A stretch of DNA of 64,000 bases from positions 124,001 through 188,000 of the IMG/VR virus record IMGVR_UViG_3300008110_010000. The stretch is one strand, 5' to 3'. Positions 1 through 64,000 of this stretch are shown piece after piece. The notes under the pieces were generated by a model that was not told where the DNA came from, did no database searches, and saw only the letters and a program-made list of their open reading frames with translations. Position 1 is the first letter of the stretch. Each line of letters opens with the position of its first letter. The position numbers were made by a program, and so were the translations under genes.

Positions 1-2
1 AC

Positions 3-707
3 TTGATCCTTCCCTTTTCTAGATTTCAGCTAAGAGCTGATTCCCGGGGTAAGGAATTAAGATTGAGATTTATTGATCTTGATTTTAAATATGAGGAAAC
101 ATCAAGTAGGGATATGGTTTTTACTATGGGAATGAGCGGAAATTGGAATTATTCCAACGATGTTTTCTCCATTCCAAACCACACACATCTAAGAATTGTT
201 GATTCCAAGTATGGCATTCTTGGATTACATGACGTTAGAAGATTTGCCAGATGGGACTGGAGAGGATGGAATCCGGAAAGAGGTCCGGACCCAGATACTG
301 AATTTGATTCTTTCGTTGACAACATTTACAAGAATATTCAAACGGACAGGGTTTTTAATAAACCCGTGTATGAAGTATTAATGAACCAAAAATATTTTAA
401 CGGCGTAGGAAATTACTTAAGAGCGGAGATTCTAGGAAGAATCGATTCAGATCCCACAGCTTCTGCCAGAGAATATATTCTTCTTAATGGACCTGAATTT
501 TTTGCTATTCTTTCTAAGGTTATTAAGGAATCCTATATCCTAGGAGGAGGACAATTTAAAGATTGGTACAATCAGGCAGATTTGGAAAAGAAAAAAAGTA
601 AAGAATTTCAAGCATGGATGAAATTCTATTTACATAAAGAAAGGTGTATTGCAATTAAAGATTCGTCTAAAAGAACTTTTTGGATGGATAAAAAATGGAT
701 AAAATGA
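3..707 (+). CDS. nei: Fpg/Nei-family DNA glycosylase/AP lyase, NEIL1-like zincless-finger type (5'-truncated at window edge)
   Basis: Motifs RGKELRL, GMSG, HLR, DVRRFARW, RGP and the H2TH signature LMNQKYFNGVGNYLRAEIL. No C-terminal 4-Cys zinc finger. The N-terminal catalytic PE motif lies outside the window. Confidence 0.88.
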   Translation: MILPFSRFQLRADSRGKELRLRFIDLDFKYEETSSRDMVFTMGMSGNWNYSNDVFSIPNHTHLRIVDSKYGILGLHDVRRFARWDWRGWNPERGPDPDTEFDSFVDNIYKNIQTDRVFNKPVYEVLMNQKYFNGVGNYLRAEILGRIDSDPTASAREYILLNGPEFFAILSKVIKESYILGGGQFKDWYNQADLEKKKSKEFQAWMKFYLHKERCIAIKDSSKRTFWMDKKWIK

Positions 708-1399
708 TAAGTAAAGAAGACCTTAAAAAAATTCTATATTTCGACATCGAAACTGCTGGGATAACGAATACTTTCGAAGAGCTTGAAATTGAAAATCCTA
801 GACTTGCTAAATTGTGGGAAAAAAGATCATCCTGGCTCTTGAAAAATTCAGGTGAAGAGATGAAAGATTATTCTCCAGCAGATTTTTGGAAGGTTAAATC
901 TTCGTTGCACCCGGAGTTCTCCAAAATCGTTTGCATAACTTTTGGATGCTATGATGAAGATAAATCAATCAGGCTAGTTTCTTTTTCCGGTGAAGAGGAT
1001 CAAATTCTGATGGATTCCAACAAGATCTTTAATAACGCATTTACAAAAGGATGGAAACTTGCAGGACATACGATTAAAAATTTTGACATTCCCTTTGTTG
1101 GAAAGAGAATGATAATCAATAAAATTAAGCCTTCCCATTTGGTAGCATATCTGAATAGAAAACCCTGGGAATCTCCACACCTAGACATATCTGAGATTTT
1201 TGCTTTTGGAGGATGGGGACAAACTCACACTTCACTTGATTTAATGGCTTGCGTTCTGGGTATAGAATCCCCTAAAGACGATATGGACGGATCAATGGTC
1301 CATGAATACTTCTATGAGGGAAAGATTGAGAACATTAAAAAGTACTGCGAAATGGATGTGACTGTTCTGATGAAGTGCTTTGATGCTCTTTCTTTTTAA
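695..1399 (+). CDS. 3'-5' exonuclease related to the PolB proofreading domain (DEDD); true start may be ATG 704
   Basis: ExoI YFDIET, ExoII GHTIKNFDIPF, ExoIII YCEMDV, plus SLDLMACVLGIESPK typical of stand-alone PolB-exo2 proteins. ATG 704 forms an ATGA overlap with the upstream stop. Confidence 0.88.
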   Translation: MDKMISKEDLKKILYFDIETAGITNTFEELEIENPRLAKLWEKRSSWLLKNSGEEMKDYSPADFWKVKSSLHPEFSKIVCITFGCYDEDKSIRLVSFSGEEDQILMDSNKIFNNAFTKGWKLAGHTIKNFDIPFVGKRMIINKIKPSHLVAYLNRKPWESPHLDISEIFAFGGWGQTHTSLDLMACVLGIESPKDDMDGSMVHEYFYEGKIENIKKYCEMDVTVLMKCFDALSF

Positions 1400-1420
1400 T
1401 CTAATTACAACTATAGTACT

Positions 1421-1460
1421 ACACCCTAGGATATATACTTTTAAAATATTCCTAGGGTGT
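1421..1460 (+). promoter_or_regulatory. Inverted repeat enclosing a GATATATA motif and covering the GTG start of the nucleotidyltransferase gene
   Basis: ACACCCTAGGA (1421-1431) pairs perfectly with TCCTAGGGTGT (1450-1460). GATATATA at 1430-1437, GTG start at 1457-1459. Confidence 0.6.
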
Positions 1461-2200
1461 TTCGTATACAAAATTTTAAAGACTGGTCGCTAAACGAGGA
1501 TCGTTTCTATCAAAAGGAGCTAAATACTGTTTTTTGGAAGAATGGCTCGTTCGACTCTGGGGTAAGAGAAAAACTTCTAGATATAGCCCAGGATTTCTAC
1601 TCGATCTTTAAAATAGAACTGCCGATAGATGATATTCAATTAACCGGATCTCTGGCAAATTATAACTGGACCCCAAAATCAGATCTTGATGTTCACGTTT
1701 TAATCGATTTTTCACAGATAGATTCCAATAAAGAGCTTGTAAAAAAAGCTTTTGATGGACAAAGATTCATATGGAATCTAAGGCATAACATTGTTATCAG
1801 AGGGTATGATGTTGAACTTTACCTACAAGACATAAACGAACCCCATGTAGCATCCGGACTTTTTTCCCTTAAAAACAACGAATGGATTAGAATTCCTTCT
1901 TATAATCCTCCTCAGATAGACGAAAGAGATGTGGATTTGAAATATGATGGTATTATAAACGATATAGACAGTGTGGATATAGAACTTTCTAAAACAGACT
2001 CCGAAATGGATGCCAGAGAGGTACATCAGCACGCAGAAAGGGTTAAATCCAAGATCATGAAAATGAGAAAGGAAGGCCTAGAAACCAGAGGAGAATTCTC
2101 AGTAGAGAACCTAGTCTTTAAAAAGTTGAGAAACGAAGGATATATACAGAAGTTAATCGATCTTATATCAAGATCGTACGAAAAAATTTATAGTGAATAA
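1457..2200 (+). CDS. Pol-beta-superfamily nucleotidyltransferase with capsid-targeting-like N-terminus
   Basis: hG[S]x9DxD signature LTGSLANYNWTPKSDLDVHV and third acidic strand YDVELY. N-terminus FRIQNFKDWSLNE. Confidence 0.8.
   Translation: MFRIQNFKDWSLNEDRFYQKELNTVFWKNGSFDSGVREKLLDIAQDFYSIFKIELPIDDIQLTGSLANYNWTPKSDLDVHVLIDFSQIDSNKELVKKAFDGQRFIWNLRHNIVIRGYDVELYLQDINEPHVASGLFSLKNNEWIRIPSYNPPQIDERDVDLKYDGIINDIDSVDIELSKTDSEMDAREVHQHAERVKSKIMKMRKEGLETRGEFSVENLVFKKLRNEGYIQKLIDLISRSYEKIYSE
2139..2146 (+). promoter_or_regulatory. Putative late promoter motif GATATATA (upstream of the 2212 gene)
   Basis: Exact motif about 65 nt upstream of ATG 2212, but inside the preceding CDS. Confidence 0.35.
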
Positions 2201-2211
2201 AAAACAATAAG

Positions 2212-4767
2212 ATGTCAGGAATTTACAAAGGATACAATCCAGTATACGAATCCCTAAAAAGAGAGATTTTTGAAGCAGAATCTAAAGTAGACCTAAGTGT
2301 CTTAGGAAGAACTATTTATGACACGTTCGTTAATGTTATCATGAATAGCTCAGATGAAGCAATTAAGACTCCGGATGGTTTCAAAGCTTTCATGGACAGA
2401 GTTTTACAATCTAGTTCTTTAGAAGGAATTAGAAGTGAATTTCAAAAGAAGCTAGATATGGTTGCAGCTAGTGACAAAGTTCAGGCACAATCAATCAATG
2501 CATCCAAAACTTATCTGGATCAGCTTTTTGCTCAATTGACCGAATTAGTCGGTAAAGACGCAAAGGGGATGAAAGATGTATTAGGCATGATGGGTGGCTT
2601 TGTTGGATCCACGGTTTCTGGTTTACAAGGAGTACAAGCTCAATTAGCACAAAATGAAAGTTTAGTAACTAAATATATTGCTGAAGCAGATGAAGAACTT
2701 ACCGGTGAAGAATCTAGCTCCGAGGAAGGACTGGCAGATAAATGGTATACACAATTATCTAAGAACGTTTTAGACAGTGCAACATCTTTTGCTGGTGAAA
2801 CATCCGCAGCAATGAGCAACAAAAATTTAGCAGGTGATGCTGGAATCGTTGCTTTTTCTGAGGCAGCACAAAAATACTTAGACCAAGCTAAAGATTTATC
2901 TATTACTAGCGGTAGAAGAGGAATCCTAAAATTAGGAAAACTTCAAACTGCCTCAGGCACTATGAGAGGCAAAGATTATAGAGTTAAAGCTCAGAATTTA
3001 ATAAATGAGATTATCAGACAAAGAGAGGAATTTCAGAAACTAAAATATAGACTTTCTAATGTTCCTGCTCCTCCCACTCCAGTGGTAATGTGTCCAGCAG
3101 GAATGGCGTTTGATAAGACTAAAAATGCTTGCGTTTTTGTAACCAAACCTCCTAGAATAGAAGGGGAAGGACCTACACCCTTACCTAAACCTCCGGTACC
3201 AACTCCCCCAGTTCCCCCAACAGGATGTACTTTCCCTGTTGCAATAGGAGCTAAAAAGTGTTCAGAGGTAGCAAATCTACAAAGCAAGTTAATTTCAATG
3301 GATTCCTGTATCGCTGATATTCTTAATAAAGCAGGAGGTGCTGATGGGAGATACGGAAGGGTAACTGCTAAACTTGCAAATATTACCTATGCTTACCTAA
3401 GGGGATCAAATACTTTTGACGCTTCAGGAAGTTTAACAAAGGAAATGTTTGACACCATTATGGCAGGAGGTTCAGTACCCCTACCTTATTACGATATTGC
3501 TACACCTAAAAAAGAATCAGTTGACATATCAAAAGTAATGGAAAACAAAATATTCGAGAGAGAATATCAGGTTGGACCAGTTATTTCTTTTGACGATTTT
3601 TCTGAAATAGTTTCTGAAGCAGCTTATGAGATAAGTGAGGATGGTGTCGCAACCAACGTTGCTTCACCTTCATTAGGTAGTTGTATATGTAAAACATACG
3701 CCGACGGAGTAATCGACCCCGCATGCAAATTTTCTCCAGTTCCTGTTCCAATAACAGGCGGAACAGGGGGCACCGGTGCTACCGGTGCTACCGGTGCTAC
3801 AGGAGACCAAATACCAACCAGAGAAGATTGGAAGGGTCTTAAATATGTAAATAGCGGATCTTATCCAGTTTCATTTGACGAAAGTTTATTGAGTGCATGG
3901 ACCAAAGAAGTTGCTATGGCAGTGATAGGATACTTTTCGGGAGGATCTTCATATCTCATTAGAGCAGGAGGTACCGGTCTTAAAGCCCTAGGTATTAAAG
4001 CAGCTTCTAAAGTGGGTGCGACAAAACTAGCTCAAAGAATAGGAGCAACAGCAGTTGGTAAAGTCGCAGCTCAACAGACTGCCAGAACAGCTGCTAGATT
4101 AAGTTCCCTATCTGCAGGATATTTTGCTAAATATGGAGCGATTCCTATTGCTAAAAGAGTAGCAGGGGGTTTCATCGGTGGAACTGTTGGTTCGGCGGCA
4201 TTAGATTTTCTTGCAGGAAGAAACTCTTATGTAATCACAGTGACTGAAGGCTATATAGAAAGAACTAACCTTCTAGGTGCGATAAACGGTATGGTTGATA
4301 CTATTGATGGTTACGTTAGTGACGATGATTGGGCAACAATCACTACAGTTCTTGCAATTATTAAAGGAGCATGGACTACAGACGAATCAGATAAACCAGT
4401 TTCAGCCTGGGGAGAATTAAAAAAACTATATCAAGAAGCAGAAGGTGAGGATCTAACAGCAGACATCGATAGTGTTTCGGCTAAATTTGGAGACGTTGAA
4501 GGTTATCCTAAGATTAAATCTCTTTCCCCACTTTCTTCAGTTCAAGACCTTGATTGGGACATAGCCGCTTCAGAAACCAAAAGGTTTGCAGAACTATTGG
4601 ACAGAAACGAATCTGCATTAGCAGAAAATCTAAGAAAACTCCCAGATAATTATGTTCAGGCCTTCGTAGAGCAAAATTTCGTAGAATATGATGAGGAAGG
4701 AAATATCGAAGGTGAAGAAAATACAGGAGCTCCTGCAGAAGATGCAACAAAGAAAAAGGGTCTATAA
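2212..4767 (+). CDS. Large putative virion/internal-head protein with Pro-rich linker, peptidoglycan-binding-like motif and Gly/Ala-rich hydrophobic segment
   Basis: VANLQSKL...GADGRYGRVT resembles PG_binding_1 (DGxFGxxT). Hydrophobic Gly-zipper-like stretch about 3890-4215. Adjacent to head genes. Confidence 0.5.
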   Translation: MSGIYKGYNPVYESLKREIFEAESKVDLSVLGRTIYDTFVNVIMNSSDEAIKTPDGFKAFMDRVLQSSSLEGIRSEFQKKLDMVAASDKVQAQSINASKTYLDQLFAQLTELVGKDAKGMKDVLGMMGGFVGSTVSGLQGVQAQLAQNESLVTKYIAEADEELTGEESSSEEGLADKWYTQLSKNVLDSATSFAGETSAAMSNKNLAGDAGIVAFSEAAQKYLDQAKDLSITSGRRGILKLGKLQTASGTMRGKDYRVKAQNLINEIIRQREEFQKLKYRLSNVPAPPTPVVMCPAGMAFDKTKNACVFVTKPPRIEGEGPTPLPKPPVPTPPVPPTGCTFPVAIGAKKCSEVANLQSKLISMDSCIADILNKAGGADGRYGRVTAKLANITYAYLRGSNTFDASGSLTKEMFDTIMAGGSVPLPYYDIATPKKESVDISKVMENKIFEREYQVGPVISFDDFSEIVSEAAYEISEDGVATNVASPSLGSCICKTYADGVIDPACKFSPVPVPITGGTGGTGATGATGATGDQIPTREDWKGLKYVNSGSYPVSFDESLLSAWTKEVAMAVIGYFSGGSSYLIRAGGTGLKALGIKAASKVGATKLAQRIGATAVGKVAAQQTARTAARLSSLSAGYFAKYGAIPIAKRVAGGFIGGTVGSAALDFLAGRNSYVITVTEGYIERTNLLGAINGMVDTIDGYVSDDDWATITTVLAIIKGAWTTDESDKPVSAWGELKKLYQEAEGEDLTADIDSVSAKFGDVEGYPKIKSLSPLSSVQDLDWDIAASETKRFAELLDRNESALAENLRKLPDNYVQAFVEQNFVEYDEEGNIEGEENTGAPAEDATKKKGL

Positions 4768-4772
4768 AAATA

Positions 4773-4780
4773 GATATATA
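4773..4780 (+). promoter_or_regulatory. Putative late promoter motif GATATATA
   Basis: Exact motif in the intergenic gap 20 nt upstream of the prohead protease ATG. Confidence 0.65.
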
Positions 4781-4800
4781 CAAAAATAAAATAACAAAGA

Positions 4801-6791
4801 ATGAGTCTTAATAACGAATTCGTTTTAGTCCTTGAAAAATCTTCACATAATATGAAGATGGAGAAAAACGGAAGCGATTATTTCCTAGAAGGAATCGCTG
4901 CTGTTTTTGGTAAGGAGAACTCAAATCAAAGAATCTATGAGGAAAGAGAATATCTCCCCCATCTTCAATATTTGAAAGAAAAAATAGACCAAAAAAGATT
5001 AGTAGGTGAATTAGATCACCCTAAGGAATTTGATGTGTCTCTTAAAAACATTTCTCATATCATTGAGGGACTTAACTATAATCAGGACGACAGAACACTT
5101 CGTATTAAGGTTAAACTTTTAGATACTCCAGCCGGTAAAATAGCTAAGTCTTTAGTTGATGCTGGTGTACCGGTTTCCATTTCTTCGAGAGCAGCTGGTA
5201 ACGTTCTAGAAAACAAAAAAGTGCAAATTAAAAAGATCTTTACATATGATTTAGTGGCAGATCCTGGTTTTGAAAATGCACAGCTTGAGAGAGTTTATGA
5301 AAGTCTTGGATATAACGCTGAGCAAAAAAGCATGGCAGAATCTATCATAAAAGGACTCCCTTTAGTTAACGAAAGTCTTGGATTAGAAAATGATTCAAAT
5401 TTTAAGATATATAGAATAAACGATCAGGAAAAAATAAAAAAGCTTCTAGATAAGGAGCCAAATAAGAGTTTAATCATGGAAAATAATTTCGTTACAGCGG
5501 AGGAAATGAACGGATACTCTAAACTAATTAAAAAGGAGATGGATACTATTAAAGGATCTATTGAATCTTTAAGAACTGTTAAGGGAGAGCCTGTTAAGGA
5601 ATCGAATTCCTCTCTTGAAGAAAGAGTAGCAAAATTGGAAAAGTATGCTGATTATTTGGCAGAAAATCTTGAAGCCTCTATTAAATATGGTGAATACCTA
5701 GCTGAGAATCTAGAAGATTCTGTTTCTTATTCCAAATATTTAGCAGAGAATCTTGATAAATCTATTTCTTATGCTAAGTACCTTGCAGAACATTTGGATA
5801 ACAATATTTCTTACTCTGAATACATCGCAGAAAATGTTGACAATAACATGTCAGCAGTTAAATCTATATCTGAGAGATTAGATCAAGGTATTGCTTACAC
5901 AGAATATGTAGCAGAAAGCGTAGATAAGAATATTAAGTACAGCGAGTATCTTGCTGAGAACTTAGATAAAAATATTTCTTATTCGGAATACCTTGCAGAG
6001 AACGTAGATAAGAACATNNNNNNNNNNNNNNNNNNAACCTAGACAAAGGATTAGCCTATGCTGATTATCTAGGAGAAAATCTTGATAAAACAGTTCAGTA
6101 CAGCGATTATTTAGCTGAAAAGCTTTCTAAGAATATTAGCTATGCTGAATATATTGCCGAGACAGTTAATTCTTCAAACGGCACTAAGGAAATGAAAGAA
6201 GCGGTAACTAAAGCAATTTCAGAGAACACAAATACTTCTGGATATGCTGGAGATTACAGCAAAATTTCAAACAAAATCGACAACTTATTAAATACCGTTA
6301 GTAAACAAAAAACGGAACAAATAGCAGAAGCTAAGAATTTTCCTTTCTTGGGTCTTATGAGCCAAGCAAATCAGACACAATTCTTATCCCTGCATGAGGG
6401 CCAAAAACAAAAGGTCGCTAAAGCGTTGAACGAAAGCAACTACTCATCCGAAAAAGAGGTAGTTGAAATCATGGGTAAAGCTCTGGTTGAACAAAATCAA
6501 TCTGGAGAAAAGTTCTTAGACATGATGCCAGAAAAATATAGAGGAGCTTGGGAAAGCATGAACGAGGGTCAAAAAGCCTCTATCATTGCTCAAAGCAAAT
6601 TCTATAGACTGGACACACCTTACCAAATCCAGAACTTCTGGGCTACTAGGGGTATTTCAGTTCCAAAGGCAAATGTGGAAAGAATAGACGAATCCCAAAA
6701 TCAAACAATCTCAGCTTCTCAGCCAAAGGCAGTCTCTAGAGAATATCTACAGAACCTTTCAGAGGCTTTAGAAGCTAGATTTAAAAAATAA
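4801..6791 (+). CDS. gp21: Prohead core protease (T4 gp21-like) fused to scaffolding protein; one gene split in the ORF track by an assembly gap
   Basis: N-terminal GELDHP, SISSRAAG, TYDLVADPGF are gp21-type motifs. The YxxYLAENL repeats continue after the Ns (from 6036: NLDKGLAYADYLGENL...) in frame with the 6192-6791 ORF. Directly upstream of the MCP. Confidence 0.88.
5641..6168 (+). repeat. In-frame 42-bp (14-aa) tandem repeat, at least 12 copies, consensus xYxEYLAENLDKxI
   Basis: KYADYLAENLEASI, KYGEYLAENLEDSV, SYSKYLAENLDKSI, SYAKYLAEHLDNNI, SYSEYIAENVDNNM, (degenerate SAVKSISERLDQGI), AYTEYVAESVDKNI, KYSEYLAENLDKNI, SYSEYLAENVDKN, [gap], AYADYLGENLDKTV, QYSDYLAEKLSKNI, SYAEYIAETV. Confidence 0.92.
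6018..6035. other. Assembly gap (18 N) inside the scaffold repeat
   Basis: Run of N in the sequence; the flanks are out of frame with each other, consistent with a mis-sized gap in a tandem repeat. Confidence 0.97.
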
Positions 6792-6805
6792 CATTTTTTT
6801 CAAAA

Positions 6806-8545
6806 ATGCAACTAATTAATCAACATGAAATCTATGAAACCTGGGCTCCAGTACTTGAGAGCAAAACAGGTATTCAAGAGAAAGGCAAATTAGATTGGTT
6901 AACCAAATATTGCCATTATCACTCTCTAAACGAATCTGCTGGTGCGTACAACACTCTTGGCGTACTTGGCGGTATGGGTCAAATTGCTGCTCCTTCAAAC
7001 GTAGGTCTTTCTGGCGGTCCTGCTGGCTTTTATGCTGGTGGTTCTTATGCTGGTACAGGTCTTGGTTCTGGTGACAAATTCCCTTCACTTCTTCCGCTTG
7101 CTATTCAGGTAGCTGCTAAGACAGTAGGTTTTGACATTGTTCCAGTTATCCCAATGAGCGGTCCTACAGGAGTACTTAGCTATCTTGACTATGTATATGC
7201 TGGTGGTAAGCTTTCTGGTACTGACACAGTATCTCCTTACACAGCTTCTTCCCCTGACCTTATTAAAGTTCCTTCCTCAACAGCTTCTCCAGTATCTGGT
7301 TTAACTGTAGGATCAACTTACCTTCTAGGTGCTGCAGGTCTTTCTTCAACAAAAGATCTTGATAGTGCTGGTGTTGGTGCTCTTGTAGCTGGTAAATATG
7401 TTGGTAACTCTCGTATCGATGGTTTTCCAATTTTCCAAGTAATAGCTCAAACAACTGGTTTCTCAATTGCTCAAGCAATCGATGCAGATGCAGTTATCTA
7501 CTCTGGTTCATTCAATACAGGAACAAACGTTTACACAATCTCTGCAACAGTAGGCTATGCTAACGGTGCTGCAGTATTAGTTAAGACTCTAGAAGATCAC
7601 GTACAAGGTGCTTCTGGTGCTGGTCTTGACAACACAAACGCTTGGCAAGGTCCATACGTAGACGGTACAAAAGCCTACGATCCTATGTCAAGAGGTACAG
7701 CTGAAAGTACTTATTTCAAGTCTCTTGGTTTAACTACTTTCACTAAGTTCGTAGAAGCTGGAACTTTCCAAGTTGCTGCTTCTGTGACAACTGAGCAAAT
7801 CCAAGATCTTAACAAGCAATTCGGTATCGACGTAGTTTCTATGATCGAAAACGCACTTGTTAATGAGGTTTCTCAGGCGATCAACAAGCACATCCTTTCT
7901 AGAGCATTTGCTCTTGGATGGTCTAACCACGCTGAATTCAAGAACACAGAAGGTACTAACCTTAACTTGAACTTGAAATTCACTGGAGGTGGATCTAACT
8001 TAACCTTCATCGGTAAAGATAACGCTCAGCTTGTAATTGCTGGTGGTACTGCTATCGGTACAGGTGGTTATGAGAACCAGTCAACTGTACAAAGAAGACT
8101 ATTCTCAAGAATCCTTGCTGCTGCTAACGTGGTTGCAAACAGAGGAAGAAGAGGCCCTGCTAACTTCATCGTTACTAACTCTCAAGTTGCCTCTGCTTTA
8201 CAGGATATCTCTCAGTTCACTTTCGCTCCTTTCACAAACACTCTTACTCAGAACAACGGTACACTTTACCCAGTTGGTTCTATCGCTGGTATGACAGTTT
8301 ATGTTGACCAGAACATGTCTTTCGGAGACACAAGAGTGCTAGTAGGTAGAAAAGGTGGAGACGACGAACCAGGTCTTAAGTTCATGCCTTACATGATGGC
8401 TGAGTCAATTCAGACTATCTCTGAAGGTACTATGTCACCTAAGATTGCAGTTAAATCTAGATACGCTCTAGTTGAGGCTGGTCACCATCCTCAAACAATG
8501 TACATCTGCTTCCACGTAGAAGTACCTGCAACTGGTATTGCTTAA
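6806..8545 (+). CDS. gp23: Major capsid protein, T4 gp23-like, with a large Ser/Thr/Gly/Ala-rich insertion
   Basis: VVPVIPMSGPTG-type motif (IVPVIPMSGPTGVLSYLDY), EINKHIL-like segment, RGRRGPANFIVT, FMPYM...PKIAVKSRYAL. Strong highly-expressed codon bias. Follows the protease/scaffold. Confidence 0.95.
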   Translation: MQLINQHEIYETWAPVLESKTGIQEKGKLDWLTKYCHYHSLNESAGAYNTLGVLGGMGQIAAPSNVGLSGGPAGFYAGGSYAGTGLGSGDKFPSLLPLAIQVAAKTVGFDIVPVIPMSGPTGVLSYLDYVYAGGKLSGTDTVSPYTASSPDLIKVPSSTASPVSGLTVGSTYLLGAAGLSSTKDLDSAGVGALVAGKYVGNSRIDGFPIFQVIAQTTGFSIAQAIDADAVIYSGSFNTGTNVYTISATVGYANGAAVLVKTLEDHVQGASGAGLDNTNAWQGPYVDGTKAYDPMSRGTAESTYFKSLGLTTFTKFVEAGTFQVAASVTTEQIQDLNKQFGIDVVSMIENALVNEVSQAINKHILSRAFALGWSNHAEFKNTEGTNLNLNLKFTGGGSNLTFIGKDNAQLVIAGGTAIGTGGYENQSTVQRRLFSRILAAANVVANRGRRGPANFIVTNSQVASALQDISQFTFAPFTNTLTQNNGTLYPVGSIAGMTVYVDQNMSFGDTRVLVGRKGGDDEPGLKFMPYMMAESIQTISEGTMSPKIAVKSRYALVEAGHHPQTMYICFHVEVPATGIA

Positions 8546-8567
8546 TCTTAATTAAGTACTCAATTAT

Positions 8568-8597
8568 AAAACCCTCGATGAAAATCGGGGGTTTTTT
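8568..8597 (+). terminator. Rho-independent terminator after the major capsid gene
   Basis: AAAACCCTCGAT-GAAA-ATCGGGGGTTTTTT: stem with one G-U pair, GNRA loop and U tract. Confidence 0.88.
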
Positions 8598-8619
8598 GTT
8601 GCCTTTTAATTTGTTTAGT

Positions 8620-8627
8620 GATATATA
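8620..8627 (+). promoter_or_regulatory. Putative late promoter motif GATATATA
   Basis: Exact motif between the MCP terminator and ATG 8644. Confidence 0.65.
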
Positions 8628-8643
8628 AAGAAAAAGTTGTGCT

Positions 8644-9762
8644 ATGATGATTCTAGAAAATTTCAAAGTGTATTCTGAGTGTAAAGATGCACTAATCGAA
8701 TCCTACGGAGATATAGAGATTGCTAAAAAGAAAATGCTTTCTCGGAACTCTGATCTTGATGAATATATTATTGAGGAAAATTTGATTGCAATCAAAGAAG
8801 GACTCGGTGATAAAATTCTTAATTTCTTTTCTAAGATTGTTGGAGGTGATATTAAAAAACTCAGCACAATTCTAGAAGATATGAAATCAGAAGAGACTAA
8901 GTTCATCAGAGATGAACATGAAGCTGAATCCAAATTTTACAAACTTAGCTCTGCTTTAGCACAACTTAAGAAAGATAGAGCAGACAAGACAGAGCAGGAT
9001 GCTATTTTAGTTAAACTTAACAAAGTACAAAAATTAATTAAGGATCTTGTTTCTTCACATAATTCCATAATGGACGATTTGGAAAAATCAGTAGGAATTA
9101 TAATTAAAGACAATAAAAGAAAAACTGAATATTATAATTTAAAAAGAGCTGAAGATTCTGTAGAGACCAAAAAATTAAGAGTAGATTTTAAGAAAAAATT
9201 AATCACTGACGAAGATAGCTCTGAATATCTTTCTGACATTCAAAAGATCCTAGGAAATCCTAAAGATGCTGAGAAGGATCTAGAAAAAGCTCAGGACAAT
9301 TTATCCAAGGAGAAAGACAAAATTGGTGCTTCAGATGAAGTTACCAAAATGCCTTCTAAGAAAATAGAATCAATCCTTGATACGTACCACAAAGAAATAA
9401 TGAAGTCTATCAAAGATATTAAAAGTCATTCAGATGAAAGTATTAGCGTTTTAAAAGATCTTAGAGATAAAGATTCAGCAGATAACTCAGCATATTCTAG
9501 TATGAAGGATATGTTTAACACTAAAAAGGAAAAAGCAGTGGGATTGGTAGAAGTTGCTATTTCTAAAATTGCTCAGGTTAAAACTGAGGAAAATGATAAC
9601 GTCCAAGACAAAAATAAAGCAATAGACTATCTTATAAATATTAAGAATAAGATGTCTAGAATTAGCTACATAAAATGGCCTTCAACAGATCTTGACAAGG
9701 AAAAGGAAAGGATGGATAAAGTAATTCAAAAAATATCAGAAGAATTCCAAAAAGCAGCTTAA
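8644..9762 (+). CDS. Coiled-coil protein, putative internal head protein
   Basis: K/E-rich helical sequence, N-terminus MMILENFKVYSE, internal LIES/IIEE/IKEG sites; stop overlaps the next start. Confidence 0.45.
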   Translation: MMILENFKVYSECKDALIESYGDIEIAKKKMLSRNSDLDEYIIEENLIAIKEGLGDKILNFFSKIVGGDIKKLSTILEDMKSEETKFIRDEHEAESKFYKLSSALAQLKKDRADKTEQDAILVKLNKVQKLIKDLVSSHNSIMDDLEKSVGIIIKDNKRKTEYYNLKRAEDSVETKKLRVDFKKKLITDEDSSEYLSDIQKILGNPKDAEKDLEKAQDNLSKEKDKIGASDEVTKMPSKKIESILDTYHKEIMKSIKDIKSHSDESISVLKDLRDKDSADNSAYSSMKDMFNTKKEKAVGLVEVAISKIAQVKTEENDNVQDKNKAIDYLINIKNKMSRISYIKWPSTDLDKEKERMDKVIQKISEEFQKAA

Positions 9763-10610
9763 TGAAAAAGTATTCCGAATTTATATCTGAAAGCCACATG
9801 AACGAAGGTTTTTTTAAAAATCTAGTAAACAGAGTGGGATCTTTTCTTTCCGGGAGTAAACCTAAAATTCAGGACAAGATCAATAAGATGGTGCAGATAG
9901 AAAAAGACTTTATTGATAAATCGGACGAGCTTAACTATGATATCTTTTATAGTGAATCTAAAAAGATGCAAGATCCTGTGATGATGAATAATGCCAGACA
10001 AAAGGCATTAATGAGTAAAAGAGCTTTAGATGCTATGAAAATAGCAAAAAATTCCGAAATGAATTTTATAATAAAAGAAATTAAAGAAATATGTGGTGAT
10101 GACACATCTTTAATAAACTTTTATCAGAAAAATAAAATTGCAGCGGATTCTCAAATAGCTCAATATGCATATGAAAAGGCAAGAAGATTCAAAGATTATG
10201 AATACGAGAATCAATTTTATAATCAATGGAAAGGGTTAGAAGCAGAATCTAAAAAGTACAAAACCGAAACCCCATACAGGGAAGAAACTTATCTAAGGGA
10301 TGAAGGAAATTGGGGCATGTATGATTTGCCTCTAAGGGAATTTACTAATCAAATTAGCGGACTCCCTAAAGCAGATATTGCTGAGATGCTAGAAGATATC
10401 GCAGCTTTGAAATATGAGATGGATAGGGATTACAAAAAGAAAACAGAAGAGCTTAAAGAACTAAGAGCTATTTCTTACAGATCCGGAGATATTCAAACTT
10501 TTCAAATGGCAAAAAGCAGAAATGAAGATCTGAAAGACGAATACCGCAGAAATAGTAATTCCATAAATCAAAAAATTACCATCTTAAGGAATAGGCTAAA
10601 GAATATATAG
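9762..10610 (+). CDS. Putative internal head protein with T4-type capsid-targeting sequence
   Basis: N-terminus MKKYSEFISE matches the T4 internal-protein signal MKTYQEFIAE at 7 of 10 positions. Shares the EGxxxxIxNxxxxxxxGxxxK segment with the 8644 protein. Confidence 0.55.
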   Translation: MKKYSEFISESHMNEGFFKNLVNRVGSFLSGSKPKIQDKINKMVQIEKDFIDKSDELNYDIFYSESKKMQDPVMMNNARQKALMSKRALDAMKIAKNSEMNFIIKEIKEICGDDTSLINFYQKNKIAADSQIAQYAYEKARRFKDYEYENQFYNQWKGLEAESKKYKTETPYREETYLRDEGNWGMYDLPLREFTNQISGLPKADIAEMLEDIAALKYEMDRDYKKKTEELKELRAISYRSGDIQTFQMAKSRNEDLKDEYRRNSNSINQKITILRNRLKNI

Positions 10611-10627
10611 ATAAAATAAATAAAATC

Positions 10628-12898
10628 ATGAGAAATCCTCTTTTTGAAAGCTTAGTTAATAGGGCTAATTCATATAAAAACCCGTTTCTTAACGAACAGG
10701 ACAAACCTCAACCCGGAACGGTTTTTTCTGATTATGTTAAATCCCTTGCAAAATTAGGTAACGATCTAGCTGCAAACTTTATTATTGCTGTTAATAGCTA
10801 TCCAGAGCCATCTAAGTTTAAAGATGAGTATATTGCAAATTTACCAGCAAAAATTCAAGCAGCAGTTGATGCTATTGATACTAAAAAAACAATAGGACCA
10901 CAATTAGAAGATTTTTATAATGCTTTAAGACAAGAGGTAAACAATTTTTTAAGTGCATCTAAGGGTGACACAGAATATGTTAATCTACTAGATGAATGGA
11001 GAAAAAATCTTTCCTCCGGTTTTAAAAATTACAAAGTAGCAATTGATAAAGCTATGGTTTATGTTAAACAACAGGACGAATCAGGACAAGCCAGAATGGA
11101 AGATTCTGACTGGGAGTTGTTAAAAAAACTTGTTTCTGGAGGCTTAGCAAAGCTTAAAGACGAAATGCAAACAAAGGCAACATTAGCAGGGGAAAGTAAG
11201 TCCTTTATTCCGGAAGAATTTTCAACTAGAGGCCAAGTTATGGAACAACTCATCCATAATAAAATAGCTATCGATTTTAATTCTTTTAATAGGATAGTAA
11301 ACGAGGCTAAAGAAGATAGGGTTGCTAGAAGAAATGCCAGGGCAGAATCTGCTAGAGTTGAAACCTTAGAAGGATCTGTTAAGGGGGTTCTTGAACTTAT
11401 AGCAATGAGATCTGGTGATCCCTCCAAGAAGAATTTTAAATCCCTAGCAATGAACGGAGAATTTGTCTCCCTTATAAAGAGCGTTGCCGAGGTTAGAGCA
11501 GAATTATCAGTTGATGACGAGCAGAAGAAAGATATAGATTTTAAACAGGTCGGTAAAACAATTTCGAATTTAGAATCTCTATTCAAATCTAAAAAAGATG
11601 CTTTTGATAAAGCATACGATGAGGAATCAAAGACTCTTAGAAGTTTTAAAACACTATCAATTGCAACCCCTGAAGTCGAAAAATACAAACAAGATGGTGA
11701 TAACGCTTTTAGCACACTTCCTATGCTTTCTCAAAATGCTGCCAATCAAGCTGCAATAGAAAGAAAGAAACCTAAACCAACAGGAGATTCAGGTACTGCA
11801 GGAACAGCAGGAACAGCAGGTAGCGCTGGAGCTTCAGCACCTTTTAAATTAGAAAATACTGTTAAATATGATGCTAAAAAGAGGGGGAGTGTAAATGATG
11901 ACGTTAAAAAAGTTCAACAATTAATTATCGATAAAATCGGAAAGTCAAGCAAGGGAAAAGACAGTGAACTTTATAAGAAATTTTCCAAGTATGGGGCAGA
12001 CGGAAAATTTGGACAAAACACAGGAAATCTTATATCCTCTATTAAGGCAGGATTGGGATTAAAGGATACTTCTTCTGATATTACCCAAGAATTAGTGGAT
12101 AAACTTTCCTCCGAGGTATTTGAATCACTTTACTCTGTTAGAGAGAACTTCGATTGGGATGCATATACCGCAAAATCAAATTCTTTCTCTTCGTCGGGTT
12201 CTAAATCGGGATCATCGGGATCTGGATCAGGAGGAGAAAAAAAATCCAGCACTTTTAATTGCATTAGGTCTGCAGACAACACAACAAAAATCTCGGGAGG
12301 TAAGGCAACCATAGAAAGAGAAAATAAAAACAAGCACACTTTTAATGCAGATGGGACTTATTCTTTTTTCTATGCATCAAAAAACGAAACACTTAAAGGA
12401 ACATGGAAATGCACCCCAGAGGGATTTGAAGCTTATACAGATTCCGATAAGGACACGTTCTACGGAACACCAGGAGTAATGGACTGGAAAAGTAACATGG
12501 ACCAAGCTGAGAAAGCAAAAGCAGACGCAGTGGCAAAAGCAGCTGCAGATCTTCAAGTTAAGGCGGGTGAGATATGTAAAAAGATTTTAGTTAAGATGTC
12601 CGGAGCAAACGAGAGAGAAGAAGAGGCTGCTGCAGTATTTAGAGACGAGGTCACAACTCCAGAAATGTTTAAAGCGGTCGAGACCTTTTGGAATAATAAA
12701 TGGTGGCCTTCACAAAGACAAATGATGAATGCTCCTTCTTATTATAATAAAATGTCAGTGGACGAAATAACGAAATTTATGGAATATAAAAAGGATAAAA
12801 GTGGATTCGGATTAAGAAACCTAGTTCAATTTTATTTTGACAACTCTCAAAAAGCCTTACTGAATGGATACCTTCCATCAGGGGTAAAGAAGTTCTAG
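10628..12898 (+). CDS. Large putative virion/internal protein with peptidoglycan-binding-like domain
   Basis: DDVKKVQQLI...GADGKFGQNT...IKAGLGL (PG_binding_1-like), GTAGTAGTAG and SGSSGSGSGG linkers, N-terminus MRNPLFES. AATATATA variant at 10602-10609. Confidence 0.5.
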   Translation: MRNPLFESLVNRANSYKNPFLNEQDKPQPGTVFSDYVKSLAKLGNDLAANFIIAVNSYPEPSKFKDEYIANLPAKIQAAVDAIDTKKTIGPQLEDFYNALRQEVNNFLSASKGDTEYVNLLDEWRKNLSSGFKNYKVAIDKAMVYVKQQDESGQARMEDSDWELLKKLVSGGLAKLKDEMQTKATLAGESKSFIPEEFSTRGQVMEQLIHNKIAIDFNSFNRIVNEAKEDRVARRNARAESARVETLEGSVKGVLELIAMRSGDPSKKNFKSLAMNGEFVSLIKSVAEVRAELSVDDEQKKDIDFKQVGKTISNLESLFKSKKDAFDKAYDEESKTLRSFKTLSIATPEVEKYKQDGDNAFSTLPMLSQNAANQAAIERKKPKPTGDSGTAGTAGTAGSAGASAPFKLENTVKYDAKKRGSVNDDVKKVQQLIIDKIGKSSKGKDSELYKKFSKYGADGKFGQNTGNLISSIKAGLGLKDTSSDITQELVDKLSSEVFESLYSVRENFDWDAYTAKSNSFSSSGSKSGSSGSGSGGEKKSSTFNCIRSADNTTKISGGKATIERENKNKHTFNADGTYSFFYASKNETLKGTWKCTPEGFEAYTDSDKDTFYGTPGVMDWKSNMDQAEKAKADAVAKAAADLQVKAGEICKKILVKMSGANEREEEAAAVFRDEVTTPEMFKAVETFWNNKWWPSQRQMMNAPSYYNKMSVDEITKFMEYKKDKSGFGLRNLVQFYFDNSQKALLNGYLPSGVKKF

Positions 12899-12961
12899 CT
12901 GTAATGACATTTTAATAAATACGGAATTTTTAGTACTTTTAGGGATATAAATTTAAAATTT

Positions 12962-13501
12962 ATGTCCCTTTTTGTTGTAGAGGGAGCCAGAAAGTCAGGT
13001 AAAACTTTTTTTGTCAGCTCCCAAAATACCTTTCCAGTTTTTAAGTTCGATTTTAACGGAGCTTATACAAATTTAGAACTCCCAGAGGGTGGAGAGATAA
13101 CTCATGGTATCGGATTAGGCAAGGAATTAATGGTTCATCAATTGAATAGAGATTCTTTTTTACCCGATTTAATCATGGATCGGGGGGTAATTACCAATTC
13201 CGTCTGGGGAATACTTAACAACCGGGTATCCCGCGATACAGTTTATCAGGAATTGGCTTACATGGTAAAAAATAATCTTTTTAAAGATGTCTTTTTCTTT
13301 TATGTTTATGGAACATACCAAGGAGAAAGAAAAAAAGACGTTTGGGACCACATGGATAAAATGATCCCGAAGGAAATAGAAATCTTTGATGAGATCATAG
13401 CTTATCTTTCGTTAGCCGGTGTTAAGATTCACAAGGTTGAAAACAAGTTTGATCTTGAATCGCTATCCGGATTTCAGACTATAATTAAGAACTTAAAATA
13501 A
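12962..13501 (+). CDS. P-loop nucleoside-monophosphate kinase-like protein (dNMP/thymidylate kinase fold)
   Basis: N-terminal Walker A VVEGARKSGKT and a DRG motif (IMDRGVITNSVWG) as in dTMP kinases. Confidence 0.65.
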   Translation: MSLFVVEGARKSGKTFFVSSQNTFPVFKFDFNGAYTNLELPEGGEITHGIGLGKELMVHQLNRDSFLPDLIMDRGVITNSVWGILNNRVSRDTVYQELAYMVKNNLFKDVFFFYVYGTYQGERKKDVWDHMDKMIPKEIEIFDEIIAYLSLAGVKIHKVENKFDLESLSGFQTIIKNLK

Positions 13502-14919
13502 TGTGCGGAATACTAATTGCTCATAATCCCTCAGAGGAAAGGATAAAATCCATTTCTCATAGAGGTATTGAATATTACACTCATTCAGATGCTTCTGGAC
13601 TGACTCTATGCCACCATAGATTGCCTATTCAGACTGCAGTTGGTGACGGCTGGATTCAGCCAGTAGAGTTATCTAATAACCGTTATCTCCTATTTAACGG
13701 GGAAATTTTTAATTACCCCTTACATTATGGATCAGATACAGAATACCTCAAAGATCTTTTTAGTACCTTTGAATTTTCCTCCTTGGAGATGTTTATCTCT
13801 CTATATGAACCACATATTAAAAGCTGGGATGGGTTTTGGGCTATTTGCTTGGTTGATATGTCCAAGAAAGATGTGATTTGCTTTACAGATCCTCTAGGTA
13901 AGAAGTGCCTTTATACCAACGAATTAGGTGAGATCTGTTCAGAGATGAAAGGTTTACTGAATGAAAATTCTATAATTAGCTCAGGATTTATGGGCGGTGT
14001 GAGGAAATGGGGGTATGTTGCTAACGAATCTACCCCCTTCGAAAACGTCCAAAAATTAAAACCTAATTTCATCTACAAATGGAATTTTAATGCTCCGGAC
14101 TTTAAGCAAGAATATGGTCCTTATTTCGCATTTAAACCCCCCAAATTTCAATTTGATTCTGAAGACATGTTACTAGATTGGGTTTGGAATAAACTCGAGC
14201 TGGCAACAAAAAACAGGCTATTAAGCTTGGATTATCCTATCTCCATCTTACTATCCGGTGGATTGGACTCTTCTATCATAGGAGGGTTACTTCTTAAACT
14301 TGGGGCAGATGTTAGCTGGTACACTATCAATAATGGTCCAGATGACGAATATGTTAGAGAATGCGAGGATTACTGGGGAATAAAAGTAAATCGCCTAGAA
14401 TACAACATGAATGAGGTAGATTTAGATCTAAACGAGATTTATTTTAGGTGGAACGAATCCCCCGTTGATATGGGAAGTGTGGTACCCCAATATCATCTCT
14501 TTGATGCTATTAAAAAAGGAACAAATACCAGAATAGTTTTATCCGGTGATGGGGCGGATGAAATGTTTGGGGGGTATCGGAGAATAAACGAATATGATTC
14601 CCAGCAATCCGATATTTTCCATGAACTCACATATTATCACCTTCCTAGATTAGATAAAATGAGTATGGCACATACTTTGGAGTTAAGAAACCCGTTTTTA
14701 AATTTAGAACTAATTCAGCTTGCAATGTGGCTTCCATTTGAATACCGGAAGAATAAGACAATTTTGAAAAAAACTTTCAAAGGGCTAGTTCCAGATTCTG
14801 TTATAGAAAGAAAGAAACATCCTTTAAAGAACGACAAAATAGTAAAAGATCCCAATGATTATAGGGTTGAAGCTATTAATTACTTTGTAAAGGGATACGA
14901 AAACTATCTTTTAAAATAG
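13501..14919 (+). CDS. asnB: Asparagine synthetase B-like glutamine amidotransferase
   Basis: Ntn Cys at MCGI, HRG, HHRL, FNGEIFNY; synthetase SGGLDSS, SGDGADEMFGGY, RLDKMSMAHTLELRNPFL. Confidence 0.92.
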   Translation: MCGILIAHNPSEERIKSISHRGIEYYTHSDASGLTLCHHRLPIQTAVGDGWIQPVELSNNRYLLFNGEIFNYPLHYGSDTEYLKDLFSTFEFSSLEMFISLYEPHIKSWDGFWAICLVDMSKKDVICFTDPLGKKCLYTNELGEICSEMKGLLNENSIISSGFMGGVRKWGYVANESTPFENVQKLKPNFIYKWNFNAPDFKQEYGPYFAFKPPKFQFDSEDMLLDWVWNKLELATKNRLLSLDYPISILLSGGLDSSIIGGLLLKLGADVSWYTINNGPDDEYVRECEDYWGIKVNRLEYNMNEVDLDLNEIYFRWNESPVDMGSVVPQYHLFDAIKKGTNTRIVLSGDGADEMFGGYRRINEYDSQQSDIFHELTYYHLPRLDKMSMAHTLELRNPFLNLELIQLAMWLPFEYRKNKTILKKTFKGLVPDSVIERKKHPLKNDKIVKDPNDYRVEAINYFVKGYENYLLK

Positions 14920-16377
14920 ATCTATACCTGCTGTAGAATCTCCCTTAGCTTTAAGAGGAGAATATTTCATAGGTTCTTGTGTCAGCAAGAAAGTTTTACT
15001 TGAATCTACTATTAGGCCAGCTTCCTCCATAAATGTTCTGTTAATTAACATCGGGGTGCTTTTATAGGTTCTATCCACTAGAGAAAATTTTATCTTCTTA
15101 TAGACCATTCCATTGAATTCTACATCCATGAGAATTACTGGTCTCTTCTCTGTTTGATCACCAACCTCAGCATGAGAGTAATCTACTATTCTGTTACTAA
15201 AGGATTTACCCCCAATTGTCCAATTTATAAATTCATCCTCTTGGATTGAATAGTCTGCATGTAAAGAACATGCCATTGCTCCGTTCCCGGTGTCAAGTTT
15301 ACCTATAAATTTACCAACACCTTTTACATCAAAGATCTCTCTAAATCCTGCTACTTTTCTTGGATAGTTCCAGTTCTTTTTATTTAAGATGAAATCTAAA
15401 ACTATTGATGTGACATCTAAACCTGTTGCTTTTTCTATGCCATCAGTTCCGGGAGATGCATTTACCTCTAGAACATAAGGTAAACCTGTATCCTTTTCTA
15501 TGATAATATCAACTCCACACCAGGAACATCCAGTAGCTTTTGCTGCTTCTATAGCAAGATGTTCTATTTCTGGAGATATTTCGATAGCTTCTGCTCTGCC
15601 GCCTAATGAGACATTGGTTCTAAAATCTTTTTCAATCTTGATCCTTTTCATTGCAGCTATAACCGTATAATCAGTTCCCGTTCTCTCGTTCTTGGTCCCA
15701 AGTACATGGATTCTCAGGTCGTGGTCCGCTTCAATTTTTTCTTGTACAATAAGCTCAGTATCCGGTGATAATTTCCAAATTGTTTGTAATGTAGAAAGTA
15801 AAGATTCCTGTGAATCTGCCTGAAATACACCTATTCCCTTTGTTCCGCTGAGGAGCTTTACAATTACCGGATATTTTCCTCCTATTCTAGAAACGGAGCT
15901 TTCGATATCTTCCTCCGATGATATAAGAGAAGTTTTTGGCGTTGATATTTTTTTCTCTTGAAGTTTTTGAACTGTATCTAATTTATCTTCACAAAGAAGC
16001 ACAGATTTTAATGAGTTTACTGAAACAAAGCCCAGAGATTCTAATTTCTCAAAGAATTTAACAGCAGCGGTGGAGTTTATGCTAGATCTTCTAGCAAGAA
16101 TGATGGAGCTTTTAGGTTCTATTTCATACTTGTTTTTACTTCCTTTATTTCTTATATAAAAGCTTCCAGATTCTGTTTTTTCTATTTCCCCTTGTGATGT
16201 ATCAACAACAACACATTTAAAGTTCATAGCAGAGGATTTAGCCATCATTTTTTTAACAGTTGGGGCATATGAGTTTTCTTTGGACTCTAGCTTGGTTGTT
16301 AAAATTATTAAAGATATTGGTTTCCCTTGATTTGGTTTACCCCCCTGAAATACGAATTCTTCTTGTTCTGTAATCAC
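14911..16377 (-). CDS. RimK-family ATP-grasp ligase fused to C-terminal RimK-associated aspartic-protease-like domain
   Basis: EDKLDT, YPVIVKLLSGTKGIGV, IVQEKI, DLRIHV, DFRTNVSLGG, GVDII, VLEVNASPG; C-terminal GKLDTGNG and LINRTFM. Confidence 0.88.
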   Translation of the reverse strand: MITEQEEFVFQGGKPNQGKPISLIILTTKLESKENSYAPTVKKMMAKSSAMNFKCVVVDTSQGEIEKTESGSFYIRNKGSKNKYEIEPKSSIILARRSSINSTAAVKFFEKLESLGFVSVNSLKSVLLCEDKLDTVQKLQEKKISTPKTSLISSEEDIESSVSRIGGKYPVIVKLLSGTKGIGVFQADSQESLLSTLQTIWKLSPDTELIVQEKIEADHDLRIHVLGTKNERTGTDYTVIAAMKRIKIEKDFRTNVSLGGRAEAIEISPEIEHLAIEAAKATGCSWCGVDIIIEKDTGLPYVLEVNASPGTDGIEKATGLDVTSIVLDFILNKKNWNYPRKVAGFREIFDVKGVGKFIGKLDTGNGAMACSLHADYSIQEDEFINWTIGGKSFSNRIVDYSHAEVGDQTEKRPVILMDVEFNGMVYKKIKFSLVDRTYKSTPMLINRTFMEEAGLIVDSSKTFLLTQEPMKYSPLKAKGDSTAGIDLF

Positions 16378-16394
16378 TACCTTATTTGTTTATC

Positions 16395-16431
16395 TATATA
16401 TCAACGTTTCCCCTGCAAGAAGAGATATATA
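16395..16431. promoter_or_regulatory. Back-to-back divergent GATATATA motifs
   Basis: TATATATC at 16395-16402 (minus-strand motif facing RimK) and GATATATA(AATA) at 16424-16431 facing ATG 16447. Confidence 0.7.
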
Positions 16432-16446
16432 AATAAAAAAGTAAAG

Positions 16447-17100
16447 ATGAAGGTACTAAGGTATTCGGAATTTAGTTTAAACGAATCTCATGAGGAGTAC
16501 TTTAAGCTCTTAGAAGGACTAGATGCTCATTATCAAAACATGGTTGAAAATGGATATAGTCAGAATCAGATCGATGAGGGTATATGGGATTTAGTAGGAT
16601 CACTAGGTGCAGGATTTACTGACCGAATGAAAAACTATGCTGCTGGATGGCTTTTGAAGCAATTGGGTCTTCCCTCAGATAACAACTTTTTAAGTGAATT
16701 TGCAAAGAACATTATCGAACAAGTAAGTTTTAGAAATATAGGAAGATATTTCGGAGAAGGATCCTGTAAATATTGGATAGATGCCATCGGAAAAGGACTA
16801 TTGGAGACACTAGAAGAAAAAGCGCTTGCCGTTATCTTATCCAGAGGAATTGGAATAGACATTAACATGAGCGGAGGTTTTATGGGAACACTTGCCGGAT
16901 CAATGAGAGAGGCTTTAACTAATTATATAAACTCAACACAATTTGTGGAATCTTTGAGTGATAAACTTGAGGGTGTAGTTTGTGGTCAGGGAACTTCTTT
17001 TACCAACATATTCGGAGGTAAATTCTCAGAAAAAGATATAGAAAATGCTGCTATGGGAAAAGAGAAAAGCGGCGGTATTCTGGATATATTAGGTATATAA
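16447..17100 (+). CDS. Putative internal head protein (start revised to ATG 16447)
   Basis: MKVLRYSEFSLNES N-terminus directly after the promoter motif. The longer 16327 start would overlap the divergent RimK gene. Gly-rich amphipathic segments. Confidence 0.55.
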   Translation: MKVLRYSEFSLNESHEEYFKLLEGLDAHYQNMVENGYSQNQIDEGIWDLVGSLGAGFTDRMKNYAAGWLLKQLGLPSDNNFLSEFAKNIIEQVSFRNIGRYFGEGSCKYWIDAIGKGLLETLEEKALAVILSRGIGIDINMSGGFMGTLAGSMREALTNYINSTQFVESLSDKLEGVVCGQGTSFTNIFGGKFSEKDIENAAMGKEKSGGILDILGI

Positions 17101-17110
17101 TACTTTAAAA

Positions 17111-17371
17111 ATGCATACAAAAGACATAAAAAAGAGAGAAGTATTAGACTTTAAGCAATTTCTTAAAGTTGTAAACGATCCATGGAATTCCAAAAATTTT
17201 AACAAAGAAGTTAAAAACAGGTCTCCATTTCATAAAATAAAGCCAGAACAGCCTTATGATTATGTGGGATATAAGGATGGTGTTTTTAATCAAACTTCTA
17301 AAATAGACTATCCAGGAAAAGGATCTCAGGAGTCTGGAATGGCATCCAATATGGGTGATGCAACTGAATAA
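17111..17371 (+). CDS. Small hypothetical protein (VLDFKQFL motif)
   Basis: ORF with A-rich leader between virion-type genes. Confidence 0.5.
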   Translation: MHTKDIKKREVLDFKQFLKVVNDPWNSKNFNKEVKNRSPFHKIKPEQPYDYVGYKDGVFNQTSKIDYPGKGSQESGMASNMGDATE

Positions 17372-17385
17372 TTTCCAGAAAAAAA

Positions 17386-17393
17386 GATATATA
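17386..17393 (+). promoter_or_regulatory. Putative late promoter motif GATATATA(AATA)
   Basis: Exact motif 17 nt upstream of ATG 17411; includes the T4 late consensus TATAAATA. Confidence 0.7.
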
Positions 17394-17410
17394 AATAAAA
17401 TACGAATACA

Positions 17411-17944
17411 ATGGAAAAAAAGATATTAAGTTTTGAAGAGTTTTCTAAGCGATATGCAGAAGGAACTCTCGACCAAGATCTTCCACAAGAAGAATCACCA
17501 GAAGATGATTCAATGGATTTTGACGGTGGATCTGATGATGTAATGGGAGATGAGGAAACTGAAGAAGAAAACGAAGAAACTGAAGGTGGATCCGAAGATG
17601 ATTTTGAAATAGGCGGGGAAGATACCGAATCTGAAGAAGATACCGAATCTGACGAAGACGAGGAAGATATGGGAATGGATGATGAAGAAGAGGAGCAAGA
17701 GGAAATGGAAGAGTCTGAAGAAGATGCATTCGAGAGAGAGGTTCAAGAATACAATGAAGAATACGACTTCGAAGAAGACGAGAATTTAGAAGAGGAAATG
17801 GACGAAGAAGAAATGGAAGGTGGAGATCAAGAGGATATGGATTGGGATCATGAAATGGGCATGGAGGAATCCGATGAAATGGAAGAGGAAGAAGAAGAAT
17901 CAGAGGAAATTTCAAATCCAGCTTTCAATAAATTTTTTAACTAA
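17411..17944 (+). CDS. Extremely acidic low-complexity protein, putative prohead core/internal protein
   Basis: Roughly half D/E. N-terminus MEKKILSFEEF, C-terminus NPAFNKFFN. Own promoter motif and terminator. Confidence 0.6.
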   Translation: MEKKILSFEEFSKRYAEGTLDQDLPQEESPEDDSMDFDGGSDDVMGDEETEEENEETEGGSEDDFEIGGEDTESEEDTESDEDEEDMGMDDEEEEQEEMEESEEDAFEREVQEYNEEYDFEEDENLEEEMDEEEMEGGDQEDMDWDHEMGMEESDEMEEEEEESEEISNPAFNKFFN

Positions 17945-17965
17945 TAAGCATTAATAATACAAGCG

Positions 17966-17998
17966 AAGGGATCAATTATTTGATCCCTTTTTCTTTTT
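17966..17998 (+). terminator. Rho-independent terminator
   Basis: AAGGGATCAA-TTAT-TTGATCCCTT followed by TTTCTTTTT. Confidence 0.88.
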
Positions 17999-18003
17999 AT
18001 AGT

Positions 18004-18011
18004 GATATATA
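18004..18011 (+). promoter_or_regulatory. Putative late promoter motif GATATATA
   Basis: Exact motif between the terminator and ATG 18018. Confidence 0.65.
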
Positions 18012-18017
18012 AAACAA

Positions 18018-18572
18018 ATGAGTTTAAGGCATATAAAATCTTTCAGTTCTCTTTTCGAAAGCACTTCGGCGGGATCCCACGACCGAGGATATTCTGATGT
18101 TCCCCCTTTTAAATACGCCATAAATTTTGATCACAGGATCGGTTATTCTAAAGATGATTTTGCAAAGGATCTGAATGAGATCTACCTTAGATCTTCCTCT
18201 AAGGAAAAATCCGAAATGATGGATTTTATATTTAAGAATTCAGGGATATTAAAGATCTCACAAATACCAGAGCTTTCTCAGGAAAAAATAGATACTTTAA
18301 TAAAAGACCTGGAGGGGTTTTTAGATTCTAGAGCAGAGCATAATCCTAAAATGCTTCCAGACGGTTATTTGTTATGCTACGAGAATTTGAGGAAAAAGGG
18401 AAGAAGATGCGACGTGTATTATTCCCCTTCTTTGAAATCTGTGAAGATCTGCTTTACTGACTCATATCCAGAGAAAGACGACGAAGTTATTTCCCTAGAA
18501 GATTTTATCCCAGATTCAGTGGGAATTAATCAGAAAGAATTTTCCAATTTATTGAGTAGAATGGAAGGTTAA
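18018..18572 (+). CDS. Hypothetical protein with capsid-targeting-like N-terminus
   Basis: MSLRHIKSFSSLFES; no other recognisable motif. Confidence 0.5.
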   Translation: MSLRHIKSFSSLFESTSAGSHDRGYSDVPPFKYAINFDHRIGYSKDDFAKDLNEIYLRSSSKEKSEMMDFIFKNSGILKISQIPELSQEKIDTLIKDLEGFLDSRAEHNPKMLPDGYLLCYENLRKKGRRCDVYYSPSLKSVKICFTDSYPEKDDEVISLEDFIPDSVGINQKEFSNLLSRMEG

Positions 18573-19324
18573 AAAGAGGAGAGATAGTTTTTATAATTGC
18601 TAACTATAAATTCTATAGATCTTTCTTTTATTAATTCAAAAGATATCTCATCTTCACCTTTAGATTTTTCAAGATCAACTATAATGAAGCAATCATTATA
18701 TTTAGAAAAGTTTTTTACTTCTTTCTTTACGAAATCAAATATTTTTTTATCAGATTTACTGTAAACAGGGGAGGGATCTAAAAGTTCACTTAATAGGAGA
18801 CCAACCTGCTCGGTTTCATCTACTGTTATGATTGAAAAGAGCCAGGAGTATATTTTTATCTTCTTATTTTTATTATTTCTAATTATCATGTAACCCCTAT
18901 CACTATTTAGTGATTTATCATTATGTATTTTGAATTCTAGGGATTTTTCTATTTCCTCTATATAGGGATTGATTTTTGTGATAAATTTTTCCAAAACCTC
19001 CAGACTGTTATCCAAGATATAATCAACTTCTTCATTCTCTATTAGGCTAACAGTGAGATCCTTTGTTTTTTCTATTTCCTCCTGCGTCATAGCTCTTACT
19101 GTCTTGTCACTTAGTTTTTGGAACTTTTGAAAGCTCTTAAGATCATTATAAACCCGGTTAATCTTTTGTATTTGATCTGAGTATTTTTTCTGATCTAAAT
19201 CAGATTCGACAGACTGCAAAAAATCCATTAGAACATAGTATTTGTGCTCCATATCAACAGGAGATTGTAAAAACCAGTATGGATGTAAACTCTTCATTGG
19301 TATCTGATATAATATATAACTCAA
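18569..19324 (-). CDS. Hypothetical protein resembling a conserved Bacteroidota protein (likely start at internal MKSLHPYWF)
   Basis: WFLQSPVDMEHKYYVLMDFLQ ... GYMII ... LIKERSIEFI recalls a Bacteroidota hypothetical family (from memory, unverified). Confidence 0.5.
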   Translation of the reverse strand: MSYILYQIPMKSLHPYWFLQSPVDMEHKYYVLMDFLQSVESDLDQKKYSDQIQKINRVYNDLKSFQKFQKLSDKTVRAMTQEEIEKTKDLTVSLIENEEVDYILDNSLEVLEKFITKINPYIEEIEKSLEFKIHNDKSLNSDRGYMIIRNNKNKKIKIYSWLFSIITVDETEQVGLLLSELLDPSPVYSKSDKKIFDFVKKEVKNFSKYNDCFIIVDLEKSKGEDEISFELIKERSIEFIVSNYKNYLSSF

Positions 19325-19395
19325 AACAGGAATATTTTCGGATTAAAAAATAATTTTCTCGAATCTGGAAACTTTCCTTTAAAACCCTGCTAAAA

Positions 19396-19412
19396 TTGTT
19401 ATCTGATAACAA
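19396..19412. promoter_or_regulatory. Perfect 17-bp palindrome, putative operator in a divergent intergenic region
   Basis: TTGTTATC-T-GATAACAA between the 19324(-) gene and the first glycan gene. Confidence 0.45.
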
Positions 19413-19442
19413 CCCGGGGTATGAATATATCTATAGTATCTA

Positions 19443-20027
19443 ATGAGCCCCTTTCTTGTAATAGCTTATTTTACCAAAGGAAACCAATACGAAGCACTCT
19501 CGGAAAATCTTAGCAGATCCTGTTCAGAGTTTGGTATACCCCTTCACTTAAGCCCCATCCAAAATCTAGGAACCTGGGAAAAGAACACGCACTTTAAAGC
19601 AAACTTTATTTTAGATTGTTTATCAGGATTCTCCCAAAATTTAGTTTATGTTGATGTCGACGCAGTCTTTAGAAGTTACCCAACTTTATTCCAAACAATA
19701 GATTGCGATATTGCATATCGAACTGAGAATTTTAGATGGAGAAGAAACGAGGCATTAAGTGGAACTATCTTCCTTGCCAACAACGAAAGAACTAAAAGAC
19801 TGGTTGAAAAATGGATAGAGATCAATAATGTCATAAAATCGAATAGAATGGACCCAGAAACATGGGAACAGAAAAATATGCAAAGAGCTCTCGAAGTGTG
19901 TGATGACGTGTCTTACCAGAACTTGCCACCCGAATACACATTTATCTTTGATCATTCTAAAAGATTGCATCCTGGGGTCTCTCCTGTTATTGAGCATTTT
20001 CAGGCTTCTAGAAAAGCTGATATATAA
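19443..20027 (+). CDS. GT-A fold glycosyltransferase (nucleotide-diphospho-sugar transferase-like)
   Basis: KANFILDCL...LVYVDVDAVF (DxD), SGTIFL, EQKNM, LPPEY, VIEHFQASR. Confidence 0.78.
   Translation: MSPFLVIAYFTKGNQYEALSENLSRSCSEFGIPLHLSPIQNLGTWEKNTHFKANFILDCLSGFSQNLVYVDVDAVFRSYPTLFQTIDCDIAYRTENFRWRRNEALSGTIFLANNERTKRLVEKWIEINNVIKSNRMDPETWEQKNMQRALEVCDDVSYQNLPPEYTFIFDHSKRLHPGVSPVIEHFQASRKADI
20019..20026 (+). promoter_or_regulatory. Putative late promoter motif GATATATA inside the glycan cluster
   Basis: Exact motif 19 nt upstream of ATG 20046, overlapping the end of the preceding gene. Confidence 0.55.
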
Positions 20028-20045
20028 AAAAAACACGATTTATAG

Positions 20046-21239
20046 ATGTCTTTTGAAAAATTTAGAAGGTTAAGAAAACCTATTGAAGATCTATTTGGAA
20101 AGATTGGAAATACTCCAGCTCCTCCAGATGGGCCTTTTCGAAGGCCTCCCACTGTTTCCATGTCAACCGAGGAAAAGTTAGCTCTTATGGAAAAAGAAAG
20201 TAATGAAGCGAACATCCCTGTTGATTACCCTAAAATGACTACTACCATTTATAGTTATTACGCAGACTTCCAACAAAATAATTATTACAAAAATTACGCC
20301 CTCAATTTAATTGATAGATGTAAAAAATTCGGTGTAGCATATAATATTTCGGAAAGAACTTCGAGGGGTAGCTACGGAGCAAATTGCTTAATGAAGCCAG
20401 AGTTTGTCCTTGAAAAATTAAAAGAAAGTAAAGCACCTTTAATCTGGATGGACTGTGACACTGATTTTAAATCTTCATTTTCAGAGTTTAATAATATATC
20501 TGAGGATATTGGAATGGCAACACATAGCGGGGATTTATCCGGAATAAAAGCTTCGCCTCTTTTTTTCAACTATACTGCAGGATCCTTCAAGATAATAAGG
20601 GAATGGGTAGTTCATTGCAGATCTGCTTTTTTAAAAGGAATCCCTGAATTAGATCATGATGCTTTAAAACACTACGTTTTGCCGCATCTTAGGGGAAATT
20701 ATTCGGTTTTTCTACTTTCTCAGAATTGGAATGATTTTGTACATGGAAAATATATTCATAACGGCAATTCTAGGGTTGATGGGAAAATGGAGACCCATAG
20801 GCAAGTGGGGGTAGACGATGATACTAGGGCAAGATACAGTCGAGATGTAAAAACATTTCACGTTTATTTTGAAGAAAAGTCTGAAATAGTCTTTTCTAGT
20901 GCTTTAAAATTTCTAAATAATTTTTCAGATTATGCTCGTCTTAAATTTCATTTCGACCAGGGTTTAGAAAAAATCTCCTGTTCATCCCTAGAATTTCACA
21001 AACTCTATACAGAAAGCGGAGGCAATACAACATTTAGCGAAAACCACTTTACCGATCATAGCCCCTTGAATGGTGAAATAATTCTAGGAGTATCTGGGGT
21101 AAAAGATATAGAAAAAGACTGGGACTCTAAAATATCAGGTGAAATACAGGGAGGGAAAAATCCTCTCTATGTTTTAAATTATAAAGATGACGGACTAGGA
21201 AAAATAACAATAAAGGAGGGATTTAGTTTATGGAATTAA
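20046..21239 (+). CDS. GT-A glycosyltransferase-like protein with unknown C-terminal domain
   Basis: KPEFVLEKL...LIWMDCDT (DxD), ASPLFF, DHDAL; paralogous layout to the 19443 protein. Confidence 0.68.
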   Translation: MSFEKFRRLRKPIEDLFGKIGNTPAPPDGPFRRPPTVSMSTEEKLALMEKESNEANIPVDYPKMTTTIYSYYADFQQNNYYKNYALNLIDRCKKFGVAYNISERTSRGSYGANCLMKPEFVLEKLKESKAPLIWMDCDTDFKSSFSEFNNISEDIGMATHSGDLSGIKASPLFFNYTAGSFKIIREWVVHCRSAFLKGIPELDHDALKHYVLPHLRGNYSVFLLSQNWNDFVHGKYIHNGNSRVDGKMETHRQVGVDDDTRARYSRDVKTFHVYFEEKSEIVFSSALKFLNNFSDYARLKFHFDQGLEKISCSSLEFHKLYTESGGNTTFSENHFTDHSPLNGEIILGVSGVKDIEKDWDSKISGEIQGGKNPLYVLNYKDDGLGKITIKEGFSLWN

Positions 21240-22084
21240 TCAAAGGATTCGGTTTACCGTTCCCCGCGGAGTACTCTTCGTGTTCTAATTTACCCCCTAA
21301 ATCTTTTTCATGGACAACAGGTGATGCTGATATTCACGTTTATATAGACAATAGAATTTTTGACGGACTAGAAACCCCTAGGCATGAATTTAAATTCGGT
21401 TGGTTGTGTGAATCTCGAGAAATTGCTATAGAAATTTATAGTGCTGTTTATCAGAATCCAGGAAGATATAAAAACAAGTACGCTGGCATTTTTACCTGCG
21501 AGGAGTTTTTAATTCAGTCGGATCCTGAATTTTTCTTTTATGCCCCACCGGGATCTAATCTTCCTTGGACTAAACCGGATGAAATGCGAATTTATCAGAA
21601 GAGCAAAAAATGCTCAATGATATGTTCACCTAAAGCAAGAACTGATGGACATAAATTCAGATTAGAGGTAGCTGACAAGTTAAAAGAATCTCTCGATCTT
21701 TTTGGGGGAGCACACAACTCGCCTAGAATTGGTGATGGCTCTGGACCAAATGGGGATTGGTGGCGATCGAAACTTCCAGCTTTGAAAGATTACATGTTTT
21801 CCGTGGTTTTTGAGAATGCTGTCTATGAAAAATATTACACCGAAAAAATAACCGATTGTTTTGCTACCGGGACAATCCCTGTTTACTGGGGGTCTAGAAA
21901 AGTTTGCGAGGATTTTAATCCCGATGGTATAATTTTCTATAACGATTTAAAATCATTAGATGATTTAACCCACGATCTTTACAATTCGATGTTAGATAGT
22001 GTTATTGATAATTTAGAGAGAGTTAAAAAGTTAGAATCTGCTGACGATATCATATTTAATAAAATAAAATCTATTTGTGGATAA
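21230..22084 (+). CDS. GT10-family (alpha-1,3/1,4-fucosyltransferase-like) glycosyltransferase
   Basis: YMFSVVFENAVYEKYYTEKITDCFATGTIPVYWG is the GT10 GDP-fucose-binding motif. Confidence 0.85.
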   Translation: MELIKGFGLPFPAEYSSCSNLPPKSFSWTTGDADIHVYIDNRIFDGLETPRHEFKFGWLCESREIAIEIYSAVYQNPGRYKNKYAGIFTCEEFLIQSDPEFFFYAPPGSNLPWTKPDEMRIYQKSKKCSMICSPKARTDGHKFRLEVADKLKESLDLFGGAHNSPRIGDGSGPNGDWWRSKLPALKDYMFSVVFENAVYEKYYTEKITDCFATGTIPVYWGSRKVCEDFNPDGIIFYNDLKSLDDLTHDLYNSMLDSVIDNLERVKKLESADDIIFNKIKSICG

Positions 22085-22910
22085 GTCGTTAAAATTAAAT
22101 TGGCATAAAAGTTCAAATTTTGGGGATCAGCTTAATCCGTATTTAGTTAAAAAAATGTGGGGATTCAATTCTTTTAAAATTAATGAAGGAAGTAAGGACC
22201 CACACGTCATGATGATAGGATCGATATTAAACGAAGCAAATTCTCAGACCCTAGTTTTAGGATCAGGATTCGTAGGGGTTAATAGGTTTTTTGAGGGTGT
22301 TCCTAGGATAATTACTGTGAGAGGAAAAAAGACCCTCCAGATGGTTAATGACGTAGGGGTAAAAACTGACGAAATTAGTTTAGGTGATCCAGCAATTCTT
22401 ATACCTGATTACTTTACACCATCCCCAGGAATCGACAAATACGATATAGGTATAATTCCCCATATAATAGACATGGAGTATGCTCAAAAAATATTCGGAA
22501 GAAAAAGAGGTTCTAGGATAATAGATTTAAGACTAGTTGGAGAAACGTTTGATGAAATGGAATCAATCATAAATCAAATATGCTCATGTCGATGTATTAT
22601 TTCCAGCAGCTTACATGGATTAATCATAGCGCATACTTACGGAATACCAGGGATTTGGTGTGAATTTTCTGATATGGTTATAGGGGAGGGATTTAAATTC
22701 AAAGATTATATGTCAGCCCATGGTGTGGATGAAGATTCTGTGCCTTATTTAAATCTAAAAGAACCTAATAGCTTTCTCACTATACCGGAAATTAAAACCC
22801 TTGCTAAAAATGTTATAGTAGATTCCAATCACGAAAGAGAAAAAATGAGAGCTATCATTAGCAACGTTTATGATATTATTTGTTCTAATAAAAAAATGTA
22901 CCTTCTATAG
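22077..22910 (+). CDS. Polysaccharide pyruvyl transferase
   Basis: NFGDQL, IGSIL, VRGKKT, GDPAIL, GIIPH, SSSLHGLIIAHTYGIP, FKFKDY. Confidence 0.9.
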   Translation: MDKSLKLNWHKSSNFGDQLNPYLVKKMWGFNSFKINEGSKDPHVMMIGSILNEANSQTLVLGSGFVGVNRFFEGVPRIITVRGKKTLQMVNDVGVKTDEISLGDPAILIPDYFTPSPGIDKYDIGIIPHIIDMEYAQKIFGRKRGSRIIDLRLVGETFDEMESIINQICSCRCIISSSLHGLIIAHTYGIPGIWCEFSDMVIGEGFKFKDYMSAHGVDEDSVPYLNLKEPNSFLTIPEIKTLAKNVIVDSNHEREKMRAIISNVYDIICSNKKMYLL

Positions 22911-23564
22911 ATGGAAAAACTAGATCTTAAAAAAATAACAGCCGTTGTGATAGATGGAAGGGGTTATTTAGAAGAGAGATATAACAGATTTAAAGAGATA
23001 GTTTCCTTTATGCAAAAGCATATAGAATTTGATTCTATAAAGATGTTTTTGGTTGAAGATCCTAAAATTCCCGGAATTGAATTTAATAAGATAAACAGAT
23101 TTGGAATTTCGGATTATTCTAAATTTTGTTTGCACGAATTGACAAATTATATTAGCACTGATTTCTGTTTAATATTTCAAGACGATGGTTTTGTTTTAAA
23201 TCCTGGTTACTGGAGTGATGAATTTTATATGTATGATTATATTGGATCCCCTTGGCCTCTTTATATAGGATGGCCAGAGGAGGGAAAGCAAGTAGGAAAC
23301 GGAGGATTCTCATTAAGGAGTAAAAGGTTATTAGAATATTCAAAAACATTAACACACCACACGACGGAAAATGAGGACACATTCTTACTTGATGATAGAA
23401 AGGCATTAGATGATGCTGGTATTAAAATAGCTCCTGTGGAGATAGCAAGAAAATTTTCCATAGAAAATCATATGGATAGTGATCACAGTATTCATAATTG
23501 TTTTGGATTTCATGCTAAGCATTTATTAGAGGAGTGTTTGGAAATAATTAGAAAAGAAAAATGA
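22911..23564 (+). CDS. DUF5672-like GT-A protein
   Basis: LIFQDDGFVLNP, YDYIGSPW, VGNGGFSLRSK, EDTF, FGFH. Confidence 0.78.
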   Translation: MEKLDLKKITAVVIDGRGYLEERYNRFKEIVSFMQKHIEFDSIKMFLVEDPKIPGIEFNKINRFGISDYSKFCLHELTNYISTDFCLIFQDDGFVLNPGYWSDEFYMYDYIGSPWPLYIGWPEEGKQVGNGGFSLRSKRLLEYSKTLTHHTTENEDTFLLDDRKALDDAGIKIAPVEIARKFSIENHMDSDHSIHNCFGFHAKHLLEECLEIIRKEK

Positions 23565-24289
23565 AAGTAATGGCATATTATCCCATTCATTATGGGACTG
23601 AGTATTTAGAATCTTCTATAAAATCTATAGACGATCAGGTAGATAAAATATTAATTTTATATTCTGCTACCCCCAGCTATGGACACTTAACTGATATAGA
23701 ATGTCCAGAATCTGAAAATGATATAAAAGATGTTGCATTTTCAGCTTCTTCTAAAATAGTATGGAAGAAGATAGAAGCTTATAACGAGGGAAATCATAGA
23801 AATATTGGATTTCAAGAATCTAATGATTATGATATAATGTTAACATTAGATTCTGATGAGGTATGGAATCCAACATCCCTTGATAAATGTATAAAAGAAA
23901 CATATGACGGCGAAGCTTGGAGAAGAAATATTACGGGATTTGTACATTTTTGGAAATCCTTTAACTGGGTATGTAGGGATGGATTTCAGCCTGGTAGAAT
24001 TTTCAATCTTAGGAGAAATAACAATATAGAGGTTCCTATTGAAGGGACAATATATCATTTTGGATATGCTCAGTCTAATAAAATCATAGATTATAAATTT
24101 GAAATTCATGGCCATAAGAATGAAATAAAACCCGGATGGCTAGAAAACACGTATTATAAATGGGAGCCAGGAATGAGGGATTTACATCCTACTGGCGGTG
24201 CATGGGATCAAGCTATTCCTTTTGATAAGAATTCATTACCAGATATACTTAAATCCCATCCTAATTACGATAAAGAAATAATAAAATAA
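23561..24289 (+). CDS. GT2-like glycosyltransferase
   Basis: YLESSIKSI, EGNHRN, LTLDSDEVW (DxD), IYHFGY. Confidence 0.7.
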   Translation: MKVMAYYPIHYGTEYLESSIKSIDDQVDKILILYSATPSYGHLTDIECPESENDIKDVAFSASSKIVWKKIEAYNEGNHRNIGFQESNDYDIMLTLDSDEVWNPTSLDKCIKETYDGEAWRRNITGFVHFWKSFNWVCRDGFQPGRIFNLRRNNNIEVPIEGTIYHFGYAQSNKIIDYKFEIHGHKNEIKPGWLENTYYKWEPGMRDLHPTGGAWDQAIPFDKNSLPDILKSHPNYDKEIIK

Positions 24290-24294
24290 AAAAT

Positions 24295-24873
24295 ATGGAC
24301 ATGGAAAAAATTTTATCAGAGATACTCAAAGTTGGTAAAGATCAATTAGATTCTATTGATTTAAATGATTACAGAAAGATTACGGATTCTATTAACACCC
24401 CTAAAGAGTGGTTTTATATGCAATCCGGGGTAGAGCATTACAGATTGCTCGCATTTATAAGTGGACTTTTTGAAAACGAAAGCTTATTAGATATAGGAAC
24501 ATACCAGGGGAGTTCTTCCATAGCAATGTCATATAATTCTAAAAATTCAATAACTTCTTTTGATGTTAATCATCAACCTGAAATTTCTAAAATTAAAATA
24601 CCAAATATTAATTATAAAATAGGTAACGTTTTGGAATTTACTGATTTAATTATCAAATCTCCTTTTATATTATTAGATACCTATCACGATGGTTCTTTTG
24701 AGGCTGAGTTCATGGAAGAAATGATAAAAATTAATTACAGAGGAATTGTTTTATTCGATGACATACACCTTAGCGGACCTATGGAAACATTTTGGAATTC
24801 TATTGATTCTGAAAAGTATGATTTAACTAGTAAGGGTCATTATACAGGTACAGGTTTAGTTTATTTTAAATAA
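24295..24873 (+). CDS. Class I SAM-dependent O-methyltransferase
   Basis: LLDIGTYQGSSS, ILLDTYHDG, VLFDDIH. Confidence 0.8.
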   Translation: MDMEKILSEILKVGKDQLDSIDLNDYRKITDSINTPKEWFYMQSGVEHYRLLAFISGLFENESLLDIGTYQGSSSIAMSYNSKNSITSFDVNHQPEISKIKIPNINYKIGNVLEFTDLIIKSPFILLDTYHDGSFEAEFMEEMIKINYRGIVLFDDIHLSGPMETFWNSIDSEKYDLTSKGHYTGTGLVYFK

Positions 24874-24884
24874 AATTCATTTAT

Positions 24885-25397
24885 ATGGGAGAATTAACAA
24901 TGGGGCATAGATCATACGGGAATGTTACAAGAAGGGGAGTTCATAATTCGGTTATTATTGGAAAATACTGCTCGATAGCTTCAGGATTGATAGTCGATGG
25001 AGGATTTGGACATAATACCGAGTTTATATCAACTTATCCATTTAGTGTAATGTTTGATAAATGTGGACATTTAACGGGTCATCCTGTTTGGAAAGGAGAT
25101 GTCATAATAGGAAACGATGTTTGGATAGGGGAGGACTGCTTAATAATGAGCGGGGTAACAATCGGTGATGGTGCAGTTATAGGAGCAAGATCTATCGTAA
25201 CAAAAGATATTGACCCATATTCTATAAATGTAGGATCACCTTCTCGCAGGGTAAAAAAAAGATTTACGGAAGAACAAATATCGGATCTTTTAAAAATAAA
25301 ATGGTGGGATTGGGATGAGGATAAAATTTTAGAAAATTCACATCTTTTAATGGGCAAAGAAATAAACCATTTTATAGATAAACATAAAATATATTAA
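24885..25397 (+). CDS. Hexapeptide-repeat (CatB/XAT-like) O-acetyltransferase
   Basis: IIGKYCSIA, STYPF, GDVIIGNDVWIG, GVTIGDGAVIGARSIVTKD, IKWWDW. Confidence 0.9.
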   Translation: MGELTMGHRSYGNVTRRGVHNSVIIGKYCSIASGLIVDGGFGHNTEFISTYPFSVMFDKCGHLTGHPVWKGDVIIGNDVWIGEDCLIMSGVTIGDGAVIGARSIVTKDIDPYSINVGSPSRRVKKRFTEEQISDLLKIKWWDWDEDKILENSHLLMGKEINHFIDKHKIY

Positions 25398-25410
25398 TAA
25401 AAAAAAGTAT

Positions 25411-26109
25411 ATGCAAGAATCACAAAACAAAGATGTTCAATTGATAAAATATCTTGATATCGAAATAATCATTACTGAACAAAGTGCTAAATACCACGGA
25501 AGCTTTACCGGGGGAAAAGTCTACGAAAGCGATGTTGTGGAAAGATTTTTAAATGATATACCAGAAAATGGCACCGTATTAGATATTGGAGCCTGCACAG
25601 GTTCGTATGCCATGTTGGATTTAATAAAATCTGGTATAAAAATACATTCATTTGAACCTTCTAGGGTATATCACGAGCTGGTTAAAAACATATCTATAAA
25701 CGGAAGTAAAACTATGTGTTATAACTATGCGGTGTCTGATAAAGAGGGTATATTTGACTTTAATGAAATAGTAGAAGACTTACCCATTGCACTATCTATG
25801 CTAGGTGGTAAACCTGCTTCCCATAAAAATTATAGAACGTTTGAGGTTAAAACTGTTACGATTGATAGTTTAAATTTAAACCCTGATATCATTAAAATAG
25901 ATACAGAGGGTCATGAGCTTATGGTTTTAAAGGGAGGAGAAAAAACAATTAACACTTTACATCCTATTATTTATTGCGAATATAGTCAGGAAAATACATC
26001 TCAATATGGATACAATGCTGACGATTCTTTAAATCTATTAAAAGAATGGGGTTATGAGATTGAATTAATTAATGGTAACATTATAGCCAAATACCCAGTA
26101 CATAATTAA
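25411..26109 (+). CDS. FkbM-family methyltransferase
   Basis: VLDIGACTG, HSFEP, NYAVSD, TIDSL, IIKIDTEGHELMVLKG. Confidence 0.9.
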   Translation: MQESQNKDVQLIKYLDIEIIITEQSAKYHGSFTGGKVYESDVVERFLNDIPENGTVLDIGACTGSYAMLDLIKSGIKIHSFEPSRVYHELVKNISINGSKTMCYNYAVSDKEGIFDFNEIVEDLPIALSMLGGKPASHKNYRTFEVKTVTIDSLNLNPDIIKIDTEGHELMVLKGGEKTINTLHPIIYCEYSQENTSQYGYNADDSLNLLKEWGYEIELINGNIIAKYPVHN

Positions 26110-26123
26110 ATCGTTAATATTTT

Positions 26124-27059
26124 ATGAAGTATAAATTAGCATTATTTGGATCCTCTGGTTTAGTTGGTTCAAATATTTTAAAAAAAATAGACACGGATAA
26201 GTATGAAGTGCTATCACCAATAAGAAAGGATTTAGATCTCTTGGATGAGAAAAAGGTACTAGATTGGTTTTTAAAAAATCGTGTAGATTATGTTATTCTA
26301 GCTGCTGCCAGAGTTGGAGGTATAGTTGCAAATGCAACATATCCCACAGAATATCTTTACGAGAATCTAACTATCCAGAATAATGTGATTATGTCTGCTT
26401 TTAAAAGTGGTGTTGATAATCTTGTTTTTCTTGGATCATCTTGCATTTATCCTAGAGAATGTCAACAACCAATAAAGGAAGAGTATTTGTTAACTGGGCC
26501 ATTAGAAAAGACCAATAAATCATATGCTCTAGCAAAGATAGCTGGCATTCAATTGTGCGATTCAATTAGAGAGCAGTATGGTAAAAAATATTATTCTTTA
26601 ATGCCTTGTAATTTATATGGACCTGGTGATAATTTTAATCATGAAGCTTCCCACGTAATCCCTGGGATGATGATTAAAATTGATAGAGCTAAAGAAGCTG
26701 GATCTGAAGAATTAAATCTGCTGGGTACAGGTAGACCATTTAGGGAATTCTTATTCATAGAGGATTTAGCAGATGGTGTAATTTTTGTGATGGAAAATCA
26801 TAAAGGAGAGGATGGAATCATTAACTTAGGTTCAGGTGAGGAAGTTACCATCAAACAACTTGCGGAAATACTAGTTAAAGAAATGGATTACGAGGGAAAA
26901 ATAATTTTTAATACAAACGGACCAGACGGAACCCCTAGAAAGGTTTTGGATAATTCTAAGATAAACTCAATTGGATGGAAATCTAAAATAAAACTAGAAG
27001 ATGGTATAAAAAGAACTGTTAAGTGGTTCTATGAAAATAAGGAATCAATAAGAATATGA
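26124..27059 (+). CDS. fcl: GDP-L-fucose synthase (GDP-4-keto-6-deoxymannose epimerase/reductase)
   Basis: [50 protein letters not shown]. Confidence 0.95.
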
Positions 27060-28063
27060 AAGTAGCATTAATAACGGGGGTAAATGGACAGGATGGATCT
27101 TACCTAGCAGAACTCCTCCTAGAGAAAGGATATTTTGTTCACGGAACTATTAGAAGATCTTCTTCTTTTAATTCTTCCAGAATTGAACATTTTAGAGATC
27201 ATCCTAATTTTAAAAGACATTATATAGATTTAACAGATTACGGGAGTGTTTCCAGTGTTATTTCGAAAATACAACCGGAAGAGGTTTATAATTTAGGTGC
27301 ACAAAGTCATGTTAAAATTTCTTTCGAGATTCCTAATTACACTGGACAGGTTGATGCAATAGGAACATTGAATGTGTTAGAAGCGATTCGCACTCATTCC
27401 CCGAGTTCCAAACTTTATCAAGCTTCGACCTCTGAGCTTTATGGTAAGGTTCAGGAAACTCCTCAAAAAGAAACTACCCCCTTTTATCCAAGATCTCCCT
27501 ATGGAGTAGCAAAGCTCTATGGTTTTTGGATTATTAAAAACTATAGAGAATCCTATGATATGTTTGCATGCAATGGAATTCTGTTCAACCACACATCTCC
27601 TAGAAGAGGAGAAAACTTCGTAGAGAAAAAAATAATTCAAACTCTTTGTGATATCAAAAGAGGAAGAACTGAAATATTAACTTTAGGCAATTTATCTGCC
27701 AAAAGAGATATAGGGCATGCTAAAGAATATGTTGAGGGAATGTGGAGAATGCTACAGCAAGAGAAGCCTGATGATTTTGTTTTAGCCACTGGAGTAACAT
27801 ACTCTATTAAGGAAATGGTGGAAATGGTTTGTAAAAAAATAGGGATAGAAATTTACTGGGAGCCGCAAGAAGTAGGGGAGATAGGCATTGACAGAAAAAC
27901 TAACAAGATAATTGTTGGAGTAGATCCTAAATATTATAGACCAGCTGAAGTTGAACTACTCTTAGGCGATGCTACAAAGGCAAAGGATATTTTAGGATGG
28001 GAACCTAAACTGGATCTTTCACAGATATTTGATGAGATGATAGAAGAAACTATGAAAAGCTAA
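27056..28063 (+). CDS. gmd: GDP-mannose 4,6-dehydratase
   Basis: [66 protein letters not shown]. Confidence 0.97.
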
Positions 28064-28288
28064 TTATTTAGATACTATTTCATTAGCTTTAAGAAGCTGA
28101 TCCAGATCCTTCATTTTATAGCTAGTTTGTCCTGGTGAGCCCCATTTATTTTGATCTCCCCAATTAATGAATCCCTGATTATTTAAATGCTTTCCTGAAT
28201 TATAAGAAAAATCGTATTTTCCCTCTGCTTTGGCAGCCTCTGAAAATTCGTCCATGTTAGATATATTTTTGTAACCGTATTTTTCCAT
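28064..28288 (-). CDS. Small hypothetical protein
   Basis: ORF following 28291(-) by 2 nt; its stop abuts the gmd stop. Confidence 0.5.
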   Translation of the reverse strand: MEKYGYKNISNMDEFSEAAKAEGKYDFSYNSGKHLNNQGFINWGDQNKWGSPGQTSYKMKDLDQLLKANEIVSK

Positions 28289-28290
28289 TA

Positions 28291-28866
28291 TTATTTCTTT
28301 TTCTTTCTATTTGCCTTAGCTCTTTGGTAAAGCTTTTTGTCATGCATTTTAGTTGTTTTACCCCCCGTTACAAAAGAATTAACTCTAGCCATTGCCCATT
28401 GTTGAGGCGTAGTTCCAGGCACGTGTCCGGTTTTCCATGCTGCATAACCCTTTCTCCAGACCTGCTTTAATATTCCTAACGGAAATCCTGTTTTGTCGGA
28501 CTTGTTCTTTAGTGCCTTGTGAACCGGACTTGTAATCTTATCAACGGATTCATTGATAAAATCCTCGTTTTCGTTGATTAATTCCATGAATGCCTCGAGA
28601 AATAATTCCTCCCCCTCGTTCATAGCTTCATCAAACTGGTTGAAATTTTTTAGTAGCTTACTTTCTCCAAACATTTTCTTGTATTTACTTGTATATTTAC
28701 TAGGCTTTGTGTCAACCTTTTTACCAACTCCAGCTTTTCTTGACTTATAATCAGCGTCCCATTCCTGATATGCGCTAGAGTCGTCGTCAGCTTTTTTCCC
28801 ATGTTTTTTGATTTCCTTCTTCATCACATTGGGATTCTTTGTCAAATATTTTTTAGGAAGCTTCAT
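28291..28866 (-). CDS. Two-part basic protein with DUF5824-like domain (LKQVWRKGYAAWKTGH...QWAMARVNSF)
   Basis: C-terminal motif recalled from a family found in large phages and prasinoviruses (unverified). TKPSKYT motif; internal MNE/INE sites. Confidence 0.55.
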   Translation of the reverse strand: MKLPKKYLTKNPNVMKKEIKKHGKKADDDSSAYQEWDADYKSRKAGVGKKVDTKPSKYTSKYKKMFGESKLLKNFNQFDEAMNEGEELFLEAFMELINENEDFINESVDKITSPVHKALKNKSDKTGFPLGILKQVWRKGYAAWKTGHVPGTTPQQWAMARVNSFVTGGKTTKMHDKKLYQRAKANRKKKK

Positions 28867-28872
28867 AATATT

Positions 28873-28880
28873 TATATATC
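28873..28880 (-). promoter_or_regulatory. Putative late promoter motif GATATATA(AATA), minus strand
   Basis: TATATATC on the + strand, 6 nt upstream of the 28866 ATG. Confidence 0.65.
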
Positions 28881-28984
28881 CACAGGGTCGGAATCAAATC
28901 GGGTGATTGGTCTATAATTAATTGCAGAGAAATGTAAAGAATCATGCCTCCATGTTCAATAAGCTCAAAAAAATAATAAACATC

Positions 28985-29572
28985 ATGACGGAAAAGGAAA
29001 CCCCCGAACTAAAGGAAGATTATAGCCAATTTTCCTATCAATGGATTAAAGGAGATCTACTTTCTAAAGTCCAGCACTATCAAGATATAGTTGAAGAAGG
29101 GGATAGAAAATATATAGTTTTTACCGATAAAAGCAGAATTCTATTGGATCTACTTGATGAATATATGATCAGAGTGGATAAGGGATTTGAAGAGATCAGT
29201 GCTCCTTCCCAGGATTTACCAATTTTCCAAGAAGACCCATTAACTCACAAGGGGGTAAAAACGAGGGATACGAAATATGAACCTAAGATTCAGCAAGATG
29301 AAAGTCCTATTTTTTCTCTTTTATCTAAACAGAAAGAAAACTGGGTTGATGTAGATCTCCAATTAAGTATAAATCTGCCTCCAAAAAGTTTATGGGATGT
29401 CTTAGTTTCTTCTTTTGATGATGCTGAAAAAGACATCTTAGAATACGTAACAAAGGATTTAGACATCGAGGTAGTGAGACAATCCCTCAGAAATTCCATA
29501 AAAGATATATATAAAAAGCAAAAGAATATCCCAACTAAAAATGTCAGAACCCAAGATTCTTCTCCAGAATGA
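28985..29572 (+). CDS. Hypothetical protein (start revised to ATG 28985)
   Basis: A-rich leader AAAAATAATAAACATC precedes ATG 28985, in frame with the track ORF 28922. Confidence 0.55.
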   Translation: MTEKETPELKEDYSQFSYQWIKGDLLSKVQHYQDIVEEGDRKYIVFTDKSRILLDLLDEYMIRVDKGFEEISAPSQDLPIFQEDPLTHKGVKTRDTKYEPKIQQDESPIFSLLSKQKENWVDVDLQLSINLPPKSLWDVLVSSFDDAEKDILEYVTKDLDIEVVRQSLRNSIKDIYKKQKNIPTKNVRTQDSSPE

Positions 29573-30059
29573 TCATATAGAGGTTATCGAGATAGGTAAT
29601 AGGGTTGGGATCCAGCAAAAAAATCCTTCCGTTATTATTTTACCATATACAACTGATGAATCCGGTAACCCAAAATCACTAGGACTTATTTCAGAGCCTA
29701 ACTCCCTAAAGGAAGGAGGAATGTCTCTAACTGTGATAACAGGATCCCCCGAAGACTCTGACGAGGATATTTTAGAAACAGCTAAGAGGGAATTGAAGGA
29801 AGAAGCTGGATACGAGATTAATGATATAGAAAAATGGGAATATCTTGGGAACATTAAGACCTCAAAAATTGTAATCAATGGTAATCCTGCATTTGGTGTA
29901 GATGTAACTGGGATGGAAAGAGGACAAAAATCTGGGGACGGATCTAAAAATGAAGAGAATTCCAAGTTTTCATTAGTTAATCTTAGTGATGCTATTAATC
30001 TGGATGATGCTCTAGTTTCCTGTTTATTTTTAAAAATATTTCAAAACAAACTAATTTAA
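29541..30059 (+). CDS. Nudix hydrolase
   Basis: Nudix box GSPEDSDEDILETAKRELKEEAGY. GATATATA at 29504-29511 upstream. Confidence 0.85.
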   Translation: MSEPKILLQNDHIEVIEIGNRVGIQQKNPSVIILPYTTDESGNPKSLGLISEPNSLKEGGMSLTVITGSPEDSDEDILETAKRELKEEAGYEINDIEKWEYLGNIKTSKIVINGNPAFGVDVTGMERGQKSGDGSKNEENSKFSLVNLSDAINLDDALVSCLFLKIFQNKLI

Positions 30060-30060
30060 T

Positions 30061-30342
30061 ATGTATTTACCTTCTAGAAAAGAAAGAAAAGCGCTAGCAA
30101 AAAAATTAGGATTAAAAAAGAAAAAAGAATCATTTAAAGAAATGGTAGAGAGATTCGGAAGATCTCAAGAATATGGAAAAATGATTCATCTTCAACACCT
30201 ACAAAATCAAGAAAATTCTAGGATCAATTTAGAAGAAAACATTGAAACCAATTTAGAAGTAAACCCTCCTATCCAACAAACCCAAGAATGGGAAAAGGAC
30301 GAACTGAAAAAAATTATAAGTGGAGAAACTCCTCAAGCCTAA
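30061..30342 (+). CDS. Small basic hypothetical protein
   Basis: PSRKERKALAKKLG N-terminus; operon-like spacing. Confidence 0.55.
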   Translation: MYLPSRKERKALAKKLGLKKKKESFKEMVERFGRSQEYGKMIHLQHLQNQENSRINLEENIETNLEVNPPIQQTQEWEKDELKKIISGETPQA

Positions 30343-30661
30343 AAAGGATCCCCTCAAGATATATTTAACCTCCCTCTCCTACCGAGAAATCAAAAAGAAT
30401 CTGTCAGACGTAGAGAAGGTACCCTATATTGATGTGACTAAAATAATCACGGAAAATTTTGGAGGTGATAAGGACCTGAATGACATCCAAAATTGGATTC
30501 TAAATCAAATGGTGGTAAAAAAAATTGAATCCTTAAAGGGGGCTAATACCTCTAAAATTTTTGTAATTATAAAGGATCCTAGTAAATCTTCAGCTAAATC
30601 GTTTAAAGAAGTACTTAGAGAATCGGAAATTGGCCCGGTTTCTATAGAGCTGTATCCATAG
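30320..30661 (+). CDS. Hypothetical protein
   Basis: ORF overlapping the previous gene; no motif recognised. Confidence 0.5.
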   Translation: MEKLLKPKKDPLKIYLTSLSYREIKKNLSDVEKVPYIDVTKIITENFGGDKDLNDIQNWILNQMVVKKIESLKGANTSKIFVIIKDPSKSSAKSFKEVLRESEIGPVSIELYP

Positions 30662-30711
30662 CAAATTGTTCACGTCTCTTTTATTGGAATATATAATGTT
30701 AAGATAATGTA

Positions 30712-32556
30712 TTGTATATGTCCAATCACACAAAGGATAATGTATCTAATTTAAGAAATACCTCCTCACAGCTTGCTGACAATCCCCCGATTGTTGGAAG
30801 TAACAAGAAATTCCAGGATTCGATGATTGATAGATCCTCGTATCTTGAAAAATCAATATACTCTTTTAATTCGGATCAAGAGTATGGAGTTTTTGAGAAT
30901 GTTAATGATGCTGTCTCTACACTTCCTAGTTCTCTGTTTTACGAGGCGCAATCTTCAGAGGATGGTAGAAGTGGACTTTTTAATTACCATGTGATAGGAG
31001 ACAGTAGAATGTCTAAGGGTGGGGCAAAGATTACATATATTAAATCTGAAACCTACGAGATGAATCAATCCATCACCCCGGAGATTTCTAGAAATCCTAC
31101 TGCCCATGCGATCATTAAGGAAACCACAGCAAGCGGAAATTACCTTAATCCAAGTAGTAAGTATGTTTCTCAGCCTTTCAACGTGAAAGATTTTATATTC
31201 TGTAAGCATTATGGGGTAATCCCTAATAATAGAATGATAACTCTGAGAAGATTTCCAACTCCAGTAATGGACAACTTAAGGGTACCTACTCCTGGTAAAA
31301 GAGCCCAGTTAACCGACGAGGGAGGAAGGGTAAAAGGAAGTTTTGTAGATGGGGAAGGAATCACACCAAGTCAAATGATAAGAGAAGGAGCAGCACTTCC
31401 TATGGCACAGGCTGTTACTTTTTTTGGAACAGATACCGGAAATAATCTTGAAACAATATTAGGAATAGACACGGGTTTAAAATGGGATCAACCGCAACAG
31501 AAATCAAGAGTAGATCTTCAGGGAAATGATAGAGGATTATTAAATAGCACTTTAGGAAAATATATTGAAGGGATTCTTTCCACTGAAGCAAATGATAATC
31601 TCAGAGGAATTAGTAATTTGCTTGGAACTTTTACAGATCCAGATAACCAAGAACTCCAATTAAGAAGACAATTATTCGATAAATTAACATCTGGTGATGG
31701 TCCACTAAGTAGAAAGATTTTTGTCGACGTTAACACAGTTAATAAAATGTGGGTAAGAGATGTTGGACTTTCAGGAGGAGAGCAATCTTTCACACTTAAG
31801 TTTACTTACAGTTTAACTAGTGTAGGTGAAGTAAACAGCAGAATGTTATTTTTAGATTTATTTGCTAATTTATTAGCACTTGGAACGGATTATGGAAAAT
31901 TTTTAACACCGCAGCTTTTAGTTAATTCTAATAGACAGGGGCTAGGATTTCCTATGGGTAACAAAGGTTATATTCAGCACCTAACACATCCTGTTGAATT
32001 TATAAATTCGATGCTGAAACTCAATTTTAGTGCAGAGGTTAAATCCAAAATAGAAAGTTTAAAAGGTGACGTTGAAAAAGCAAAGGAAGAGTTGGAAGGA
32101 ATAAAAAAAGGAACACCATTAAGTAAGGATGGGAAAATTTATAAGACCCTAACAGCTATGCTTACTAGTGACCTGATAAATCAATTGTATTATGAACCCA
32201 TTATGCTTTCTGGATATCCCACCGGTGAATGGCACGTAACAGTAGGAAATCCACTCAATCCTATTGCTATGATGGGTAACATGATCTGCGATACCGTAAA
32301 GATACGCCTTAATAATGTTTTAGGACCTGATGATTTTCCTACAGAGTTAACTGCTGAATATTCTATGAAATCTGCTAGACAAAAACATAGGGGTGATTTT
32401 GAAAGTATGTTTAACAGAGGAAACGGAAGACTTTATCTTGGTAAATTTGAAATTTCTGACGCTTCTAAAGGAGCACAGATAGGTGCAAAAAGCGGACTGG
32501 ATATTAACACACCAACGGGAGATTCTAGAGATTCATCTGCAGCATTTGCGTCTTGA
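30712..32556 (+). CDS. Putative baseplate/tail-tube-associated protein (likely start ATG 30718)
   Basis: First gene of the baseplate run; IPNNRMITLRRF and GEWHVTVGNPLNPI...GPDDFPTEL motifs. AATATATA at 30688-30695. Confidence 0.5.
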   Translation: MYMSNHTKDNVSNLRNTSSQLADNPPIVGSNKKFQDSMIDRSSYLEKSIYSFNSDQEYGVFENVNDAVSTLPSSLFYEAQSSEDGRSGLFNYHVIGDSRMSKGGAKITYIKSETYEMNQSITPEISRNPTAHAIIKETTASGNYLNPSSKYVSQPFNVKDFIFCKHYGVIPNNRMITLRRFPTPVMDNLRVPTPGKRAQLTDEGGRVKGSFVDGEGITPSQMIREGAALPMAQAVTFFGTDTGNNLETILGIDTGLKWDQPQQKSRVDLQGNDRGLLNSTLGKYIEGILSTEANDNLRGISNLLGTFTDPDNQELQLRRQLFDKLTSGDGPLSRKIFVDVNTVNKMWVRDVGLSGGEQSFTLKFTYSLTSVGEVNSRMLFLDLFANLLALGTDYGKFLTPQLLVNSNRQGLGFPMGNKGYIQHLTHPVEFINSMLKLNFSAEVKSKIESLKGDVEKAKEELEGIKKGTPLSKDGKIYKTLTAMLTSDLINQLYYEPIMLSGYPTGEWHVTVGNPLNPIAMMGNMICDTVKIRLNNVLGPDDFPTELTAEYSMKSARQKHRGDFESMFNRGNGRLYLGKFEISDASKGAQIGAKSGLDINTPTGDSRDSSAAFAS

Positions 32557-32570
32557 TATAATGGAATGAT

Positions 32571-33158
32571 ATGATAACAATAGACACCTTAGAAAATAAA
32601 CCAGTTAAACTAGTTAGAGGTGAAGAAATAGTAGATTTTACTTATAAGTCAATTAACAGTGACACTATCCCTGGATATTCTAGAGTTATTCTAGTTACCA
32701 GGGAAATGACTATGAGGCCAGATCTAATTGCTCATATGTATTGTGGATCACAGAACAAGGTAGGAAGTCTTTTAAAGATAAATTCTATTTCCAATCCTTT
32801 TTCCCTAGATGAGGGAGACATACTTTATATTCCAGATTCTGAAACGATGAGCAATATTATTGCTAAACCAATAGAGGCTGATGCTTCGGAAGCTAGAAAA
32901 TCCTTTAGAAAACAATTACAAGAAAGAATATCCAAGGTTTCTGATCAAAGAAAAGAGTATTTAAATTCAGTAGATATCAGTGCTTCTACCATACTACCTC
33001 CCAACGTAGTAAAAGATGGAGACGAACAATTTAAAGTACTAGACGGAAAATTAATATTCGGATCTGATATTGGAGTATGTAGAACAAAAATTCAGCAGAA
33101 TAAATCTGTTGCAACAATAAAATCAAGATTTGCTCAAAGACAAATTTTTGAAACATGA
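32571..33158 (+). CDS. Baseplate wedge protein, gp53/LysM-like
   Basis: RPDLIAHMYCG...LLKINSISNPFSLDEGDILYIP. Confidence 0.75.
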   Translation: MITIDTLENKPVKLVRGEEIVDFTYKSINSDTIPGYSRVILVTREMTMRPDLIAHMYCGSQNKVGSLLKINSISNPFSLDEGDILYIPDSETMSNIIAKPIEADASEARKSFRKQLQERISKVSDQRKEYLNSVDISASTILPPNVVKDGDEQFKVLDGKLIFGSDIGVCRTKIQQNKSVATIKSRFAQRQIFET

Positions 33159-34681
33159 TAGATCCTAAAAAAACAATTCTCCAGCTTGAAAAGGAAACAA
33201 TAGTATTAGACGAACTTTCTGTTGTTGATGAGATGAATGCTGGGGACAGTTCAAGTGTAAATGCATCACAAAGTAGGGAAGAAATTGATATAGGATACGG
33301 ATTACCCCTGATTAAAATAAACTCTTATGTTGTAAAGAATTTAAAATTTTTCAGACTGGATTTATCAAATAAAATTCCAGATCTAATATTCAGATTTACA
33401 ACAGAGGATGAAACATTTCTTTATACTTCATTTCCTAAGGATGGAGATATTGTTTGTCTTTATATAAGATCAACATCTGAACTCTATAAACCGATAAGAA
33501 TGGATTTATTAGTTACTGAAGTAATAAACTCTTTTCCCATGCTAGAGGACGAAATAGGCGGTGAAGATAATAGAGCTAATGCTACTAGCACAACTTTTAC
33601 TATAAAGGCTCAGATGAGAATTCCTGGAATTTATCAGCACCAATCCAAATCTTACAAAGATCTGACATCTTTTGAGGTTCTAAGATCTGTTGCCAAAGAT
33701 CTAGGTTTAGGATTTGCATCTAACGAGAGTGGAACCGATGATAAGATGAGTTGGATCTGTCCTAACAAAACCTTTTATAAATTCATAGATGATGTTGCTA
33801 ATAGCTCATGGAAGGGTGAAGAAGATTTTTTTGATTGGTGGATAGATCAATATTATGTTTTAAATTTTATCAATCTAAGAAAACAACTTCTAGAAAAAAG
33901 TAAAGACGAAACAAAGATATTAACTGCAATTGGACCGGAGAGGGGAATAGCGGGAGGATTAACTAGTGATGTAAAACCCTCTGAAATCGATTTACCGCTT
34001 TTCTTTACCAATGATTTCTATTATAAAAAATATCCATTTTTTATTAACGCTTATTCTGTTAAGAATGAATCTGGTTATATTGTGAGTAGATTCGGATATT
34101 CCAGGGATCTTCAATTTTACGACACAAAATTAGTTAGTGATAGACCAATTAATAAGTATGTTAGCTATAAAGTTGAATATGTAACCGAGAAAGATTTAGG
34201 TCCTAGTAGCATATTGTTTAAAGGGAGGGTAAACGAAGAGGTTTATAAAAAGGAGAACAAGAAAACATGGATAGGAACTCAATATGGAGAAAATCAGCAT
34301 AAAAATATTCAACAGGCTCAGATACAAAACAAGATAAACAAATATGAGAATTTTAAAGTTTATCTGGAAACCCAAATGCATTCTTATGTTCCGTGGGTCT
34401 ATAGAGGACAGAATGTACCAACTAAGATCGTACATGCTAGTGCTAGACAAGCAGCAGTAAATTCTCAGGAGTATAAAGGAGGTGGACAGAAAGATCCAGA
34501 CCAGTTCCGAGCAGGTGCAAAGGTTGACAATAAATTTCTAAGTGGTGTTTATATGGTCATGGGATCGTATATTGAGTATATAGAGGGTAGGATCAAGCAG
34601 TCGTTTATCCTAGGAAAGAGAGAATGGGTATTAAACGACGGAAGAGGATCAGACCCAGAACCTAAAGTATCTAAAACGTAA
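33155..34681 (+). CDS. Baseplate hub protein, gp27/late-control-D-like
   Basis: TSFEVLRSVAKDLGLGF, MSWICPN, C-terminal SGVYMV; lies between the gp53-like and gp5-like genes. Confidence 0.6.
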   Translation: MIDPKKTILQLEKETIVLDELSVVDEMNAGDSSSVNASQSREEIDIGYGLPLIKINSYVVKNLKFFRLDLSNKIPDLIFRFTTEDETFLYTSFPKDGDIVCLYIRSTSELYKPIRMDLLVTEVINSFPMLEDEIGGEDNRANATSTTFTIKAQMRIPGIYQHQSKSYKDLTSFEVLRSVAKDLGLGFASNESGTDDKMSWICPNKTFYKFIDDVANSSWKGEEDFFDWWIDQYYVLNFINLRKQLLEKSKDETKILTAIGPERGIAGGLTSDVKPSEIDLPLFFTNDFYYKKYPFFINAYSVKNESGYIVSRFGYSRDLQFYDTKLVSDRPINKYVSYKVEYVTEKDLGPSSILFKGRVNEEVYKKENKKTWIGTQYGENQHKNIQQAQIQNKINKYENFKVYLETQMHSYVPWVYRGQNVPTKIVHASARQAAVNSQEYKGGGQKDPDQFRAGAKVDNKFLSGVYMVMGSYIEYIEGRIKQSFILGKREWVLNDGRGSDPEPKVSKT

Positions 34682-36810
34682 TGGCCTTTTTAAGCGATAT
34701 AAAAGATAATGCTACATCGATAGGTAATTCTTCGGATATCCTAAATAGAGGCGTAGACAAAATGAGAACCCAGTTTTTAAGTGGGTTAAAAACAACTACG
34801 TCAGGGCAAAAGGAGGATCCAACTTATACTGGATTTAGACTTATGTTTGATATGGGATATGGAGGATTAGTTGATCCAGAAACATTTTTACCCGTGAGTC
34901 CTTTATTGTCTAAAGGAAGTCTCCAGGTTAGCCCCGGAGGACCTAGAGGTATGAAGCTAGATTCCCCTGTAGATTTTTTCCATCTTTCTAGAAATAAAAT
35001 GATGCCTTTTCCAAACTACACTGAAAGACTTCATTATATGACCGCGGAAGCTTTTTTAAGAGAAAGAAGAAGTGCAGCAGAAAATGGTTTAAATGGTCCT
35101 TTTACTGACAACACTGGAAAAGAGATTCCTTTTGATTCATCCCAACTTTCATCAGGAACAGTTTCCCACAGAGCTGACTCGTTATCAGGATTTAGAAATA
35201 TTCTAACCTCGATCAATGAAAAAAGTCCTTGGTTTATTCAATCAATAGACGGATTGGATCAAATTCTTAAAGTTCCCCTAGCTAGACAAATAGGGGGTGG
35301 TACAGGAAGGGATCAAAGATCTGGTGTTTTAACTTTTGATTGTTTGGATTCAATAGATCTTAGAGTTAATGCTATGGCTGAACTCTATAGAAAAGCGACA
35401 TATGATTTTCAGTATCACAGGGAAATGCTACCTGCGAATCTTAGAAAATTTAGAATGTGGATAATAGTAACAGAGATTAGACAAATGGATTTGCAGAGAA
35501 ATCTTGCAGATGTTCTAAATCCTTTTAATCTATCTGGTGTTAGAAGCGCAGCTCAAACTATATCTCAAATTGCTCAATCTGCAGGAATTTTAAAAAATAG
35601 TGCGACAGAATCAGAAAATCCTAGGAGAGATTTAGAATCTTTGGTTAAATCCTTTGAAAGATTACAACCCTATGTTTTAATTTATCAATTAGATTTATGC
35701 GAATTTAATTTTGACGAAACCTATGCTTTTAGTAGGCTCACAAACAGTAGAAATGAATCTGCTGTGAATGCTAAATTTAAAATTCATGTTGGAGCTGCTA
35801 AGGAGTATAAATTACAGTATAATATTTTATCAGATTTAATTAAAAACCAGTCAAGTCTTTCTCCTATTTTAATTCAGGATAGCTGGAATTTATTAGGATC
35901 TAAAATTCTAATGGAAGGAGTAACATTGGACAATAATCCAAACCTTTTTTCTAGACTTGCTAATAACTTCATAAACAATTCTATTGCTTCGGTTATTCAA
36001 CAAAAAGTAAGTCCTTTGGTGACCGGAGCTCAGTTAGGAAATGCCTACGGATTTAGATTAAGTGATGCAGTTAGATCCTTAAATTCACTTCCTGATATGA
36101 TAAACGGGATCAAGACCATAAAAAGTCCTTTTCAAGATTATCGTCCGCAATCTAAAGGTTTAGGTGGTCCGGAGGAACGACAGTATCCAACTATAAAAGA
36201 GGATCTTTATCCTAACACAAGGGTCGCTCCTGGACAGGTTATAGATAACGTGTTTGGAGAAACCCCAGGGAGAGGTGAGATTCTAAGGGGTGATGTGTAT
36301 CCGGATAATCCGGGAAAAGATCTCGGTTTGCCTACTAGGATGTATCCTACGATAAAGGATGACGAATACAGAAACACCGGTGGAGATTTAAGTAATCAAG
36401 ATTTAGGGGTTCCTGATAGGGTTTATCAAAAAGTAAACGATGACATATACAAAGAATCTCCAGGTTTAGATCTTGGATTACCCAAAAGAGTTTATCAAAA
36501 AGTAGATGACGACGTCTATACCGGGGTACCAGGGAATGATTTAGGAGTACCTGAAAGAGTTTATAGAACTAATGATGGAGAGAAAGATGTTTATAACGAT
36601 GTTCCCGGAAGAGACTTAGGTTTACCCCAAAGAACTTATGCTAGAAACAATGATGATGTCTATCCGAATGTATCTGGTTCTGATTTAGGTGCACCTGAGA
36701 GGGTTTATCCGAATCTAGACGGTGTTGACACATACAATAATGTTCCTGGATCAGATTTAGGACTTCCAAAAAGAAACTATCCAAGTATAGACGAAAACGT
36801 TTACAAATAG
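34681..36810 (+). CDS. Tail-tube-fold baseplate protein (gp54/gp48-like) with C-terminal 23-aa repeat tail
   Basis: DPTYTGF, WFIQSIDGLD, LTFDCLDSIDLRV...LYRKATYD, FRMWIIVTEIR; repeats at the C-terminus. Confidence 0.45.
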   Translation: MAFLSDIKDNATSIGNSSDILNRGVDKMRTQFLSGLKTTTSGQKEDPTYTGFRLMFDMGYGGLVDPETFLPVSPLLSKGSLQVSPGGPRGMKLDSPVDFFHLSRNKMMPFPNYTERLHYMTAEAFLRERRSAAENGLNGPFTDNTGKEIPFDSSQLSSGTVSHRADSLSGFRNILTSINEKSPWFIQSIDGLDQILKVPLARQIGGGTGRDQRSGVLTFDCLDSIDLRVNAMAELYRKATYDFQYHREMLPANLRKFRMWIIVTEIRQMDLQRNLADVLNPFNLSGVRSAAQTISQIAQSAGILKNSATESENPRRDLESLVKSFERLQPYVLIYQLDLCEFNFDETYAFSRLTNSRNESAVNAKFKIHVGAAKEYKLQYNILSDLIKNQSSLSPILIQDSWNLLGSKILMEGVTLDNNPNLFSRLANNFINNSIASVIQQKVSPLVTGAQLGNAYGFRLSDAVRSLNSLPDMINGIKTIKSPFQDYRPQSKGLGGPEERQYPTIKEDLYPNTRVAPGQVIDNVFGETPGRGEILRGDVYPDNPGKDLGLPTRMYPTIKDDEYRNTGGDLSNQDLGVPDRVYQKVNDDIYKESPGLDLGLPKRVYQKVDDDVYTGVPGNDLGVPERVYRTNDGEKDVYNDVPGRDLGLPQRTYARNNDDVYPNVSGSDLGAPERVYPNLDGVDTYNNVPGSDLGLPKRNYPSIDENVYK
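36319..36807 (+). repeat. About 69-bp (23-aa) in-frame repeat, 7 copies, DLG[LVA]PxRxYxxxxDDxYxxxPGx
   Basis: DLGLPTRMY, DLGVPDRVY, DLGLPKRVY, DLGVPERVY, DLGLPQRTY, DLGAPERVY, DLGLPKRNY. Confidence 0.9.
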
Positions 36811-36849
36811 GGTTTTTATATACTCAGATAAATAGAAAAAACCCTTTTT

Positions 36850-37635
36850 ATGTCTGTACAGAATATTCAAGAATCAAATATTGAAAGAGCCCAGCATTTC
36901 TTGGGTGTTGTTGTGGATAACAAAGATCCGGAATTTAGGGCAAGATGTAAAGTTAAGGTTTTTGGAGTATTTGACGATGTTGCAGATACGGATCTACCAT
37001 GGGCGTTCCAAAGATTTGATATTTCATTTGGTGACAATGGTGGATCTGGAAGGGTTAGTATACCTAAATTAGGTGCAGTTGTCCATGTCCAATTCAATAA
37101 CGGGAACTACTATGCCCCCGAATACAAAGCAGTACAAGAATTATCTTCCGATTTAATAGAAGAAATAAAAGCATCTTATGAAGGTGCTCATTCTCTAATC
37201 TATGACGGAATAGAACAGCTAAAAATATATTACACTGTTGCTAAAGGACTCGTAATAGATTTAAAAGAGTCAACTGTGGTAATTTCTAATGATAATTCAA
37301 TAACAATAACACATGCTGGCCAAACATCTACCCTTGAATTTAGAGGTGGTAAAATTACAGAGTATGCAAATTCTGAAATAGAAAGCACTGCAGTAACTAG
37401 AATTAAACAAAGCAGCAACGAAGTTTGGGCAGACGGTAAAACAACAAAGCTTGGTCATTCCCCTGTTTATTCTGCAGTTTTAGCGGAACCTTTATGGATG
37501 TTTTTAAAACAACTCGCAGCAGCGGTAGATGCTAAAGTTCCTTCCTGTCCTGGGTGTATGGCTACCCTTGCAGAAAGCTACGAACAGCTCTCTACGTCCG
37601 ATGTGGTTAAGTTAACTAAGAGTAATGAGCAATAA
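36850..37635 (+). CDS. gp5: Baseplate central spike, gp5 N-terminal OB-fold type, no lysozyme domain
   Basis: FLGVVVDNKDPEFRARCKVKVFG...LPWA...IPKLGAVVHVQFNNGNYYAPEY followed by beta-strand repeats. Confidence 0.85.
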   Translation: MSVQNIQESNIERAQHFLGVVVDNKDPEFRARCKVKVFGVFDDVADTDLPWAFQRFDISFGDNGGSGRVSIPKLGAVVHVQFNNGNYYAPEYKAVQELSSDLIEEIKASYEGAHSLIYDGIEQLKIYYTVAKGLVIDLKESTVVISNDNSITITHAGQTSTLEFRGGKITEYANSEIESTAVTRIKQSSNEVWADGKTTKLGHSPVYSAVLAEPLWMFLKQLAAAVDAKVPSCPGCMATLAESYEQLSTSDVVKLTKSNEQ

Positions 37636-40600
37636 TTTAGAAAACCTTGATAAGTGGGTAAAAGATCTCGAAAACGGTACTATAACTGTTGAAGAGTTAG
37701 CTGCAAGATTGTCTTCCATTCCTGATCCTCTCGGGAAGGAGGAAGATATAATTAACGCTGGGGAAGAAATTAATAATTCATTAAATCCTGAAGATTTAAT
37801 ACTTACTGATAATGAGATAAATGATATTATATGTAAATACGAGGGCGAGGAATTAGGAAATAGATTAATCTGGAAAATTTTAGAAAAACTTAATTTAACT
37901 TCAGATCTTAAAGAAATTCCGGATTTTTCTAATAATGACTCATTTGAGAAATATTTTGAAAGAATTTCTTTGCAAGATAGATTACAAAGAGCCAAGGAAA
38001 TGCTTTTTGATAATCTTGATTTAGATCTTATAGGCATCAAAGTTAAAAGCCCTAATTTAAAAAAAAGAAATTTTAAAATTCTAGGCTTTAATTTTCCTCT
38101 CAATATCATAACATATAAGGGTAAGCCCTTGTTTTTTCATATAGCTCCTCCTAAGGTCAACCTCTCCAAAATACTTCAAAGACTAAGAGACAGAATAAAA
38201 TCTAAAAAGGTAAAGAGCTGCGAAAAGAAAGGAACTTATATAGATGAGGATGATCTTTTAAAAAAGTTAGAGAATCTTCTAAACGACGAAAAGGAAGAAT
38301 ATAACAATGTATTTGAAATCGCTGATGAGGTTTTTTGTGAGCCTGATATTCCAATTAATCCTGAAACGGGGGAATCGCTTTTCACAAAAAACGACTTAAC
38401 TCAGTTTTTGAAAGAAATATGTGAGCCCGAAATTCCTTCTCCAGAAACACCTATCGATCCTGAACCTGATATAGAAGATATTTCAGACACTATTAATTCG
38501 TGCTTAAAGCAAACTAAATCCATATTTAATGAAGTTAGGGAAAAGAATGAAGAAAAAGCTAGACTTCAAAAAGCAGAAAAAGAGCTGGAGGAGGTTTTGT
38601 TTTATTATAAAATAATTCATAATTATTATGACGAATTATATTCCCAATTTGAAAAGAAAAGCAAAGCGGGTAAAAAAGGAGATCCATTAAAATTAGCAAT
38701 CAATTTAGTACTTGGAACCGGAGCTGACGATTATATAAAGAAATTAAATCAATTTTCTTCAAGATTTCAGTCTACTAAAAAAATAATACTTCCTGGTAGT
38801 AAATACATTGGAATATCATTTGGAATAGATTTTCCACACGGCTTAGGGAAAAAAATTCCGTATGAGAGAGTAAAAATGGAGGTTAATAACGATCTGATGA
38901 GTCAAGATTATCAAAAGGTCGACACATCTAAACTCCAGGTAGGAATGGAGTACAGCAAGGGTGGATTATTAGGAGGGCAGGATACCTCATTTTTCAAAGA
39001 TTTTGAATCTTTTTTAAAAATCAAGGATGAAAATCCTAAGAATAAAACAGACTACTATAGTTTCGTTAGCGATATAGAAAACTCTAACAAAAGCAAGGGT
39101 CAAATTATTAAATCAATAGAATCTGATCATGGATTTTTATTTTCCAATCTAATAGAGACATCTGCAAGTCCTTGGATATTTTTTACTGCTCAGGAAAGAG
39201 GAGATAATGATGCTAGAAAATCTGCCGATATAAAACCAGCAAAAACCGACAAGGAAGGAAATCCAAACAAGGAATTTGAAGAATTCTGGCAAGACTTTAA
39301 AACAAAATGGGACCAAAAGTATAACGATAGAAAGAAAACAATAGAGGATAAAATACTGGATTTAAAAAAATCTTCGGATGCCTTAGCAGAAAAAATAGCG
39401 GATTATTATTTTACGATCAGCGTGTCTTCTGTAAAGAAAAATAGTGAACTTCTTAAAGAAGCTTCAGATGGAATAAAATCAAGGGTTACTGCAATTGAAA
39501 ATTCTTTAATGTCAATAGCTGAGAAGATAACTAAGTTAGATCAGGAGAATTCTCCAGAGGGACTTTCCACCAAAGCTAATTCCATAAGTTGTGCCACTAA
39601 AAAAGAAGAGAAATGCCCAACAGAATGTTGCGGTCCTGCTGGGCAGAGTTTAAAATTAAAAGATACATGTGCTTCACATCGATCTCCGGATTGTCCAAAT
39701 CTTTTTACCAAATGCTATTGGAAAGAGTTTTGTAAAAATTTAAATAAAGTGGGATTACTCCCCCTCCCTGCTGGTCTTCCCCCTATAGAAAATCCCGCAA
39801 ATTTTTTACCGAATCTGGGTTTAAAATATTGGCCGGTAGGTTATCTTCCGCCATCTTTTATACCTTTACCTCCACCGATAGTGAATCCATTAGACGGGTT
39901 ACCTTTTATTAGAATTCCTATGCCAATGGTATGGACGAAGGTAGATCCTGTTGTTATTCCGATAGGAATTGGGGTCATAGTTATATTCGTTCCTTTCATC
40001 GGGGGATTCATGCCTAGCCCCCTAGTTTTTTTCCATGATTTTTTAACTGGGAATAGTATGTTTCTTCTTGGACTCAGAGGGTTTAGGTTCATTCCTAGAA
40101 AATCTGATCCTGTTGCTAACGATCCTCTCGAAAATTACAAAAAGATGCTTTCTAAAGGAATACCAAACTTTCTTTTTCCTTTTTCCAACCTTGGAAAAGA
40201 TGACGTTGATGATCCTAAAAGACTTTTCGGAGAAGTTGTTTCGAATCTTGAAAAGAGACTTGCAAATTATAGCAAGCCTGTAAACATGGAGAAAATCCAA
40301 AAATTACAAGACAAGATAACAAAAAAGAAAGAGGAGTCTCAATCTAAGATACTAGAAAAGAAAAGAAAAATGGCTTTAGAGGGTGGAGATATTAAAAAAG
40401 AGAAGGAGGAAATAGACAACTTTCTAAAATCTATAGACGGTGAAAAAATATCAGCCTTAAAAGATATTATGAAAGAATATTTGACGGGAGCGGTAGACAT
40501 TCCAGATATTCAGTTCCCTAAAAAATCAAAAAATCTTTTAGTTGATCTGCCCCAGCCTATAAAATCTTTAAGGGATTTAGATGCTAAAAGAAAACTTGGT

Positions 40601-41929
40601 GTTATCCCGGATAAAATTCCCAAGATAAATCTTTTATCTAGGATCCTTAGAGGAGTAGATTCTATAAAAATTCCTACCCCAAAAGAATTAGACGATTTAA
40701 ACAAAAATCTTCCTAATAATTCTAAGATAGTTGCTAAATTTAATAATAAACTGAAGGATCTTTCTAGTTCTCCCGAGGACGTAAAAAAATTAGAAGATTT
40801 AGTTAAGAAAAGTGCAACTGAGGTTTTTGAAGGTGAGGATTCTCCTTTAAGTAGTAAAAAACTTCTTTCGTTTAAAGCTAAAATAACACCCGCCCCTAGA
40901 ATTTTAGGTGCAGGTGTACCTTTGCCTTCTGGAATAGAAGAAATACCAAATCCTGTTATTTCTCAATTAAAAAACTTTGCCACAAGTAGTATAAAATTAA
41001 ATACAGATCAACTAACATCTATAGTAAGTAATTTAGCAATTTCTGAGAATAAGATTATAAGACAGCGGGATCTTAAAATGATCACAAAGAACGTAATTAA
41101 TAGTTCGCTATCAAAATTTCCTGTTGATTTAAAAAACTTTTCCATTCCTGATACTGCAAGCATGAAAAACATGCAGAAATCATTTACTAATTTGTCTTCT
41201 TCGTTAAACCTCCCTTCCATTCCTCCTAAGAAAAGCGCTTCACCTGTTTCTCCGATTGGCCCTGGAGGTATTCCCCCTATAATCATTCCAGGAAAAGTGA
41301 TTAGTAAATTCTTGGTTGATGGAGCAATGTCTTCTGTAAATCCTGAAATGATCACTAAATTATTGCCAGGGGTTCTTGAAAACTTCGAAACGTTATCAGA
41401 TAGTGACATTAAAACAATGTCAGATAATATTGTTAAGAATTTTACTAAAACAGCTAAGATACCTGCTTTGGATTCTATTCCAAAGATACCCATCCCTGCA
41501 AGGAATCAGGATTATATAGAATTCACTATGAATTTCTTACCAACTCATCCAGCCTCTGATATAGCATTTACCCAACTTTGGGATAAATTTAAAACCCCTC
41601 CAAGAATTCCTATCCCTGGTGAATTTCTTCAAAAGTATCTGGATATACAGGATGCAATATTCTCTAAGGTCCCTTGGCCTGTGGTAGTTGTACTGGGTAG
41701 AAATATTATTAATATCTTAAATCCTTTATGGAACAACGAAGATATCCCACGCTGGGACAGAATGAGTTTAAAGAATCCTTTTTATGTTGTTTTCATGGAC
41801 GAGTTCTTAAGATCTGCTGTTGATATCTCAGGAGGCTTTAAATTCTTTGCCGGTGCGGGAAAATTATTTTATCCTCTGCCAGATTCTGAAATCTATCTAG
41901 GGTTTGGGACTAAAATATCAATAAATTAA
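37625..41929 (+). CDS. 1434-aa hypothetical protein, probably baseplate-associated; Cys cluster and Pro-rich hydrophobic core
   Basis: Overlaps the gp5 stop. CPTECC...C...C...C...C segment followed by PLPAGLPP...IPIGIGVIVIFVPF. Confidence 0.45.
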   Translation: MSNNLENLDKWVKDLENGTITVEELAARLSSIPDPLGKEEDIINAGEEINNSLNPEDLILTDNEINDIICKYEGEELGNRLIWKILEKLNLTSDLKEIPDFSNNDSFEKYFERISLQDRLQRAKEMLFDNLDLDLIGIKVKSPNLKKRNFKILGFNFPLNIITYKGKPLFFHIAPPKVNLSKILQRLRDRIKSKKVKSCEKKGTYIDEDDLLKKLENLLNDEKEEYNNVFEIADEVFCEPDIPINPETGESLFTKNDLTQFLKEICEPEIPSPETPIDPEPDIEDISDTINSCLKQTKSIFNEVREKNEEKARLQKAEKELEEVLFYYKIIHNYYDELYSQFEKKSKAGKKGDPLKLAINLVLGTGADDYIKKLNQFSSRFQSTKKIILPGSKYIGISFGIDFPHGLGKKIPYERVKMEVNNDLMSQDYQKVDTSKLQVGMEYSKGGLLGGQDTSFFKDFESFLKIKDENPKNKTDYYSFVSDIENSNKSKGQIIKSIESDHGFLFSNLIETSASPWIFFTAQERGDNDARKSADIKPAKTDKEGNPNKEFEEFWQDFKTKWDQKYNDRKKTIEDKILDLKKSSDALAEKIADYYFTISVSSVKKNSELLKEASDGIKSRVTAIENSLMSIAEKITKLDQENSPEGLSTKANSISCATKKEEKCPTECCGPAGQSLKLKDTCASHRSPDCPNLFTKCYWKEFCKNLNKVGLLPLPAGLPPIENPANFLPNLGLKYWPVGYLPPSFIPLPPPIVNPLDGLPFIRIPMPMVWTKVDPVVIPIGIGVIVIFVPFIGGFMPSPLVFFHDFLTGNSMFLLGLRGFRFIPRKSDPVANDPLENYKKMLSKGIPNFLFPFSNLGKDDVDDPKRLFGEVVSNLEKRLANYSKPVNMEKIQKLQDKITKKKEESQSKILEKKRKMALEGGDIKKEKEEIDNFLKSIDGEKISALKDIMKEYLTGAVDIPDIQFPKKSKNLLVDLPQPIKSLRDLDAKRKLGVIPDKIPKINLLSRILRGVDSIKIPTPKELDDLNKNLPNNSKIVAKFNNKLKDLSSSPEDVKKLEDLVKKSATEVFEGEDSPLSSKKLLSFKAKITPAPRILGAGVPLPSGIEEIPNPVISQLKNFATSSIKLNTDQLTSIVSNLAISENKIIRQRDLKMITKNVINSSLSKFPVDLKNFSIPDTASMKNMQKSFTNLSSSLNLPSIPPKKSASPVSPIGPGGIPPIIIPGKVISKFLVDGAMSSVNPEMITKLLPGVLENFETLSDSDIKTMSDNIVKNFTKTAKIPALDSIPKIPIPARNQDYIEFTMNFLPTHPASDIAFTQLWDKFKTPPRIPIPGEFLQKYLDIQDAIFSKVPWPVVVVLGRNIINILNPLWNNEDIPRWDRMSLKNPFYVVFMDEFLRSAVDISGGFKFFAGAGKLFYPLPDSEIYLGFGTKISIN

Positions 41930-41951
41930 TTCATCTTTTAAAAAACAACTA

Positions 41952-43076
41952 ATGGCTAAAAAAAGAACCTATACTAGAGAAGAATACTCTCCAGAGGAAA
42001 GAGCAATAATGGATGCTTTGTATGAAGGTCATTTCAATTCAAATTTCACACAAAAATCAATTCCATTCACATCAAAAGAACTTGAAGAAAATCAAGTTTT
42101 AAGAGTAAAGATAACAAGAATCAGAGACAACAGTGCAATTGGTGAATCCGTAAATGGACAATCAGTTTCTATCGATATTCTTAAGGAAGAAAAAGCAATT
42201 AGGAGATTAGGTTATCCCCCTATGGATATCATGGAAGGAACCGAAATTGACGTTGTTGTATTCAAAGACCGCAGCGGCATTTATAATGGATCTCTTGCTG
42301 CAGGATATGAAAACTCCCTTAAGAATGAACTTTCTAAATCTATCAAAGATGAGAAGAGCGCATACACTGTAAGAATCGAATCAACTTGTCCTGGAGGATT
42401 TATGGTTAATCTCTCAGGAATTAAGTGTTTCTTACCTGGATCACTTGCAGCTGCAAATAGAATTATTGACTTCCAATCTTTTGTAGGGAAAACCATCAAT
42501 GTGATGATTGAGACTTATGATGAAAGAAGAGATATTTTTGTAGTATCTTTCAAAAAATATCTAAAACACATCATAGATCAAAAAGTAGAGGAACTTTCGA
42601 TAACACAGCAATACAGTGGAACCGTTACTGGAACATCACCTGCAGGAGTTTTTGTTGAATGGGACGAATATTACACAGGGTTAATTCCGGCGGAAGAATT
42701 TGAATCTGCGGGTTTAAAAATGCATATGGAACCAGGAAGCTCAGTTTCCTTCTATGTTTCAGATTTTAGAAATCCAAACAGAATAGTTTTAAAATTAAAC
42801 CCACCAGAGGGGAAAGAAAGGGAACTTCAGGAATTAAGGGACATATCTTTATCGGAAGACAAAGAAAATAAAATATATAGAGGAACCGTCTCTAAGATCA
42901 AGAATTTTGGAGTTTTTGTAAAACTCGAAAATGGGATCCCGGGACTGGTGGAAAAGGACAATTTAGCTAAGCCACCTAAAGAGTACGAAGTCGGTTCCGA
43001 AATTCTCTGTACTGTTTTAGATGTTGAGCTACAAAGTTCTAAATTATATCTAAAACAGAAAATTGAGAATACTTGA
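41952..43076 (+). CDS. Ribosomal protein bS1-like protein with four S1 (OB-fold) domains
   Basis: GGFMVNLSGIKCFLPGSL, GTVTGTSPAGVFVEWDEYYTGLIP, GTVSKIKNFGVFVKLENGIPGLV plus a degenerate first domain. Confidence 0.85.
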   Translation: MAKKRTYTREEYSPEERAIMDALYEGHFNSNFTQKSIPFTSKELEENQVLRVKITRIRDNSAIGESVNGQSVSIDILKEEKAIRRLGYPPMDIMEGTEIDVVVFKDRSGIYNGSLAAGYENSLKNELSKSIKDEKSAYTVRIESTCPGGFMVNLSGIKCFLPGSLAAANRIIDFQSFVGKTINVMIETYDERRDIFVVSFKKYLKHIIDQKVEELSITQQYSGTVTGTSPAGVFVEWDEYYTGLIPAEEFESAGLKMHMEPGSSVSFYVSDFRNPNRIVLKLNPPEGKERELQELRDISLSEDKENKIYRGTVSKIKNFGVFVKLENGIPGLVEKDNLAKPPKEYEVGSEILCTVLDVELQSSKLYLKQKIENT

Positions 43077-44523
43077 TCAAAATTTCTTCTACGCAGCAAA
43101 AATTGGATTTGAATTTGAGTTCATGTCCAATTTTTCGCGTTCGGAGATGGTGCAAAGAATAGGCGACGAGATTGGGAAGGAAATTAAGCTTTTCAAGAGA
43201 TACCACTCCAGATTTAAGCCAACAAGGGACGTTTTTAAATTAGAACCAGATTTTTCTGGCGGTACCAAGATGGTAGAGCTAATTACTGGTCCGATGGATT
43301 ACTTCGAGGCAATCCCCGTTTTAATTAGAATTCTAAAATGGATAGAAGAAAACGGATACACGAATGAAAAATGCGCACTGCAATTTGGATTAAGCTTCGA
43401 TCGTCTTAAATACCCAGATCTAATAGACCTTAAAAATTTAAATGCTTTAAAATTTGTTTTAGGGTATGATGAAGAGTATGTGTGGAGCAGATTTCCTGAA
43501 AGAAGAGGATCTCTCTATGCTAAATCTATAAAAAGAATAATTCCGGCTAACAAGTTCATTAGAAAATATGACGGAACTATTGCTGATAGAAATTCTTATG
43601 TTGTATACACTGAAAAAAACATGGGAATCAACCTTACTAAATTAGAAGAGGGTTATATCGAGGTGAGATACATGGGAGGGACTGATTACCAGAAAAAATA
43701 CACTGAGATAAAAGAAATTATAGATCACACCATAACTCATACTTTTAAAACCCTTTTACAGAACGACACCTTAAATCAAAAAGAAACATCGGATCTAAGC
43801 GCTCTAATTTCCAAATTATATAAAGAAACTGAGAGCTTTATTGACCCTGAAACGTTTGTTAGAAACTATCCAGATCTTCATGTAACTGTTGATTTAAGAG
43901 AAGATTTACAGATTATTAAAACATATTTTCACGACATTAGAGACATTCTTTACAATTTAATAGTAGAGAATGAAATTACCTCTGGATTCCTAAATTATGA
44001 CACACAAATTTCAAGATATCAGCTAAAAGACGGAAAAACTACAAGAGCTAATATTATAAAAAATTTAGATCTTGTTGAGTGTGAAATTGAAGGAAACGTA
44101 GCTAAGTGTAGAGCTTTTGGATGTAAATTCAAAAATTGTCAAATAGAGGACACTGATTTGGTAATGAATAATGAAATTGAAGATTCTAAAATTCTAGATT
44201 GTGATCTGGGTCTGGGAAACACTGTTAATAACTCTTATATAGATGCCAAAGATAAAGAAATAAGTTGTGAAATTACTGGGGGTATAATTAGATCAGGGTA
44301 CATCACATCTCTTGCTCAGGTTTCTTCCACTACAGAAATTATAACAAATGATGCGGATGGAAAAAGCAAAGGCAAAGGCAAGGGGGAAAAATTCTTAAAG
44401 AATGTAGTATTTCCTGATCGTAATATTGAAGGACAAGTTGGCCCAAGCGACGATTTCAATAACCTTAATAATACAATTCCTTCTATTTCGATAAATAGAT
44501 TGTATAAAAATAATGATCAATAA
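43063..44523 (+). CDS. Putative amidoligase (COOH-NH2 ligase / glutamine-synthetase-like) with C-terminal beta-helix-like region
   Basis: IGFEFEF, LEPDFS, VELITGPM, GYTNEKCALQF, YIEVRYMGG follow the Amidoligase_2 motif order; the usual HxH is not conserved. Confidence 0.6.
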   Translation: MRILDQNFFYAAKIGFEFEFMSNFSRSEMVQRIGDEIGKEIKLFKRYHSRFKPTRDVFKLEPDFSGGTKMVELITGPMDYFEAIPVLIRILKWIEENGYTNEKCALQFGLSFDRLKYPDLIDLKNLNALKFVLGYDEEYVWSRFPERRGSLYAKSIKRIIPANKFIRKYDGTIADRNSYVVYTEKNMGINLTKLEEGYIEVRYMGGTDYQKKYTEIKEIIDHTITHTFKTLLQNDTLNQKETSDLSALISKLYKETESFIDPETFVRNYPDLHVTVDLREDLQIIKTYFHDIRDILYNLIVENEITSGFLNYDTQISRYQLKDGKTTRANIIKNLDLVECEIEGNVAKCRAFGCKFKNCQIEDTDLVMNNEIEDSKILDCDLGLGNTVNNSYIDAKDKEISCEITGGIIRSGYITSLAQVSSTTEIITNDADGKSKGKGKGEKFLKNVVFPDRNIEGQVGPSDDFNNLNNTIPSISINRLYKNNDQ

Positions 44524-45296
44524 TGGCTAATACTACGGAAGACCAATTAGTTCAAGAAATAAAGGATGATATCTCACATTCTTGCGCTTTACCATACGCT
44601 CTGAATGACGGGGAAATTAAAAGAATCATCAAAAGGGCCAAAGCATATTTTTATGACAACTATCAATATGCTGTAGAGGATAGAATTTTTATTTTAGGTA
44701 AAGAACTTTTTTCACATCAATCATTTAGAGCAACTAGACAGGTTCAGCTACCTGAATGCGTGATAAGTGTTTATGATGTAAGGGAGGTTGGTGGATCTGG
44801 TATAGTTGGAACACCCGATAAAGATTTTGGAGATTCCAAGCTATTAGGATCTGAACTTATGTTAAGTCCCTTCGTGGGAGACAACCTTGTGTATAGAACC
44901 GTTTTATACTCATTTTTTGACCTCGCAAAAGCATACCTATTAGAAACATATGCTTTCAATTATAACAAGAATACGAAGAAGCTAACCATCCTAGGACGCG
45001 ATCCTAGCCGAACATCCAGCACAGGTTTAGCCCTTGGAGGTAAGGATGTGGGAATTAAGGCATGTATTGCCATTCCCGAGGAAAATCTATATTCTGATGA
45101 GCTTTTCGTTAGATATTGCCTTGCAGAAGCAAAAATTAATATCGGGAGACTTTTAGGAACTTTTGGTTACCAATTACCTGGTGGGGTTACCATAAACGCT
45201 AGTGCTATTTCAGCACAGGGAACCACAGAAAAGACTGAGGTAATGGATATGATTAAATCGGAAAACACCCCAAGCTATTTCTTACAGTGGAATTAA
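44523..45296 (+). CDS. gp13: Neck/head-completion protein, T4 gp13-like
   Basis: YCLAEAKINIGRLLGTFGYQLPGGVTINASAI...EVMDMIK C-terminal signature. Confidence 0.8.
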   Translation: MANTTEDQLVQEIKDDISHSCALPYALNDGEIKRIIKRAKAYFYDNYQYAVEDRIFILGKELFSHQSFRATRQVQLPECVISVYDVREVGGSGIVGTPDKDFGDSKLLGSELMLSPFVGDNLVYRTVLYSFFDLAKAYLLETYAFNYNKNTKKLTILGRDPSRTSSTGLALGGKDVGIKACIAIPEENLYSDELFVRYCLAEAKINIGRLLGTFGYQLPGGVTINASAISAQGTTEKTEVMDMIKSENTPSYFLQWN

Positions 45297-45323
45297 TCCT
45301 TAAATTATCTTCTGCTTATATTT

Positions 45324-45335
45324 TATAAATATATA
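45324..45335 (+). promoter_or_regulatory. Putative late promoter (TATAAATA overlapping AATATATA)
   Basis: Exact T4 late consensus TATAAATA at 45324-45331, 13 nt upstream of the gp25-like ATG. Confidence 0.55.
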
Positions 45336-45344
45336 AGGGAGATA

Positions 45345-45716
45345 ATGATAAAGATCACTGACATATACCCTAGAAATCCTGACGATCCCTTATACGTCCC
45401 GGACAAATTAGAAACCGACGATGTTGTGGAATCCTCTATAGGAATGATAAAGCAGATCATGTTAACTAAACCTGGTTCTGTTTTAGGAGACCCATTCTTT
45501 GGTATAGATCTAGAATCTTTAATTTTCGATTTTGAGGTCAATCAGCAAGAATTAGAAGAGGCAATCAGCTTACAGCTTTATACCTACTGTCCTTTTGCTA
45601 GAGGAATACTCAAAATTGATTTTCAGGTGGGTTTTTTCAGAGGAGAAACCAGAGATAGCTGTGTTATTGAATTCGCTATCAAAGGTAATCCTGTATTGGG
45701 AATAAAGGTAATTTAA
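45345..45716 (+). CDS. gp25: Baseplate wedge protein gp25-like
   Basis: IKQIMLTKPGSVLGDPFFGIDLESLIFD...ISLQLYTY. Confidence 0.85.
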   Translation: MIKITDIYPRNPDDPLYVPDKLETDDVVESSIGMIKQIMLTKPGSVLGDPFFGIDLESLIFDFEVNQQELEEAISLQLYTYCPFARGILKIDFQVGFFRGETRDSCVIEFAIKGNPVLGIKVI

Positions 45717-45717
45717 A

Positions 45718-47442
45718 ATGGATTTATTCAAAAAAAATCGGGCTAAAATTCAGGATCTTCTTCAGGATACTCTTGAGATCATCCAGAAAAGATATAATCA
45801 AGCCAATCAATTATTTACAGTAGCTTCTGCTTGGGGACAAATATTATTTGTTCTGCAGAACCTTTCTCAGCTAATCCTTTACTTTATTGAGGATTCTATT
45901 ACTGAGCTTGATATTAGAAAAGCAAGTAGGGAAAGTTCAATTTATGGACTTGCTGCTCTTGCTGGACATAACGCTTCCAGAAGTACTGCTGCAAGGGGCC
46001 AGGTGGAAATTATATGGAACGGAACAGATGCAACAACTGTAGGCGGTGGAGCAATTCTAATTCCTAGATATGCTCAAATTAAATTTTCTAACGGTGGCGT
46101 TTCTTATGTTTTAAACTTTCCCCAGGAATATACTAGGATTAATCTAAATTCTTCTTCCAAGGTTTCTTGTGAAATATTAGAGGGAAGCATTAAAACTTCG
46201 ACATTCACAGGAAACGGAAGATCACTACAAAGTTACAACGTGTCTGACAGGATTACTTCCGCCATTGACAACTTTCAAGTTAAAGTTTTTGTAGACAGTG
46301 ACGAATGGAAGGTTTATGATTCTTTATATGATATTCCATTTAATGCAGAGGGTGTTTTGGTTAGAACCGGTATCAGTAGTGGTATAGACGTAATTTTTGG
46401 AAATTTAAATTTTGGAAAAATCCCTCCTACTGGATCCACAATACAGGTACAATATCTGGAAACCCTAGGGTCTGGAGGAAATATCAGTTCTCTTGAACCT
46501 GGAAAAATAGCATTTGAATTTAGCGACGACGGAACGGATTCTTTCGGTAATTCAGTTTCCCTTCAGGAGTATTTAAAAATAAACTGCACCGTTGCACCTC
46601 AGTTAGGAACCGATAAAGAATCCATAGAACTTACAAGAATTCTTGCTCCTAAAACCTCAAGATCTTTTGTTTTAGCAAATCCCGATAATTATATTACATA
46701 CTTTGAAAAATTTGGTATATTCTCAATTATTGAGGCTTTTTCAACCTTTGATGATCAATATCTGGATGATGATAATATTATTTATGTTCTTTTAGTACCT
46801 GATATAACTCAGAAATTAAAAACTAATGAAACGTATTTTGATATTGCAGAGACAGAATTCAAGCTGACAGAATTCCAAAAAAATAGACTTCTTCAAGCAA
46901 TCGAAGATAGCGGACAGAAAATTGTTACTACTGAAGTAAGAATATTAGATCCTAAAATTTCTAGGTATGTTTTAAATATACTCATAACTGTTTTTGAAGG
47001 TTATGATCCTGATACTATAAAAGGACAAATCATTGATTCTATTAGCAATTACTTTATAGGTATTAGAAGAAGAGACAAAATCCCTAGATCTGATTTAATT
47101 TCAATTGTAGAATCTGTTCCGGGGGTAGATTCAGTTACTTTATTTTTTATATCTGAAAAAAATGAACTGTATGCTAAAAGTGTAGAATCTCTTCCTGATA
47201 CAGATCCTAAAAAGAAAACGGTTTTAGGTTTAGATGATTTTGGAGATATTCTTTTTGATAAGGATGAAATAGTAATACTTACTGGCGGATGGTCAGACAG
47301 AGCTGGTTTATTTTATGATAAAGGAGCGGATTTAAACAAGTTATCTTCAATCAATATAGATATTAGAAAAACAGTTCCTGTTACCTACAACACAGAGGTA
47401 AATATGAAGAACAAGCAATTCATAAGAAATAGTAATTCATAA
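45718..47442 (+). CDS. gp6: Baseplate wedge protein gp6-like
   Basis: LAALAGHN, VIFGNLNFGKIP, IQVQYLETLGSGGN, GTDKESIELTRILAP...RSFVLANPDNY; follows gp25. Confidence 0.85.
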   Translation: MDLFKKNRAKIQDLLQDTLEIIQKRYNQANQLFTVASAWGQILFVLQNLSQLILYFIEDSITELDIRKASRESSIYGLAALAGHNASRSTAARGQVEIIWNGTDATTVGGGAILIPRYAQIKFSNGGVSYVLNFPQEYTRINLNSSSKVSCEILEGSIKTSTFTGNGRSLQSYNVSDRITSAIDNFQVKVFVDSDEWKVYDSLYDIPFNAEGVLVRTGISSGIDVIFGNLNFGKIPPTGSTIQVQYLETLGSGGNISSLEPGKIAFEFSDDGTDSFGNSVSLQEYLKINCTVAPQLGTDKESIELTRILAPKTSRSFVLANPDNYITYFEKFGIFSIIEAFSTFDDQYLDDDNIIYVLLVPDITQKLKTNETYFDIAETEFKLTEFQKNRLLQAIEDSGQKIVTTEVRILDPKISRYVLNILITVFEGYDPDTIKGQIIDSISNYFIGIRRRDKIPRSDLISIVESVPGVDSVTLFFISEKNELYAKSVESLPDTDPKKKTVLGLDDFGDILFDKDEIVILTGGWSDRAGLFYDKGADLNKLSSINIDIRKTVPVTYNTEVNMKNKQFIRNSNS

Positions 47443-47443
47443 A

Positions 47444-47698
47444 ATGTTTAATACTGAAAGAAAAAGTTATTATGACTACATAAATTCAACAAGAGATAAT
47501 AGATCAAATGTTGGATTCAACTACGAGGGGCAGATATTTGAAAAAACCCTGTCCTCTATAACACTTGAAGGCGACAAAAACAGGAAAAGTATAATGTCGT
47601 ATATCGAGAGGGTAGTTTATAGATTAATCGAGGCAACTAAGGGAATTAGAAATTTTGTTAACTACAGAGTTCCTAAAAATAATAAGTACGTTAGGTAA
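47444..47698 (+). CDS. Small baseplate-associated hypothetical protein
   Basis: Tightly coupled between the gp6-like and gp7-like genes. Confidence 0.55.
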   Translation: MFNTERKSYYDYINSTRDNRSNVGFNYEGQIFEKTLSSITLEGDKNRKSIMSYIERVVYRLIEATKGIRNFVNYRVPKNNKYVR

Positions 47699-50600
47699 TG
47701 AATTATAAAAATCTTCTATTTTTTAATAAAACTGGGCACCAATCAAATTTTGTTTGGAACGGAGAATTCTGGGAAACTAGATTAATGCTTCCTCAGGTAT
47801 CTGTGGATCTTTTTGAAATAGAACACCTGTTTATAATTGAAAAATTTGAAGATCTAAACGGAAACACTGTTTATGGATATCCTCATATAACCCCAGAAAT
47901 AAGTTCAACCTCTGCATCTGGAATATATGGATCTTTTAATTCTGGATCTAGAAAGGTTACATTAAACTCTGAACCTGTTGTGGATTTTATAGGATCTAAG
48001 GTTTTTTGTCAGCAGTTCCCTAACGGAAATCTTGTAACTGGTGTTAGTGTGGTGGATAAGACAATTGAGCTTGAAAATGCTGCAACGTTTTCAGAAAATT
48101 CCGTCCCTTTGTTTTTTAATTTATGGAGAGTTAGTTTCGAGACAACTAGAAACGTTTTAGATTTTGATGCTTTTGATCCTATTAGAGCGAGTATAACTAA
48201 GGGATTAGATTATATCACGACTTCCTCTGATGTAAGTGCTATTTCGGAGAATGACGAATTTTTAATGATTTTAGGAGACGGAATTCCTAAAGATGCTAGA
48301 ATTACAAAAGTTTCTGGAAATAAAATATACTTAAACAAGAAGTGCGAAGTTACTCTTAATAACATCACGGTTTTTGTATATCCTGTCGAGGAAAGAAATA
48401 ACATTTCTTCTTACATATATCAATACATCCTCACCGAAGATGGAACTCTGGATGCTCCTGTTTTAGAATCAATCAATACTAATTATTTAAAAATCGATTA
48501 TGATCCAAATGAAACTGTAAATGATTACTTAAGAAGCTCGGGTGAAATATATTCGGGAAGTGCCTCTGTTAACATAGCTCTTAATTCTAAAGAGGAGGGA
48601 ATATTCGGTAGAACATTAGTAATAGAGGATCTTTCATTAGGGTACCCAAAAACTGTAGCAAGGATAGAGATACACGGGGAAACAATAGGTGAAGATGAAA
48701 GATATAAAACAATTTTAAATAATTTTGGGAGAAGGTTAAATGCGGAAGACGCTTATATATTAAGAGATTCTGATCCCAAAGAGCCATTCACAGATTATGA
48801 GATTTTAAATGATAAGAGAAAAGAGCTTTTATTAGAAGGACATGAAATATACTCTTATTTAGGATCTTATAAGGGTCTTGTTAATGCTATTAAATTTTTT
48901 GGGTACCAAGATCTAAGAATTAAAGAATATTGGTTAAATATTAAAAAATCTGAATCTGAAACATCCGCTCTCAAACAAAATACGGATTTTTTAGAGAGGT
49001 GGAATGCTTTACCCGGAGGTCAACAAAATTTAATATCCAGTATAATTGACGATGAAAATTCTGGTAAGTATAAACAGGTAGAAATTTACGGAAAAAGAAA
49101 CGACGGAACTTTTGGTTTAAAATCCTCGATGGAAAAATTATTTCCATCCTCAAGTTTTAAGAAAACTGCACTCTTTGGTTTATTCTATGATATCAACAGG
49201 GTAGTTGAGAACCAAGAGGACATTTATGAATATCCCGTTGTGGAAAATGCTTTTGTTTTTTCTCCGGAGGAGGTACTTATAAAACTGTTTGGCTTAAAAG
49301 AAAAATTAAAAAAAGATTATCTTCCTTTAAATGCGAGGATTATTGATATAACAGGAGAAGGTGTCTATTTTGGAATCTACAAAACCAGAGCATGGACAGA
49401 TAATTTAAAGATAGATGAGTTAAATCAGGGAATTGACCTAGAGCTAGGATTTACCCCAGAATATGGTTACATAGAGGATTTAAGGCCCTTTTCAGTAAGA
49501 CCCAATTCTGATATTCCGTATGTTCCTTATGTTGGGGTGGAACCTAACACCTACGATTTTTCAACTTATGGAAATCTAGTAGATTTACCCCAGAACAATT
49601 TAAAACTCCCAGGTAAACAGTCCAAAGCTTTAGCTGATGCAATAAAGCTATTTTATGATGAAAGAAACACGAAGGGAATAAAACCTTACAGACTAGGTGA
49701 CGGAGATAATAAAAACGGGGGATACCGAAAACTATATGACGGGAAAGTTTATGATGTCCCCGCAGGATTTCCGGTTACGATGGAAATAACATCTTTTGTT
49801 TTAACATGGGACGAAGTAAATAATCAGTGGGATTCTTTAGATAGAAATATTTCAACATATTCTTCAACACTAGCATCTATTTCAGATGTTTCCGGATATA
49901 ACGATCAGACCCTAATAGACTCTAGCTTAAATTTTGAATTTAATCTTTCTACCATATTTGGAACCTTGTTCAATATTAATCTCCAAACTGGTATATCAAT
50001 TTTAAACCCAGCATCTGGTAAGGTTCAACTTAAATTTACTTCTAACACAGATTCCGATTGTCAGTTTCTATGTGAGGTTCAAAGCTATAGTACTCTCACT
50101 GGAATAGCTAATGTTAAACTTTTATGGGTTAAAAATGAAGGAATATTCGATGACTGGAAAGTAGAAATCGTTAACATTTTTAAAGACAATCTCGATTTAT
50201 CCTATTATGATTATTCTTTCAATCCCGACGGATTTTATTCTTGGGATAATCTTAGATTCGCGGGATTTTATGAGGTTGAATGGAAGATCACAAAGAAAGA
50301 TGATAGACCTTATTATTATGATCTAAGAGGTAAAATAACTGATTATTATAAACTTCCCCTTGTTCTTCCATATGATGGAATATATTCGGTTCAATGCAGG
50401 GTTTGGGATGGATTTAACGACATCTGTTCTACACACTATGAGAATTGCTTGGAAGTTAAGAAGAGGGAAGTTGAAATTGTTAGTGTTTCTAGATTCAGAG
50501 AAGCTGAAGTTTATACCTGGGATCAGACAAAACAGCCTTGGGATAATTTTGAATCGATGTGGGTTTTTCCCGTTGAAAGAAGACCAGAAGAACCTAAACC

Positions 50601-53600
50601 ATCTAATTTAATCCTAAATCCTGCTGAATATGGAAATCAATTTAACGAGGGTCAAAAATGCAAGATTTTAAAAGATTTTCCAGAAACTATAGGATCTTCT
50701 TTAGTTAGATTCGGTCTACAAAAAATACCTATGTCTAGCTTTACCAGTTCTTATAGTGGAACAGGTTCTGGTCCAGTGATTGCAACTTTAAATTCATCAT
50801 ATCTTCCACATTCTTTTATAAACGGGGAGAGAGTAACATTAATAGATGGATACAACACTGGGGCAGGAAATCTTTCCGGGACTTATCTAATAAGTAACGT
50901 TACAGCTACAGGTTTCACCCTTCCGATTATACTCTCAGGTTCAGTAACACCTTCCCTTATAAGTGTGGTTAAATCCGGGAGCATTACTGTAAAGTACGAG
51001 GGATCTAATTATCATACTGTTGATTTTAATGGAAGATTGGATACTACACTGGGCAATTTGATGAGTAAATTCAATGGGTTCACGAAAGATCCTGCTTTCG
51101 GGATTGATACTATAACTACTTCTCTTATTTCCACAGCTAACGTTCAAGAATGGATGGATGTTGTTTTTAAAACACCGATAGGGAGGGGAGCATTATACAA
51201 TGGTAAATCCCTCGAGTTTACTACGACCGGTGGCCTTTATCTATACGATGGAAGTTCTGCAGTTAAATCATATTCTTCACAATTCTCTGGAGGAATTAAT
51301 GCTTACTCTGATTATGTTGATTATAATTTTGAAGGAGATCTTCCAACGGAAAATACCAGATACTATGGAACCAAGGGATTAAACTGGGACTCTTTTGATT
51401 CTCTTTCTTGGAATAATTTATATTCTCAAACCTGGGGAATGTATGATTTTCATAATGACTGGTTAGGTGGATTTTCCCTTTATAATCTACAAAGTGGAGA
51501 TAAAATAAGGGTTAGTCAAAAGTCTAAAGGAATAATTCTAGGGAATGTTTCTTCCCCTGATGCAAGTCCAAATTATCTAGATTTAAGGGAAGCTGCTGAT
51601 CAATTAAATGCGTCAACAGATCCGAATATTTCTAGATTCTATTATGAAGTTAGGGGATTTTCAAAATTGCCGGAATATTTTAAGAACACTGGGGATGTTA
51701 TTTCCCCGGGTCTTACGTGTATAGCTAGGCCTTACAAAGAGGAAACCTTATCATATGATTTACAAGTTGGATCGCCTGCAATGGGTGCTCCTTTATCTAT
51801 AAAGCAAGATAGAGACGGTGATATAATCATGGGAGGAGTTACCTCTGTCAAGGTAATGAAATCCCCAACAGATATAGATTATTATTATATAGGTACTGAA
51901 TATCCCGGGTCTGTTCCAAGAAAAGTTTTACCTGATGAATATGGAAATTGGTGGTGTTATGGAGAAAGATGTGCTGTACCTCTAGTTATTTATAATAGAC
52001 AAAAACCAGAGGAGACAATACTAGTTAGTTCTGTTCTCGTATCCGGATTCTCCAGACCAGATCTCAATTATTTAGCTCCTGTCCCTGATTCTCAATTTCA
52101 AACAATATGCTTAGCCGTAGATGATAGGACTGAAAACTTTGTGATGTATGTTAAGTACATACAATCATATTCTGTTGGATCTCCAGAAGATTCCTATAGA
52201 TTAATAGAGTTTAATGCTTCTTCTAAAGAATTCGTTGTTATTTCAACTCTAGGTCCTTCATGGAATGCTAGTAGAACATATAATGTTGGAAGTATTGTTA
52301 GTAAGAATGGATTATCATATAGATCCCTAGTTGGTAGTAATCTTTCTCAAAATCCGGAATCATCCACAGGATATTGGGAATTAATTCCTCAAGAAAATAT
52401 TGGAATTATTGATACTACTCTGTATAGTATCAGACAGTTAAAGTATGAATATATTGGAAAGAAATCTAAACTTTGGATTGTTACTAATGGTGGATTAAAA
52501 ACATACAACGGGATTAAAATTGATACACTGGATATCAGTAACAGTGGTCTCCATACTAACGATCTTTATTCATTGGAAATAGATGAATCTGGAAGTAAGT
52601 GGATAGGAAGTTCTAATGGAATATGTTATTATGATAATATAAGATGGGGATGTTGGACGCCAACTACCAATCCAGAATTACCAGTCGGTAAAAGTAGAAA
52701 CATAGTAAATCTTGGAAGTGGAAGGATATTCTTTATAGTACAAACAGGAACAGAAATCTATGAATTAGTTTATTTTAACGGAATAACTTTTGTAGTTTAT
52801 TCAGATGATCCTGGAACCATAAACACATTTGGACCTATCTACAGTTTAGATTATGATTATGAAGATATTTATTTCTTTAAAAATAATGTAAAGTATATTG
52901 ACGGGAATTTTACTAGGAACGTAGGTGATTTATTTTATTTGGGGGATGAACCAAGAATAGGATCTCCTTATGTTAATGCTAATTATTGGGATCAATCCAG
53001 CGTTGGGTCTTATCCAACACCGCAAAACATCCACGCGAGAAAAATTTCTTTTGTTATTCCCTATATTCATGCATCGGCAAAAACCCCTGGAATTTCTGGA
53101 TGGGATTTTATTTATCATTTATCATATAGACCAGTTCCAGATCCTATTTATGTAAGAGAAAAAGGTATCGGAGAAACAGAAGTAAATTTCAACTTTATTG
53201 TTGGTCCTTTATACACTTCTTCAATAAATATCGGTAAAGATCCCCAACTTCCTTACGTTGATAGCAAATCGTGGAAAATCCCTAGCTGGATTAATTATGA
53301 TTTTAGAGATGTAACAGATTCACATCCTGGAATTGATATTGACAATCTTTTCCTCGATGCACCGCTTAGAGATATTGCTTCTGGTGTTGCATTAAAGGAG
53401 TCATATTGGAGAAACAGCAATGTTATTAGAAGCTCCGATAGGGAGATTGGAAATCTTCTTGATAGATTTGAATGGGTTATTAAAATAGGAGATACCCAGG
53501 ATGATAGAGGGATAAAAACATTTGTGGATGAAGAAGGGTATGTTTATGTTACTGGATTTTTCTCAGGAACTATAAGTTTTGGATCTAAGAATAACCTACC

Positions 53601-55227
53601 AATAGGTGCAAATACAACTCTTGCTTCTAATAGCTGTAGATCAATATTTGTTGCTAAGTATAACCAATTTGGTGTTGTACAATGGGCGAGAAAATATGGA
53701 GATGCAAGCTTTAGTGGATTTGCGGATTATGATTTTACCCCAACCGGAATCAAGGTTGATAGGGTAGGTAACGTAGTTGTTGTCGGGTATAAGGAAAAAA
53801 ATAGAAATAACACAACATCAGAACTTCCTACCAATATCTACTTAAAATGGAATTGGAATGCTGTTTTTGTTAGTGGTACTAATTTATTTTCGCCTTCCAG
53901 TGATACTGCTAGAGATTTGATAAAAGATCTTGCTATAGACCAGGTTGGTAACGTTTATGTTGCTGGAATATTTAGTGGAACACTTTCTGCTGGAAACTTC
54001 TCAATATCCAGTTCTGGATCAGACCCTGAAGTCTTTGTAGCTAGGATCGAGGGTGACGGGAACGTAAAATGGCTTTATAAAGCAAATAGCGGAGGAATTG
54101 AAGAAAATCCTTCTATTCAAATAGGAAAGGATTATGAAGATCTTTATTTGGCATACAGTTCCAGAGTAGGATCTGTTCAGAATTTAATTCTCTCAAAATT
54201 CATTAGCTATGATTTTCATATAGAGTGGACAAGATCCTATAGAAATAGTGATCATTCGAATTATCACATAAGTCCAAGAATTAAAGTCTCAGGGAACGGA
54301 GAAATTGCTCTTGGTGCTACTTTTTCTGGATTTATCGAAGTAGAGGGTAACGTTATATCTTCTAACGGGGACAAAGATATAGCAATCATGAAATTTAACG
54401 GATACAGAAATCTTTGGGCAAAATCTGTAGGATCTAAGGATGCAGATTATTGCCAGGACGTAGAAATAGATTCTGAAGGTAACCTTTATATTTTGGGATC
54501 ATACGACGGACCTTTAATAGCTTCACCGGAATTTTCTTCCCCTAGCTATTATCCATCCCCCGAAGGAAATAGCGACATTGTTTTATTTAAATATGATCAT
54601 CACGGAATACTTCTTGATATAGTTGATGCTGGGGGTATTAATAGAGATGAGGGTATATCTCTTTCACTAGATAAAGAAGATAATATTTATTTAACCGGAT
54701 ATATTTCAGGAGAATCGGAATTTTCAAACTGGATTGCTTCACCAAGTGGAGGAGAGGATGCATTTATTGGAAAAATTACAAATCTAAAATATAGAACCGG
54801 TAAAAATATAGGAGGAGTATATTCTTGGTTTGGTACTGGATCTTGGACATCTGGCGAAAGAAAAATCTCAAATAAAGAATTTGAAGTTCCTATGGGAACT
54901 ACCGTTATTTTTAACCCGATAGATTCTTTAATACCTGGTCAGAAGAATATAGTTTACACCCTAATTAACGATGATGATGACGAAAATCTGATTGAAATAA
55001 AAGATGCTCATGCTTTCATCTGGACATTTAATCAGCCAGGATTTTATACCCTACGAGCTAAGATCGAAGATACTAATGGAAATATTTATATCCACGATAA
55101 AAAAGGATACATTAGAGTTATAGATCACAAGAACCCACCCCCAGGAGAAATAGTTGAATACGTAAACAGCGAAACCTTTAGGAAAAGAGCGATCTACGAG
55201 AAAAAGACTATGCCTCAGATAATTTAA
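47698..55227 (+). CDS. 2509-aa baseplate wedge protein (gp7-like) carrying CBM5/12-like, beta-propeller and PKD-like modules
   Basis: YSYLGSYKGLVNAIKFFGY (gp7/gpI-type). WNASRTYNVGSIVSKNGLSYRS...PESSTGYW (CBM5/12-like); SGLHTNDLYSLEIDESGSKWIG (Reg_prop-like); repeated D..GNVYVxG.FSGT (SBBP-like); WTFNQPGFYTL. Confidence 0.7.
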   Translation: MNYKNLLFFNKTGHQSNFVWNGEFWETRLMLPQVSVDLFEIEHLFIIEKFEDLNGNTVYGYPHITPEISSTSASGIYGSFNSGSRKVTLNSEPVVDFIGSKVFCQQFPNGNLVTGVSVVDKTIELENAATFSENSVPLFFNLWRVSFETTRNVLDFDAFDPIRASITKGLDYITTSSDVSAISENDEFLMILGDGIPKDARITKVSGNKIYLNKKCEVTLNNITVFVYPVEERNNISSYIYQYILTEDGTLDAPVLESINTNYLKIDYDPNETVNDYLRSSGEIYSGSASVNIALNSKEEGIFGRTLVIEDLSLGYPKTVARIEIHGETIGEDERYKTILNNFGRRLNAEDAYILRDSDPKEPFTDYEILNDKRKELLLEGHEIYSYLGSYKGLVNAIKFFGYQDLRIKEYWLNIKKSESETSALKQNTDFLERWNALPGGQQNLISSIIDDENSGKYKQVEIYGKRNDGTFGLKSSMEKLFPSSSFKKTALFGLFYDINRVVENQEDIYEYPVVENAFVFSPEEVLIKLFGLKEKLKKDYLPLNARIIDITGEGVYFGIYKTRAWTDNLKIDELNQGIDLELGFTPEYGYIEDLRPFSVRPNSDIPYVPYVGVEPNTYDFSTYGNLVDLPQNNLKLPGKQSKALADAIKLFYDERNTKGIKPYRLGDGDNKNGGYRKLYDGKVYDVPAGFPVTMEITSFVLTWDEVNNQWDSLDRNISTYSSTLASISDVSGYNDQTLIDSSLNFEFNLSTIFGTLFNINLQTGISILNPASGKVQLKFTSNTDSDCQFLCEVQSYSTLTGIANVKLLWVKNEGIFDDWKVEIVNIFKDNLDLSYYDYSFNPDGFYSWDNLRFAGFYEVEWKITKKDDRPYYYDLRGKITDYYKLPLVLPYDGIYSVQCRVWDGFNDICSTHYENCLEVKKREVEIVSVSRFREAEVYTWDQTKQPWDNFESMWVFPVERRPEEPKPSNLILNPAEYGNQFNEGQKCKILKDFPETIGSSLVRFGLQKIPMSSFTSSYSGTGSGPVIATLNSSYLPHSFINGERVTLIDGYNTGAGNLSGTYLISNVTATGFTLPIILSGSVTPSLISVVKSGSITVKYEGSNYHTVDFNGRLDTTLGNLMSKFNGFTKDPAFGIDTITTSLISTANVQEWMDVVFKTPIGRGALYNGKSLEFTTTGGLYLYDGSSAVKSYSSQFSGGINAYSDYVDYNFEGDLPTENTRYYGTKGLNWDSFDSLSWNNLYSQTWGMYDFHNDWLGGFSLYNLQSGDKIRVSQKSKGIILGNVSSPDASPNYLDLREAADQLNASTDPNISRFYYEVRGFSKLPEYFKNTGDVISPGLTCIARPYKEETLSYDLQVGSPAMGAPLSIKQDRDGDIIMGGVTSVKVMKSPTDIDYYYIGTEYPGSVPRKVLPDEYGNWWCYGERCAVPLVIYNRQKPEETILVSSVLVSGFSRPDLNYLAPVPDSQFQTICLAVDDRTENFVMYVKYIQSYSVGSPEDSYRLIEFNASSKEFVVISTLGPSWNASRTYNVGSIVSKNGLSYRSLVGSNLSQNPESSTGYWELIPQENIGIIDTTLYSIRQLKYEYIGKKSKLWIVTNGGLKTYNGIKIDTLDISNSGLHTNDLYSLEIDESGSKWIGSSNGICYYDNIRWGCWTPTTNPELPVGKSRNIVNLGSGRIFFIVQTGTEIYELVYFNGITFVVYSDDPGTINTFGPIYSLDYDYEDIYFFKNNVKYIDGNFTRNVGDLFYLGDEPRIGSPYVNANYWDQSSVGSYPTPQNIHARKISFVIPYIHASAKTPGISGWDFIYHLSYRPVPDPIYVREKGIGETEVNFNFIVGPLYTSSINIGKDPQLPYVDSKSWKIPSWINYDFRDVTDSHPGIDIDNLFLDAPLRDIASGVALKESYWRNSNVIRSSDREIGNLLDRFEWVIKIGDTQDDRGIKTFVDEEGYVYVTGFFSGTISFGSKNNLPIGANTTLASNSCRSIFVAKYNQFGVVQWARKYGDASFSGFADYDFTPTGIKVDRVGNVVVVGYKEKNRNNTTSELPTNIYLKWNWNAVFVSGTNLFSPSSDTARDLIKDLAIDQVGNVYVAGIFSGTLSAGNFSISSSGSDPEVFVARIEGDGNVKWLYKANSGGIEENPSIQIGKDYEDLYLAYSSRVGSVQNLILSKFISYDFHIEWTRSYRNSDHSNYHISPRIKVSGNGEIALGATFSGFIEVEGNVISSNGDKDIAIMKFNGYRNLWAKSVGSKDADYCQDVEIDSEGNLYILGSYDGPLIASPEFSSPSYYPSPEGNSDIVLFKYDHHGILLDIVDAGGINRDEGISLSLDKEDNIYLTGYISGESEFSNWIASPSGGEDAFIGKITNLKYRTGKNIGGVYSWFGTGSWTSGERKISNKEFEVPMGTTVIFNPIDSLIPGQKNIVYTLINDDDDENLIEIKDAHAFIWTFNQPGFYTLRAKIEDTNGNIYIHDKKGYIRVIDHKNPPPGEIVEYVNSETFRKRAIYEKKTMPQII

Positions 55228-55908
55228 TTATCTGTCTCTGTATTCAGTATAAACCCCAAGAATTTCTGGAACAATAGGATGCCTGTGATTTTTCTTGAGA
55301 GAAATGACTTTAACCCCATCTACCCTAGAAGACACTGTATTTAAAAAATCCAATCCAGAGTCTTTTTTGATTTTTAAGTCTATTTGGGAAATATCACCAC
55401 AGATCATAATTTTAGAAGCTATACCAAGTCTTCCCAAAACCATTTCCATTTGTGAGTTAGTAACGTTTTGAGCTTCGTCAACAATGACACAGGCATGAAG
55501 AAATGTTCTACCTCTCATAAAAGGGAAGGGAAGAATTTCAATTATCTCGTCAGCAACCATTTTATCTATTTTTTCTTTATCGTATAAAAGATAAAGATTG
55601 GAATAAATTGGAGCTAGCCAAGGGTCCATTTTTTCTTTAAGATCTCCGGGAAGAAATCCTATATCTTCCTTAGCTACCGTTGGTCTTGTTATTATAACCT
55701 TTTCAACTTCCCGGTTAAAAAGAAGATCTAGAGCTATCTGACAAGCTAGAAGTGTTTTTCCCGATCCTGCCATACCCCTGATAACTGTTACTGGGTTTTC
55801 TAAAATTATAGATTTAGCTTCCTTTTGTTCCTCGTTAAGCTGAAGTTTAAACTTAATAGGGCCCTTCACTTTCCCCTTGATAGGAGATTCCTTTGTTGTT
55901 TTTTCCAT
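55228..55908 (-). CDS. phoH: PhoH-family ATPase
   Basis: GMAGSGKT, ITRPTV, GFLPGDLKEKMDPW, FMRGRTF, DEAQN, GDISQID, NHRHPIV. Confidence 0.95.
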   Translation of the reverse strand: MEKTTKESPIKGKVKGPIKFKLQLNEEQKEAKSIILENPVTVIRGMAGSGKTLLACQIALDLLFNREVEKVIITRPTVAKEDIGFLPGDLKEKMDPWLAPIYSNLYLLYDKEKIDKMVADEIIEILPFPFMRGRTFLHACVIVDEAQNVTNSQMEMVLGRLGIASKIMICGDISQIDLKIKKDSGLDFLNTVSSRVDGVKVISLKKNHRHPIVPEILGVYTEYRDR

Positions 55909-55997
55909 AAAATTTGGGATTAATTTGTGAGAAACTTAAGAATTTTTTACCGTATGATCTAAGCATGCAAGAATTATTTCTTCGTTCGGTCTTGTAT

Positions 55998-56005
55998 GAT
56001 ATATA
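55998..56005 (+). promoter_or_regulatory. Putative late promoter motif GATATATA
   Basis: Exact motif 22 nt upstream of ATG 56028 in the divergent phoH intergenic region. Confidence 0.65.
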
Positions 56006-56027
56006 TATTCAGAATAAAAAATAACAA

Positions 56028-56972
56028 ATGATTACTATTCAGGAGATATTAGGCACTGACTCGATCGCAGCCTCGAGACTTACCATTAATTCAAATTTCC
56101 TACTGGTTGAGAATGAAATAAATGATCTAGAGAACACATTCAATATTAATGTGGTAACGGGATCTATGGACATTTCTCAGGCCACCAGTGGACAATTAAA
56201 AGCCAAAACGTTTTTTGCTAACCAGGCAACTTTTCCAGCTTCTGGAACTGCTACTGTTAGTATTTACGGAACTGGTGCTAGCGCAGGAAATGCTTCATTT
56301 TCTGGAATCGTTTCATCCGGGCAAATTTCAGTTTCTGGAACAGGAACATTTAATCAGATCAATGCATCAGGAGCAGCAGTTTTTGGTTCCACTGCCAGAT
56401 TTGATGGAGATGTTACTTTCAATGGATCTGTAATAATCGGAGCTACTGGATCTTATATTGATAGAAATGCAACAGGTGCATCAGGGGCAACAAATGCTTT
56501 TCTTTCTCCTGGTAACGGAGGCGGCGGCATAACAGGTACATTTAGTAATCCCTATGTTCTAACTTTTGATGAAAGCGTGGTCTTTGCAAATTGTAGCTAT
56601 GTTAGTGGAGCAACAGGAGATTCCAGTAATCAAACAGGATTCTATTTTAGAGTTGCTACTGGGGACGGAGGATCTCTTAATCTACCAGCAGTTCCACAAG
56701 GTTTTAGACTTACTGTAGTAAATACCGGTCTTTATGCTGGATTAATAGGAACGGGGGTAAAAACACCTTTCACCGGTAATTATTATACTGGATTCAATAC
56801 TGATAATAACGCAGGAAGATTCCCTTCTGAAATTACTGTACCGGCTAGTTTACCTTATAAAGCTTCAGTAACCCTACAGTGGGAAAATAGATTGGGAAAG
56901 GGATCAGCAACACAGAACGGATCTTGGGTAGTAATATCAACTGCTGGACTTAGCGCTAGTGATCTAAGTTAA
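56028..56972 (+). CDS. Putative virion structural/fibre-like protein, Gly/Ser/Thr-rich
   Basis: SRLTINSNF N-terminal motif, beta-rich GATG-containing repeats, C-terminal SWVVI. Confidence 0.5.
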   Translation: MITIQEILGTDSIAASRLTINSNFLLVENEINDLENTFNINVVTGSMDISQATSGQLKAKTFFANQATFPASGTATVSIYGTGASAGNASFSGIVSSGQISVSGTGTFNQINASGAAVFGSTARFDGDVTFNGSVIIGATGSYIDRNATGASGATNAFLSPGNGGGGITGTFSNPYVLTFDESVVFANCSYVSGATGDSSNQTGFYFRVATGDGGSLNLPAVPQGFRLTVVNTGLYAGLIGTGVKTPFTGNYYTGFNTDNNAGRFPSEITVPASLPYKASVTLQWENRLGKGSATQNGSWVVISTAGLSASDLS

Positions 56973-56991
56973 AAATAAATTATAAAGCTGG

Positions 56992-59175
56992 ATGGCAAAA
57001 ACTCCATTTATTAGACCTCTTCAGACACAGGGCGGAACATTTTACACATTTAGCTCTGCGGCGGAAGATCTTGCCCTTACTTTTAACAACACTGTTAATA
57101 AGTTTAGATTTTCTAAGTATGTACTGTTAAACATCCCTGAATTTAGAGATCCTTTATATGGAGAGAATTCTATCCAATTTGATACTGTAGATTCTTCTTT
57201 TCTAGATGTTGCGGAGGGAAGTTTTGATTTGGTCGATCCAAATAATTTAAGTCCTAATTTGGAGGTGTCTTTTCAAAACTATTGTCTTAACCTAGAGTCA
57301 AGATTATTGTCTGATGAGAATTATAATCCAACACTGAAAAGAAACGTTTCTGAAAGAGTATTTTGGAAATGGATGAAAGAGCTTGGAGCTGTTAGATTTA
57401 GACCAGCTAACTCTAATGAAGTAGCTCCTGGATTAAATCAGAACGCAACTGGATTATCAGGGGGATTTCCTTTTTCTGACAAAAGATGGGTAGAGGAAGA
57501 TGACTATTCCATAGGAAACGGATCAGTTAAACCTAGATATTCTAGAATAGTTAAGTATATTGGAGAATGTGATATTGTAAACTCTGTACAGCATAAAAAT
57601 AATTCATACTCTGAAGTTTACATTCATGTTCCAACTGAGGATGGTCACACACCTCTTGTAATGTTTAAAACAACTGCGGATCAGAATTATTATCCTGGAC
57701 AAATATTAACACACAAACCAACCGATCCTTTAGATACAGAATATCTTCAAGGAAGAAGTCATAATGACGGAAATTACGGTCCTAATACTCTTCCAACTTT
57801 TGCCATTTATGATCAGGATGTTTTAGGTCAACCTGGAATAACTGGAACGTCTGCTACTGGAGCAACCTTTACTAATCAATGGTACTATCCAAGAAATACT
57901 GCAAACTCTTATTACACCGAATCATCATTCTTTGATTCAGATACTAATAGAATTACGAAGTATTTAAAAAATGGGACATACCAGACAAATTATAGAAGAT
58001 CTAATCTTGATGGTATTCAATTAGACTTTAATCCTGATAACTATAAACCTATTATCGACAATCCTTCTATATCAACTATAGAAGAATTCAATTCTGTTTC
58101 AGATTCAGGTTCTTTTGATTTTAATGCTGTTTTAATTTATTATGATGTATACGATCCTAATAATCCTGTCGATGCTGAAACTAATTTATATGGAATTTTA
58201 TTTTTAGAAGATGTAGAACCTATTTCCAACTCTGCTGGTAAAATTCCAACGTTCAAAAAGTACAAGCCGGATCCTATTACCAAACTAAATGGTAATTCGT
58301 ATGGCCTTAAAATTAACATTAAGTTTGATACTGATGTTGATAATACAGGAGTAGAATTAGCAGTAAATGACTATTCTTCTTTCTCCCTTTCCATGTTTAT
58401 GGATGCTGTAAATGTTTTACAGGATGCATCTAAAGCTTTAAATGATCAAACAACAGAGATCATTTCAATGAATACCAGAGTTACAACGCTTGAAGATTTA
58501 GTTGTCACTATGGATGACAATACATCTCTTTCTGCAAGGATTAAAGCTCTAGAAGATGCAATGGTAGCTAATCAATCATTATTTAAAAATACACAGGATA
58601 TCCTAGGATTAATTGAAAGAAATTACTTAATGGTTCAAAATATTCTAAACGGGACTACCAACATCAAGCTTTCTTATGATCTGGATCTAATTAAAAGCGG
58701 AACGGGAATAAATGTAGATAGATCTACACCCAATAGATTGGTTTTAAACAATTCAGTTCAGGGATATTCTTTACCTGAGGAAAATGGGTATAATTTTACC
58801 ATAAACCCAACTAACGGTAACACATTAGTTCTTAATCCTTTTAATAACTATTATAAGCATAAGAATTTTGGACTAACTATAAATTTAAATAACGATCTGG
58901 TATTTAAAATTGATGACACTAACAGTCACTGGAAAAAGGGACAATCATTTAGAATTGTCTTTGATGACAAATTGGTTTTAAATGGAAATAATCTTCTAAT
59001 ATACACTGATGCAAAAGGCTCTTATCCTCTTAGTGCACCAGGGGGAATTCCTTATGGAATATTAATTGGAGGATTCACCCAAACAAGTTTTAATTCATCA
59101 GACAATAAACCTATATTCGATATAGTTTGTGTTGACGAGAAAAACTTAGTTTTTGAAATAGATCAAATAAGATAA
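56992..59175 (+). CDS. Putative virion structural protein
   Basis: GGTFYTFSSAAEDL, FDFNAVLIYYD, NLYGILFL, NGNSYGLKINIKFD; coiled coil near the C-terminus; in the late structural run. Confidence 0.5.
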   Translation: MAKTPFIRPLQTQGGTFYTFSSAAEDLALTFNNTVNKFRFSKYVLLNIPEFRDPLYGENSIQFDTVDSSFLDVAEGSFDLVDPNNLSPNLEVSFQNYCLNLESRLLSDENYNPTLKRNVSERVFWKWMKELGAVRFRPANSNEVAPGLNQNATGLSGGFPFSDKRWVEEDDYSIGNGSVKPRYSRIVKYIGECDIVNSVQHKNNSYSEVYIHVPTEDGHTPLVMFKTTADQNYYPGQILTHKPTDPLDTEYLQGRSHNDGNYGPNTLPTFAIYDQDVLGQPGITGTSATGATFTNQWYYPRNTANSYYTESSFFDSDTNRITKYLKNGTYQTNYRRSNLDGIQLDFNPDNYKPIIDNPSISTIEEFNSVSDSGSFDFNAVLIYYDVYDPNNPVDAETNLYGILFLEDVEPISNSAGKIPTFKKYKPDPITKLNGNSYGLKINIKFDTDVDNTGVELAVNDYSSFSLSMFMDAVNVLQDASKALNDQTTEIISMNTRVTTLEDLVVTMDDNTSLSARIKALEDAMVANQSLFKNTQDILGLIERNYLMVQNILNGTTNIKLSYDLDLIKSGTGINVDRSTPNRLVLNNSVQGYSLPEENGYNFTINPTNGNTLVLNPFNNYYKHKNFGLTINLNNDLVFKIDDTNSHWKKGQSFRIVFDDKLVLNGNNLLIYTDAKGSYPLSAPGGIPYGILIGGFTQTSFNSSDNKPIFDIVCVDEKNLVFEIDQIR

Positions 59176-59176
59176 A

Positions 59177-62100
59177 ATGGCAGGTACTAAAAATTCAATA
59201 AGTTCACTACTAGCTCAATTTCTAAGACTTCAAAAAAACTCTTTAGAAATTATCAATAAGTTGAGTAACGCTACAACTTCGAAAGAAGATATTGTCAGCG
59301 TTGAATTTATTGATGAAAATAATAATGCTAGTACGATCTCGATTCCTTCTTGGGGTTATATTATAAACGAAATTAAGAGATTAGATTCTAATATTAAAAG
59401 ATTAAGTGGATTAGAAGACGGTGATGCAAATGTTAGAAATGCAGACGGGACTGTTTCTAGAATTTACGAAGCTAAACCTCTATTAGATCCTATAGCCCCT
59501 GCTAATTTGCAGGTTCCCTCTAATTTTAAATTTAGAAGCAATCATTTTTTTGAAAGCTTTTTAAATCCCCTTCTATTTGTATCTTTCAATCTGGATGGAC
59601 AGGTTGATTCTGAAACGAAAAGAGTTTTTGTAAAAAGAATTATAGCAAATACTTTTACTGACGCCCAAAAAAATTGGTTCGATACCAATTTAAAGGGTAG
59701 AAATGATATCAGTGACTCTGATTTAATGAGTGCTCTTACCGGGGAGGGAATAACTTACACTATAGACGAATCCCCAGAAGACTTACCTCTTAGGGTAATT
59801 AGATACAAGGGAAACTTTGCTGTTTTAAGAGTATTTGATACGATAGTTCCTGTGACAATTGGTGGACAAGTTGTTAATCAAACTGTAAGGAAATATAAAT
59901 TAGATACTATCACATACAAGGATCTAATTTCATCTGGATTAAATTCTGACCGACAAATTAAAGTAGGGGATCAATTAATGACTAAAGGAGGAAGTAAGCT
60001 AGAGGTTACTTCCATAGATCTTTCTGAATTAACCGTTGTATTAAAAAGAATTAGCGGATATGATCCAGTTCCAATTGGTGAGGGTGCACTAACCCTATCT
60101 TCTGATATACTTTCACCCCTTCAAGTTAATGTTAACATTGGACACGATGAAAGACAGGGGGTTTTTATTAAAGCCATTAACGATAATCACCATGTTACCG
60201 GTTCTACGTATAGTAACGGCGTTATTTTTTATTCCAATGAAATGATTATCGGAACTTCAAACGGAAACATGACACTTGATGAGTTTTATAAAACTCAAGT
60301 TGCAGATTTCGGGTCTCAATTTTTATCTAACACCAAAGAAAAGGTAATACCTTCGGTATATGGTTTAGTCCCAAATGTTCCAGTACTTAATTCTTCTAAT
60401 TTTAAAGTTGTACAAATTAACAAGCAGATCACTCAGTCTACAACATCTGAAAAATTTGCTGCAGCGGTTCAAAATAAGGTTAAGCTTCAAAACGAAATTG
60501 ATGCAATTAATAAATCTATAGATCAAACAAGAAGTGAGCTTGCAGATTTAACTATAACATCAGTCACAAAATCTACTGCATCATCTAGAGAAAGTTTAAT
60601 AGCAAAAATTGACAGTTTAACTAGAGAAAAATCTACTAAGACCTCTTTGTTACAAACTGTGATACAGGATCTAAATAATCTTTCTAGTGCTGCACCAGAA
60701 GTTACAGAAGCTCCTAAATATAGAGTAAGAGGATTTTGGCCAATTCCTTCCCCAATAGAGGATGGAAAATCAGGATCTCAAAGTGTTATACAATTCAGAG
60801 TAAGATACAGATATTTAACTAAGCAGGGTAACGCTACTAATGCGGAAGAGATTAAATTTTCGGATAACGACGGAACTGAAAGAAGAGCAACGTACAGTAA
60901 CTGGATAGAGTATAAAACAGATATTAGAAAAAAGTCCTATGACTCTGTAACTAAAAAATATTTCTGGAAAGACGAAGATGTTCAAGATGCTGATCTTCCT
61001 AACATTAATCAAATAGATATTCCTGTAACATCTGGAGAAAAAGTTGAAATTAAGGTATCATCTATTTCTGAAGCTGGCTGGCCTATGAATCCTTTAGAAT
61101 CTGATTTTTCTGGATCTGTTATAATAGATTTTCCAGAAGAGCTTTCTGTCGGAAACACTAACGAACAGTATGTTACACAAAACTCGAATGACCAGGTTTT
61201 AGTTTCCCTTCAGCAGGATTTAACTTCTAGAGGATTAGATTCGCATCTATCAACAGCATTTAATAGTGGAGATAAATATTTTGCCCACGTAGCTGATACC
61301 ATATCTTCAGGATTTTTTGATAGTACAGGAAGATCTCTGGATTTATATCAAAAAATATTAGCTATGGATAAAGAGATAGCTTCATTAAAAGCATTAATAT
61401 CTGTAGCTAAAGGAGTACTTACTGTTTATATTAAGAGCGGAAGCGATCTAATAAAAGTTAATAGAGGATCAGTTGTTGAACTATTTGCTGGATATTATGA
61501 CGAGCTAATAGATTTAACTAACTTTTCAAATTATGGAAAAATAGTTTCTGTTCTGTATTCTATAGAACTTAGAAATGAAACTGCTTCACCATTAGAGCTT
61601 GCATCTATTATTCCAGGAGGTCAAAATGTTATGTCTCTTGATAACACTAGTACTACTGCAACTCCGGATTATGCTACTAACAGAAAATATGATTTATCTC
61701 CTATTTCTTTAACAAGCATAAAACCCCTTGATGTAAGACCAAACCTAACAGGAAGAAATTCTTATATTCACGCATCTCCTTTCCAATCTGCGAATGCAAA
61801 TTCTCAATTCATTTATCCTAGATTTAAATCGGTAGGATTTGATGATGATTTATATTTCACTCCAAAAACAGGATTAACTTGGAATTCTGAAAGCGGGGTT
61901 AGTGGTGTTCCGGTAGATGGAGGAAGTTTAATTCCGTTTAAGCCCGGAGGTACTTCCACTCCTGGAACAGCTAATGCTAATATTTGGAACGGATCTTATG
62001 CATCCGGATCTCCTGTTGGAAACGGAAAGTTAAATGAGTTTTGCGTTCATATTTCGCATCCTACAATCGTGAATGAAGCTACAACAACATCTAAAAGTTT

Positions 62101-62710
62101 TGAGAATTTAATTCGTCCAATACAAGGAACCAGTGGATTTAATTACCCATCTTTTAGACATTCACTAGGATTTGAAGCTTCTTCTACCGATACATTGTTT
62201 GTTAATACAGTAACAAACCAGACCAAAAATTATCAGCAGCTTTCTTATAACCAGATTGCTACAAACTCTTATGGAGCTACTGGTGCAAATACCTCATATC
62301 CAGAAAAGCTAGGATTTAGTTCAGATGATGAATATTTGGTCGGAAAATATTCTTGCGGATCATATCTATTTATGTCTCCTTCAAGTCACTCTACGATCCA
62401 AGTTGAGGGTTCAACAACTCTAGCAACAAAAACGCTTTCTTCTGGTGAAGAAAATTCTATAGTTATACCCGTCTTATTCCAAATGAGATGTCAGGATAAA
62501 CTTGGCTATATAGGAGGATTTAGAAATAGCGGAGCGATAAGAAATATTACCTACACTAAAAAGATAGGGATAGATATAAAAGTAAATAATGAAGAGTTAT
62601 TTTCTTTTGACTTGTCAGTCTCAGGAAGCTATACTAAATCAGCATTAGCTTCTCCAACATATTCAAGTTTTAGAGACAGACTAGGAATAAGAAGACTCAT
62701 CGAGGCATAA
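59177..62710 (+). CDS. Large putative virion structural protein
   Basis: Coiled coil followed by KYRVRGFWPIP...QFRVRYRYL and NQIDIP...EIKVSSISEAGWP (FN3-like beta region). Confidence 0.5.
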   Translation: MAGTKNSISSLLAQFLRLQKNSLEIINKLSNATTSKEDIVSVEFIDENNNASTISIPSWGYIINEIKRLDSNIKRLSGLEDGDANVRNADGTVSRIYEAKPLLDPIAPANLQVPSNFKFRSNHFFESFLNPLLFVSFNLDGQVDSETKRVFVKRIIANTFTDAQKNWFDTNLKGRNDISDSDLMSALTGEGITYTIDESPEDLPLRVIRYKGNFAVLRVFDTIVPVTIGGQVVNQTVRKYKLDTITYKDLISSGLNSDRQIKVGDQLMTKGGSKLEVTSIDLSELTVVLKRISGYDPVPIGEGALTLSSDILSPLQVNVNIGHDERQGVFIKAINDNHHVTGSTYSNGVIFYSNEMIIGTSNGNMTLDEFYKTQVADFGSQFLSNTKEKVIPSVYGLVPNVPVLNSSNFKVVQINKQITQSTTSEKFAAAVQNKVKLQNEIDAINKSIDQTRSELADLTITSVTKSTASSRESLIAKIDSLTREKSTKTSLLQTVIQDLNNLSSAAPEVTEAPKYRVRGFWPIPSPIEDGKSGSQSVIQFRVRYRYLTKQGNATNAEEIKFSDNDGTERRATYSNWIEYKTDIRKKSYDSVTKKYFWKDEDVQDADLPNINQIDIPVTSGEKVEIKVSSISEAGWPMNPLESDFSGSVIIDFPEELSVGNTNEQYVTQNSNDQVLVSLQQDLTSRGLDSHLSTAFNSGDKYFAHVADTISSGFFDSTGRSLDLYQKILAMDKEIASLKALISVAKGVLTVYIKSGSDLIKVNRGSVVELFAGYYDELIDLTNFSNYGKIVSVLYSIELRNETASPLELASIIPGGQNVMSLDNTSTTATPDYATNRKYDLSPISLTSIKPLDVRPNLTGRNSYIHASPFQSANANSQFIYPRFKSVGFDDDLYFTPKTGLTWNSESGVSGVPVDGGSLIPFKPGGTSTPGTANANIWNGSYASGSPVGNGKLNEFCVHISHPTIVNEATTTSKSFENLIRPIQGTSGFNYPSFRHSLGFEASSTDTLFVNTVTNQTKNYQQLSYNQIATNSYGATGANTSYPEKLGFSSDDEYLVGKYSCGSYLFMSPSSHSTIQVEGSTTLATKTLSSGEENSIVIPVLFQMRCQDKLGYIGGFRNSGAIRNITYTKKIGIDIKVNNEELFSFDLSVSGSYTKSALASPTYSSFRDRLGIRRLIEA

Positions 62711-62716
62711 CTATAA

Positions 62717-64000
62717 ATGGCTACAAAAAAAGGAAAATATAAGTCATCGTTCGGGGTACTTAGATCTAATCCTAGGATTTCTGGTAACCTGAAGATCAGC
62801 GTTGATTCATCAGGAAATCTATGGTTTAATTCTATAGATTCAAATGATGAAATGTCTAAAAACCAATACAAAGGATATAGAATATCCCCCGATGGAGATT
62901 TTGCTCAGGATGTTTATAATTTCTTTGATGAAGGAAAAACCCCCGGGGATTTTGTTTTTGGTCTAAAAAACGAAAAAAGCCCAAAAGATACTTATACCTC
63001 CACATTAAGCGATCAATTTGATGGATTTTATCACGCAGGAGCGAACCCCTTAATATCTAATCTATACGAGGAAGAATTTTCATTCCTTGCTCCAATCAGA
63101 GTACAGAGGGATTTGCCTAAGTATTTTGTAATATTTAGAATAACCGATCCGATAGATTTTTCATATCTAATACCGGTTACATCTTTAACAGTTGGAAAAA
63201 CCTATAAGGTAGTTGAAAAATATGGACTTGATAAAAACTCTAATTCTTATCTTCCATATAAAATAAAATCTAGCGGTACGGAATATTCCTCCGGGGAGAT
63301 TTTTGTTGCTAGTTCTACTGGGTTTGATTTAGTTCAGGGTCAAGGCGATGTCATCCTTTTGGATTCAAATTATAACATACAATTCATAGGTGATGAGCAG
63401 GACCATTTTATAGAAAACATCTTACCAAAGTCCAGAATAGTTGCAACATATTCATTGCAGGAAGATTCTAAATTGGGAAAATATCTTTCTAAAATAAGGT
63501 CTAATATAAACTATACCCAGTCATTAATCGATGTTAAATTTGAGAAAGATTCCCTAACTACATACAATGGGGTCTCTATAAAGGACGGGGTTTTCTGTAA
63601 AAAGGGAGAGTATCTAAATTCTGTTTTTTCTGCTGATGCACCCATTATTGAAACTGATGAACTAATAACTGATGGATTTAAAAGAAATGGGGTTATTTCC
63701 CATAGTATATTAAATCTAGAGTTTCTTTTTAATGATCCTGATGCAGACCTATACAGTATCAATAGATATTATGGATTTTACGTCGATGATATAAAAACGG
63801 GTACGTTTAGATTATCAGCGGATTTATTTTTTAATAATTCCGCATCTGTTAATAATTTTCCGGAGCCAAAGTCACCTTATCAGATATCTGATAAAATGAC
63901 ATCTTCTTATTATCAGCAGAATGATAATGGATTAAGACTTTTCGTTGATCCTGATTCTATATGGGGTTACGTTCCTACATCAGACGATGTTCACACAAAC
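62717..64000 (+). CDS. Putative virion structural protein, 3'-truncated at window edge (absent from the ORF track)
   Basis: ATG 62717: MATKKGKYKSSFGVLRSNPRISGNLKISVDSSGNLWFNSID...; the frame appears open to the window end. Confidence 0.65.
   Translation, partial: MATKKGKYKSSFGVLRSNPRISGNLKISVDSSGNLWFNSIDSNDEMSKNQYKGYRISPDGDFAQDVYNFFDEGKTPGDFVFGLKNEKSPKDTYTSTLSDQFDGFYHAGANPLISNLYEEEFSFLAPIRVQRDLPKYFVIFRITDPIDFSYLIPVTSLTVGKTYKVVEKYGLDKNSNSYLPYKIKSSGTEYSSGEIFVASSTGFDLVQGQGDVILLDSNYNIQFIGDEQDHFIENILPKSRIVATYSLQEDSKLGKYLSKIRSNINYTQSLIDVKFEKDSLTTYNGVSIKDGVFCKKGEYLNSVFSADAPIIETDELITDGFKRNGVISHSILNLEFLFNDPDADLYSINRYYGFYVDDIKTGTFRLSADLFFNNSASVNNFPEPKSPYQISDKMTSSYYQQNDNGLRLFVDPDSIWGYVPTSDDVHTN

What the first reader, a model, noticed from the sequence alone, without database searches (positions are those of the whole stretch)
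3..707. Phage DNA glycosylase that looks like metazoan NEIL1 rather than bacterial Fpg/Nei
Seen: RGKELRL, FTMGMSG, PNHTHLR, DVRRFARWD, WNPERGP, LMNQKYFNGVGNYLRAEIL, and a C-terminus FQAWMKFY...IKDSSKRTFW with no zinc-finger cysteines. Known: bacterial Fpg/Nei end in a 4-Cys zinc finger. Human NEIL1, as I recall it, has ARGKELRL, FRFGMSG, PRHAHLR, DIRRFGRWD, WQPGRGP, LLDQRFFNGIGNYLRAEIL and a zincless finger FRAWLRCY...LQDRHGRTIW. The block-by-block match is much closer than expected for a bacterial Nei. Inference: a NEIL1-lineage enzyme in a bacteriophage, relevant to NEIL1's origin and to repair of oxidised or modified phage bases.
Basis: partly seen in the sequence, partly recalled or inferred. 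Interest (0 to 1): 0.68.

Follow-up and report, generated by a model that had tools for sequence, protein, structure and literature searches.

The report
NEIL1-type DNA glycosylase in a phage
A large freshwater T4-like phage carries a complete, compact DNA-repair glycosylase that is clearly the NEIL1 type known from animals, and it belongs to a big, undescribed, mostly phage-borne family that is the closest non-eukaryotic relative of NEIL1.

Summary
Window 3..707 holds the last 234 codons of a 272-aa gene whose ATG lies 112 nt upstream of the window. The protein begins MPE, the catalytic Pro2/Glu3. It matches human NEIL1 at E 4e-30 and E. coli Fpg only at 1.6e-4. A family profile gives NEIL1 9e-63, and every other Fpg/Nei structure scores 7e-17 or worse. 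The AlphaFold model superposes on NEIL1 at TM 0.85. It has no Cys4 zinc finger.

The contig is a 219-kb T4-like myovirus (portal, prohead protease, Gp23 capsid, baseplate), not eukaryotic contamination. The gene is not a one-off capture. At least 368 IMG/VR contigs and 81 50%-identity clusters (E ≤1e-30) encode relatives. Only 11 bacterial MAG loci turned up, mostly Poribacteria. No GenBank phage record and no paper were found.

Eukaryotic NEIL1 (animals, a choanoflagellate, an amoebozoan, a euglenid) is monophyletic (99/99) and arises from the same unresolved radiation. Sister and nested placements cannot be separated (AU p 0.61).

The gene is flanked by a UvdE-like endonuclease and a translationally coupled 3'-5' exonuclease, and this linkage recurs in half of the viral loci. 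The likely role is phage-encoded excision repair of oxidised bases. It is a new member of a known kind.

The parts
1..707 (+). 3' 234 codons (frame from base 3) plus the stop codon of the 272-aa NEIL1-type glycosylase gene. The gene starts 112 nt upstream of the window (L001:1387-2205). The first 38 residues, including Met1-Pro2-Glu3, lie outside the window.
   Evidence: PDB phmmer gives NEIL1 at 4e-30. The family profile gives 9e-63. Foldseek gives TM 0.85 to NEIL1.
51..53 (+). Codon of Lys55 in SRGKELRL, which aligns with catalytic Lys54 of human NEIL1
   Evidence: Read from the sequence, aligned, invariant in A1 and A2.
396..434 (+). Core of the H2TH DNA-binding motif, FNGVGNYLRAEIL (residues 170-182)
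   Evidence: N171, G172, G174, N175, Y176 and R178 are invariant in the family.
603..692 (+). Zincless-finger region (residues 239-268), a beta-hairpin carrying invariant Arg262 and Trp265. Arg262 aligns with the Arg of the NEIL1 GRTIW block. There is no Cys4.
   Evidence: The model has strands 253-257 and 263-267. Aligned. No CxxC..CxxC was found in 270 family proteins or 95 locus proteins, while the E. coli Fpg and Nei controls were positive.
695..1399 (+). PolB-exo-like 3'-5' exonuclease gene. Its ATG overlaps the end of the glycosylase gene by 13 nt.
   Evidence: PF10108 at 7.6e-16 and phrog_25228 at 4.7e-34. A homologue lies immediately adjacent on the same strand in 40 of 79 viral loci, 27 downstream and 13 upstream.
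1457..2200 (+). Nucleotidyltransferase-like gene of unknown role, conserved downstream in the same synteny block
   Evidence: Weak PF01909 and PF22600 matches, phrog_36119. A homologue is present in 23 of 79 viral loci.
4801..6791 (+). T4-type prohead protease/scaffold gene (phage hallmark), interrupted in the window by 18 N at 6018-6035
   Evidence: PF03420 Peptidase_S77 on the intact 693-aa copy. The N run is seen.
6806..8545 (+). Gp23-type major capsid protein (phage hallmark)
   Evidence: PF07068 at 2.2e-40. The nearest GenBank relatives are large phages, mostly of Bacteroidota.
45718..47442 (+). Baseplate wedge protein (phage hallmark, myovirus)
   Evidence: phrog_219 at 2.1e-29.

Best explanation
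The gene encodes a compact (272 aa) NEIL1-type member of the Fpg/Nei (H2TH) superfamily carried by a roughly 220-kb or larger freshwater T4-like myovirus. It is inferred to be a bifunctional DNA glycosylase/AP lyase. The inferred mechanism is as follows. After Met1 removal, the N-terminal Pro2 amine attacks C1' of an everted damaged nucleotide, assisted by Glu3 and Lys55. Met82, Arg118 and Phe119 fill the gap in the helix. The H2TH motif and Arg262 of a zincless beta-hairpin hold the lesion's phosphates. Beta,delta-elimination then leaves a one-nucleotide gap with a 3'-phosphate. By analogy with NEIL1, the preferred substrates would be oxidised pyrimidines, Fapy purines and hydantoins, possibly in replicating or single-stranded phage DNA. 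The gene lies in a repair cluster: ATP-dependent ligase, 5'-3' flap exonuclease, a UvdE-like endonuclease immediately upstream and a translationally coupled PolB-exo-like 3'-5' exonuclease downstream. The likely pathway is that the glycosylase excises the base, the UvdE-like enzyme and/or the exonuclease restore a 3'-OH, and the phage polymerase and ligase finish the repair. What is shown: family membership, conserved catalytic residues, the fold, the phage context and the conserved gene linkage. What is inferred: activity, substrates and the division of labour with the neighbouring genes.
For: Sequence. Human NEIL1 scores 4e-30, against 1.6e-4 or worse for any Fpg or Nei. The family profile gives NEIL1 9e-63 over residues 1-263 against 1-282; MvNei1 gives 7e-17, E. 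coli Fpg 1.8e-15, E. coli Nei 3e-8, and NEIL2 and NEIL3 about 1e-3. Identity is 33-35% to eukaryotic NEIL1 cores and 20-23% to E. coli Nei and Fpg.

Catalytic and DNA-binding residues are invariant or near-invariant in 23 diverse relatives: P2, E3, K55, M82, R117, R118, F119, N171, R262.

Structure. pLDDT is 92.3, TM to NEIL1 is 0.85 with 31-32% identity over about 272 columns, and the C-terminus forms a beta-hairpin. There is no Cys4 anywhere in the family.

Phage context. Portal_T4, Peptidase_S77, Gp23 and a baseplate wedge are present.

Repair context. Ligase, 5'-3' exonuclease, UvdE and an exonuclease are nearby. The exonuclease is adjacent in 40 of 79 viral loci in two different orders, and UvdE is adjacent in 27 of 79. 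UVDE enzymes cleave AP sites and clean 3'-blocking groups (PMC8307549). No Xth-family or PNK3P 3'-phosphatase was found in the 219-kb record.
Against: No biochemical data exist. The protein itself does not reach Pfam's Neil1-DNA_bind model; only 11 of 23 relatives do. Its H2TH score is below Pfam's gathering cut-off. Tyr244 of the NEIL1 lesion loop is Trp226 here, and the loop motif GGGQFKDW resembles Fpg's GGTTLKDF more than NEIL1's, so substrate preference may differ from NEIL1. Metatranscriptome contigs covered only the two neighbouring genes, not the glycosylase, and DNA carry-over is not excluded. The record is about 79% complete, so the absence of other end-cleaning enzymes is not proven.
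Confidence: 0.72

Rival explanations
1. The enzyme has the NEIL1 fold and chemistry but serves phage-host conflict rather than housekeeping repair. It might remove bases that a host defence has modified or adducted in phage DNA, or attack host DNA to aid takeover and nucleotide recycling.
For: The family is overwhelmingly viral and spans unrelated phage types: 40-77-kb contigs with sigma factor, PolB and RNR, and 200-318-kb jumbo phages. It is rare in bacteria. The lesion-recognition loop differs from NEIL1. Tight coupling to an exonuclease would also suit DNA degradation.
Against: All residues needed for ordinary lesion excision are conserved. The co-located UvdE, ligase and flap nuclease point to repair rather than destruction. 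No defence or anti-defence genes were seen next to it in the window's phage. I found no evidence in this genome of base modification that would protect phage DNA from such an enzyme, though I did not search for it specifically.
Confidence: 0.15
2. A recent capture of a eukaryotic (metazoan) NEIL1 cDNA by a phage.
For: The closest solved structure is human NEIL1.
Against: Eukaryotic NEIL1 sequences (tuatara, three molluscs, a choanoflagellate, an amoebozoan, a euglenid) form one clade that excludes every phage-type protein (99/99, and in 100% of bootstrap trees). The phage family is very diverse, with 81 clusters at E<=1e-30. It lacks the insertion of about 20 aa and the long tail of eukaryotic NEIL1, and it keeps an Fpg-like GGxxLKDW motif.
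Confidence: 0.03
3. An ordinary bacterial Fpg or Nei picked up from the host.
For: Weak hits to the NCBIfam Fpg and Nei equivalogs and to Pfam Fapy_DNA_glyco and H2TH.
Against: NCBIfam scores of 20-44 bits are far under the cut-offs of 203-423. There is no zinc finger. The profile scores NEIL1 46 orders of magnitude better than any Fpg or Nei. Only 11 loci were found among 185,579 species' genomes.
Confidence: 0.03
4. Eukaryotic contamination or a chimeric contig end.
For: The gene touches the window's edge.
Against: The window is an internal slice (124001-188000) of a 219,355-bp record. Phage genes lie on both sides. The identical protein occurs on at least 24 contigs, and near-identical DNA occurs in freshwater and lake metagenomes of 12 or more studies. 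Synteny is conserved in phages only 45-70% identical.
Confidence: 0.01

Closest known systems
Human/eukaryotic NEIL1 (endonuclease VIII-like 1; e.g. PDB 1TDH, 5ITX, 6LWx)
   Same: N-terminal Pro-Glu, Lys in the GKELxL block, the Met/Arg/Phe void-filling triad, the H2TH motif FNG(I/V)GNYLRAEIL, and a zincless beta-hairpin with the RT(F/I)W arginine. Identity is 33-35%, TM 0.85, profile E 9e-63.
   Different: The phage protein is 272 aa against roughly 330-630 aa. It has no disordered C-terminal tail and lacks the insertion of about 20 aa after H2TH. The lesion loop reads GGGQFKDW (Lys224, Trp226) instead of GGKGY (Lys242, Tyr244). It is encoded by a bacteriophage next to a UvdE-like endonuclease and an exonuclease.
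Mimivirus Nei1 (MvNei1, PDB 3A42/3A45/3A46), described in the literature as a viral NEIL1 orthologue
   Same: A virus-encoded, zincless-finger Fpg/Nei glycosylase.
   Different: MvNei1 is much more distant: profile E 7e-17 against 9e-63 for NEIL1, and single-sequence E 3.5e-3. Giant-virus Fpg-like proteins in BFVD are only 16-20% identical. MvNei1 comes from a virus of eukaryotes, not a tailed phage.
Bacterial Fpg/MutM and Nei (endonuclease VIII)
   Same: The same superfamily, N-terminal Pro/Glu chemistry and H2TH. The phage family keeps the Fpg-like GGxxLKD(F/W) motif.
   Different: 20-23% identity, a Cys4 zinc finger instead of the zincless hairpin, and failure of the NCBIfam equivalog cut-offs.
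Phage T4 endonuclease V (DenV)
   Same: A functional analogue: a phage-encoded bifunctional DNA glycosylase/AP lyase that repairs the phage's own DNA (from my own knowledge).
   Different: An unrelated fold, specific for cyclobutane pyrimidine dimers. Not compared computationally here.
Chromosomal NEIL1-like genes of some Poribacteria MAGs
   Same: The same short family, 38-42% identical and zincless.
   Different: They sit in genuinely bacterial neighbourhoods (sulfatases, RlmL, YkuD). They are the only PF01149 hit in the two Poribacteria genomes tested. They are present in only 7 of 176 genomes of the phylum.

Membership tests
NEIL1 subfamily of Fpg/Nei | N-terminal Met-Pro-Glu (Pro2 nucleophile, Glu3) | tested here: met
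   The full ORF recovered from the genome begins MPEISEV. M1, P2 and E3 are invariant in 23 relatives.
NEIL1 subfamily of Fpg/Nei | Catalytic Lys in the (S/A)RGKEL block (human K54) | tested here: met
   K55 aligns with the NEIL1 GKELRL block and is invariant.
NEIL1 subfamily of Fpg/Nei | Void-filling Met/Arg/Phe triad (human M81, R118, F120) | tested here: met
   M82 lies in GMSG, and R118 and F119 lie in DVRRFARWD. All align with the NEIL1 blocks.
NEIL1 subfamily of Fpg/Nei | H2TH DNA-binding motif | tested here: met
   FNGVGNYLRAEIL matches NEIL1's FNGIGNYLRAEIL at 12 of 13 positions. The Pfam H2TH hit is 1.7e-4 to 2.1e-4, below the gathering score.
NEIL1 subfamily of Fpg/Nei | Zincless finger: a C-terminal beta-hairpin without Cys4, carrying the DNA-binding Arg (human R277) | tested here: met
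   No CxxC..CxxC is present, and the controls were positive. Strands 253-257 and 263-267 appear in a model with pLDDT 92. R262 aligns with the Arg of RTIW. Zinc content itself was not measured.
NEIL1 subfamily of Fpg/Nei | Closer to NEIL1 than to any other Fpg/Nei clade | tested here: met
   PDB sequence and profile searches and Foldseek all rank NEIL1 first by wide margins.
NEIL1 subfamily of Fpg/Nei | Pfam PF09292 Neil1-DNA_bind domain | tested here: inconclusive
   P0002 does not hit it at E<=0.01 or at E<=1. Eleven of 23 relatives do, with a best E of 1.3e-9.
NEIL1 subfamily of Fpg/Nei | Groups with eukaryotic NEIL1 in a tree | tested here: inconclusive
   With E. coli Fpg and Nei as the only outgroups, eukaryotic NEIL1 (99/99) and the short family share one unresolved radiation. 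Monophyly of the short family is not rejected (p-AU 0.61). The other Fpg/Nei clades (NEIL2/3, plant and fungal, actinobacterial, MvNei) could not be added as sequences.
NEIL1 subfamily of Fpg/Nei | Long disordered C-terminal interaction tail of animal NEIL1 | tested here: not met
   The protein ends 7 residues after the zincless finger. This is a feature of animal NEIL1, not of the catalytic core.
NEIL1 subfamily of Fpg/Nei | Glycosylase plus beta,delta-lyase activity on oxidised pyrimidines, Fapy lesions and hydantoins | not testable with these tools
   Needs enzyme assays.
Bacterial Fpg (MutM) | Cys4 zinc finger and a score above the equivalog cut-off | tested here: not met
   No Cys4. TIGR00577 scores 41 bits against a cut-off of 203, and NF002211 scores 43.5 against 212.
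Bacterial Nei (endonuclease VIII) | Cys4 zinc finger and a score above the equivalog cut-off | tested here: not met
   NF007763 scores 33.6 bits against a cut-off of 252. PDB Nei gives E 0.16 with the single sequence.
Tailed phage (Caudoviricetes, T4-like myovirus) as carrier | Hallmark structural genes on the same contig | tested here: met
   Portal_T4, Peptidase_S77, Gp23 and a baseplate wedge. The record is an IMG/VR record of 219 kb.

The most novel reading that the evidence does not exclude
Eukaryotic NEIL1 did not arise within animals. It descends from this prokaryotic-virus/bacterial lineage of short zincless glycosylases through an ancient transfer into an early eukaryote, so the phage family preserves the ancestral form (no tail, no insertion, Fpg-like GGxxLKDW loop). 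In phages it also works as a self-contained excision-repair module, in which the coupled PolB-exo-like exonuclease and/or the UvdE-like enzyme replace PNKP/APE in clearing the 3'-phosphate.
Probability: 0.3. Interest if true: 0.75.

Novelty: new member of a known kind. Interest (0 to 1): 0.55.

Why it matters
In the Fpg/Nei literature I could read, NEIL1 is treated as a metazoan clade, with mimivirus Nei1 as a distant viral orthologue (PMC3188539). This work shows a much closer relative, 33-35% identical to eukaryotic NEIL1 cores and with every catalytic residue conserved. It is common in uncultured tailed phages of fresh and marine waters and rare in bacteria. Eukaryotic NEIL1 emerges from the same radiation. 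Three consequences follow. The origin of NEIL1 becomes a testable phylogenetic question. Small, tail-less natural NEIL1 cores become available for structural and substrate work. A conserved UvdE / NEIL1-like / exonuclease gene trio suggests a phage-encoded excision-repair route for oxidative and UV damage. The chemistry itself is expected to be conventional.

Tried and rejected
1. tblastn of the protein against 50,697 GenBank phage records found nothing at E 1e-5. Records close to the window's own genome may be hidden, so this shows rarity among deposited phages, not absence.
2. BFVD (predicted structures of viral proteins) held only giant-virus Fpg-like proteins and Bacillus phage G gp292, at 16-20% identity.
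3. Five paper searches found no description of NEIL1-type enzymes in phages. Subscription-only papers are not covered.
4. An IQ-TREE mixture-model run on 177 rows did not finish in two calls. It was replaced by FastTree on all rows and by quick and careful IQ-TREE runs on 75 rows. The rows left out were fragments under 235 aa and redundant members of the same clades.
5. Nesting of eukaryotes inside the phage family, as seen in the rooted FastTree and quick trees, is not supported. The constrained alternative had a better likelihood, and the careful tree has a polytomy at its backbone. The early-branching P0198 is a long branch.
6. Expression: two freshwater metatranscriptomes held contigs only in the UvdE-like gene and the exonuclease gene, none in the glycosylase. 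This is inconclusive.
7. PNK3P and Xth-family genes were not found in the record. The record is about 79% complete.
8. Promoter and terminator scans showed nothing above the shuffled background.
9. I sent no complex prediction because I do not claim that the proteins bind each other.
Human NEIL1 appears only as PDB matches returned by tools.

Full report
**1. What is at the coordinates**

The window is an internal slice (124001-188000) of a 219,355-bp IMG/VR virus record that CheckV rates about 79% complete. Reading upstream in that record gives the whole gene: 272 codons, ATG start 112 nt before the window (L001:1387-2205), beginning MPEISEVRIM. The TTG at base 3 is not the start.

**2. Is the NEIL1 resemblance real?**

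Yes.
- A phmmer search of all PDB chains puts human NEIL1 first at E 4e-30. E. coli Fpg follows at 1.6e-4, mimivirus Nei1 at 3.5e-3 and E. coli Nei at 0.16.
- A profile of 23 diverse relatives (A1) hits NEIL1 at 9e-63 over its whole catalytic core (1-263 against 1-282). MvNei1, Lactococcus, E. coli and Arabidopsis Fpg and MvNei2 lie at 7e-17 to 7e-15. E. coli Nei is at 3e-8, and NEIL2 and NEIL3 are near 1e-3.
- NCBIfam's Fpg and Nei equivalog models score 20-44 bits against cut-offs of 203-423.
- An AlphaFold2 model (mean pLDDT 92.3) superposes on human NEIL1 crystal structures with TM 0.85 and 31-32% identity over about 272 columns.
- In a direct alignment the protein is 33-35% identical to the cores of tuatara, oyster, sea-hare, euglenid and choanoflagellate NEIL1. 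It is 23% identical to E. coli Fpg and 20% to Nei.

**3. Catalytic anatomy**

- Invariant or nearly invariant across the family are P2, E3, E6, K55 (GKEL block), M82 (GMSG), R117, R118 and F119 (RRFARW), N171, G172, G174, N175, Y176 and R178 (H2TH), and R262 and W265.
- These align with the NEIL1 nucleophile, the acid, Lys54, the Met81/Arg118/Phe120 void-filling triad, the H2TH motif and the zincless-finger arginine. The human residue numbers are from my own knowledge of the NEIL1 literature.
- The model ends in a two-stranded hairpin, 253-257 and 263-267.
- A CxxC...CxxC pattern is absent from all 270 family proteins and 95 locus-encoded proteins examined, while the E. coli Fpg and Nei controls have it.
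- Differences from eukaryotic NEIL1: no C-terminal tail, no insertion of about 20 residues after H2TH, and a lesion loop reading GGGQFKDW. That loop resembles E. coli Fpg's GGTTLKDF more than NEIL1's GGKGY. Lys224 sits at the position of NEIL1 Lys242 and Trp226 at that of Tyr244.
- P0002 itself does not reach Pfam's Neil1-DNA_bind model, but 11 of 23 relatives do.

**4. The carrier is a tailed phage, not contamination**

- Within 10 kb upstream lie a T4-type portal, an ATP-dependent DNA ligase, an AAA protein, a guanylate kinase, a 5'-3' exonuclease and a UvdE-like endonuclease.
- Downstream lie a PolB-exo-like exonuclease, a nucleotidyltransferase-like gene, a T4-type prohead protease, a Gp23 capsid protein and, further on, a baseplate wedge protein.
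- GC is uniform at about 0.32-0.40.
- A family-B polymerase and a small HhH-GPD ORF lie elsewhere in the record.
- The identical protein is on at least 24 contigs. Near-identical DNA is in freshwater and lake metagenomes of 12 or more studies.
- The capsid protein's nearest GenBank relatives (39-45% identity) are an uncultured 462-kb phage, the Prevotella Lak megaphages, and phages of Tenacibaculum, Chryseobacterium, Flavobacterium and Sphingomonas. This is a weak hint of a Bacteroidota host.

**5. The family**

- The word-indexed search found 995 clusters (90% identity) at E<=1e-3. Nearly all are 259-304 aa, and JGI often auto-names them 'endonuclease VIII-like 1'.
- The exhaustive search of 1.84 billion representatives found 644 clusters (50% identity) at E<=1e-3, 309 at <=1e-10 and 81 at <=1e-30.
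- A pattern scan of IMG/VR found 368 viral contigs encoding a relative.
- The nearest ESM-Atlas clusters are 84-95% viral, commonest phylum Uroviricota.
- Other carriers look like unrelated phages: a 69-kb contig with sigma factor, PolB and ribonucleotide reductase; a 261-kb contig with HNH and LAGLIDADG endonucleases; and a 202-kb contig with PhoH.
- The same kind of scan over one genome for each of 185,579 prokaryote species found only 11 loci. Eight are in Poribacteria MAGs, and the others are in Saprospirales, Flavobacteriaceae and Neomarinimicrobiota MAGs.
- The Saprospirales contig has the phage's own gene order, so it is a phage contig binned with a bacterium.
- A Poribacteria contig is genuinely bacterial, carrying sulfatases, RlmL and an L,D-transpeptidase. 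In all five MAGs tested, including two Poribacteria genomes, the gene is the only Fapy_DNA_glyco hit. Only 7 of 176 genomes of the phylum have it.
- No GenBank phage record matched. No close relative exists in BFVD. No paper describing such phage enzymes was found. The Fpg/Nei classification I could read lists the NEIL1 clade as metazoan (PMC3188539).

**6. Relation to eukaryotic NEIL1**

- Among the representatives, the longer proteins (roughly 330-630 aa) are eukaryotic NEIL1. The named examples are Sphenodon, Mactra, Aplysia, Crassostrea, the choanoflagellate Mylnosiga, the amoebozoan Endostelium and the euglenid Ploeotia.
- In FastTree (177 rows), quick IQ-TREE and careful IQ-TREE LG+C20 (75 rows), these form one clade. 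Support is 99/99, and the clade appears in all bootstrap trees.
- That clade emerges from the same poorly resolved radiation as the roughly 30 short lineages.
- The query sits in an all-viral or metagenomic clade (95/90 for 8 rows, 100/99 for its 4 nearest).
- Rooted on E. coli Fpg and Nei, which are long branches, the eukaryotes look nested. However, forcing all short proteins into one clade gave a better likelihood than the quick free tree (+7.9 lnL, p-AU 0.61).
- A recent eukaryote-to-phage capture is therefore excluded. Sister and ancestor relationships remain open.

**7. How it most likely works**

- The glycosylase gene overlaps the exonuclease gene's start by 13 nt. No terminator-like site separates the UvdE-like, glycosylase, exonuclease and nucleotidyltransferase-like genes.
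- A homologous exonuclease is immediately adjacent on the same strand in 40 of 79 viral loci, downstream in 27 and upstream in 13. The UvdE-like gene is immediately upstream in 27.
- Linkage that survives a change of gene order argues for a shared function.
- NEIL-type beta,delta-elimination leaves a 3'-phosphate (established knowledge). UVDE enzymes cut at AP sites and clean 3'-blocking ends (PMC8307549). No Xth-type or PNK3P-type enzyme was found in the record.
- I therefore infer a phage excision-repair route. The glycosylase removes oxidised bases. The UvdE-like enzyme and/or the 3'-5' exonuclease restore a 3'-OH. The polymerase, flap nuclease and ligase complete the repair.
- This is inference. 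Expression evidence is inconclusive.

**8. Verdict**

- The enzyme is a new member of a known kind, with an unexpected and undescribed distribution.
- Interest is moderate to high for DNA-repair evolution. The mechanism is probably conventional.

Noticed in passing
L001:569-1333 (G000:C1:123071-123835), just upstream of the window: A divergent UvdE-like UV-damage endonuclease (PF03851 at 1.5e-10; TIGR00629 well below its cut-off). It lies 53 nt upstream of the glycosylase and is conserved at that position in 27 of 79 related viral loci.
   Followed up: partly
window 6018-6035: A run of 18 N inside the prohead protease/scaffold gene (4801-6791), in a stretch of degenerate YLAENLD-type peptide repeats (42-nt tandem repeat at 5693-5789). 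The intact copies on other contigs are 693 aa. The gap splits the ORF in the window.
   Followed up: partly
window 13501-14919: An asparagine synthase-like gene (Asn_synthase plus glutamine amidotransferase domains) in the phage. It may be an auxiliary metabolic gene.
   Followed up: no
window 37625-41929, 47698-55227, 59177-62710: Very large ORFs of 1434, 2509 and 1177 aa with no functional annotation, only PHROG families of unknown function. They sit in the region of the baseplate gene and are probably tail or fibre components.
   Followed up: no
window 1457-2200: A nucleotidyltransferase-like gene (weak NTP_transf_2 and poly(A)-polymerase palm matches, phrog_36119) that travels with the glycosylase-exonuclease pair in 23 of 79 viral loci. 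Its role is unknown.
   Followed up: partly
G000:C1:215668-215964 (outside the window): A short (131-aa open frame) HhH-GPD domain hit, a possible second DNA glycosylase in the same phage. It lies close to the family-B polymerase at 217498 onwards.
   Followed up: no
L004 (contig CALAZP010000278.1 of a Saprospirales MAG): This 'bacterial' contig has the same gene order as the phage: UvdE-like, NEIL1-like, exonuclease, NTase-like and prohead protease, with 32-63% identity. It is a related phage binned into a Bacteroidota MAG, either mis-binned or a hint of the host.
   Followed up: partly
L002, L003, L005-L007, L009, L010 (Poribacteria MAG contigs); L008 ('uncultured bacterium' MAG) falls in the same clade: Sponge-associated Poribacteria carry chromosomal NEIL1-type genes in ordinary bacterial neighbourhoods. 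These were the only Fpg/Nei-family hit in the two Poribacteria genomes tested. One genome has two copies. Only 7 of 176 genomes of the phylum have the gene.
   Followed up: partly
window 1-64000: No tRNA genes were found in the 64-kb window (ARAGORN). Almost all genes are on the + strand.
   Followed up: no
L001 913-1063 and 2402-2590: Two freshwater metatranscriptome assemblies each hold one short, identical contig, one in the UvdE-like gene and one in the exonuclease gene. Neither holds one in the glycosylase. DNA carry-over cannot be excluded.
   Followed up: partly

What the first reader, a model, noticed from the sequence alone, without database searches (positions are those of the whole stretch)
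1421..1460. Promoter-in-hairpin switch covering the nucleotidyltransferase start codon
Seen: an 11-bp perfect inverted repeat (1421-1431 / 1450-1460). Its right arm covers the GTG start and its left arm/loop holds the GATATATA motif. The upstream genes (glycosylase, exonuclease) are on the same strand with no obvious terminator. Known: T4 silences e, soc and I-TevI on long early transcripts with an RBS-sequestering hairpin, while late transcripts start inside the hairpin and lack the 5' arm. Inference: the same logic restricts this enzyme to late expression, which fits a packaged or toxic cargo.
Basis: partly seen in the sequence, partly recalled or inferred. Interest (0 to 1): 0.62.

Follow-up and report, generated by a model that had tools for sequence, protein, structure and literature searches.

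The report
Late promoter inside start-codon hairpin
A conserved RNA hairpin in a T4-like phage of uncultured freshwater bacteria hides the start codon of a nucleotidyltransferase gene and carries a late promoter inside it, the same timing trick that phage T4 uses for its lysozyme gene, so it is a real regulatory element of a known kind.

Summary
Three to four inner A-U pairs extend it to about 15 bp. The right arm covers the GTG start and GATATATA straddles the left arm and loop.

A perfect 11-bp repeat alone is not rare in 64 kb. The evidence is comparative. All 35 distinct upstream sequences from relatives with at least 59% protein identity keep the same layout. In 33 of them the best fold spans the box and reaches the start codon. 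The outer stem changes sequence while staying paired.

GATATATA is this phage's version of the T4 late promoter TATAAATA. It is strongly enriched just upstream of start codons and it precedes structural genes. The genome also encodes a gp55-type late sigma factor.

The upstream repair genes have a different promoter type and no terminator before the hairpin. RNA started at the predicted late start (about 1443) lacks the left arm and leaves the start codon open.

This matches the T4 e, soc, 49 and I-TevI mechanism, so it is a new member of a known kind. A second, also conserved copy of the device precedes a tail-fibre gene.

No transcript data could be obtained. The "packaged or toxic cargo" idea is untested.

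The parts
1..707 (+). 3' part of a Fpg/Nei-like DNA glycosylase gene. Its ATG lies 111 nt before the window, at genome 123889, and is preceded at genome 123850 by the non-late promoter-like motif CGGGG-N-TAnnTTTA.
   Evidence: Pfam Fapy_DNA_glyco and H2TH; NCBIfam fpg/nei models below cut-off; promoter-like motif.
695..1399 (+). PolB-exo-like 3'-5' exonuclease gene. It overlaps the glycosylase gene by 13 nt and its stop lies 21 nt before the hairpin. It is the presumed source of read-through RNA.
   Evidence: Pfam DNA_pol_B_exo2 7.6e-16; no terminator-like site downstream.
1421..1431 (+). 5' (left) arm of the hairpin, ACACCCTAGGA. It lies at about -22 to -12 relative to the predicted late start, so it is present only in RNA started upstream.
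   Evidence: covariation with the right arm in relatives.
1430..1437 (+). Late-promoter box GATATATA, the local form of the T4 box TATAAATA at -13 to -6.
   Evidence: ATATATA is invariant in all 35 distinct relatives although partly unpaired. 26 of 43 genomic copies lie within 48 nt upstream of starts on the sense strand, against 0.9 expected. The motif precedes structural genes. The genome has a gp55 homologue.
1441..1446 (+). Predicted late transcription start (about A1443), in the loop. Late mRNA would have a leader of about 14 nt and no left arm. This is inferred, not mapped.
   Evidence: T4 rule that the box occupies -13 to -6 (PMC2988020). RNA from 1443 folds at -7.2 kcal/mol, z = +1.5, with an open centroid at the start codon.
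1450..1460 (+). 3' (right) arm, TCCTAGGGTGT, containing the GTG start codon at 1457-1459.
   Evidence: In 33 of 35 relatives the right arm reaches base 0 to +5 of the start codon.
1457..2200 (+). Nucleotidyltransferase gene (247 aa, GTG start). It is a Pol-beta-type fold with a GS...DxD motif plus a C-terminal helical bundle; the substrate is unknown.
   Evidence: Pfam NTP_transf_2 at its cut-off; phrog_36119 4e-37, unknown function; invariant G64 S65 D76 D78; AF2 model pLDDT 86.9; weak fold matches to ANT and CD-NTase enzymes.
2212..4767 (+). 851-aa ORF of unknown function, 11 nt after the nucleotidyltransferase gene and with no promoter box of its own. It is probably co-transcribed from the hairpin promoter.
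   Evidence: no family hit.
4773..4780 (+). Next late-promoter box (GATATATA), 20 nt before the prohead protease gene (4801-6042). That gene is followed by the major capsid protein gene (6806-8545). No hairpin here.

Best explanation
The element is a temporal translation gate of the T4 type.

Shown:
- A conserved hairpin of about 15 bp pairs the GTG start codon of the nucleotidyltransferase gene with a segment 26-36 nt upstream.
- An 8-bp box embedded in the left arm and loop is this phage's late-promoter motif.
- The genome encodes a gp55-type late sigma factor.

Inferred:
- Before late transcription begins, RNA made from the non-late promoter ahead of the glycosylase-exonuclease operon runs through the gap, because no terminator lies there. 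That RNA contains both arms and folds, so ribosomes cannot reach the start codon.
- The likely host is a Bacteroidota bacterium and the gene has no Shine-Dalgarno sequence. An open start region is therefore probably the main requirement for initiation.
- Late in infection, gp55-RNA polymerase starts at about 1443, inside the loop. That mRNA lacks the left arm, has an unstructured A/U-rich 14-nt leader, and is translated.
- The weak GTG or TTG start codons, present in every hairpin-bearing relative, would further lower leaky translation of the folded form.
For: Structure:
- The window hairpin folds at -21.4 kcal/mol, z = -5.0.
- From the predicted late start the fold is -7.2 kcal/mol, z = +1.5, with the start codon open.

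Conservation:
- All 35 distinct upstream sequences from relatives with 59-90% protein identity have the box, a flanking stem and a GTG or TTG start.
- In 33 of 35 the best fold spans the box and reaches the start codon.
- Truncation at the predicted start removes nearly all folding energy in every case.

Covariation:
- Positions -2 to -9 left of the box show 4-6 pair types each.
- Examples are ATCGGGATAT/ATATCCCGAT, ATTGGGATAT/ATATCCTGAT and ATTAGGATAT/ATATCCTGAT, and AGATAT/ATATCT.
- Cognate outer arms pair better than swapped arms in 5000 of 5000 permutations.
- On a plain MAFFT alignment, 77% of cells are paired against 69% when shuffled (0 of 500 shuffles as high). There are 49 double-change cells against 25 (0 of 500), and 8 of 13 pairs show compensatory change. 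Slid controls give 21-51% paired. A model-based alignment gives the same picture.
- The sense strand folds better than the antisense strand in 25 of 35 sequences, p = 0.002. G-U pairs on the sense strand point to RNA.

Promoter:
- ATATATA is invariant although partly in the loop, whereas the right arm varies.
- The motif is enriched about 29-fold in upstream windows.
- It directly precedes the tail sheath, tail collar fibre, neck-like, prohead protease and tail-fibre genes.
- A gp55 homologue is present (T4 gp55 E = 3.6e-6; phrog_234 E = 6e-17).

Context:
- The upstream operon carries a different promoter-like motif, shared with the DNA ligase gene.
- No terminator lies between it and the hairpin.

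Second instance:
- Of 62 box-plus-start pairs in the genome, only this one and the box before a collagen/Peptidase_S74 tail-fibre gene have a strong hairpin spanning the predicted start. The second also sits directly behind replication genes.
- The second hairpin is conserved in relatives, with a compensatory change from ATTCTTT/AAAGAAT to GTTCTTT/AAAGAAC.

Precedent:
- T4 genes e, soc, 49 and I-TevI (PMC3014915).
Against:
- The late start is placed by analogy with T4.
- Relatives with a strong terminator just upstream (L091, L023) still keep a weaker hairpin, at -10.3 and -9.7 kcal/mol.
- Across 121 distinct loci, presence of the hairpin was not significantly anti-correlated with an upstream terminator using my crude detector (p = 0.25).
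- The downstream 851-aa gene has an open A-rich start region. The hairpin alone would not keep it silent on read-through RNA.
Confidence: 0.68

Rival explanations
1. The hairpin mainly acts on the upstream operon. It would be a U-tract-independent terminator or attenuator, or a 3'-end stabiliser, for the glycosylase-exonuclease transcript. The late promoter would simply be packed into the same short spacer.
For: The hairpin sits 21 nt after the exonuclease stop codon and is stable, at -21.4 kcal/mol. In T4-type phages, composite promoter-plus-stem-loop cassettes (PeSLs) do act as terminators (PMC2839356).
Against: No T-run follows the stem in the window or in relatives. This genome's obvious terminators have G+C-rich stems followed by T-runs, for example around 17966-17995. 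This explanation does not account for the right arm always reaching the start codon (33 of 35). It also does not account for the universal non-ATG start codons.
Confidence: 0.12
2. The hairpin is present in all nucleotidyltransferase mRNAs because transcription starts upstream of 1421. Together with the weak start codon it simply keeps the enzyme at a low constant level, with no temporal role.
For: Every hairpin-bearing relative uses a weak GTG or TTG start. No start site has been mapped.
Against: ATATATA is invariant in 35 of 35 sequences even where unpaired, while its pairing partner varies. That argues for a sequence-specific function of the box. The same box at the same distance precedes about 50 other genes without hairpins. 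No other promoter-like motif lies between 1399 and 1421.
Confidence: 0.1
3. The symmetry acts at the DNA level. It would be a palindromic operator for a dimeric regulator, or a cruciform, that controls the late promoter.
For: The inner half-sites GGATAT and ATATCC are the best conserved part of the stem.
Against: The outer arms differ in sequence between lineages yet stay complementary, which a sequence-specific operator would not do. G-U pairs occur on the sense strand, and the sense strand folds better than the antisense strand. The loop length varies from about 9 to 16 nt, which would disturb the spacing of the half-sites.
Confidence: 0.07
4. It is a chance inverted repeat with no function.
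For: Perfect 11-bp inverted repeats occur at 5 distinct places in the window, and 75% of random sequences had at least one.
Against: Conservation and covariation across 35 distinct relatives; z = -5.0.
Confidence: 0.01

Closest known systems
Phage T4 genes e (lysozyme), soc, 49 and I-TevI: inhibitory hairpins at the translation initiation region with an internal late promoter
   Same: A hairpin sequesters the initiation region on long early or middle transcripts. A T4-type 8-bp late promoter lies in the DNA that encodes the 5' strand, so late transcripts lack that strand and are translated (PMC3014915). The phage here is T4-like: it has a Gp23 capsid protein, an S77 prohead protease and a gp55 homologue.
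   Different: - A different gene (a nucleotidyltransferase, plus a tail-fibre gene) in a distant T4-like lineage whose capsid protein is closest to phages of Bacteroidota.
- The box is GATATATA, not TATAAATA.
- No Shine-Dalgarno sequence is involved; only the start codon and its flanks are paired.
- The start codon is GTG or TTG in all 35 hairpin-bearing relatives.
- Nothing has been tested experimentally.
Hairpins that sequester the ribosome binding site of free-standing homing endonuclease genes (Aeh1 mobE, T4 segB)
   Same: An RNA hairpin at the initiation region limits translation of a gene embedded among genes of another class (PMC3014915).
   Different: Those genes are mobile endonucleases. 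The gene here is a conserved, vertically inherited enzyme gene at a fixed place next to the head-gene cluster.
PeSLs (promoter-early stem-loops) of T4-type phages
   Same: A short intergenic cassette that combines a promoter with a stem-loop.
   Different: PeSLs have sigma70-like early promoters beside, not inside, a GGGG...CCCC stem-loop that terminates transcription. They are repeated in hyperplastic regions and mediate recombination (PMC2839356). Here the promoter is of the late type, it lies inside the stem-loop, there is no T-run, the stem sequence is lineage-specific, and the element is tied to one gene.
Intrinsic (Rho-independent) terminators
   Same: A stable G+C-containing hairpin just after a stop codon.
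   Different: There is no U-tract and the 3' arm overlaps the next gene's start codon.

Membership tests
T4-type late-promoter-in-hairpin translational gate (e, soc, 49, I-TevI) | A stable hairpin pairs the start codon and/or ribosome binding site in transcripts that start upstream. | tested here: met
   In silico only. The fold is -21.4 kcal/mol, z = -5.0, with GTG 1457-1459 paired. In 33 of 35 relatives the right arm reaches the start codon.
T4-type late-promoter-in-hairpin translational gate (e, soc, 49, I-TevI) | A T4-type late promoter box lies in the DNA that encodes the 5' strand or loop. | tested here: met
   GATATATA at 1430-1437. The motif is enriched upstream of starts (26 of 43 copies against 0.9 expected) and precedes structural genes. 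It is invariant in relatives.
T4-type late-promoter-in-hairpin translational gate (e, soc, 49, I-TevI) | The phage has the T4 late transcription machinery (gp55 late sigma factor). | tested here: met
   ORF at genome 109220-109576: T4 gp55 E = 3.6e-6; phrog_234 'late sigma transcription factor' E = 6e-17. gp33 was not looked for.
T4-type late-promoter-in-hairpin translational gate (e, soc, 49, I-TevI) | Late transcripts start between the arms and lack the 5' strand. | not testable with these tools
   The start at about 1443 is inferred from the T4 spacing rule.
T4-type late-promoter-in-hairpin translational gate (e, soc, 49, I-TevI) | Earlier transcripts from upstream promoters extend through the hairpin. 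| tested here: inconclusive
   The upstream operon is co-oriented, has a different promoter-like motif and has no terminator-like site. There are no RNA data.
T4-type late-promoter-in-hairpin translational gate (e, soc, 49, I-TevI) | Translation from the long transcript is repressed, and is relieved by removing the 5' strand. | not testable with these tools
   This needs reporter or toeprint experiments. The only result here is the loss of folding energy on truncation.
Intrinsic terminator | A G+C-rich stem immediately followed by a run of T. | tested here: not met
   The terminator scan lists no + strand site at 1-4184. The bases after the stem are TTCGTATAC, and relatives have no T-run either.
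PeSL cassette | A sigma70-like early promoter (-35 and -10) next to a terminator stem-loop, repeated many times in variable regions. | tested here: not met
   No sigma70-like site at 1400-1460. The box is of the late type and lies inside the stem. Only two such hairpins occur among 62 promoter-start pairs.

The most novel reading that the evidence does not exclude
The hairpin may be more than a single-gene translation block. It could be a module-border insulator for phages whose hosts do not use Shine-Dalgarno sequences. Keeping the first late gene untranslated on read-through RNA would expose about 750 nt of naked RNA to Rho. Early transcripts would then terminate before they reach the rest of the head-gene cluster (the 851-aa gene, protease, scaffold and capsid genes). 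The same device at the replication-to-tail-fibre border would do the same job there. In distant relatives, the box-N5-ATG spacing predicts leaderless late mRNAs, which would be an alternative solution to the same problem.
Probability: 0.2. Interest if true: 0.6.

Novelty: new member of a known kind. Interest (0 to 1): 0.42.

Why it matters
It extends a classic T4 regulatory device, a late promoter nested in a start-site hairpin, to a deep-branching and uncultured clade of large T4-like phages that probably infect Bacteroidota. In those hosts translation does not rely on Shine-Dalgarno pairing.

It gives this clade a usable late-promoter consensus, (G/A/T)ATA(T/A/G)ATA, and a second, non-late promoter-like motif. 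It marks the nucleotidyltransferase as a late gene across many T4-like lineages.

It also offers a clean natural covariation series for testing how start-codon accessibility alone controls translation. It is not a new mechanism.

Tried and rejected
- Near-identical DNA in the phage collection. No match.
- RNAalifold on the plain MAFFT alignment gave no consensus structure, because the bulged rows are out of register. I used explicit pair counts, a covariance-model alignment and my own anchored counts instead.
- Hypothesis that the hairpin and an upstream terminator are mutually exclusive across 121 distinct loci. Not supported with a crude detector (odds ratio 0.52, p = 0.25). L091 and L023 have both.
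- Function of the nucleotidyltransferase. Pfam hits sit at or below cut-off. NCBIfam gave nothing. The PDB profile search gave only a weak DrrA match, E = 0.011. The first AF2 model was poor and the second good. Foldseek found nothing at E <= 0.001, only weak ANT and CD-NTase rows with TM 0.2-0.3. The wide structural search was dominated by generic helical bundles. No assignment was made.
- Cultured or named relatives. In Maribacter phage Molly_1 and the uncultured huge phage LR756501 the upstream regions of the homologues show no comparable hairpin or clear box, so they were uninformative.
- Homologues of the tail-fibre protein, to test the second hairpin. Its N-terminus has no close relatives. 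The test worked instead through the conserved upstream 5'-3' exonuclease gene.
- One script exceeded its time limit and was re-run. The mean of its random-sequence control is inflated by the 18 N in the window, so I quote only the fraction of random sequences with at least one hit from that call. The expected count of about 1.1 is my own composition estimate.

Full report
**What is there**

The window is bases 124001-188000 of a single 219,355-bp viral contig with 35% G+C. The phage is T4-like.
- The ORF at 6806-8545 is a Gp23-family major capsid protein, E = 2e-40.
- The ORF at 4801-6042 is an S77/S80 prohead protease.
- The capsid protein's nearest named relatives are Lak megaphages of Prevotella and phages of Tenacibaculum, Chryseobacterium and Flavobacterium. 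A Bacteroidota host is therefore likely, but this is an inference.

The repeat is exactly as described.
- ACACCCTAGGA (1421-1431) pairs with TCCTAGGGTGT (1450-1460).
- GTG 1457-1459 is inside the right arm.
- GATATATA is at 1430-1437.
- Folding adds four inner A-U pairs after a bulged U. The result is about 15 pairs and a 9-nt loop, at -21.4 kcal/mol, z = -5.0.

A perfect 11-bp inverted repeat by itself is not remarkable. There are five distinct ones in the window. My own estimate from base composition is about 1.1 expected, and 75% of the random sequences had at least one.

**Is the start codon right?**

GTG 1457 is the only canonical start after the in-frame stop at 1442. Homologues align from residue 3-4 onward. 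In distant relatives an ATG sits at the equivalent place. The start is therefore sound.

**Is the hairpin real?**

I collected relatives of the 247-aa protein from viral and metagenome contigs. For each I located the start codon and read the upstream sequence.

All 35 distinct upstream sequences from relatives with 59-90% protein identity share one layout:
- a variable outer left arm;
- GGATAT, followed by ATA and a variable loop;
- ATATCC, followed by a variable outer right arm;
- a GTG or TTG start codon at or inside the end of the right arm.

In 33 of the 35 the minimum-energy fold spans the box, and its right arm reaches base 0 to +5 of the start codon.

The outer arms differ between lineages but remain complementary.
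- ATCGGGATAT/ATATCCCGAT, ATTGGGATAT/ATATCCTGAT and ATTAGGATAT/ATATCCTGAT form a series that passes through G-U intermediates.
- AGATAT/ATATCT replaces GGATAT/ATATCC in one lineage.
- ACAGCCTGGA/TTCAGGCTGT and AACCCGGA/TCCGGGTT are further variants.

The quantitative tests agree.
- Positions -2 to -9 left of the box each show four to six pair types.
- Cognate outer arms pair better than arms swapped between loci in all 5000 permutations.
- On the unmodified MAFFT alignment, 77% of cells are paired against 69% after shuffling (0 of 500 shuffles as high). There are 49 double-change cells against 25 (0 of 500), and 8 of 13 pairs have compensatory changes. Slid registers give 21-51% paired.
- A covariance-model alignment gives the same picture.
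- The sense strand folds better than the antisense strand in 25 of 35 sequences, p = 0.002. Together with the G-U pairs, this points to RNA rather than DNA.

The relatives are not independent samples, so the shuffle counts overstate significance. The variety of stem sequences is direct evidence all the same.

**Is the box a late promoter?**

- GATATATA occurs 43 times in the genome. Of these, 26 lie within 48 nt upstream of a start codon on the sense strand, against 0.9 expected. The degenerate form (G/A/T)ATA(T/A/G)ATA gives 62 against 3.8 expected.
- The box resembles the T4 late promoter, an 8-bp TATA box at -13 to -6 with no -35 element (PMC2988020).
- It directly precedes the tail sheath gene (two tandem boxes), a tail collar fibre gene, a neck-like gene, the prohead protease gene that leads the capsid operon, and a collagen/Peptidase_S74 tail-fibre gene.
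- The genome encodes a gp55-type late sigma factor.
- In the 35 relatives ATATATA is invariant even where it is unpaired, while its pairing partner varies. The left side therefore carries a sequence-specific constraint beyond pairing.

**Context**

The two upstream genes are a Fpg/Nei-like glycosylase and a PolB-exo-like exonuclease. They overlap and are on the same strand.

The glycosylase gene is preceded at genome 123850 by a different motif, ATTTTT...CGGGG-N8-10-TAnnTTTA. The same motif precedes the DNA ligase gene and a metallophosphoesterase gene. Its TAnnTTT(A/G) element recalls, from my own knowledge, the Bacteroidota -7 box.

No terminator-like site lies on the + strand between 1 and 4184.

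The nucleotidyltransferase gene is thus the first gene after a repair module and the first of a block that runs into the head genes.

**Mechanism**

Applying the T4 spacing puts the late start at about A1443, in the loop.
- RNA from 1443 folds weakly (-7.2 kcal/mol, z = +1.5) and leaves the start codon open.
- In every relative, truncation at the predicted start removes nearly all folding energy.

This is the arrangement documented for T4 genes e, soc, 49 and I-TevI. There, long early transcripts fold and are not translated. Late transcripts start at a late promoter within the DNA that encodes the 5' strand, and they are translated (PMC3014915).

**A second copy of the device**

The genome has 62 box-plus-start pairs. 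Only two have a strong hairpin spanning the predicted start.
- One is the nucleotidyltransferase gene, at -19.0 kcal/mol.
- The other is an 838-aa collagen/Peptidase_S74 tail-fibre gene at genome 118382, at -15.1 kcal/mol.

The tail-fibre gene sits directly behind the ligase, clamp-loader and 5'-3' exonuclease genes. Its hairpin also pairs the ATG. It is conserved in loci whose neighbouring gene is 74-80% identical, with a compensatory change from ATTCTTT/AAAGAAT to GTTCTTT/AAAGAAC.

Both hairpins therefore sit where a late gene directly follows early-type genes on the same strand.

**More distant relatives**

Relatives below about 59% identity come from contigs whose homologues include cyanophage-like and marine forms.
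- They mostly have an ATG start and no hairpin.
- A late-type box (ATAAATA, CTAAATA or TATATATA) lies only about 5 nt before the start, often just after a canonical terminator. With the T4 spacing this predicts leaderless late mRNAs.
- One separate lineage (L118-L124) has its own AT-rich stem of about 13 bp that encloses TATATATA.

Late expression of this enzyme therefore appears to be general in T4-like phages, and the hairpin is one lineage's way of enforcing it.

**Limits**

- No transcript data could be obtained.
- Two relatives with an upstream terminator still keep a hairpin. A crude test of hairpin against terminator was not significant.
- The downstream 851-aa gene would not be silenced by the hairpin alone. 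Rho-dependent polarity on the untranslated gene is a possible answer, but it is speculation.

**The enzyme**

It is a Pol-beta-type nucleotidyltransferase plus a helical bundle. The GS...DxD residues are invariant. Fold resemblance to aminoglycoside nucleotidyltransferases and CD-NTases is weak. The substrate is unknown, and nothing tested here bears on 'packaged or toxic'.

**Verdict**

The element is real and under selection. It is a new member of a well-known T4 kind.

Noticed in passing
Genome 118330-118395 (outside the window; L160:5334-5395): A second late-promoter-in-hairpin, GTGGATATATAAGAAAAGTATCCAC plus outer pairs that cover the ATG. It lies before an 838-aa collagen-repeat/Peptidase_S74 tail-fibre gene that sits directly behind the ligase, clamp-loader and 5'-3' exonuclease genes. 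It is conserved in relatives with a compensatory change.
   Followed up: yes
Genome 1527, 37505, 75568, 114020 and 123850 (the last is 150 nt before the window start): A second promoter-like motif, ATTTTT...CGGGG-N8-10-TAnnTTTA, lies 4-20 nt before the starts of the DNA ligase, Fpg/Nei, metallophosphoesterase and other genes. It is probably the early or middle promoter class. The TAnnTTT(A/G) part resembles the Bacteroidota -7 box.
   Followed up: partly
Window 16382-16444: A 21-nt inverted repeat that is simply two divergent late-promoter boxes: GATATATA on the - strand at 16395-16402 before the RimK-like ATP-grasp gene (14911-16377), and on the + strand at 16424-16431 before the ORF starting at 16447.
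   Followed up: partly
Loci L033-L149 (relatives with less than 59% identity): In many distant relatives the late-type box lies exactly 5-6 nt before the ATG or GTG of the nucleotidyltransferase gene. With T4 spacing this predicts leaderless late mRNAs. The box often follows a canonical terminator.
   Followed up: partly
L118-L124 (contigs of 180-256 kb), about 45 nt upstream of the homologue's ATG: A separate lineage has an AT-rich stem of about 13 bp (TATCTAATATTT.../...AATATTAGATA) that encloses TATATATA and ends 4 nt before the ATG. It is the same geometry with an unrelated stem sequence.
   Followed up: no
Window 6018-6035: A run of 18 N (withheld bases) near the 3' end of the prohead protease ORF. 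It also distorts random-sequence controls built from the window.
   Followed up: no
Genome 89981 and 90027 (outside the window): Two tandem late-promoter boxes 46 nt apart lie before the 1123-aa tail sheath gene.
   Followed up: no
Window 14911-16377 (- strand): A RimK-like ATP-grasp domain fused to a Zn-protease-like C-terminus, preceded by a late-type box. This is an unusual late gene for a phage.
   Followed up: no
Window 47698-55227 and 37625-41929: Very long ORFs (2509 aa and 1434 aa) that I did not examine.
   Followed up: no
Genome about 58.9-66.1 kb (outside the window): Several tRNA-like sequences appear in the intergenic regions printed, which suggests a tRNA gene cluster.
   Followed up: no

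What the first reader, a model, noticed from the sequence alone, without database searches (positions are those of the whole stretch)
5641..18572. Scaffold repeat equals the capsid-targeting signal: cargo proteins may mimic the scaffold to be packaged
Seen: the scaffold repeats xYSEY(L/I)AE at least 12 times. Nearby genes begin with the same aromatic-x-x-aromatic-...E pattern: MKKYSEFISE (9762), MKVLRYSEFSLNE (16447), KILSFEEF (17411), HIKSFSSLFE (18018), ILENFKVYSE (8644), IQNFKDWSLNE (1457), VLDFKQFL (17111). Scaffold KYSEYLAE versus cargo KYSEFISE is near-identical. Known: the T4 internal-protein signal is MKTYQEFIAE and gp21 cleaves after (I/L)xE. Inference: each scaffold repeat is both a self-assembly unit and a protease site, and about 8-10 cargo proteins carry one copy to co-assemble into the core. 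This gives a testable mechanism for capsid targeting and a large uncharacterised injected proteome.
Basis: partly seen in the sequence, partly recalled or inferred. Interest (0 to 1): 0.78.

Follow-up and report, generated by a model that had tools for sequence, protein, structure and literature searches.

The report
Phage capsid-targeting tags and repeat scaffold
A 219-kb freshwater jumbo phage builds its head much as phage T4 does: a protease is fused to a scaffold of fifteen 14-residue repeats, and about twenty late proteins begin with a T4-type capsid-targeting tag whose key residues also occur in every repeat, a testable clue to how such tags find the capsid core.

Summary
The assembly gap hides 109 nt, not 18. 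Two independent contigs read through it in frame, giving one 693-aa protein: a T4 gp21-type (S77) protease fused to a scaffold of 15 in-register 14-aa units. Fourteen units carry Y-x-x-Y-[LIV]-[AG]-E. An internal late-type promoter and a conserved Met226 point to a nested scaffold-only gene.

The N-terminal signal is genome-wide: 8 strict and about 12 looser cases in 230 genes. It is conserved in orthologues and sits on unrelated mature proteins, including CHAP, MoxR, metallopeptidase-like and nucleotidyltransferase-like enzymes. Nearly all these genes lie behind the promoter motif used by head and tail genes. A model built only from other clade members ranks the proven T4 IPII and IPIII targeting sequences first and second in T4.

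"Repeat equals signal" is only partly supported. The units share the four residues that T4 mutagenesis ties to targeting (two aromatics) and processing (aliphatic, Glu). Their upstream half is more tag-like than 99.8% of internal [ILVM]xE sites. But profile models do not cross-recognise the two, they do not co-vary (Y/Y/A against F/F/N), and T4's own scaffold lacks the motif. Mimicry is plausible, not shown.

The parts
1430..1437 (+). late-type promoter-like motif (GATATATA) upstream of 1457
1457..2200 (+). nucleotidyltransferase-like protein (GTG start) with a tag-like N-terminus, FRIQNFKDWSLNE|D
   Evidence: Pfam NTP_transf_2 is marginal at 21.1 bits (cut-off 21); phrog_36119. The N-terminal F-x-x-W-[ILV]-x-(N)E is conserved in orthologues.
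2212..4767 (+). 851-aa protein of unknown function with a second N-terminal motif, NP[IV][YF]ES[LM]; probable head-internal or ejection protein
   Evidence: No Pfam or PHROG hit. The motif is conserved in orthologues and shared with 10628.
4773..4780 (+). late-type promoter-like motif upstream of the protease-scaffold gene
4801..6791 (+). single protease-scaffold ORF, 693 aa once the gap is filled
   Evidence: L001 and L002 read through the gap in frame.
4801..5430 (+). prohead protease domain, Peptidase S77 (T4 gp21-like)
   Evidence: Pfam PF03420 2.2e-8; phrog_207 2.9e-37; PDB 5JBL E=0.0017. H73, S128/S129 and D150 are invariant in 28 orthologues. AF2 pLDDT is 75-83.
5406..5413 (+). internal copy of the late-type promoter-like motif, inside the gene
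   Evidence: It lies 69 nt upstream of Met226. Motif plus Met are conserved in 25 of 27 orthologues, including those where the spacing differs.
5476..6791 (+). putative nested scaffold-only gene, starting at the conserved in-frame ATG of codon 226 (468 aa with the gap filled)
   Evidence: M226 is nearly invariant and an internal promoter motif precedes it. Expression is not shown.
5638..6176 (+). array of 14-aa units. 15 units with the gap filled: 14 carry Y-x-x-Y-[LIV]-[AG]-E and unit 6 is degenerate
   Evidence: AF2 predicts two long helices broken at unit 6, at low confidence.
6018..6035 (.). assembly gap; the true content is 109 nt (the rest of unit 10, unit 11, and most of unit 12)
   Evidence: contigs break here
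6177..6791 (+). C-terminal helical domain of the scaffold (conserved QSKFY.L.TPYQI.NFW.TRG)
   Evidence: Invariant columns; AF2 pLDDT 74-79 for residues 530-650.
6806..8545 (+). major capsid protein, T4 gp23 family
   Evidence: Pfam Gp23 2.2e-40; relatives listed.
6806..6934 (+). predicted 43-aa capsid-protein propeptide ending KYCHYHSLNE|S
   Evidence: The site is essentially invariant ([CA]H[YF]H[SN]LNE) across all aligned orthologues. Cleavage is inferred by analogy with T4 gp23 FGSFLTE|A.
8644..9762 (+). late protein with a looser tag (MMILENFKVYSECKDALIE|S) and its own promoter motif at 8620
9762..10610 (+). late protein with a strict tag, MKKYSEFISE|S
   Evidence: The tag is kept in orthologues of 27-55% identity.
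10628..12898 (+). 756-aa late protein with N-terminal NPLFESL...FLNE|Q
16447..17100 (+). late protein with the tag MKVLRYSEFSLNE|S; promoter motif at 16424
17111..17371 (+). weak candidate (VLDFKQFL at residues 11-18, no [ILV]xE after it)
   Evidence: 1.1 bits
17411..17944 (+). very acidic late protein with the tag-like start MEKKILSFEEF; promoter motif at 17386
   Evidence: 7.3 bits
18018..18572 (+). late protein with a looser tag, MSLRHIKSFSSLFE|S; promoter motif at 18004

Best explanation
This is the head-core module of a T4-superfamily jumbo phage from freshwater.

One gene (4801-6791, gap included) encodes a gp21-type serine protease fused to a scaffolding protein. An internal late promoter and the conserved Met226 most likely also yield the scaffold alone, so the protease enters the core through a shared scaffold body.

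The scaffold's middle is 15 helical 14-residue units. Each ends in Y-x-x-Y-[LIV]-A-E, a gp21-type cleavage site, so after shell assembly the protease should mince it into peptides of about 14 residues that leave the head.

The capsid protein loses a 43-residue propeptide at LNE|S. About twenty late proteins of unrelated sequence, enzymes included, start with a T4-type capsid-targeting propeptide: [KR]-x-[IL]-x-x-[FY]-x-x-[FYW]-(0-3 residues)-[ILV]-x-E. This takes them into the core and is then cut off, leaving them as internal, probably injected, proteins.

The scaffold unit and the tag share the aromatic-x-x-aromatic-aliphatic-x-Glu skeleton. Most likely both use one docking-and-cutting determinant of the core. 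Cargo would be held by the kind of contact that holds scaffold units, whether unit to unit or unit to protease domain.

- Shown: anatomy, family membership, enrichment, conservation, late-promoter association.
- Inferred: cleavage, packaging, injection, the nested product, and the binding partner.
For: - **Gap and ORF:**
- **S77 protease:**; catalytic-type residues invariant.
- **Units:** conserved down to 42% protease identity and in huge phage LR756502. P7 Y, P4 Y, P3 L and P1 E are among the most informative positions. Predicted helical.
- **Nested gene:**
- **Tag enrichment:**
- **Out-of-sample model:** 11 of the top 12 hits in this genome are N-termini. In 138 T4 ORFs, IPII and IPIII rank 1 and 2, the gp23 cleavage site 5, and IPI 6.
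- **T4 mutagenesis:** residues 4 and 7 for targeting, 8 and 10 for processing (PMC9026906).
- **Orthologue conservation of the tags:**
- **Unrelated mature parts:** only one paralogous pair among 25.
- **Late-promoter motif:** 9 of 17 tagged genes against 32 of 213 others, p=6.5e-4; 15 of 17 counting operon position.
- **Tag as add-on:** MoxR homologues in 568 other phage records align only from residue 87-144 onward, so the tagged N-terminus is a clade-specific addition.
- **Unit-tag similarity:** the unit's targeting half is more tag-like than 99.8% of internal [ILVM]xE sites.
Against: - No experimental data exist for any member of this clade: no virion proteome, no N-terminomics, no cultured host.
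- Profile models of tag and unit do not recognise each other.
- Tag and unit keep different residues (F/F/N against Y/Y/A) and do not co-vary.
- T4 has the tag but no such scaffold motif.
- Some tagged proteins (MoxR ATPases, metallopeptidase-like) are not classes known as virion proteins.
- The AF2 model of the repeats has low confidence (pLDDT about 40).
- The number of units in this very assembly is taken from sister contigs.
Confidence: 0.7

Rival explanations
1. One reading: the tag IS one scaffold unit. Cargo proteins co-polymerise into the scaffold lattice by mimicking a repeat, and unit-to-unit contacts are the receptor for the targeting sequence.
For: - Shared four-residue skeleton, identical to the T4 targeting and processing positions.
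- Targeting half in the top 0.2% of sites.
- The first unit even carries the tag's upstream aliphatic residue (L-x-x-Y-x-x-Y-L-A-E).
- Both motifs are present in this clade and in LR756502, and both absent from the held 85 kb of PTm1, whose scaffold has a different repeat.
Against: - No covariation: H at P4 in about 20% of units in the 48-51% identity group is not mirrored in the tags.
- Systematic Y/Y/A against F/F/N difference.
- The unit's conserved ENLD tail has no counterpart in the tags.
- T4 packs tagged proteins without such a scaffold.
- Models do not cross-detect.
Confidence: 0.3
2. The shared skeleton only reflects an extended substrate preference (P7-P1) of the S77 protease. Tag, scaffold unit and capsid-protein propeptide look alike because all are cut by one enzyme. 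Targeting uses other contacts, or docking on the zymogen itself.
For: - In T4 the same skeleton sits at the gp23 maturation site FGSFLTE|A and in the internal-protein tags, but not in gp22.
- Here the capsid protein has an aromatic pair before LNE.
- The protease is physically fused to the scaffold, so docking on the protease would also place cargo in the core.
Against: - In T4, residues 4 and 7 affect targeting rather than processing, and an uncleavable residue-10 Asp variant is still targeted (PMC9026906).
- Many T4 gp21 sites lack aromatics.
- The spacer between the aromatic pair and [ILV]xE varies from 0 to 3 residues or more among tags, which a rigid protease subsite model does not predict.
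Confidence: 0.3
3. The resemblance between unit and tag is coincidence. The scaffold needs amphipathic helices with cleavage sites, and the aromatics are there for coiled-coil packing only.
For: - One evolutionary event (one repeat family), so the effective n is 1.
- The chance of the skeleton in some register of a 14-mer is about 0.3% from the internal rate of 2.3e-4.
- It is about 1% given an [ILVM]xE site (15 of 1393).
- Profile models see nothing.
Against: p of about 0.002 for the targeting half, with the very positions matching the functional T4 residues.
Confidence: 0.12
4. The N-terminal motif is not a capsid-targeting signal at all. It could be, for example, a regulatory pro-sequence or an amphipathic start helix common in this AT-rich clade.
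For: - It occurs on enzyme classes not known as virion proteins (MoxR, DUF2201).
- It is very frequent in LR756502, at least 13 of about 60 neighbouring genes by eye.
Against: - Cross-recognition of the experimentally proven T4 targeting sequences.
- Co-occurrence with an S77 protease.
- Late-promoter association.
- An [ILV]xE site follows the aromatic pair.
Confidence: 0.08

Closest known systems
Phage T4 capsid targeting sequence of internal proteins IPII/IPIII (MKTYQEFIAE) and IPI (Mullaney and Black 1996, as reviewed in PMC9026906 and PMC9958956)
   Same: - A 10-20 residue N-terminal propeptide.
- Aromatics three residues apart, followed by aliphatic-x-Glu.
- Attached to unrelated mature proteins.
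- A gp21-family protease encoded next to the capsid gene.
- The clade model ranks IPII and IPIII first in T4.
   Different: - About 20 tagged proteins per genome instead of 3-4, including enzymes (CHAP, MoxR, metallopeptidase-like, nucleotidyltransferase-like).
- A variable 0-3 residue spacer before the cleavage site.
- The host and phage lineage are remote: capsid protein about 30-45% identical to its nearest database phages, and the protease matches T4 only at profile level.
- Nothing has been tested experimentally.
T4 gp21 protease and gp22 scaffolding core protein
   Same: S77 protease. The scaffold is rich in [IL]xE sites and expected to be degraded to small peptides. Gene order is protease, scaffold, capsid protein.
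   Different: - Protease and scaffold are one ORF here.
- The scaffold centre is a regular 15 x 14-residue array, each unit carrying the tag-like skeleton.
- gp22 has 16 irregular sites, none tag-like.
- No detectable homology to gp22 (hhalign probability 1.4%).
Lambda C/Nu3-type nested scaffold gene (scaffold translated from an internal in-frame start of the protease gene; own knowledge)
   Same: An in-frame conserved internal Met after the protease domain, preceded by a promoter-like motif. The shared C-terminal body would co-assemble protease and scaffold.
   Different: The protease family differs (S77, not lambda C). An internal promoter is present, rather than only an internal ribosome start. 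Expression is not shown.
Tenacibaculum phage PTm1 'prohead core scaffolding protein and protease' (BBI90692.1)
   Same: A fused protease-scaffold gene directly upstream of a gp23-family capsid gene. Its scaffold also has repeats ending in L-S-E.
   Different: The unit is different (W-[IL]-x3-[FY]-T-x-x-L-[SC]-E, no aromatic at P4). No T4-type tags are found in the 85 kb examined.
phiKZ / SPN3US giant-phage propeptides (PMC5694885)
   Same: Many head-internal or ejection proteins are processed by a prohead protease, and the propeptides are thought to target them to the prohead.
   Different: Those propeptides are mostly over 100 residues long. The cleavage motif is of the A-x-E type (for example ALE). 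The protease family is S80, and no scaffold counterpart is known.
Phage P1 DarB N-terminal capsid-targeting signal (PMC9024508)
   Same: An N-terminal signal sufficient to load a protein into the capsid.
   Different: The sequence is unrelated, no separate scaffold is present, and the system is different.

Membership tests
Peptidase S77 (T4 gp21 prohead core protease) | Sequence match to the family model above the curated threshold | tested here: met
   PF03420 34.2 bits against a cut-off of 27; phrog_207 2.9e-37.
Peptidase S77 (T4 gp21 prohead core protease) | Similarity to the solved gp21 structure and conserved catalytic-type His and Ser | tested here: met
   The profile hits 5JBL at E=0.0017 across the GELDHP region. 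H73, S128/S129 and D150 are invariant in 28 orthologues. The assignment of these residues as catalytic is by analogy.
Peptidase S77 (T4 gp21 prohead core protease) | Cleaves after [IL]-x-E | not testable with these tools
   Only candidate sites can be listed.
T4-type capsid targeting sequence | N-terminal location, 10-20 residues, on otherwise unrelated proteins | tested here: met
   Predicted propeptides are 10-23 residues long.
T4-type capsid targeting sequence | Aromatic residues at the positions of T4 residues 4 and 7; aliphatic and Glu at positions 8 and 10 | tested here: met
   Eight strict cases. The clade model ranks T4 IPII and IPIII 1 and 2. Functional positions are from PMC9026906.
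T4-type capsid targeting sequence | Co-expression with head assembly (late genes) | tested here: inconclusive
   A promoter-like motif is shared with head and tail genes (p=6.5e-4). Timing itself was not measured.
T4-type capsid targeting sequence | Sufficient to package a foreign protein; removed by the prohead protease | not testable with these tools
   This needs a cultured phage or a reconstituted procapsid.
T4 gp22 scaffolding protein family | Sequence homology to gp22 | tested here: not met
   hhalign probability 1.4%. The protein works like gp22 but is not filed as a member.
Nested protease/scaffold gene (lambda C/Nu3 type) | Conserved in-frame internal start downstream of the protease domain | tested here: met
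   M226 is nearly invariant. A promoter-like motif precedes it in 25 of 27 orthologues.
Nested protease/scaffold gene (lambda C/Nu3 type) | A separate scaffold-only polypeptide is made | not testable with these tools
Scaffold unit as a member of the tag motif class | Recognised by a tag profile, or the tag recognised by a unit profile | tested here: not met
   Best -1.8 bits, rank 102 of 274. The unit model gives N-termini at most 2.3 bits, within noise.
Scaffold unit as a member of the tag motif class | Shares the four functional skeleton positions and a tag-like targeting half | tested here: met
   (0.18% of 1094 control sites score as high).
Scaffold unit as a member of the tag motif class | Co-variation of unit and tag across clades | tested here: not met
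   Units are Y/Y/L/A, with H at P4 in distant groups. Tags stay F/F(W)/[IL]/N.

The most novel reading that the evidence does not exclude
The scaffold of this clade is literally a polymer of capsid-targeting units. The aromatic-x-x-aromatic face is the self-association surface of the prohead core, and a cargo protein needs only one such unit, followed by a protease site, to be co-polymerised and later released. That would identify the long-unknown receptor of T4-type capsid targeting sequences. It would also explain how a single short tag lets these phages load about twenty different enzymes for injection.
Probability: 0.3. Interest if true: 0.8.

Novelty: new variant of a known kind. Interest (0 to 1): 0.6.

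Why it matters
A 2023 review of the T4 head states that how proteins are localised to the scaffolding core 'remains mysterious' and that the core structure is unresolved (PMC9958956).

This clade offers a simpler, more regular system. The scaffold's conserved residues coincide with the residues that target cargo in T4. The protease is tethered to the scaffold. About twenty tagged late proteins, several of them enzymes (cell-wall hydrolase, MoxR ATPases, metallopeptidase-like, nucleotidyltransferase-like), would form an unusually large packaged and probably injected proteome.

It also shows that the T4 targeting tag is far older and more widespread than the T-even phages. That is useful both for annotating huge-phage 'hypothetical' proteins and for protein-delivery engineering.

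Tried and rejected
- **Model of the 11 visible repeats against the proteome.** Only the scaffold itself scores. N-termini reach at most 2.3 bits, mixed with internal noise.
- **Model of the 7 strict tags from this genome.** Scaffold units score 0.2-0.7 bits. With the larger model built only from other clade members they score -1.8 bits or less.
- **Covariation of unit and tag residues across six identity groups.** None found.
- **Homology of the scaffold part to T4 gp22.** None.
- **Tandem Repeats Finder on the DNA.** It sees only 2.3 copies of a 42-nt period, because the units are synonymously diverged. The protein register is the better evidence.
- **Contigs from public runs laid across the gap.** Every run's contigs break inside the repeats, so no independent copy-number count was obtained.
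- **AF2 of the whole protein.** The repeats are helical but pLDDT is about 40, so no packing model can be trusted. It was rerun without them.
- **Comparisons with other phages.** PTm1 and 121Q were compared for co-occurrence of tag and unit, and T4 for its tag and scaffold (T4 has the tag but no such scaffold motif). The results are suggestive but rest on too few lineages.
- **Signal peptide or lipoprotein reading of the N-termini.** Rejected: they are charged and amphipathic, not hydrophobic.
- **Literature searches.** No description was found of T4-type tags outside T4-like phages, or of a repeat scaffold of this kind. The library is incomplete, so this is weak negative evidence.

Full report
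**Source and context.**
The window is bases 124001-188000 of a single-contig, 219,355-bp, 35% GC genome whose only gap is the one in this finding. The capsid protein (6806-8545) belongs to the T4 gp23 family (Pfam 2.2e-40). Its nearest database relatives are uncultured huge phages (45%), Lak phages (39%), and Tenacibaculum, Flavobacterium, Chryseobacterium and Sphingomonas jumbo phages (about 30%). Near-identical DNA occurs in freshwater and lake metagenomes. This is an uncultured freshwater jumbo phage of the wider T4 superfamily.

**The gap, tested first.**
- As written (18 N), the two sides are not in frame. The left ORF runs in the phase of 4801 and stops reading at 6017 after '...NVDKN' plus two bases of an Ile codon. 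The right side reads 'NLDKG LAYADY...' from 6036 in another phase, down to the stop at 6791.
- The repeat register predicts 25+42k missing bases.
- Two IMG/VR contigs from different metagenomes (L001, L002) are 100% identical in the protease part and match both 100-nt flanks exactly. They carry 109 nt there (k=2), differing from each other only at synonymous sites, with no N.
- The result is one 693-aa ORF. Relatives at 82-97% protease identity encode proteins of 690-696 aa (most 693).
- Logan contigs of four runs tile the region but all break within the repeats, as expected of short-read graphs. The copy number in this very assembly is therefore inferred, not read.

**Anatomy of the protein.**
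- Residues 1 to about 210 are a Peptidase S77 (T4 gp21) domain: PF03420 34.2 bits against 27, phrog_207 2.9e-37, and the profile hits PDB 5JBL. H73 in GELDHP, S128/S129 and D150 are invariant in 28 orthologues.
- From residue 280 there are 15 units of exactly 14 residues (ISYSEYLAENLDKN). Fourteen carry Y-x-x-Y-[LIV]-[AG]-E. Unit 6 is degenerate but keeps I-S-E.
- One unit upstream there is a further in-register L-E-E.
- Over 549 units from 42 orthologues, the most informative positions are P4 Tyr (3.09 bits), P7 Tyr (3.07), P2 Ala (2.58), P3 Leu/Ile/Val (2.45) and P9 Ile (2.22). P1 Glu is fixed by the anchoring used.
- The array is kept down to 42% protease identity and in the 642-kb phage LR756502.
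- AF2 (28-sequence alignment) gives a confident protease domain, two long helices (267-359 and 367-487) broken at the degenerate unit but with pLDDT about 40, and a confident helical C-terminal domain.
- There is no detectable homology to T4 gp22.

**A nested scaffold gene.**
- A motif [AGT]ATATATA lies 8-70 nt upstream of start codons of 41 of 230 genes. These include the protease-scaffold gene, the sheath-like gene and tail/baseplate-like genes.
- In the first 23 kb of the window it occurs 12 times. Ten copies lie 8-70 nt upstream of an ORF's start codon, one lies about 125 nt upstream of the next start, and the twelfth (5406-5413) lies inside the protease-scaffold gene.
- That internal copy is 69 nt before an in-frame ATG (codon 226, nt 5476) that is nearly invariant.
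- Motif plus Met are present in 25 of 27 orthologues, also where the spacing is 33-36 nt and the motif variant is ATAAATA.
- The likely meaning is a scaffold-only product sharing its body with the protease fusion, as in lambda C/Nu3 (own knowledge). Expression is not shown.

**The N-terminal signal.**
- A crude gene call (232 ORFs; 230 genes after curation) shows many proteins starting M-[KR]-x-[IL]-x-x-[FY]-x-x-[FYW]-...-[ILV]-x-E.
- The strict skeleton in the first 16 residues occurs 7 times against 0.84 expected (p=3e-5). With a 0-3 residue spacer it occurs 16 times against 4.0. One more strict case appears after correcting a start codon (MIKGFSEYINE).
- In the window these are 1457 (GTG start), 8644, 9762, 16447, 17411 and 18018, with 17111 and 22155 as weak cases.
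- Elsewhere in the genome (window coordinates): -123095, -122825, -73663, -65893, -62745, -61508, -60678, -55355, -54382, -52799, 80685, 85888, 87603 and 88162.
- Mature parts are unrelated apart from one pair of MoxR paralogues.
- Several are enzymes: a CHAP hydrolase, a DUF2201 metallopeptidase-like protein, two AAA_5/MoxR ATPases and a nucleotidyltransferase-like protein.
- Homologues of the MoxR protein in 568 other phage records align only from residue 87-144 onward, so the tagged N-terminus is an add-on of this clade.
- Orthologues of 9762, 8644 and 1457 keep the tag at 27-75% overall identity. Across the clade the consensus is M-K-H-I-x-x-F-[ED]-x-F-[IL]-N-E.

**Is it a T4-type capsid targeting sequence?**
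- A model built from 23 tags of other clade members (none from this genome or T4) places N-termini at 11 of the top 12 hits in this genome.
- In 138 ORFs from 90 kb of T4 it ranks IPII and IPIII first and second (9.6 and 8.9 bits), the gp23 maturation site FGSFLTE fifth and IPI sixth. The third hit is a spurious ORF over tRNA genes.
- The T4 sequences were read from NC_000866.
- According to PMC9026906, targeting of IPIII depends mainly on residues 4 and 7 (Tyr, Phe) and processing on residues 8 and 10 (Ile, Glu). Those are exactly the four skeleton positions.
- Tagged genes are preferentially behind the late-type motif: 9 of 17 against 32 of 213, p=6.5e-4. It is 15 of 17 when genes immediately downstream in the same operon are counted. 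The two exceptions are a spurious ORF in a tRNA region and the weak 22155.

**Does the scaffold repeat equal the signal?**

For:
- The unit carries the same four-position skeleton, and these are among its most constrained positions.
- Conditional on an [ILVM]xE site, only 0.18% of 1094 internal sites have a P8-P4 half as similar (BLOSUM62) to clade tags as the mean unit. The figure is 0.09% for the consensus unit. Unit mean score is 8.85, against 10.6 for true tags and -4.45 for background.
- The first unit even has the tag's upstream aliphatic residue.

Against:
- Neither profile recognises the other class.
- Units are Y/Y/L/A followed by a conserved N-L-D. Tags are F/F(W)/[IL]/N followed by anything.
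- Where units drift (His at P4 in about 20% of units in the 48-51% identity group), tags do not follow.
- T4 packs tagged proteins although gp22, gp67 and gp68 have no tag-like site. The only tag-like site there is in the capsid protein propeptide.
- PTm1 has a fused protease-scaffold with a different repeat and no tags in the 85 kb examined. 121Q has separate genes and no skeleton. This fits co-occurrence, but the number of lineages is tiny.

**Conclusion on mechanism.**
The module is a T4-type prohead core system with three unusual features: protease and scaffold in one gene with a nested scaffold start, a strictly periodic scaffold in which every unit ends in a protease site, and an expanded set of tagged late proteins.

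The shared skeleton most likely marks a common docking-and-cutting determinant. Whether cargo docks on scaffold units (mimicry), on the tethered protease, or on a third surface cannot be decided here.

My estimates are:
- about 0.7 for the overall model;
- about 0.3 for strict mimicry;
- about 0.3 for 'protease specificity only';
- about 0.1 for coincidence.

**Novelty.**
The components are known kinds (S77 protease, capsid targeting sequence, nested scaffold). The periodic tag-like scaffold, the breadth of the tagged proteome and its presence in a remote jumbo-phage clade appear undescribed in the searchable literature. Reviews state that core localisation is still unexplained.

Noticed in passing
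window 1430, 2139, 4773, 5406, 8620, 10602, 16424, 17386, 18004, 19311, 20019 (+ strand); 16402-16395 (- strand); genome-wide, 41 of 230 genes: A promoter-like motif [AGT]ATATATA(A) lies 8-70 nt upstream of start codons of head, tail and tagged genes. It resembles the T4 late promoter TATAAATA (own knowledge). An ORF that looks gp55-like by eye lies at window -14780..-14424; this was not checked with a tool.
   Followed up: partly
window 5406-5413 and 5476: An internal copy of that motif plus the conserved in-frame Met226 inside the protease-scaffold gene, kept in 25 of 27 orthologues. This is probably a nested scaffold-only gene.
   Followed up: yes
window 2212-4767 and 10628-12898: Two large late proteins share a different conserved N-terminal motif, N-P-[LIV]-[FY]-E-S-[LM], followed 10-15 residues later by [ILF]-x-E. 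This may be a second class of propeptide. Neither protein has a Pfam or PHROG hit.
   Followed up: partly
window 17411-17944: A 177-aa extremely acidic (Asp/Glu-rich) protein with a tag-like start. It recalls the acidic tail of the T4 prohead core protein gp67.
   Followed up: no
L057:7492-8286 (+), L057:13645-14616 (-), L057:14618-16186 (-), L058:9888-11516 (+); window 1457-2200: Tagged proteins include a CHAP peptidoglycan hydrolase, a DUF2201 metallopeptidase-like protein, two MoxR-type AAA ATPases and a nucleotidyltransferase-like protein. The ATPase plus metallopeptidase pair also occurs, untagged, in N4-like and other phages.
   Followed up: partly
window 13501-14919 (+) and 14911-16377 (-): An asparagine-synthase-like gene and a RimK-type ATP-grasp gene with a Zn_protease-like tail sit in the middle of the head and cargo gene cluster. 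The ATP-grasp gene has the promoter motif on its own strand.
   Followed up: no
L059 (LR756502.1 205281-247257): In a 642-kb huge phage with the same scaffold repeats, at least 13 of about 60 neighbouring genes start M-K-x-[IL]-[KR]-x-[FYW]-x-x-[FY]. Many lack an obvious [ILV]xE directly after. The tag family may be much larger in huge phages.
   Followed up: no
L061:27854-29548 (Tenacibaculum phage PTm1): The fused protease-scaffold of PTm1 has its own repeat (W-[IL]-x3-[FY]-T-x-x-L-[SC]-E, four copies). Periodic scaffolds with one cleavage site per unit may therefore be a wider habit of this phage group.
   Followed up: partly
window -66440..-65942 (genome about 57.5-58.1 kb): ORFs called there look like translations of structured RNA genes (a tRNA cluster, by eye). 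They were not scanned with ARAGORN.
   Followed up: no
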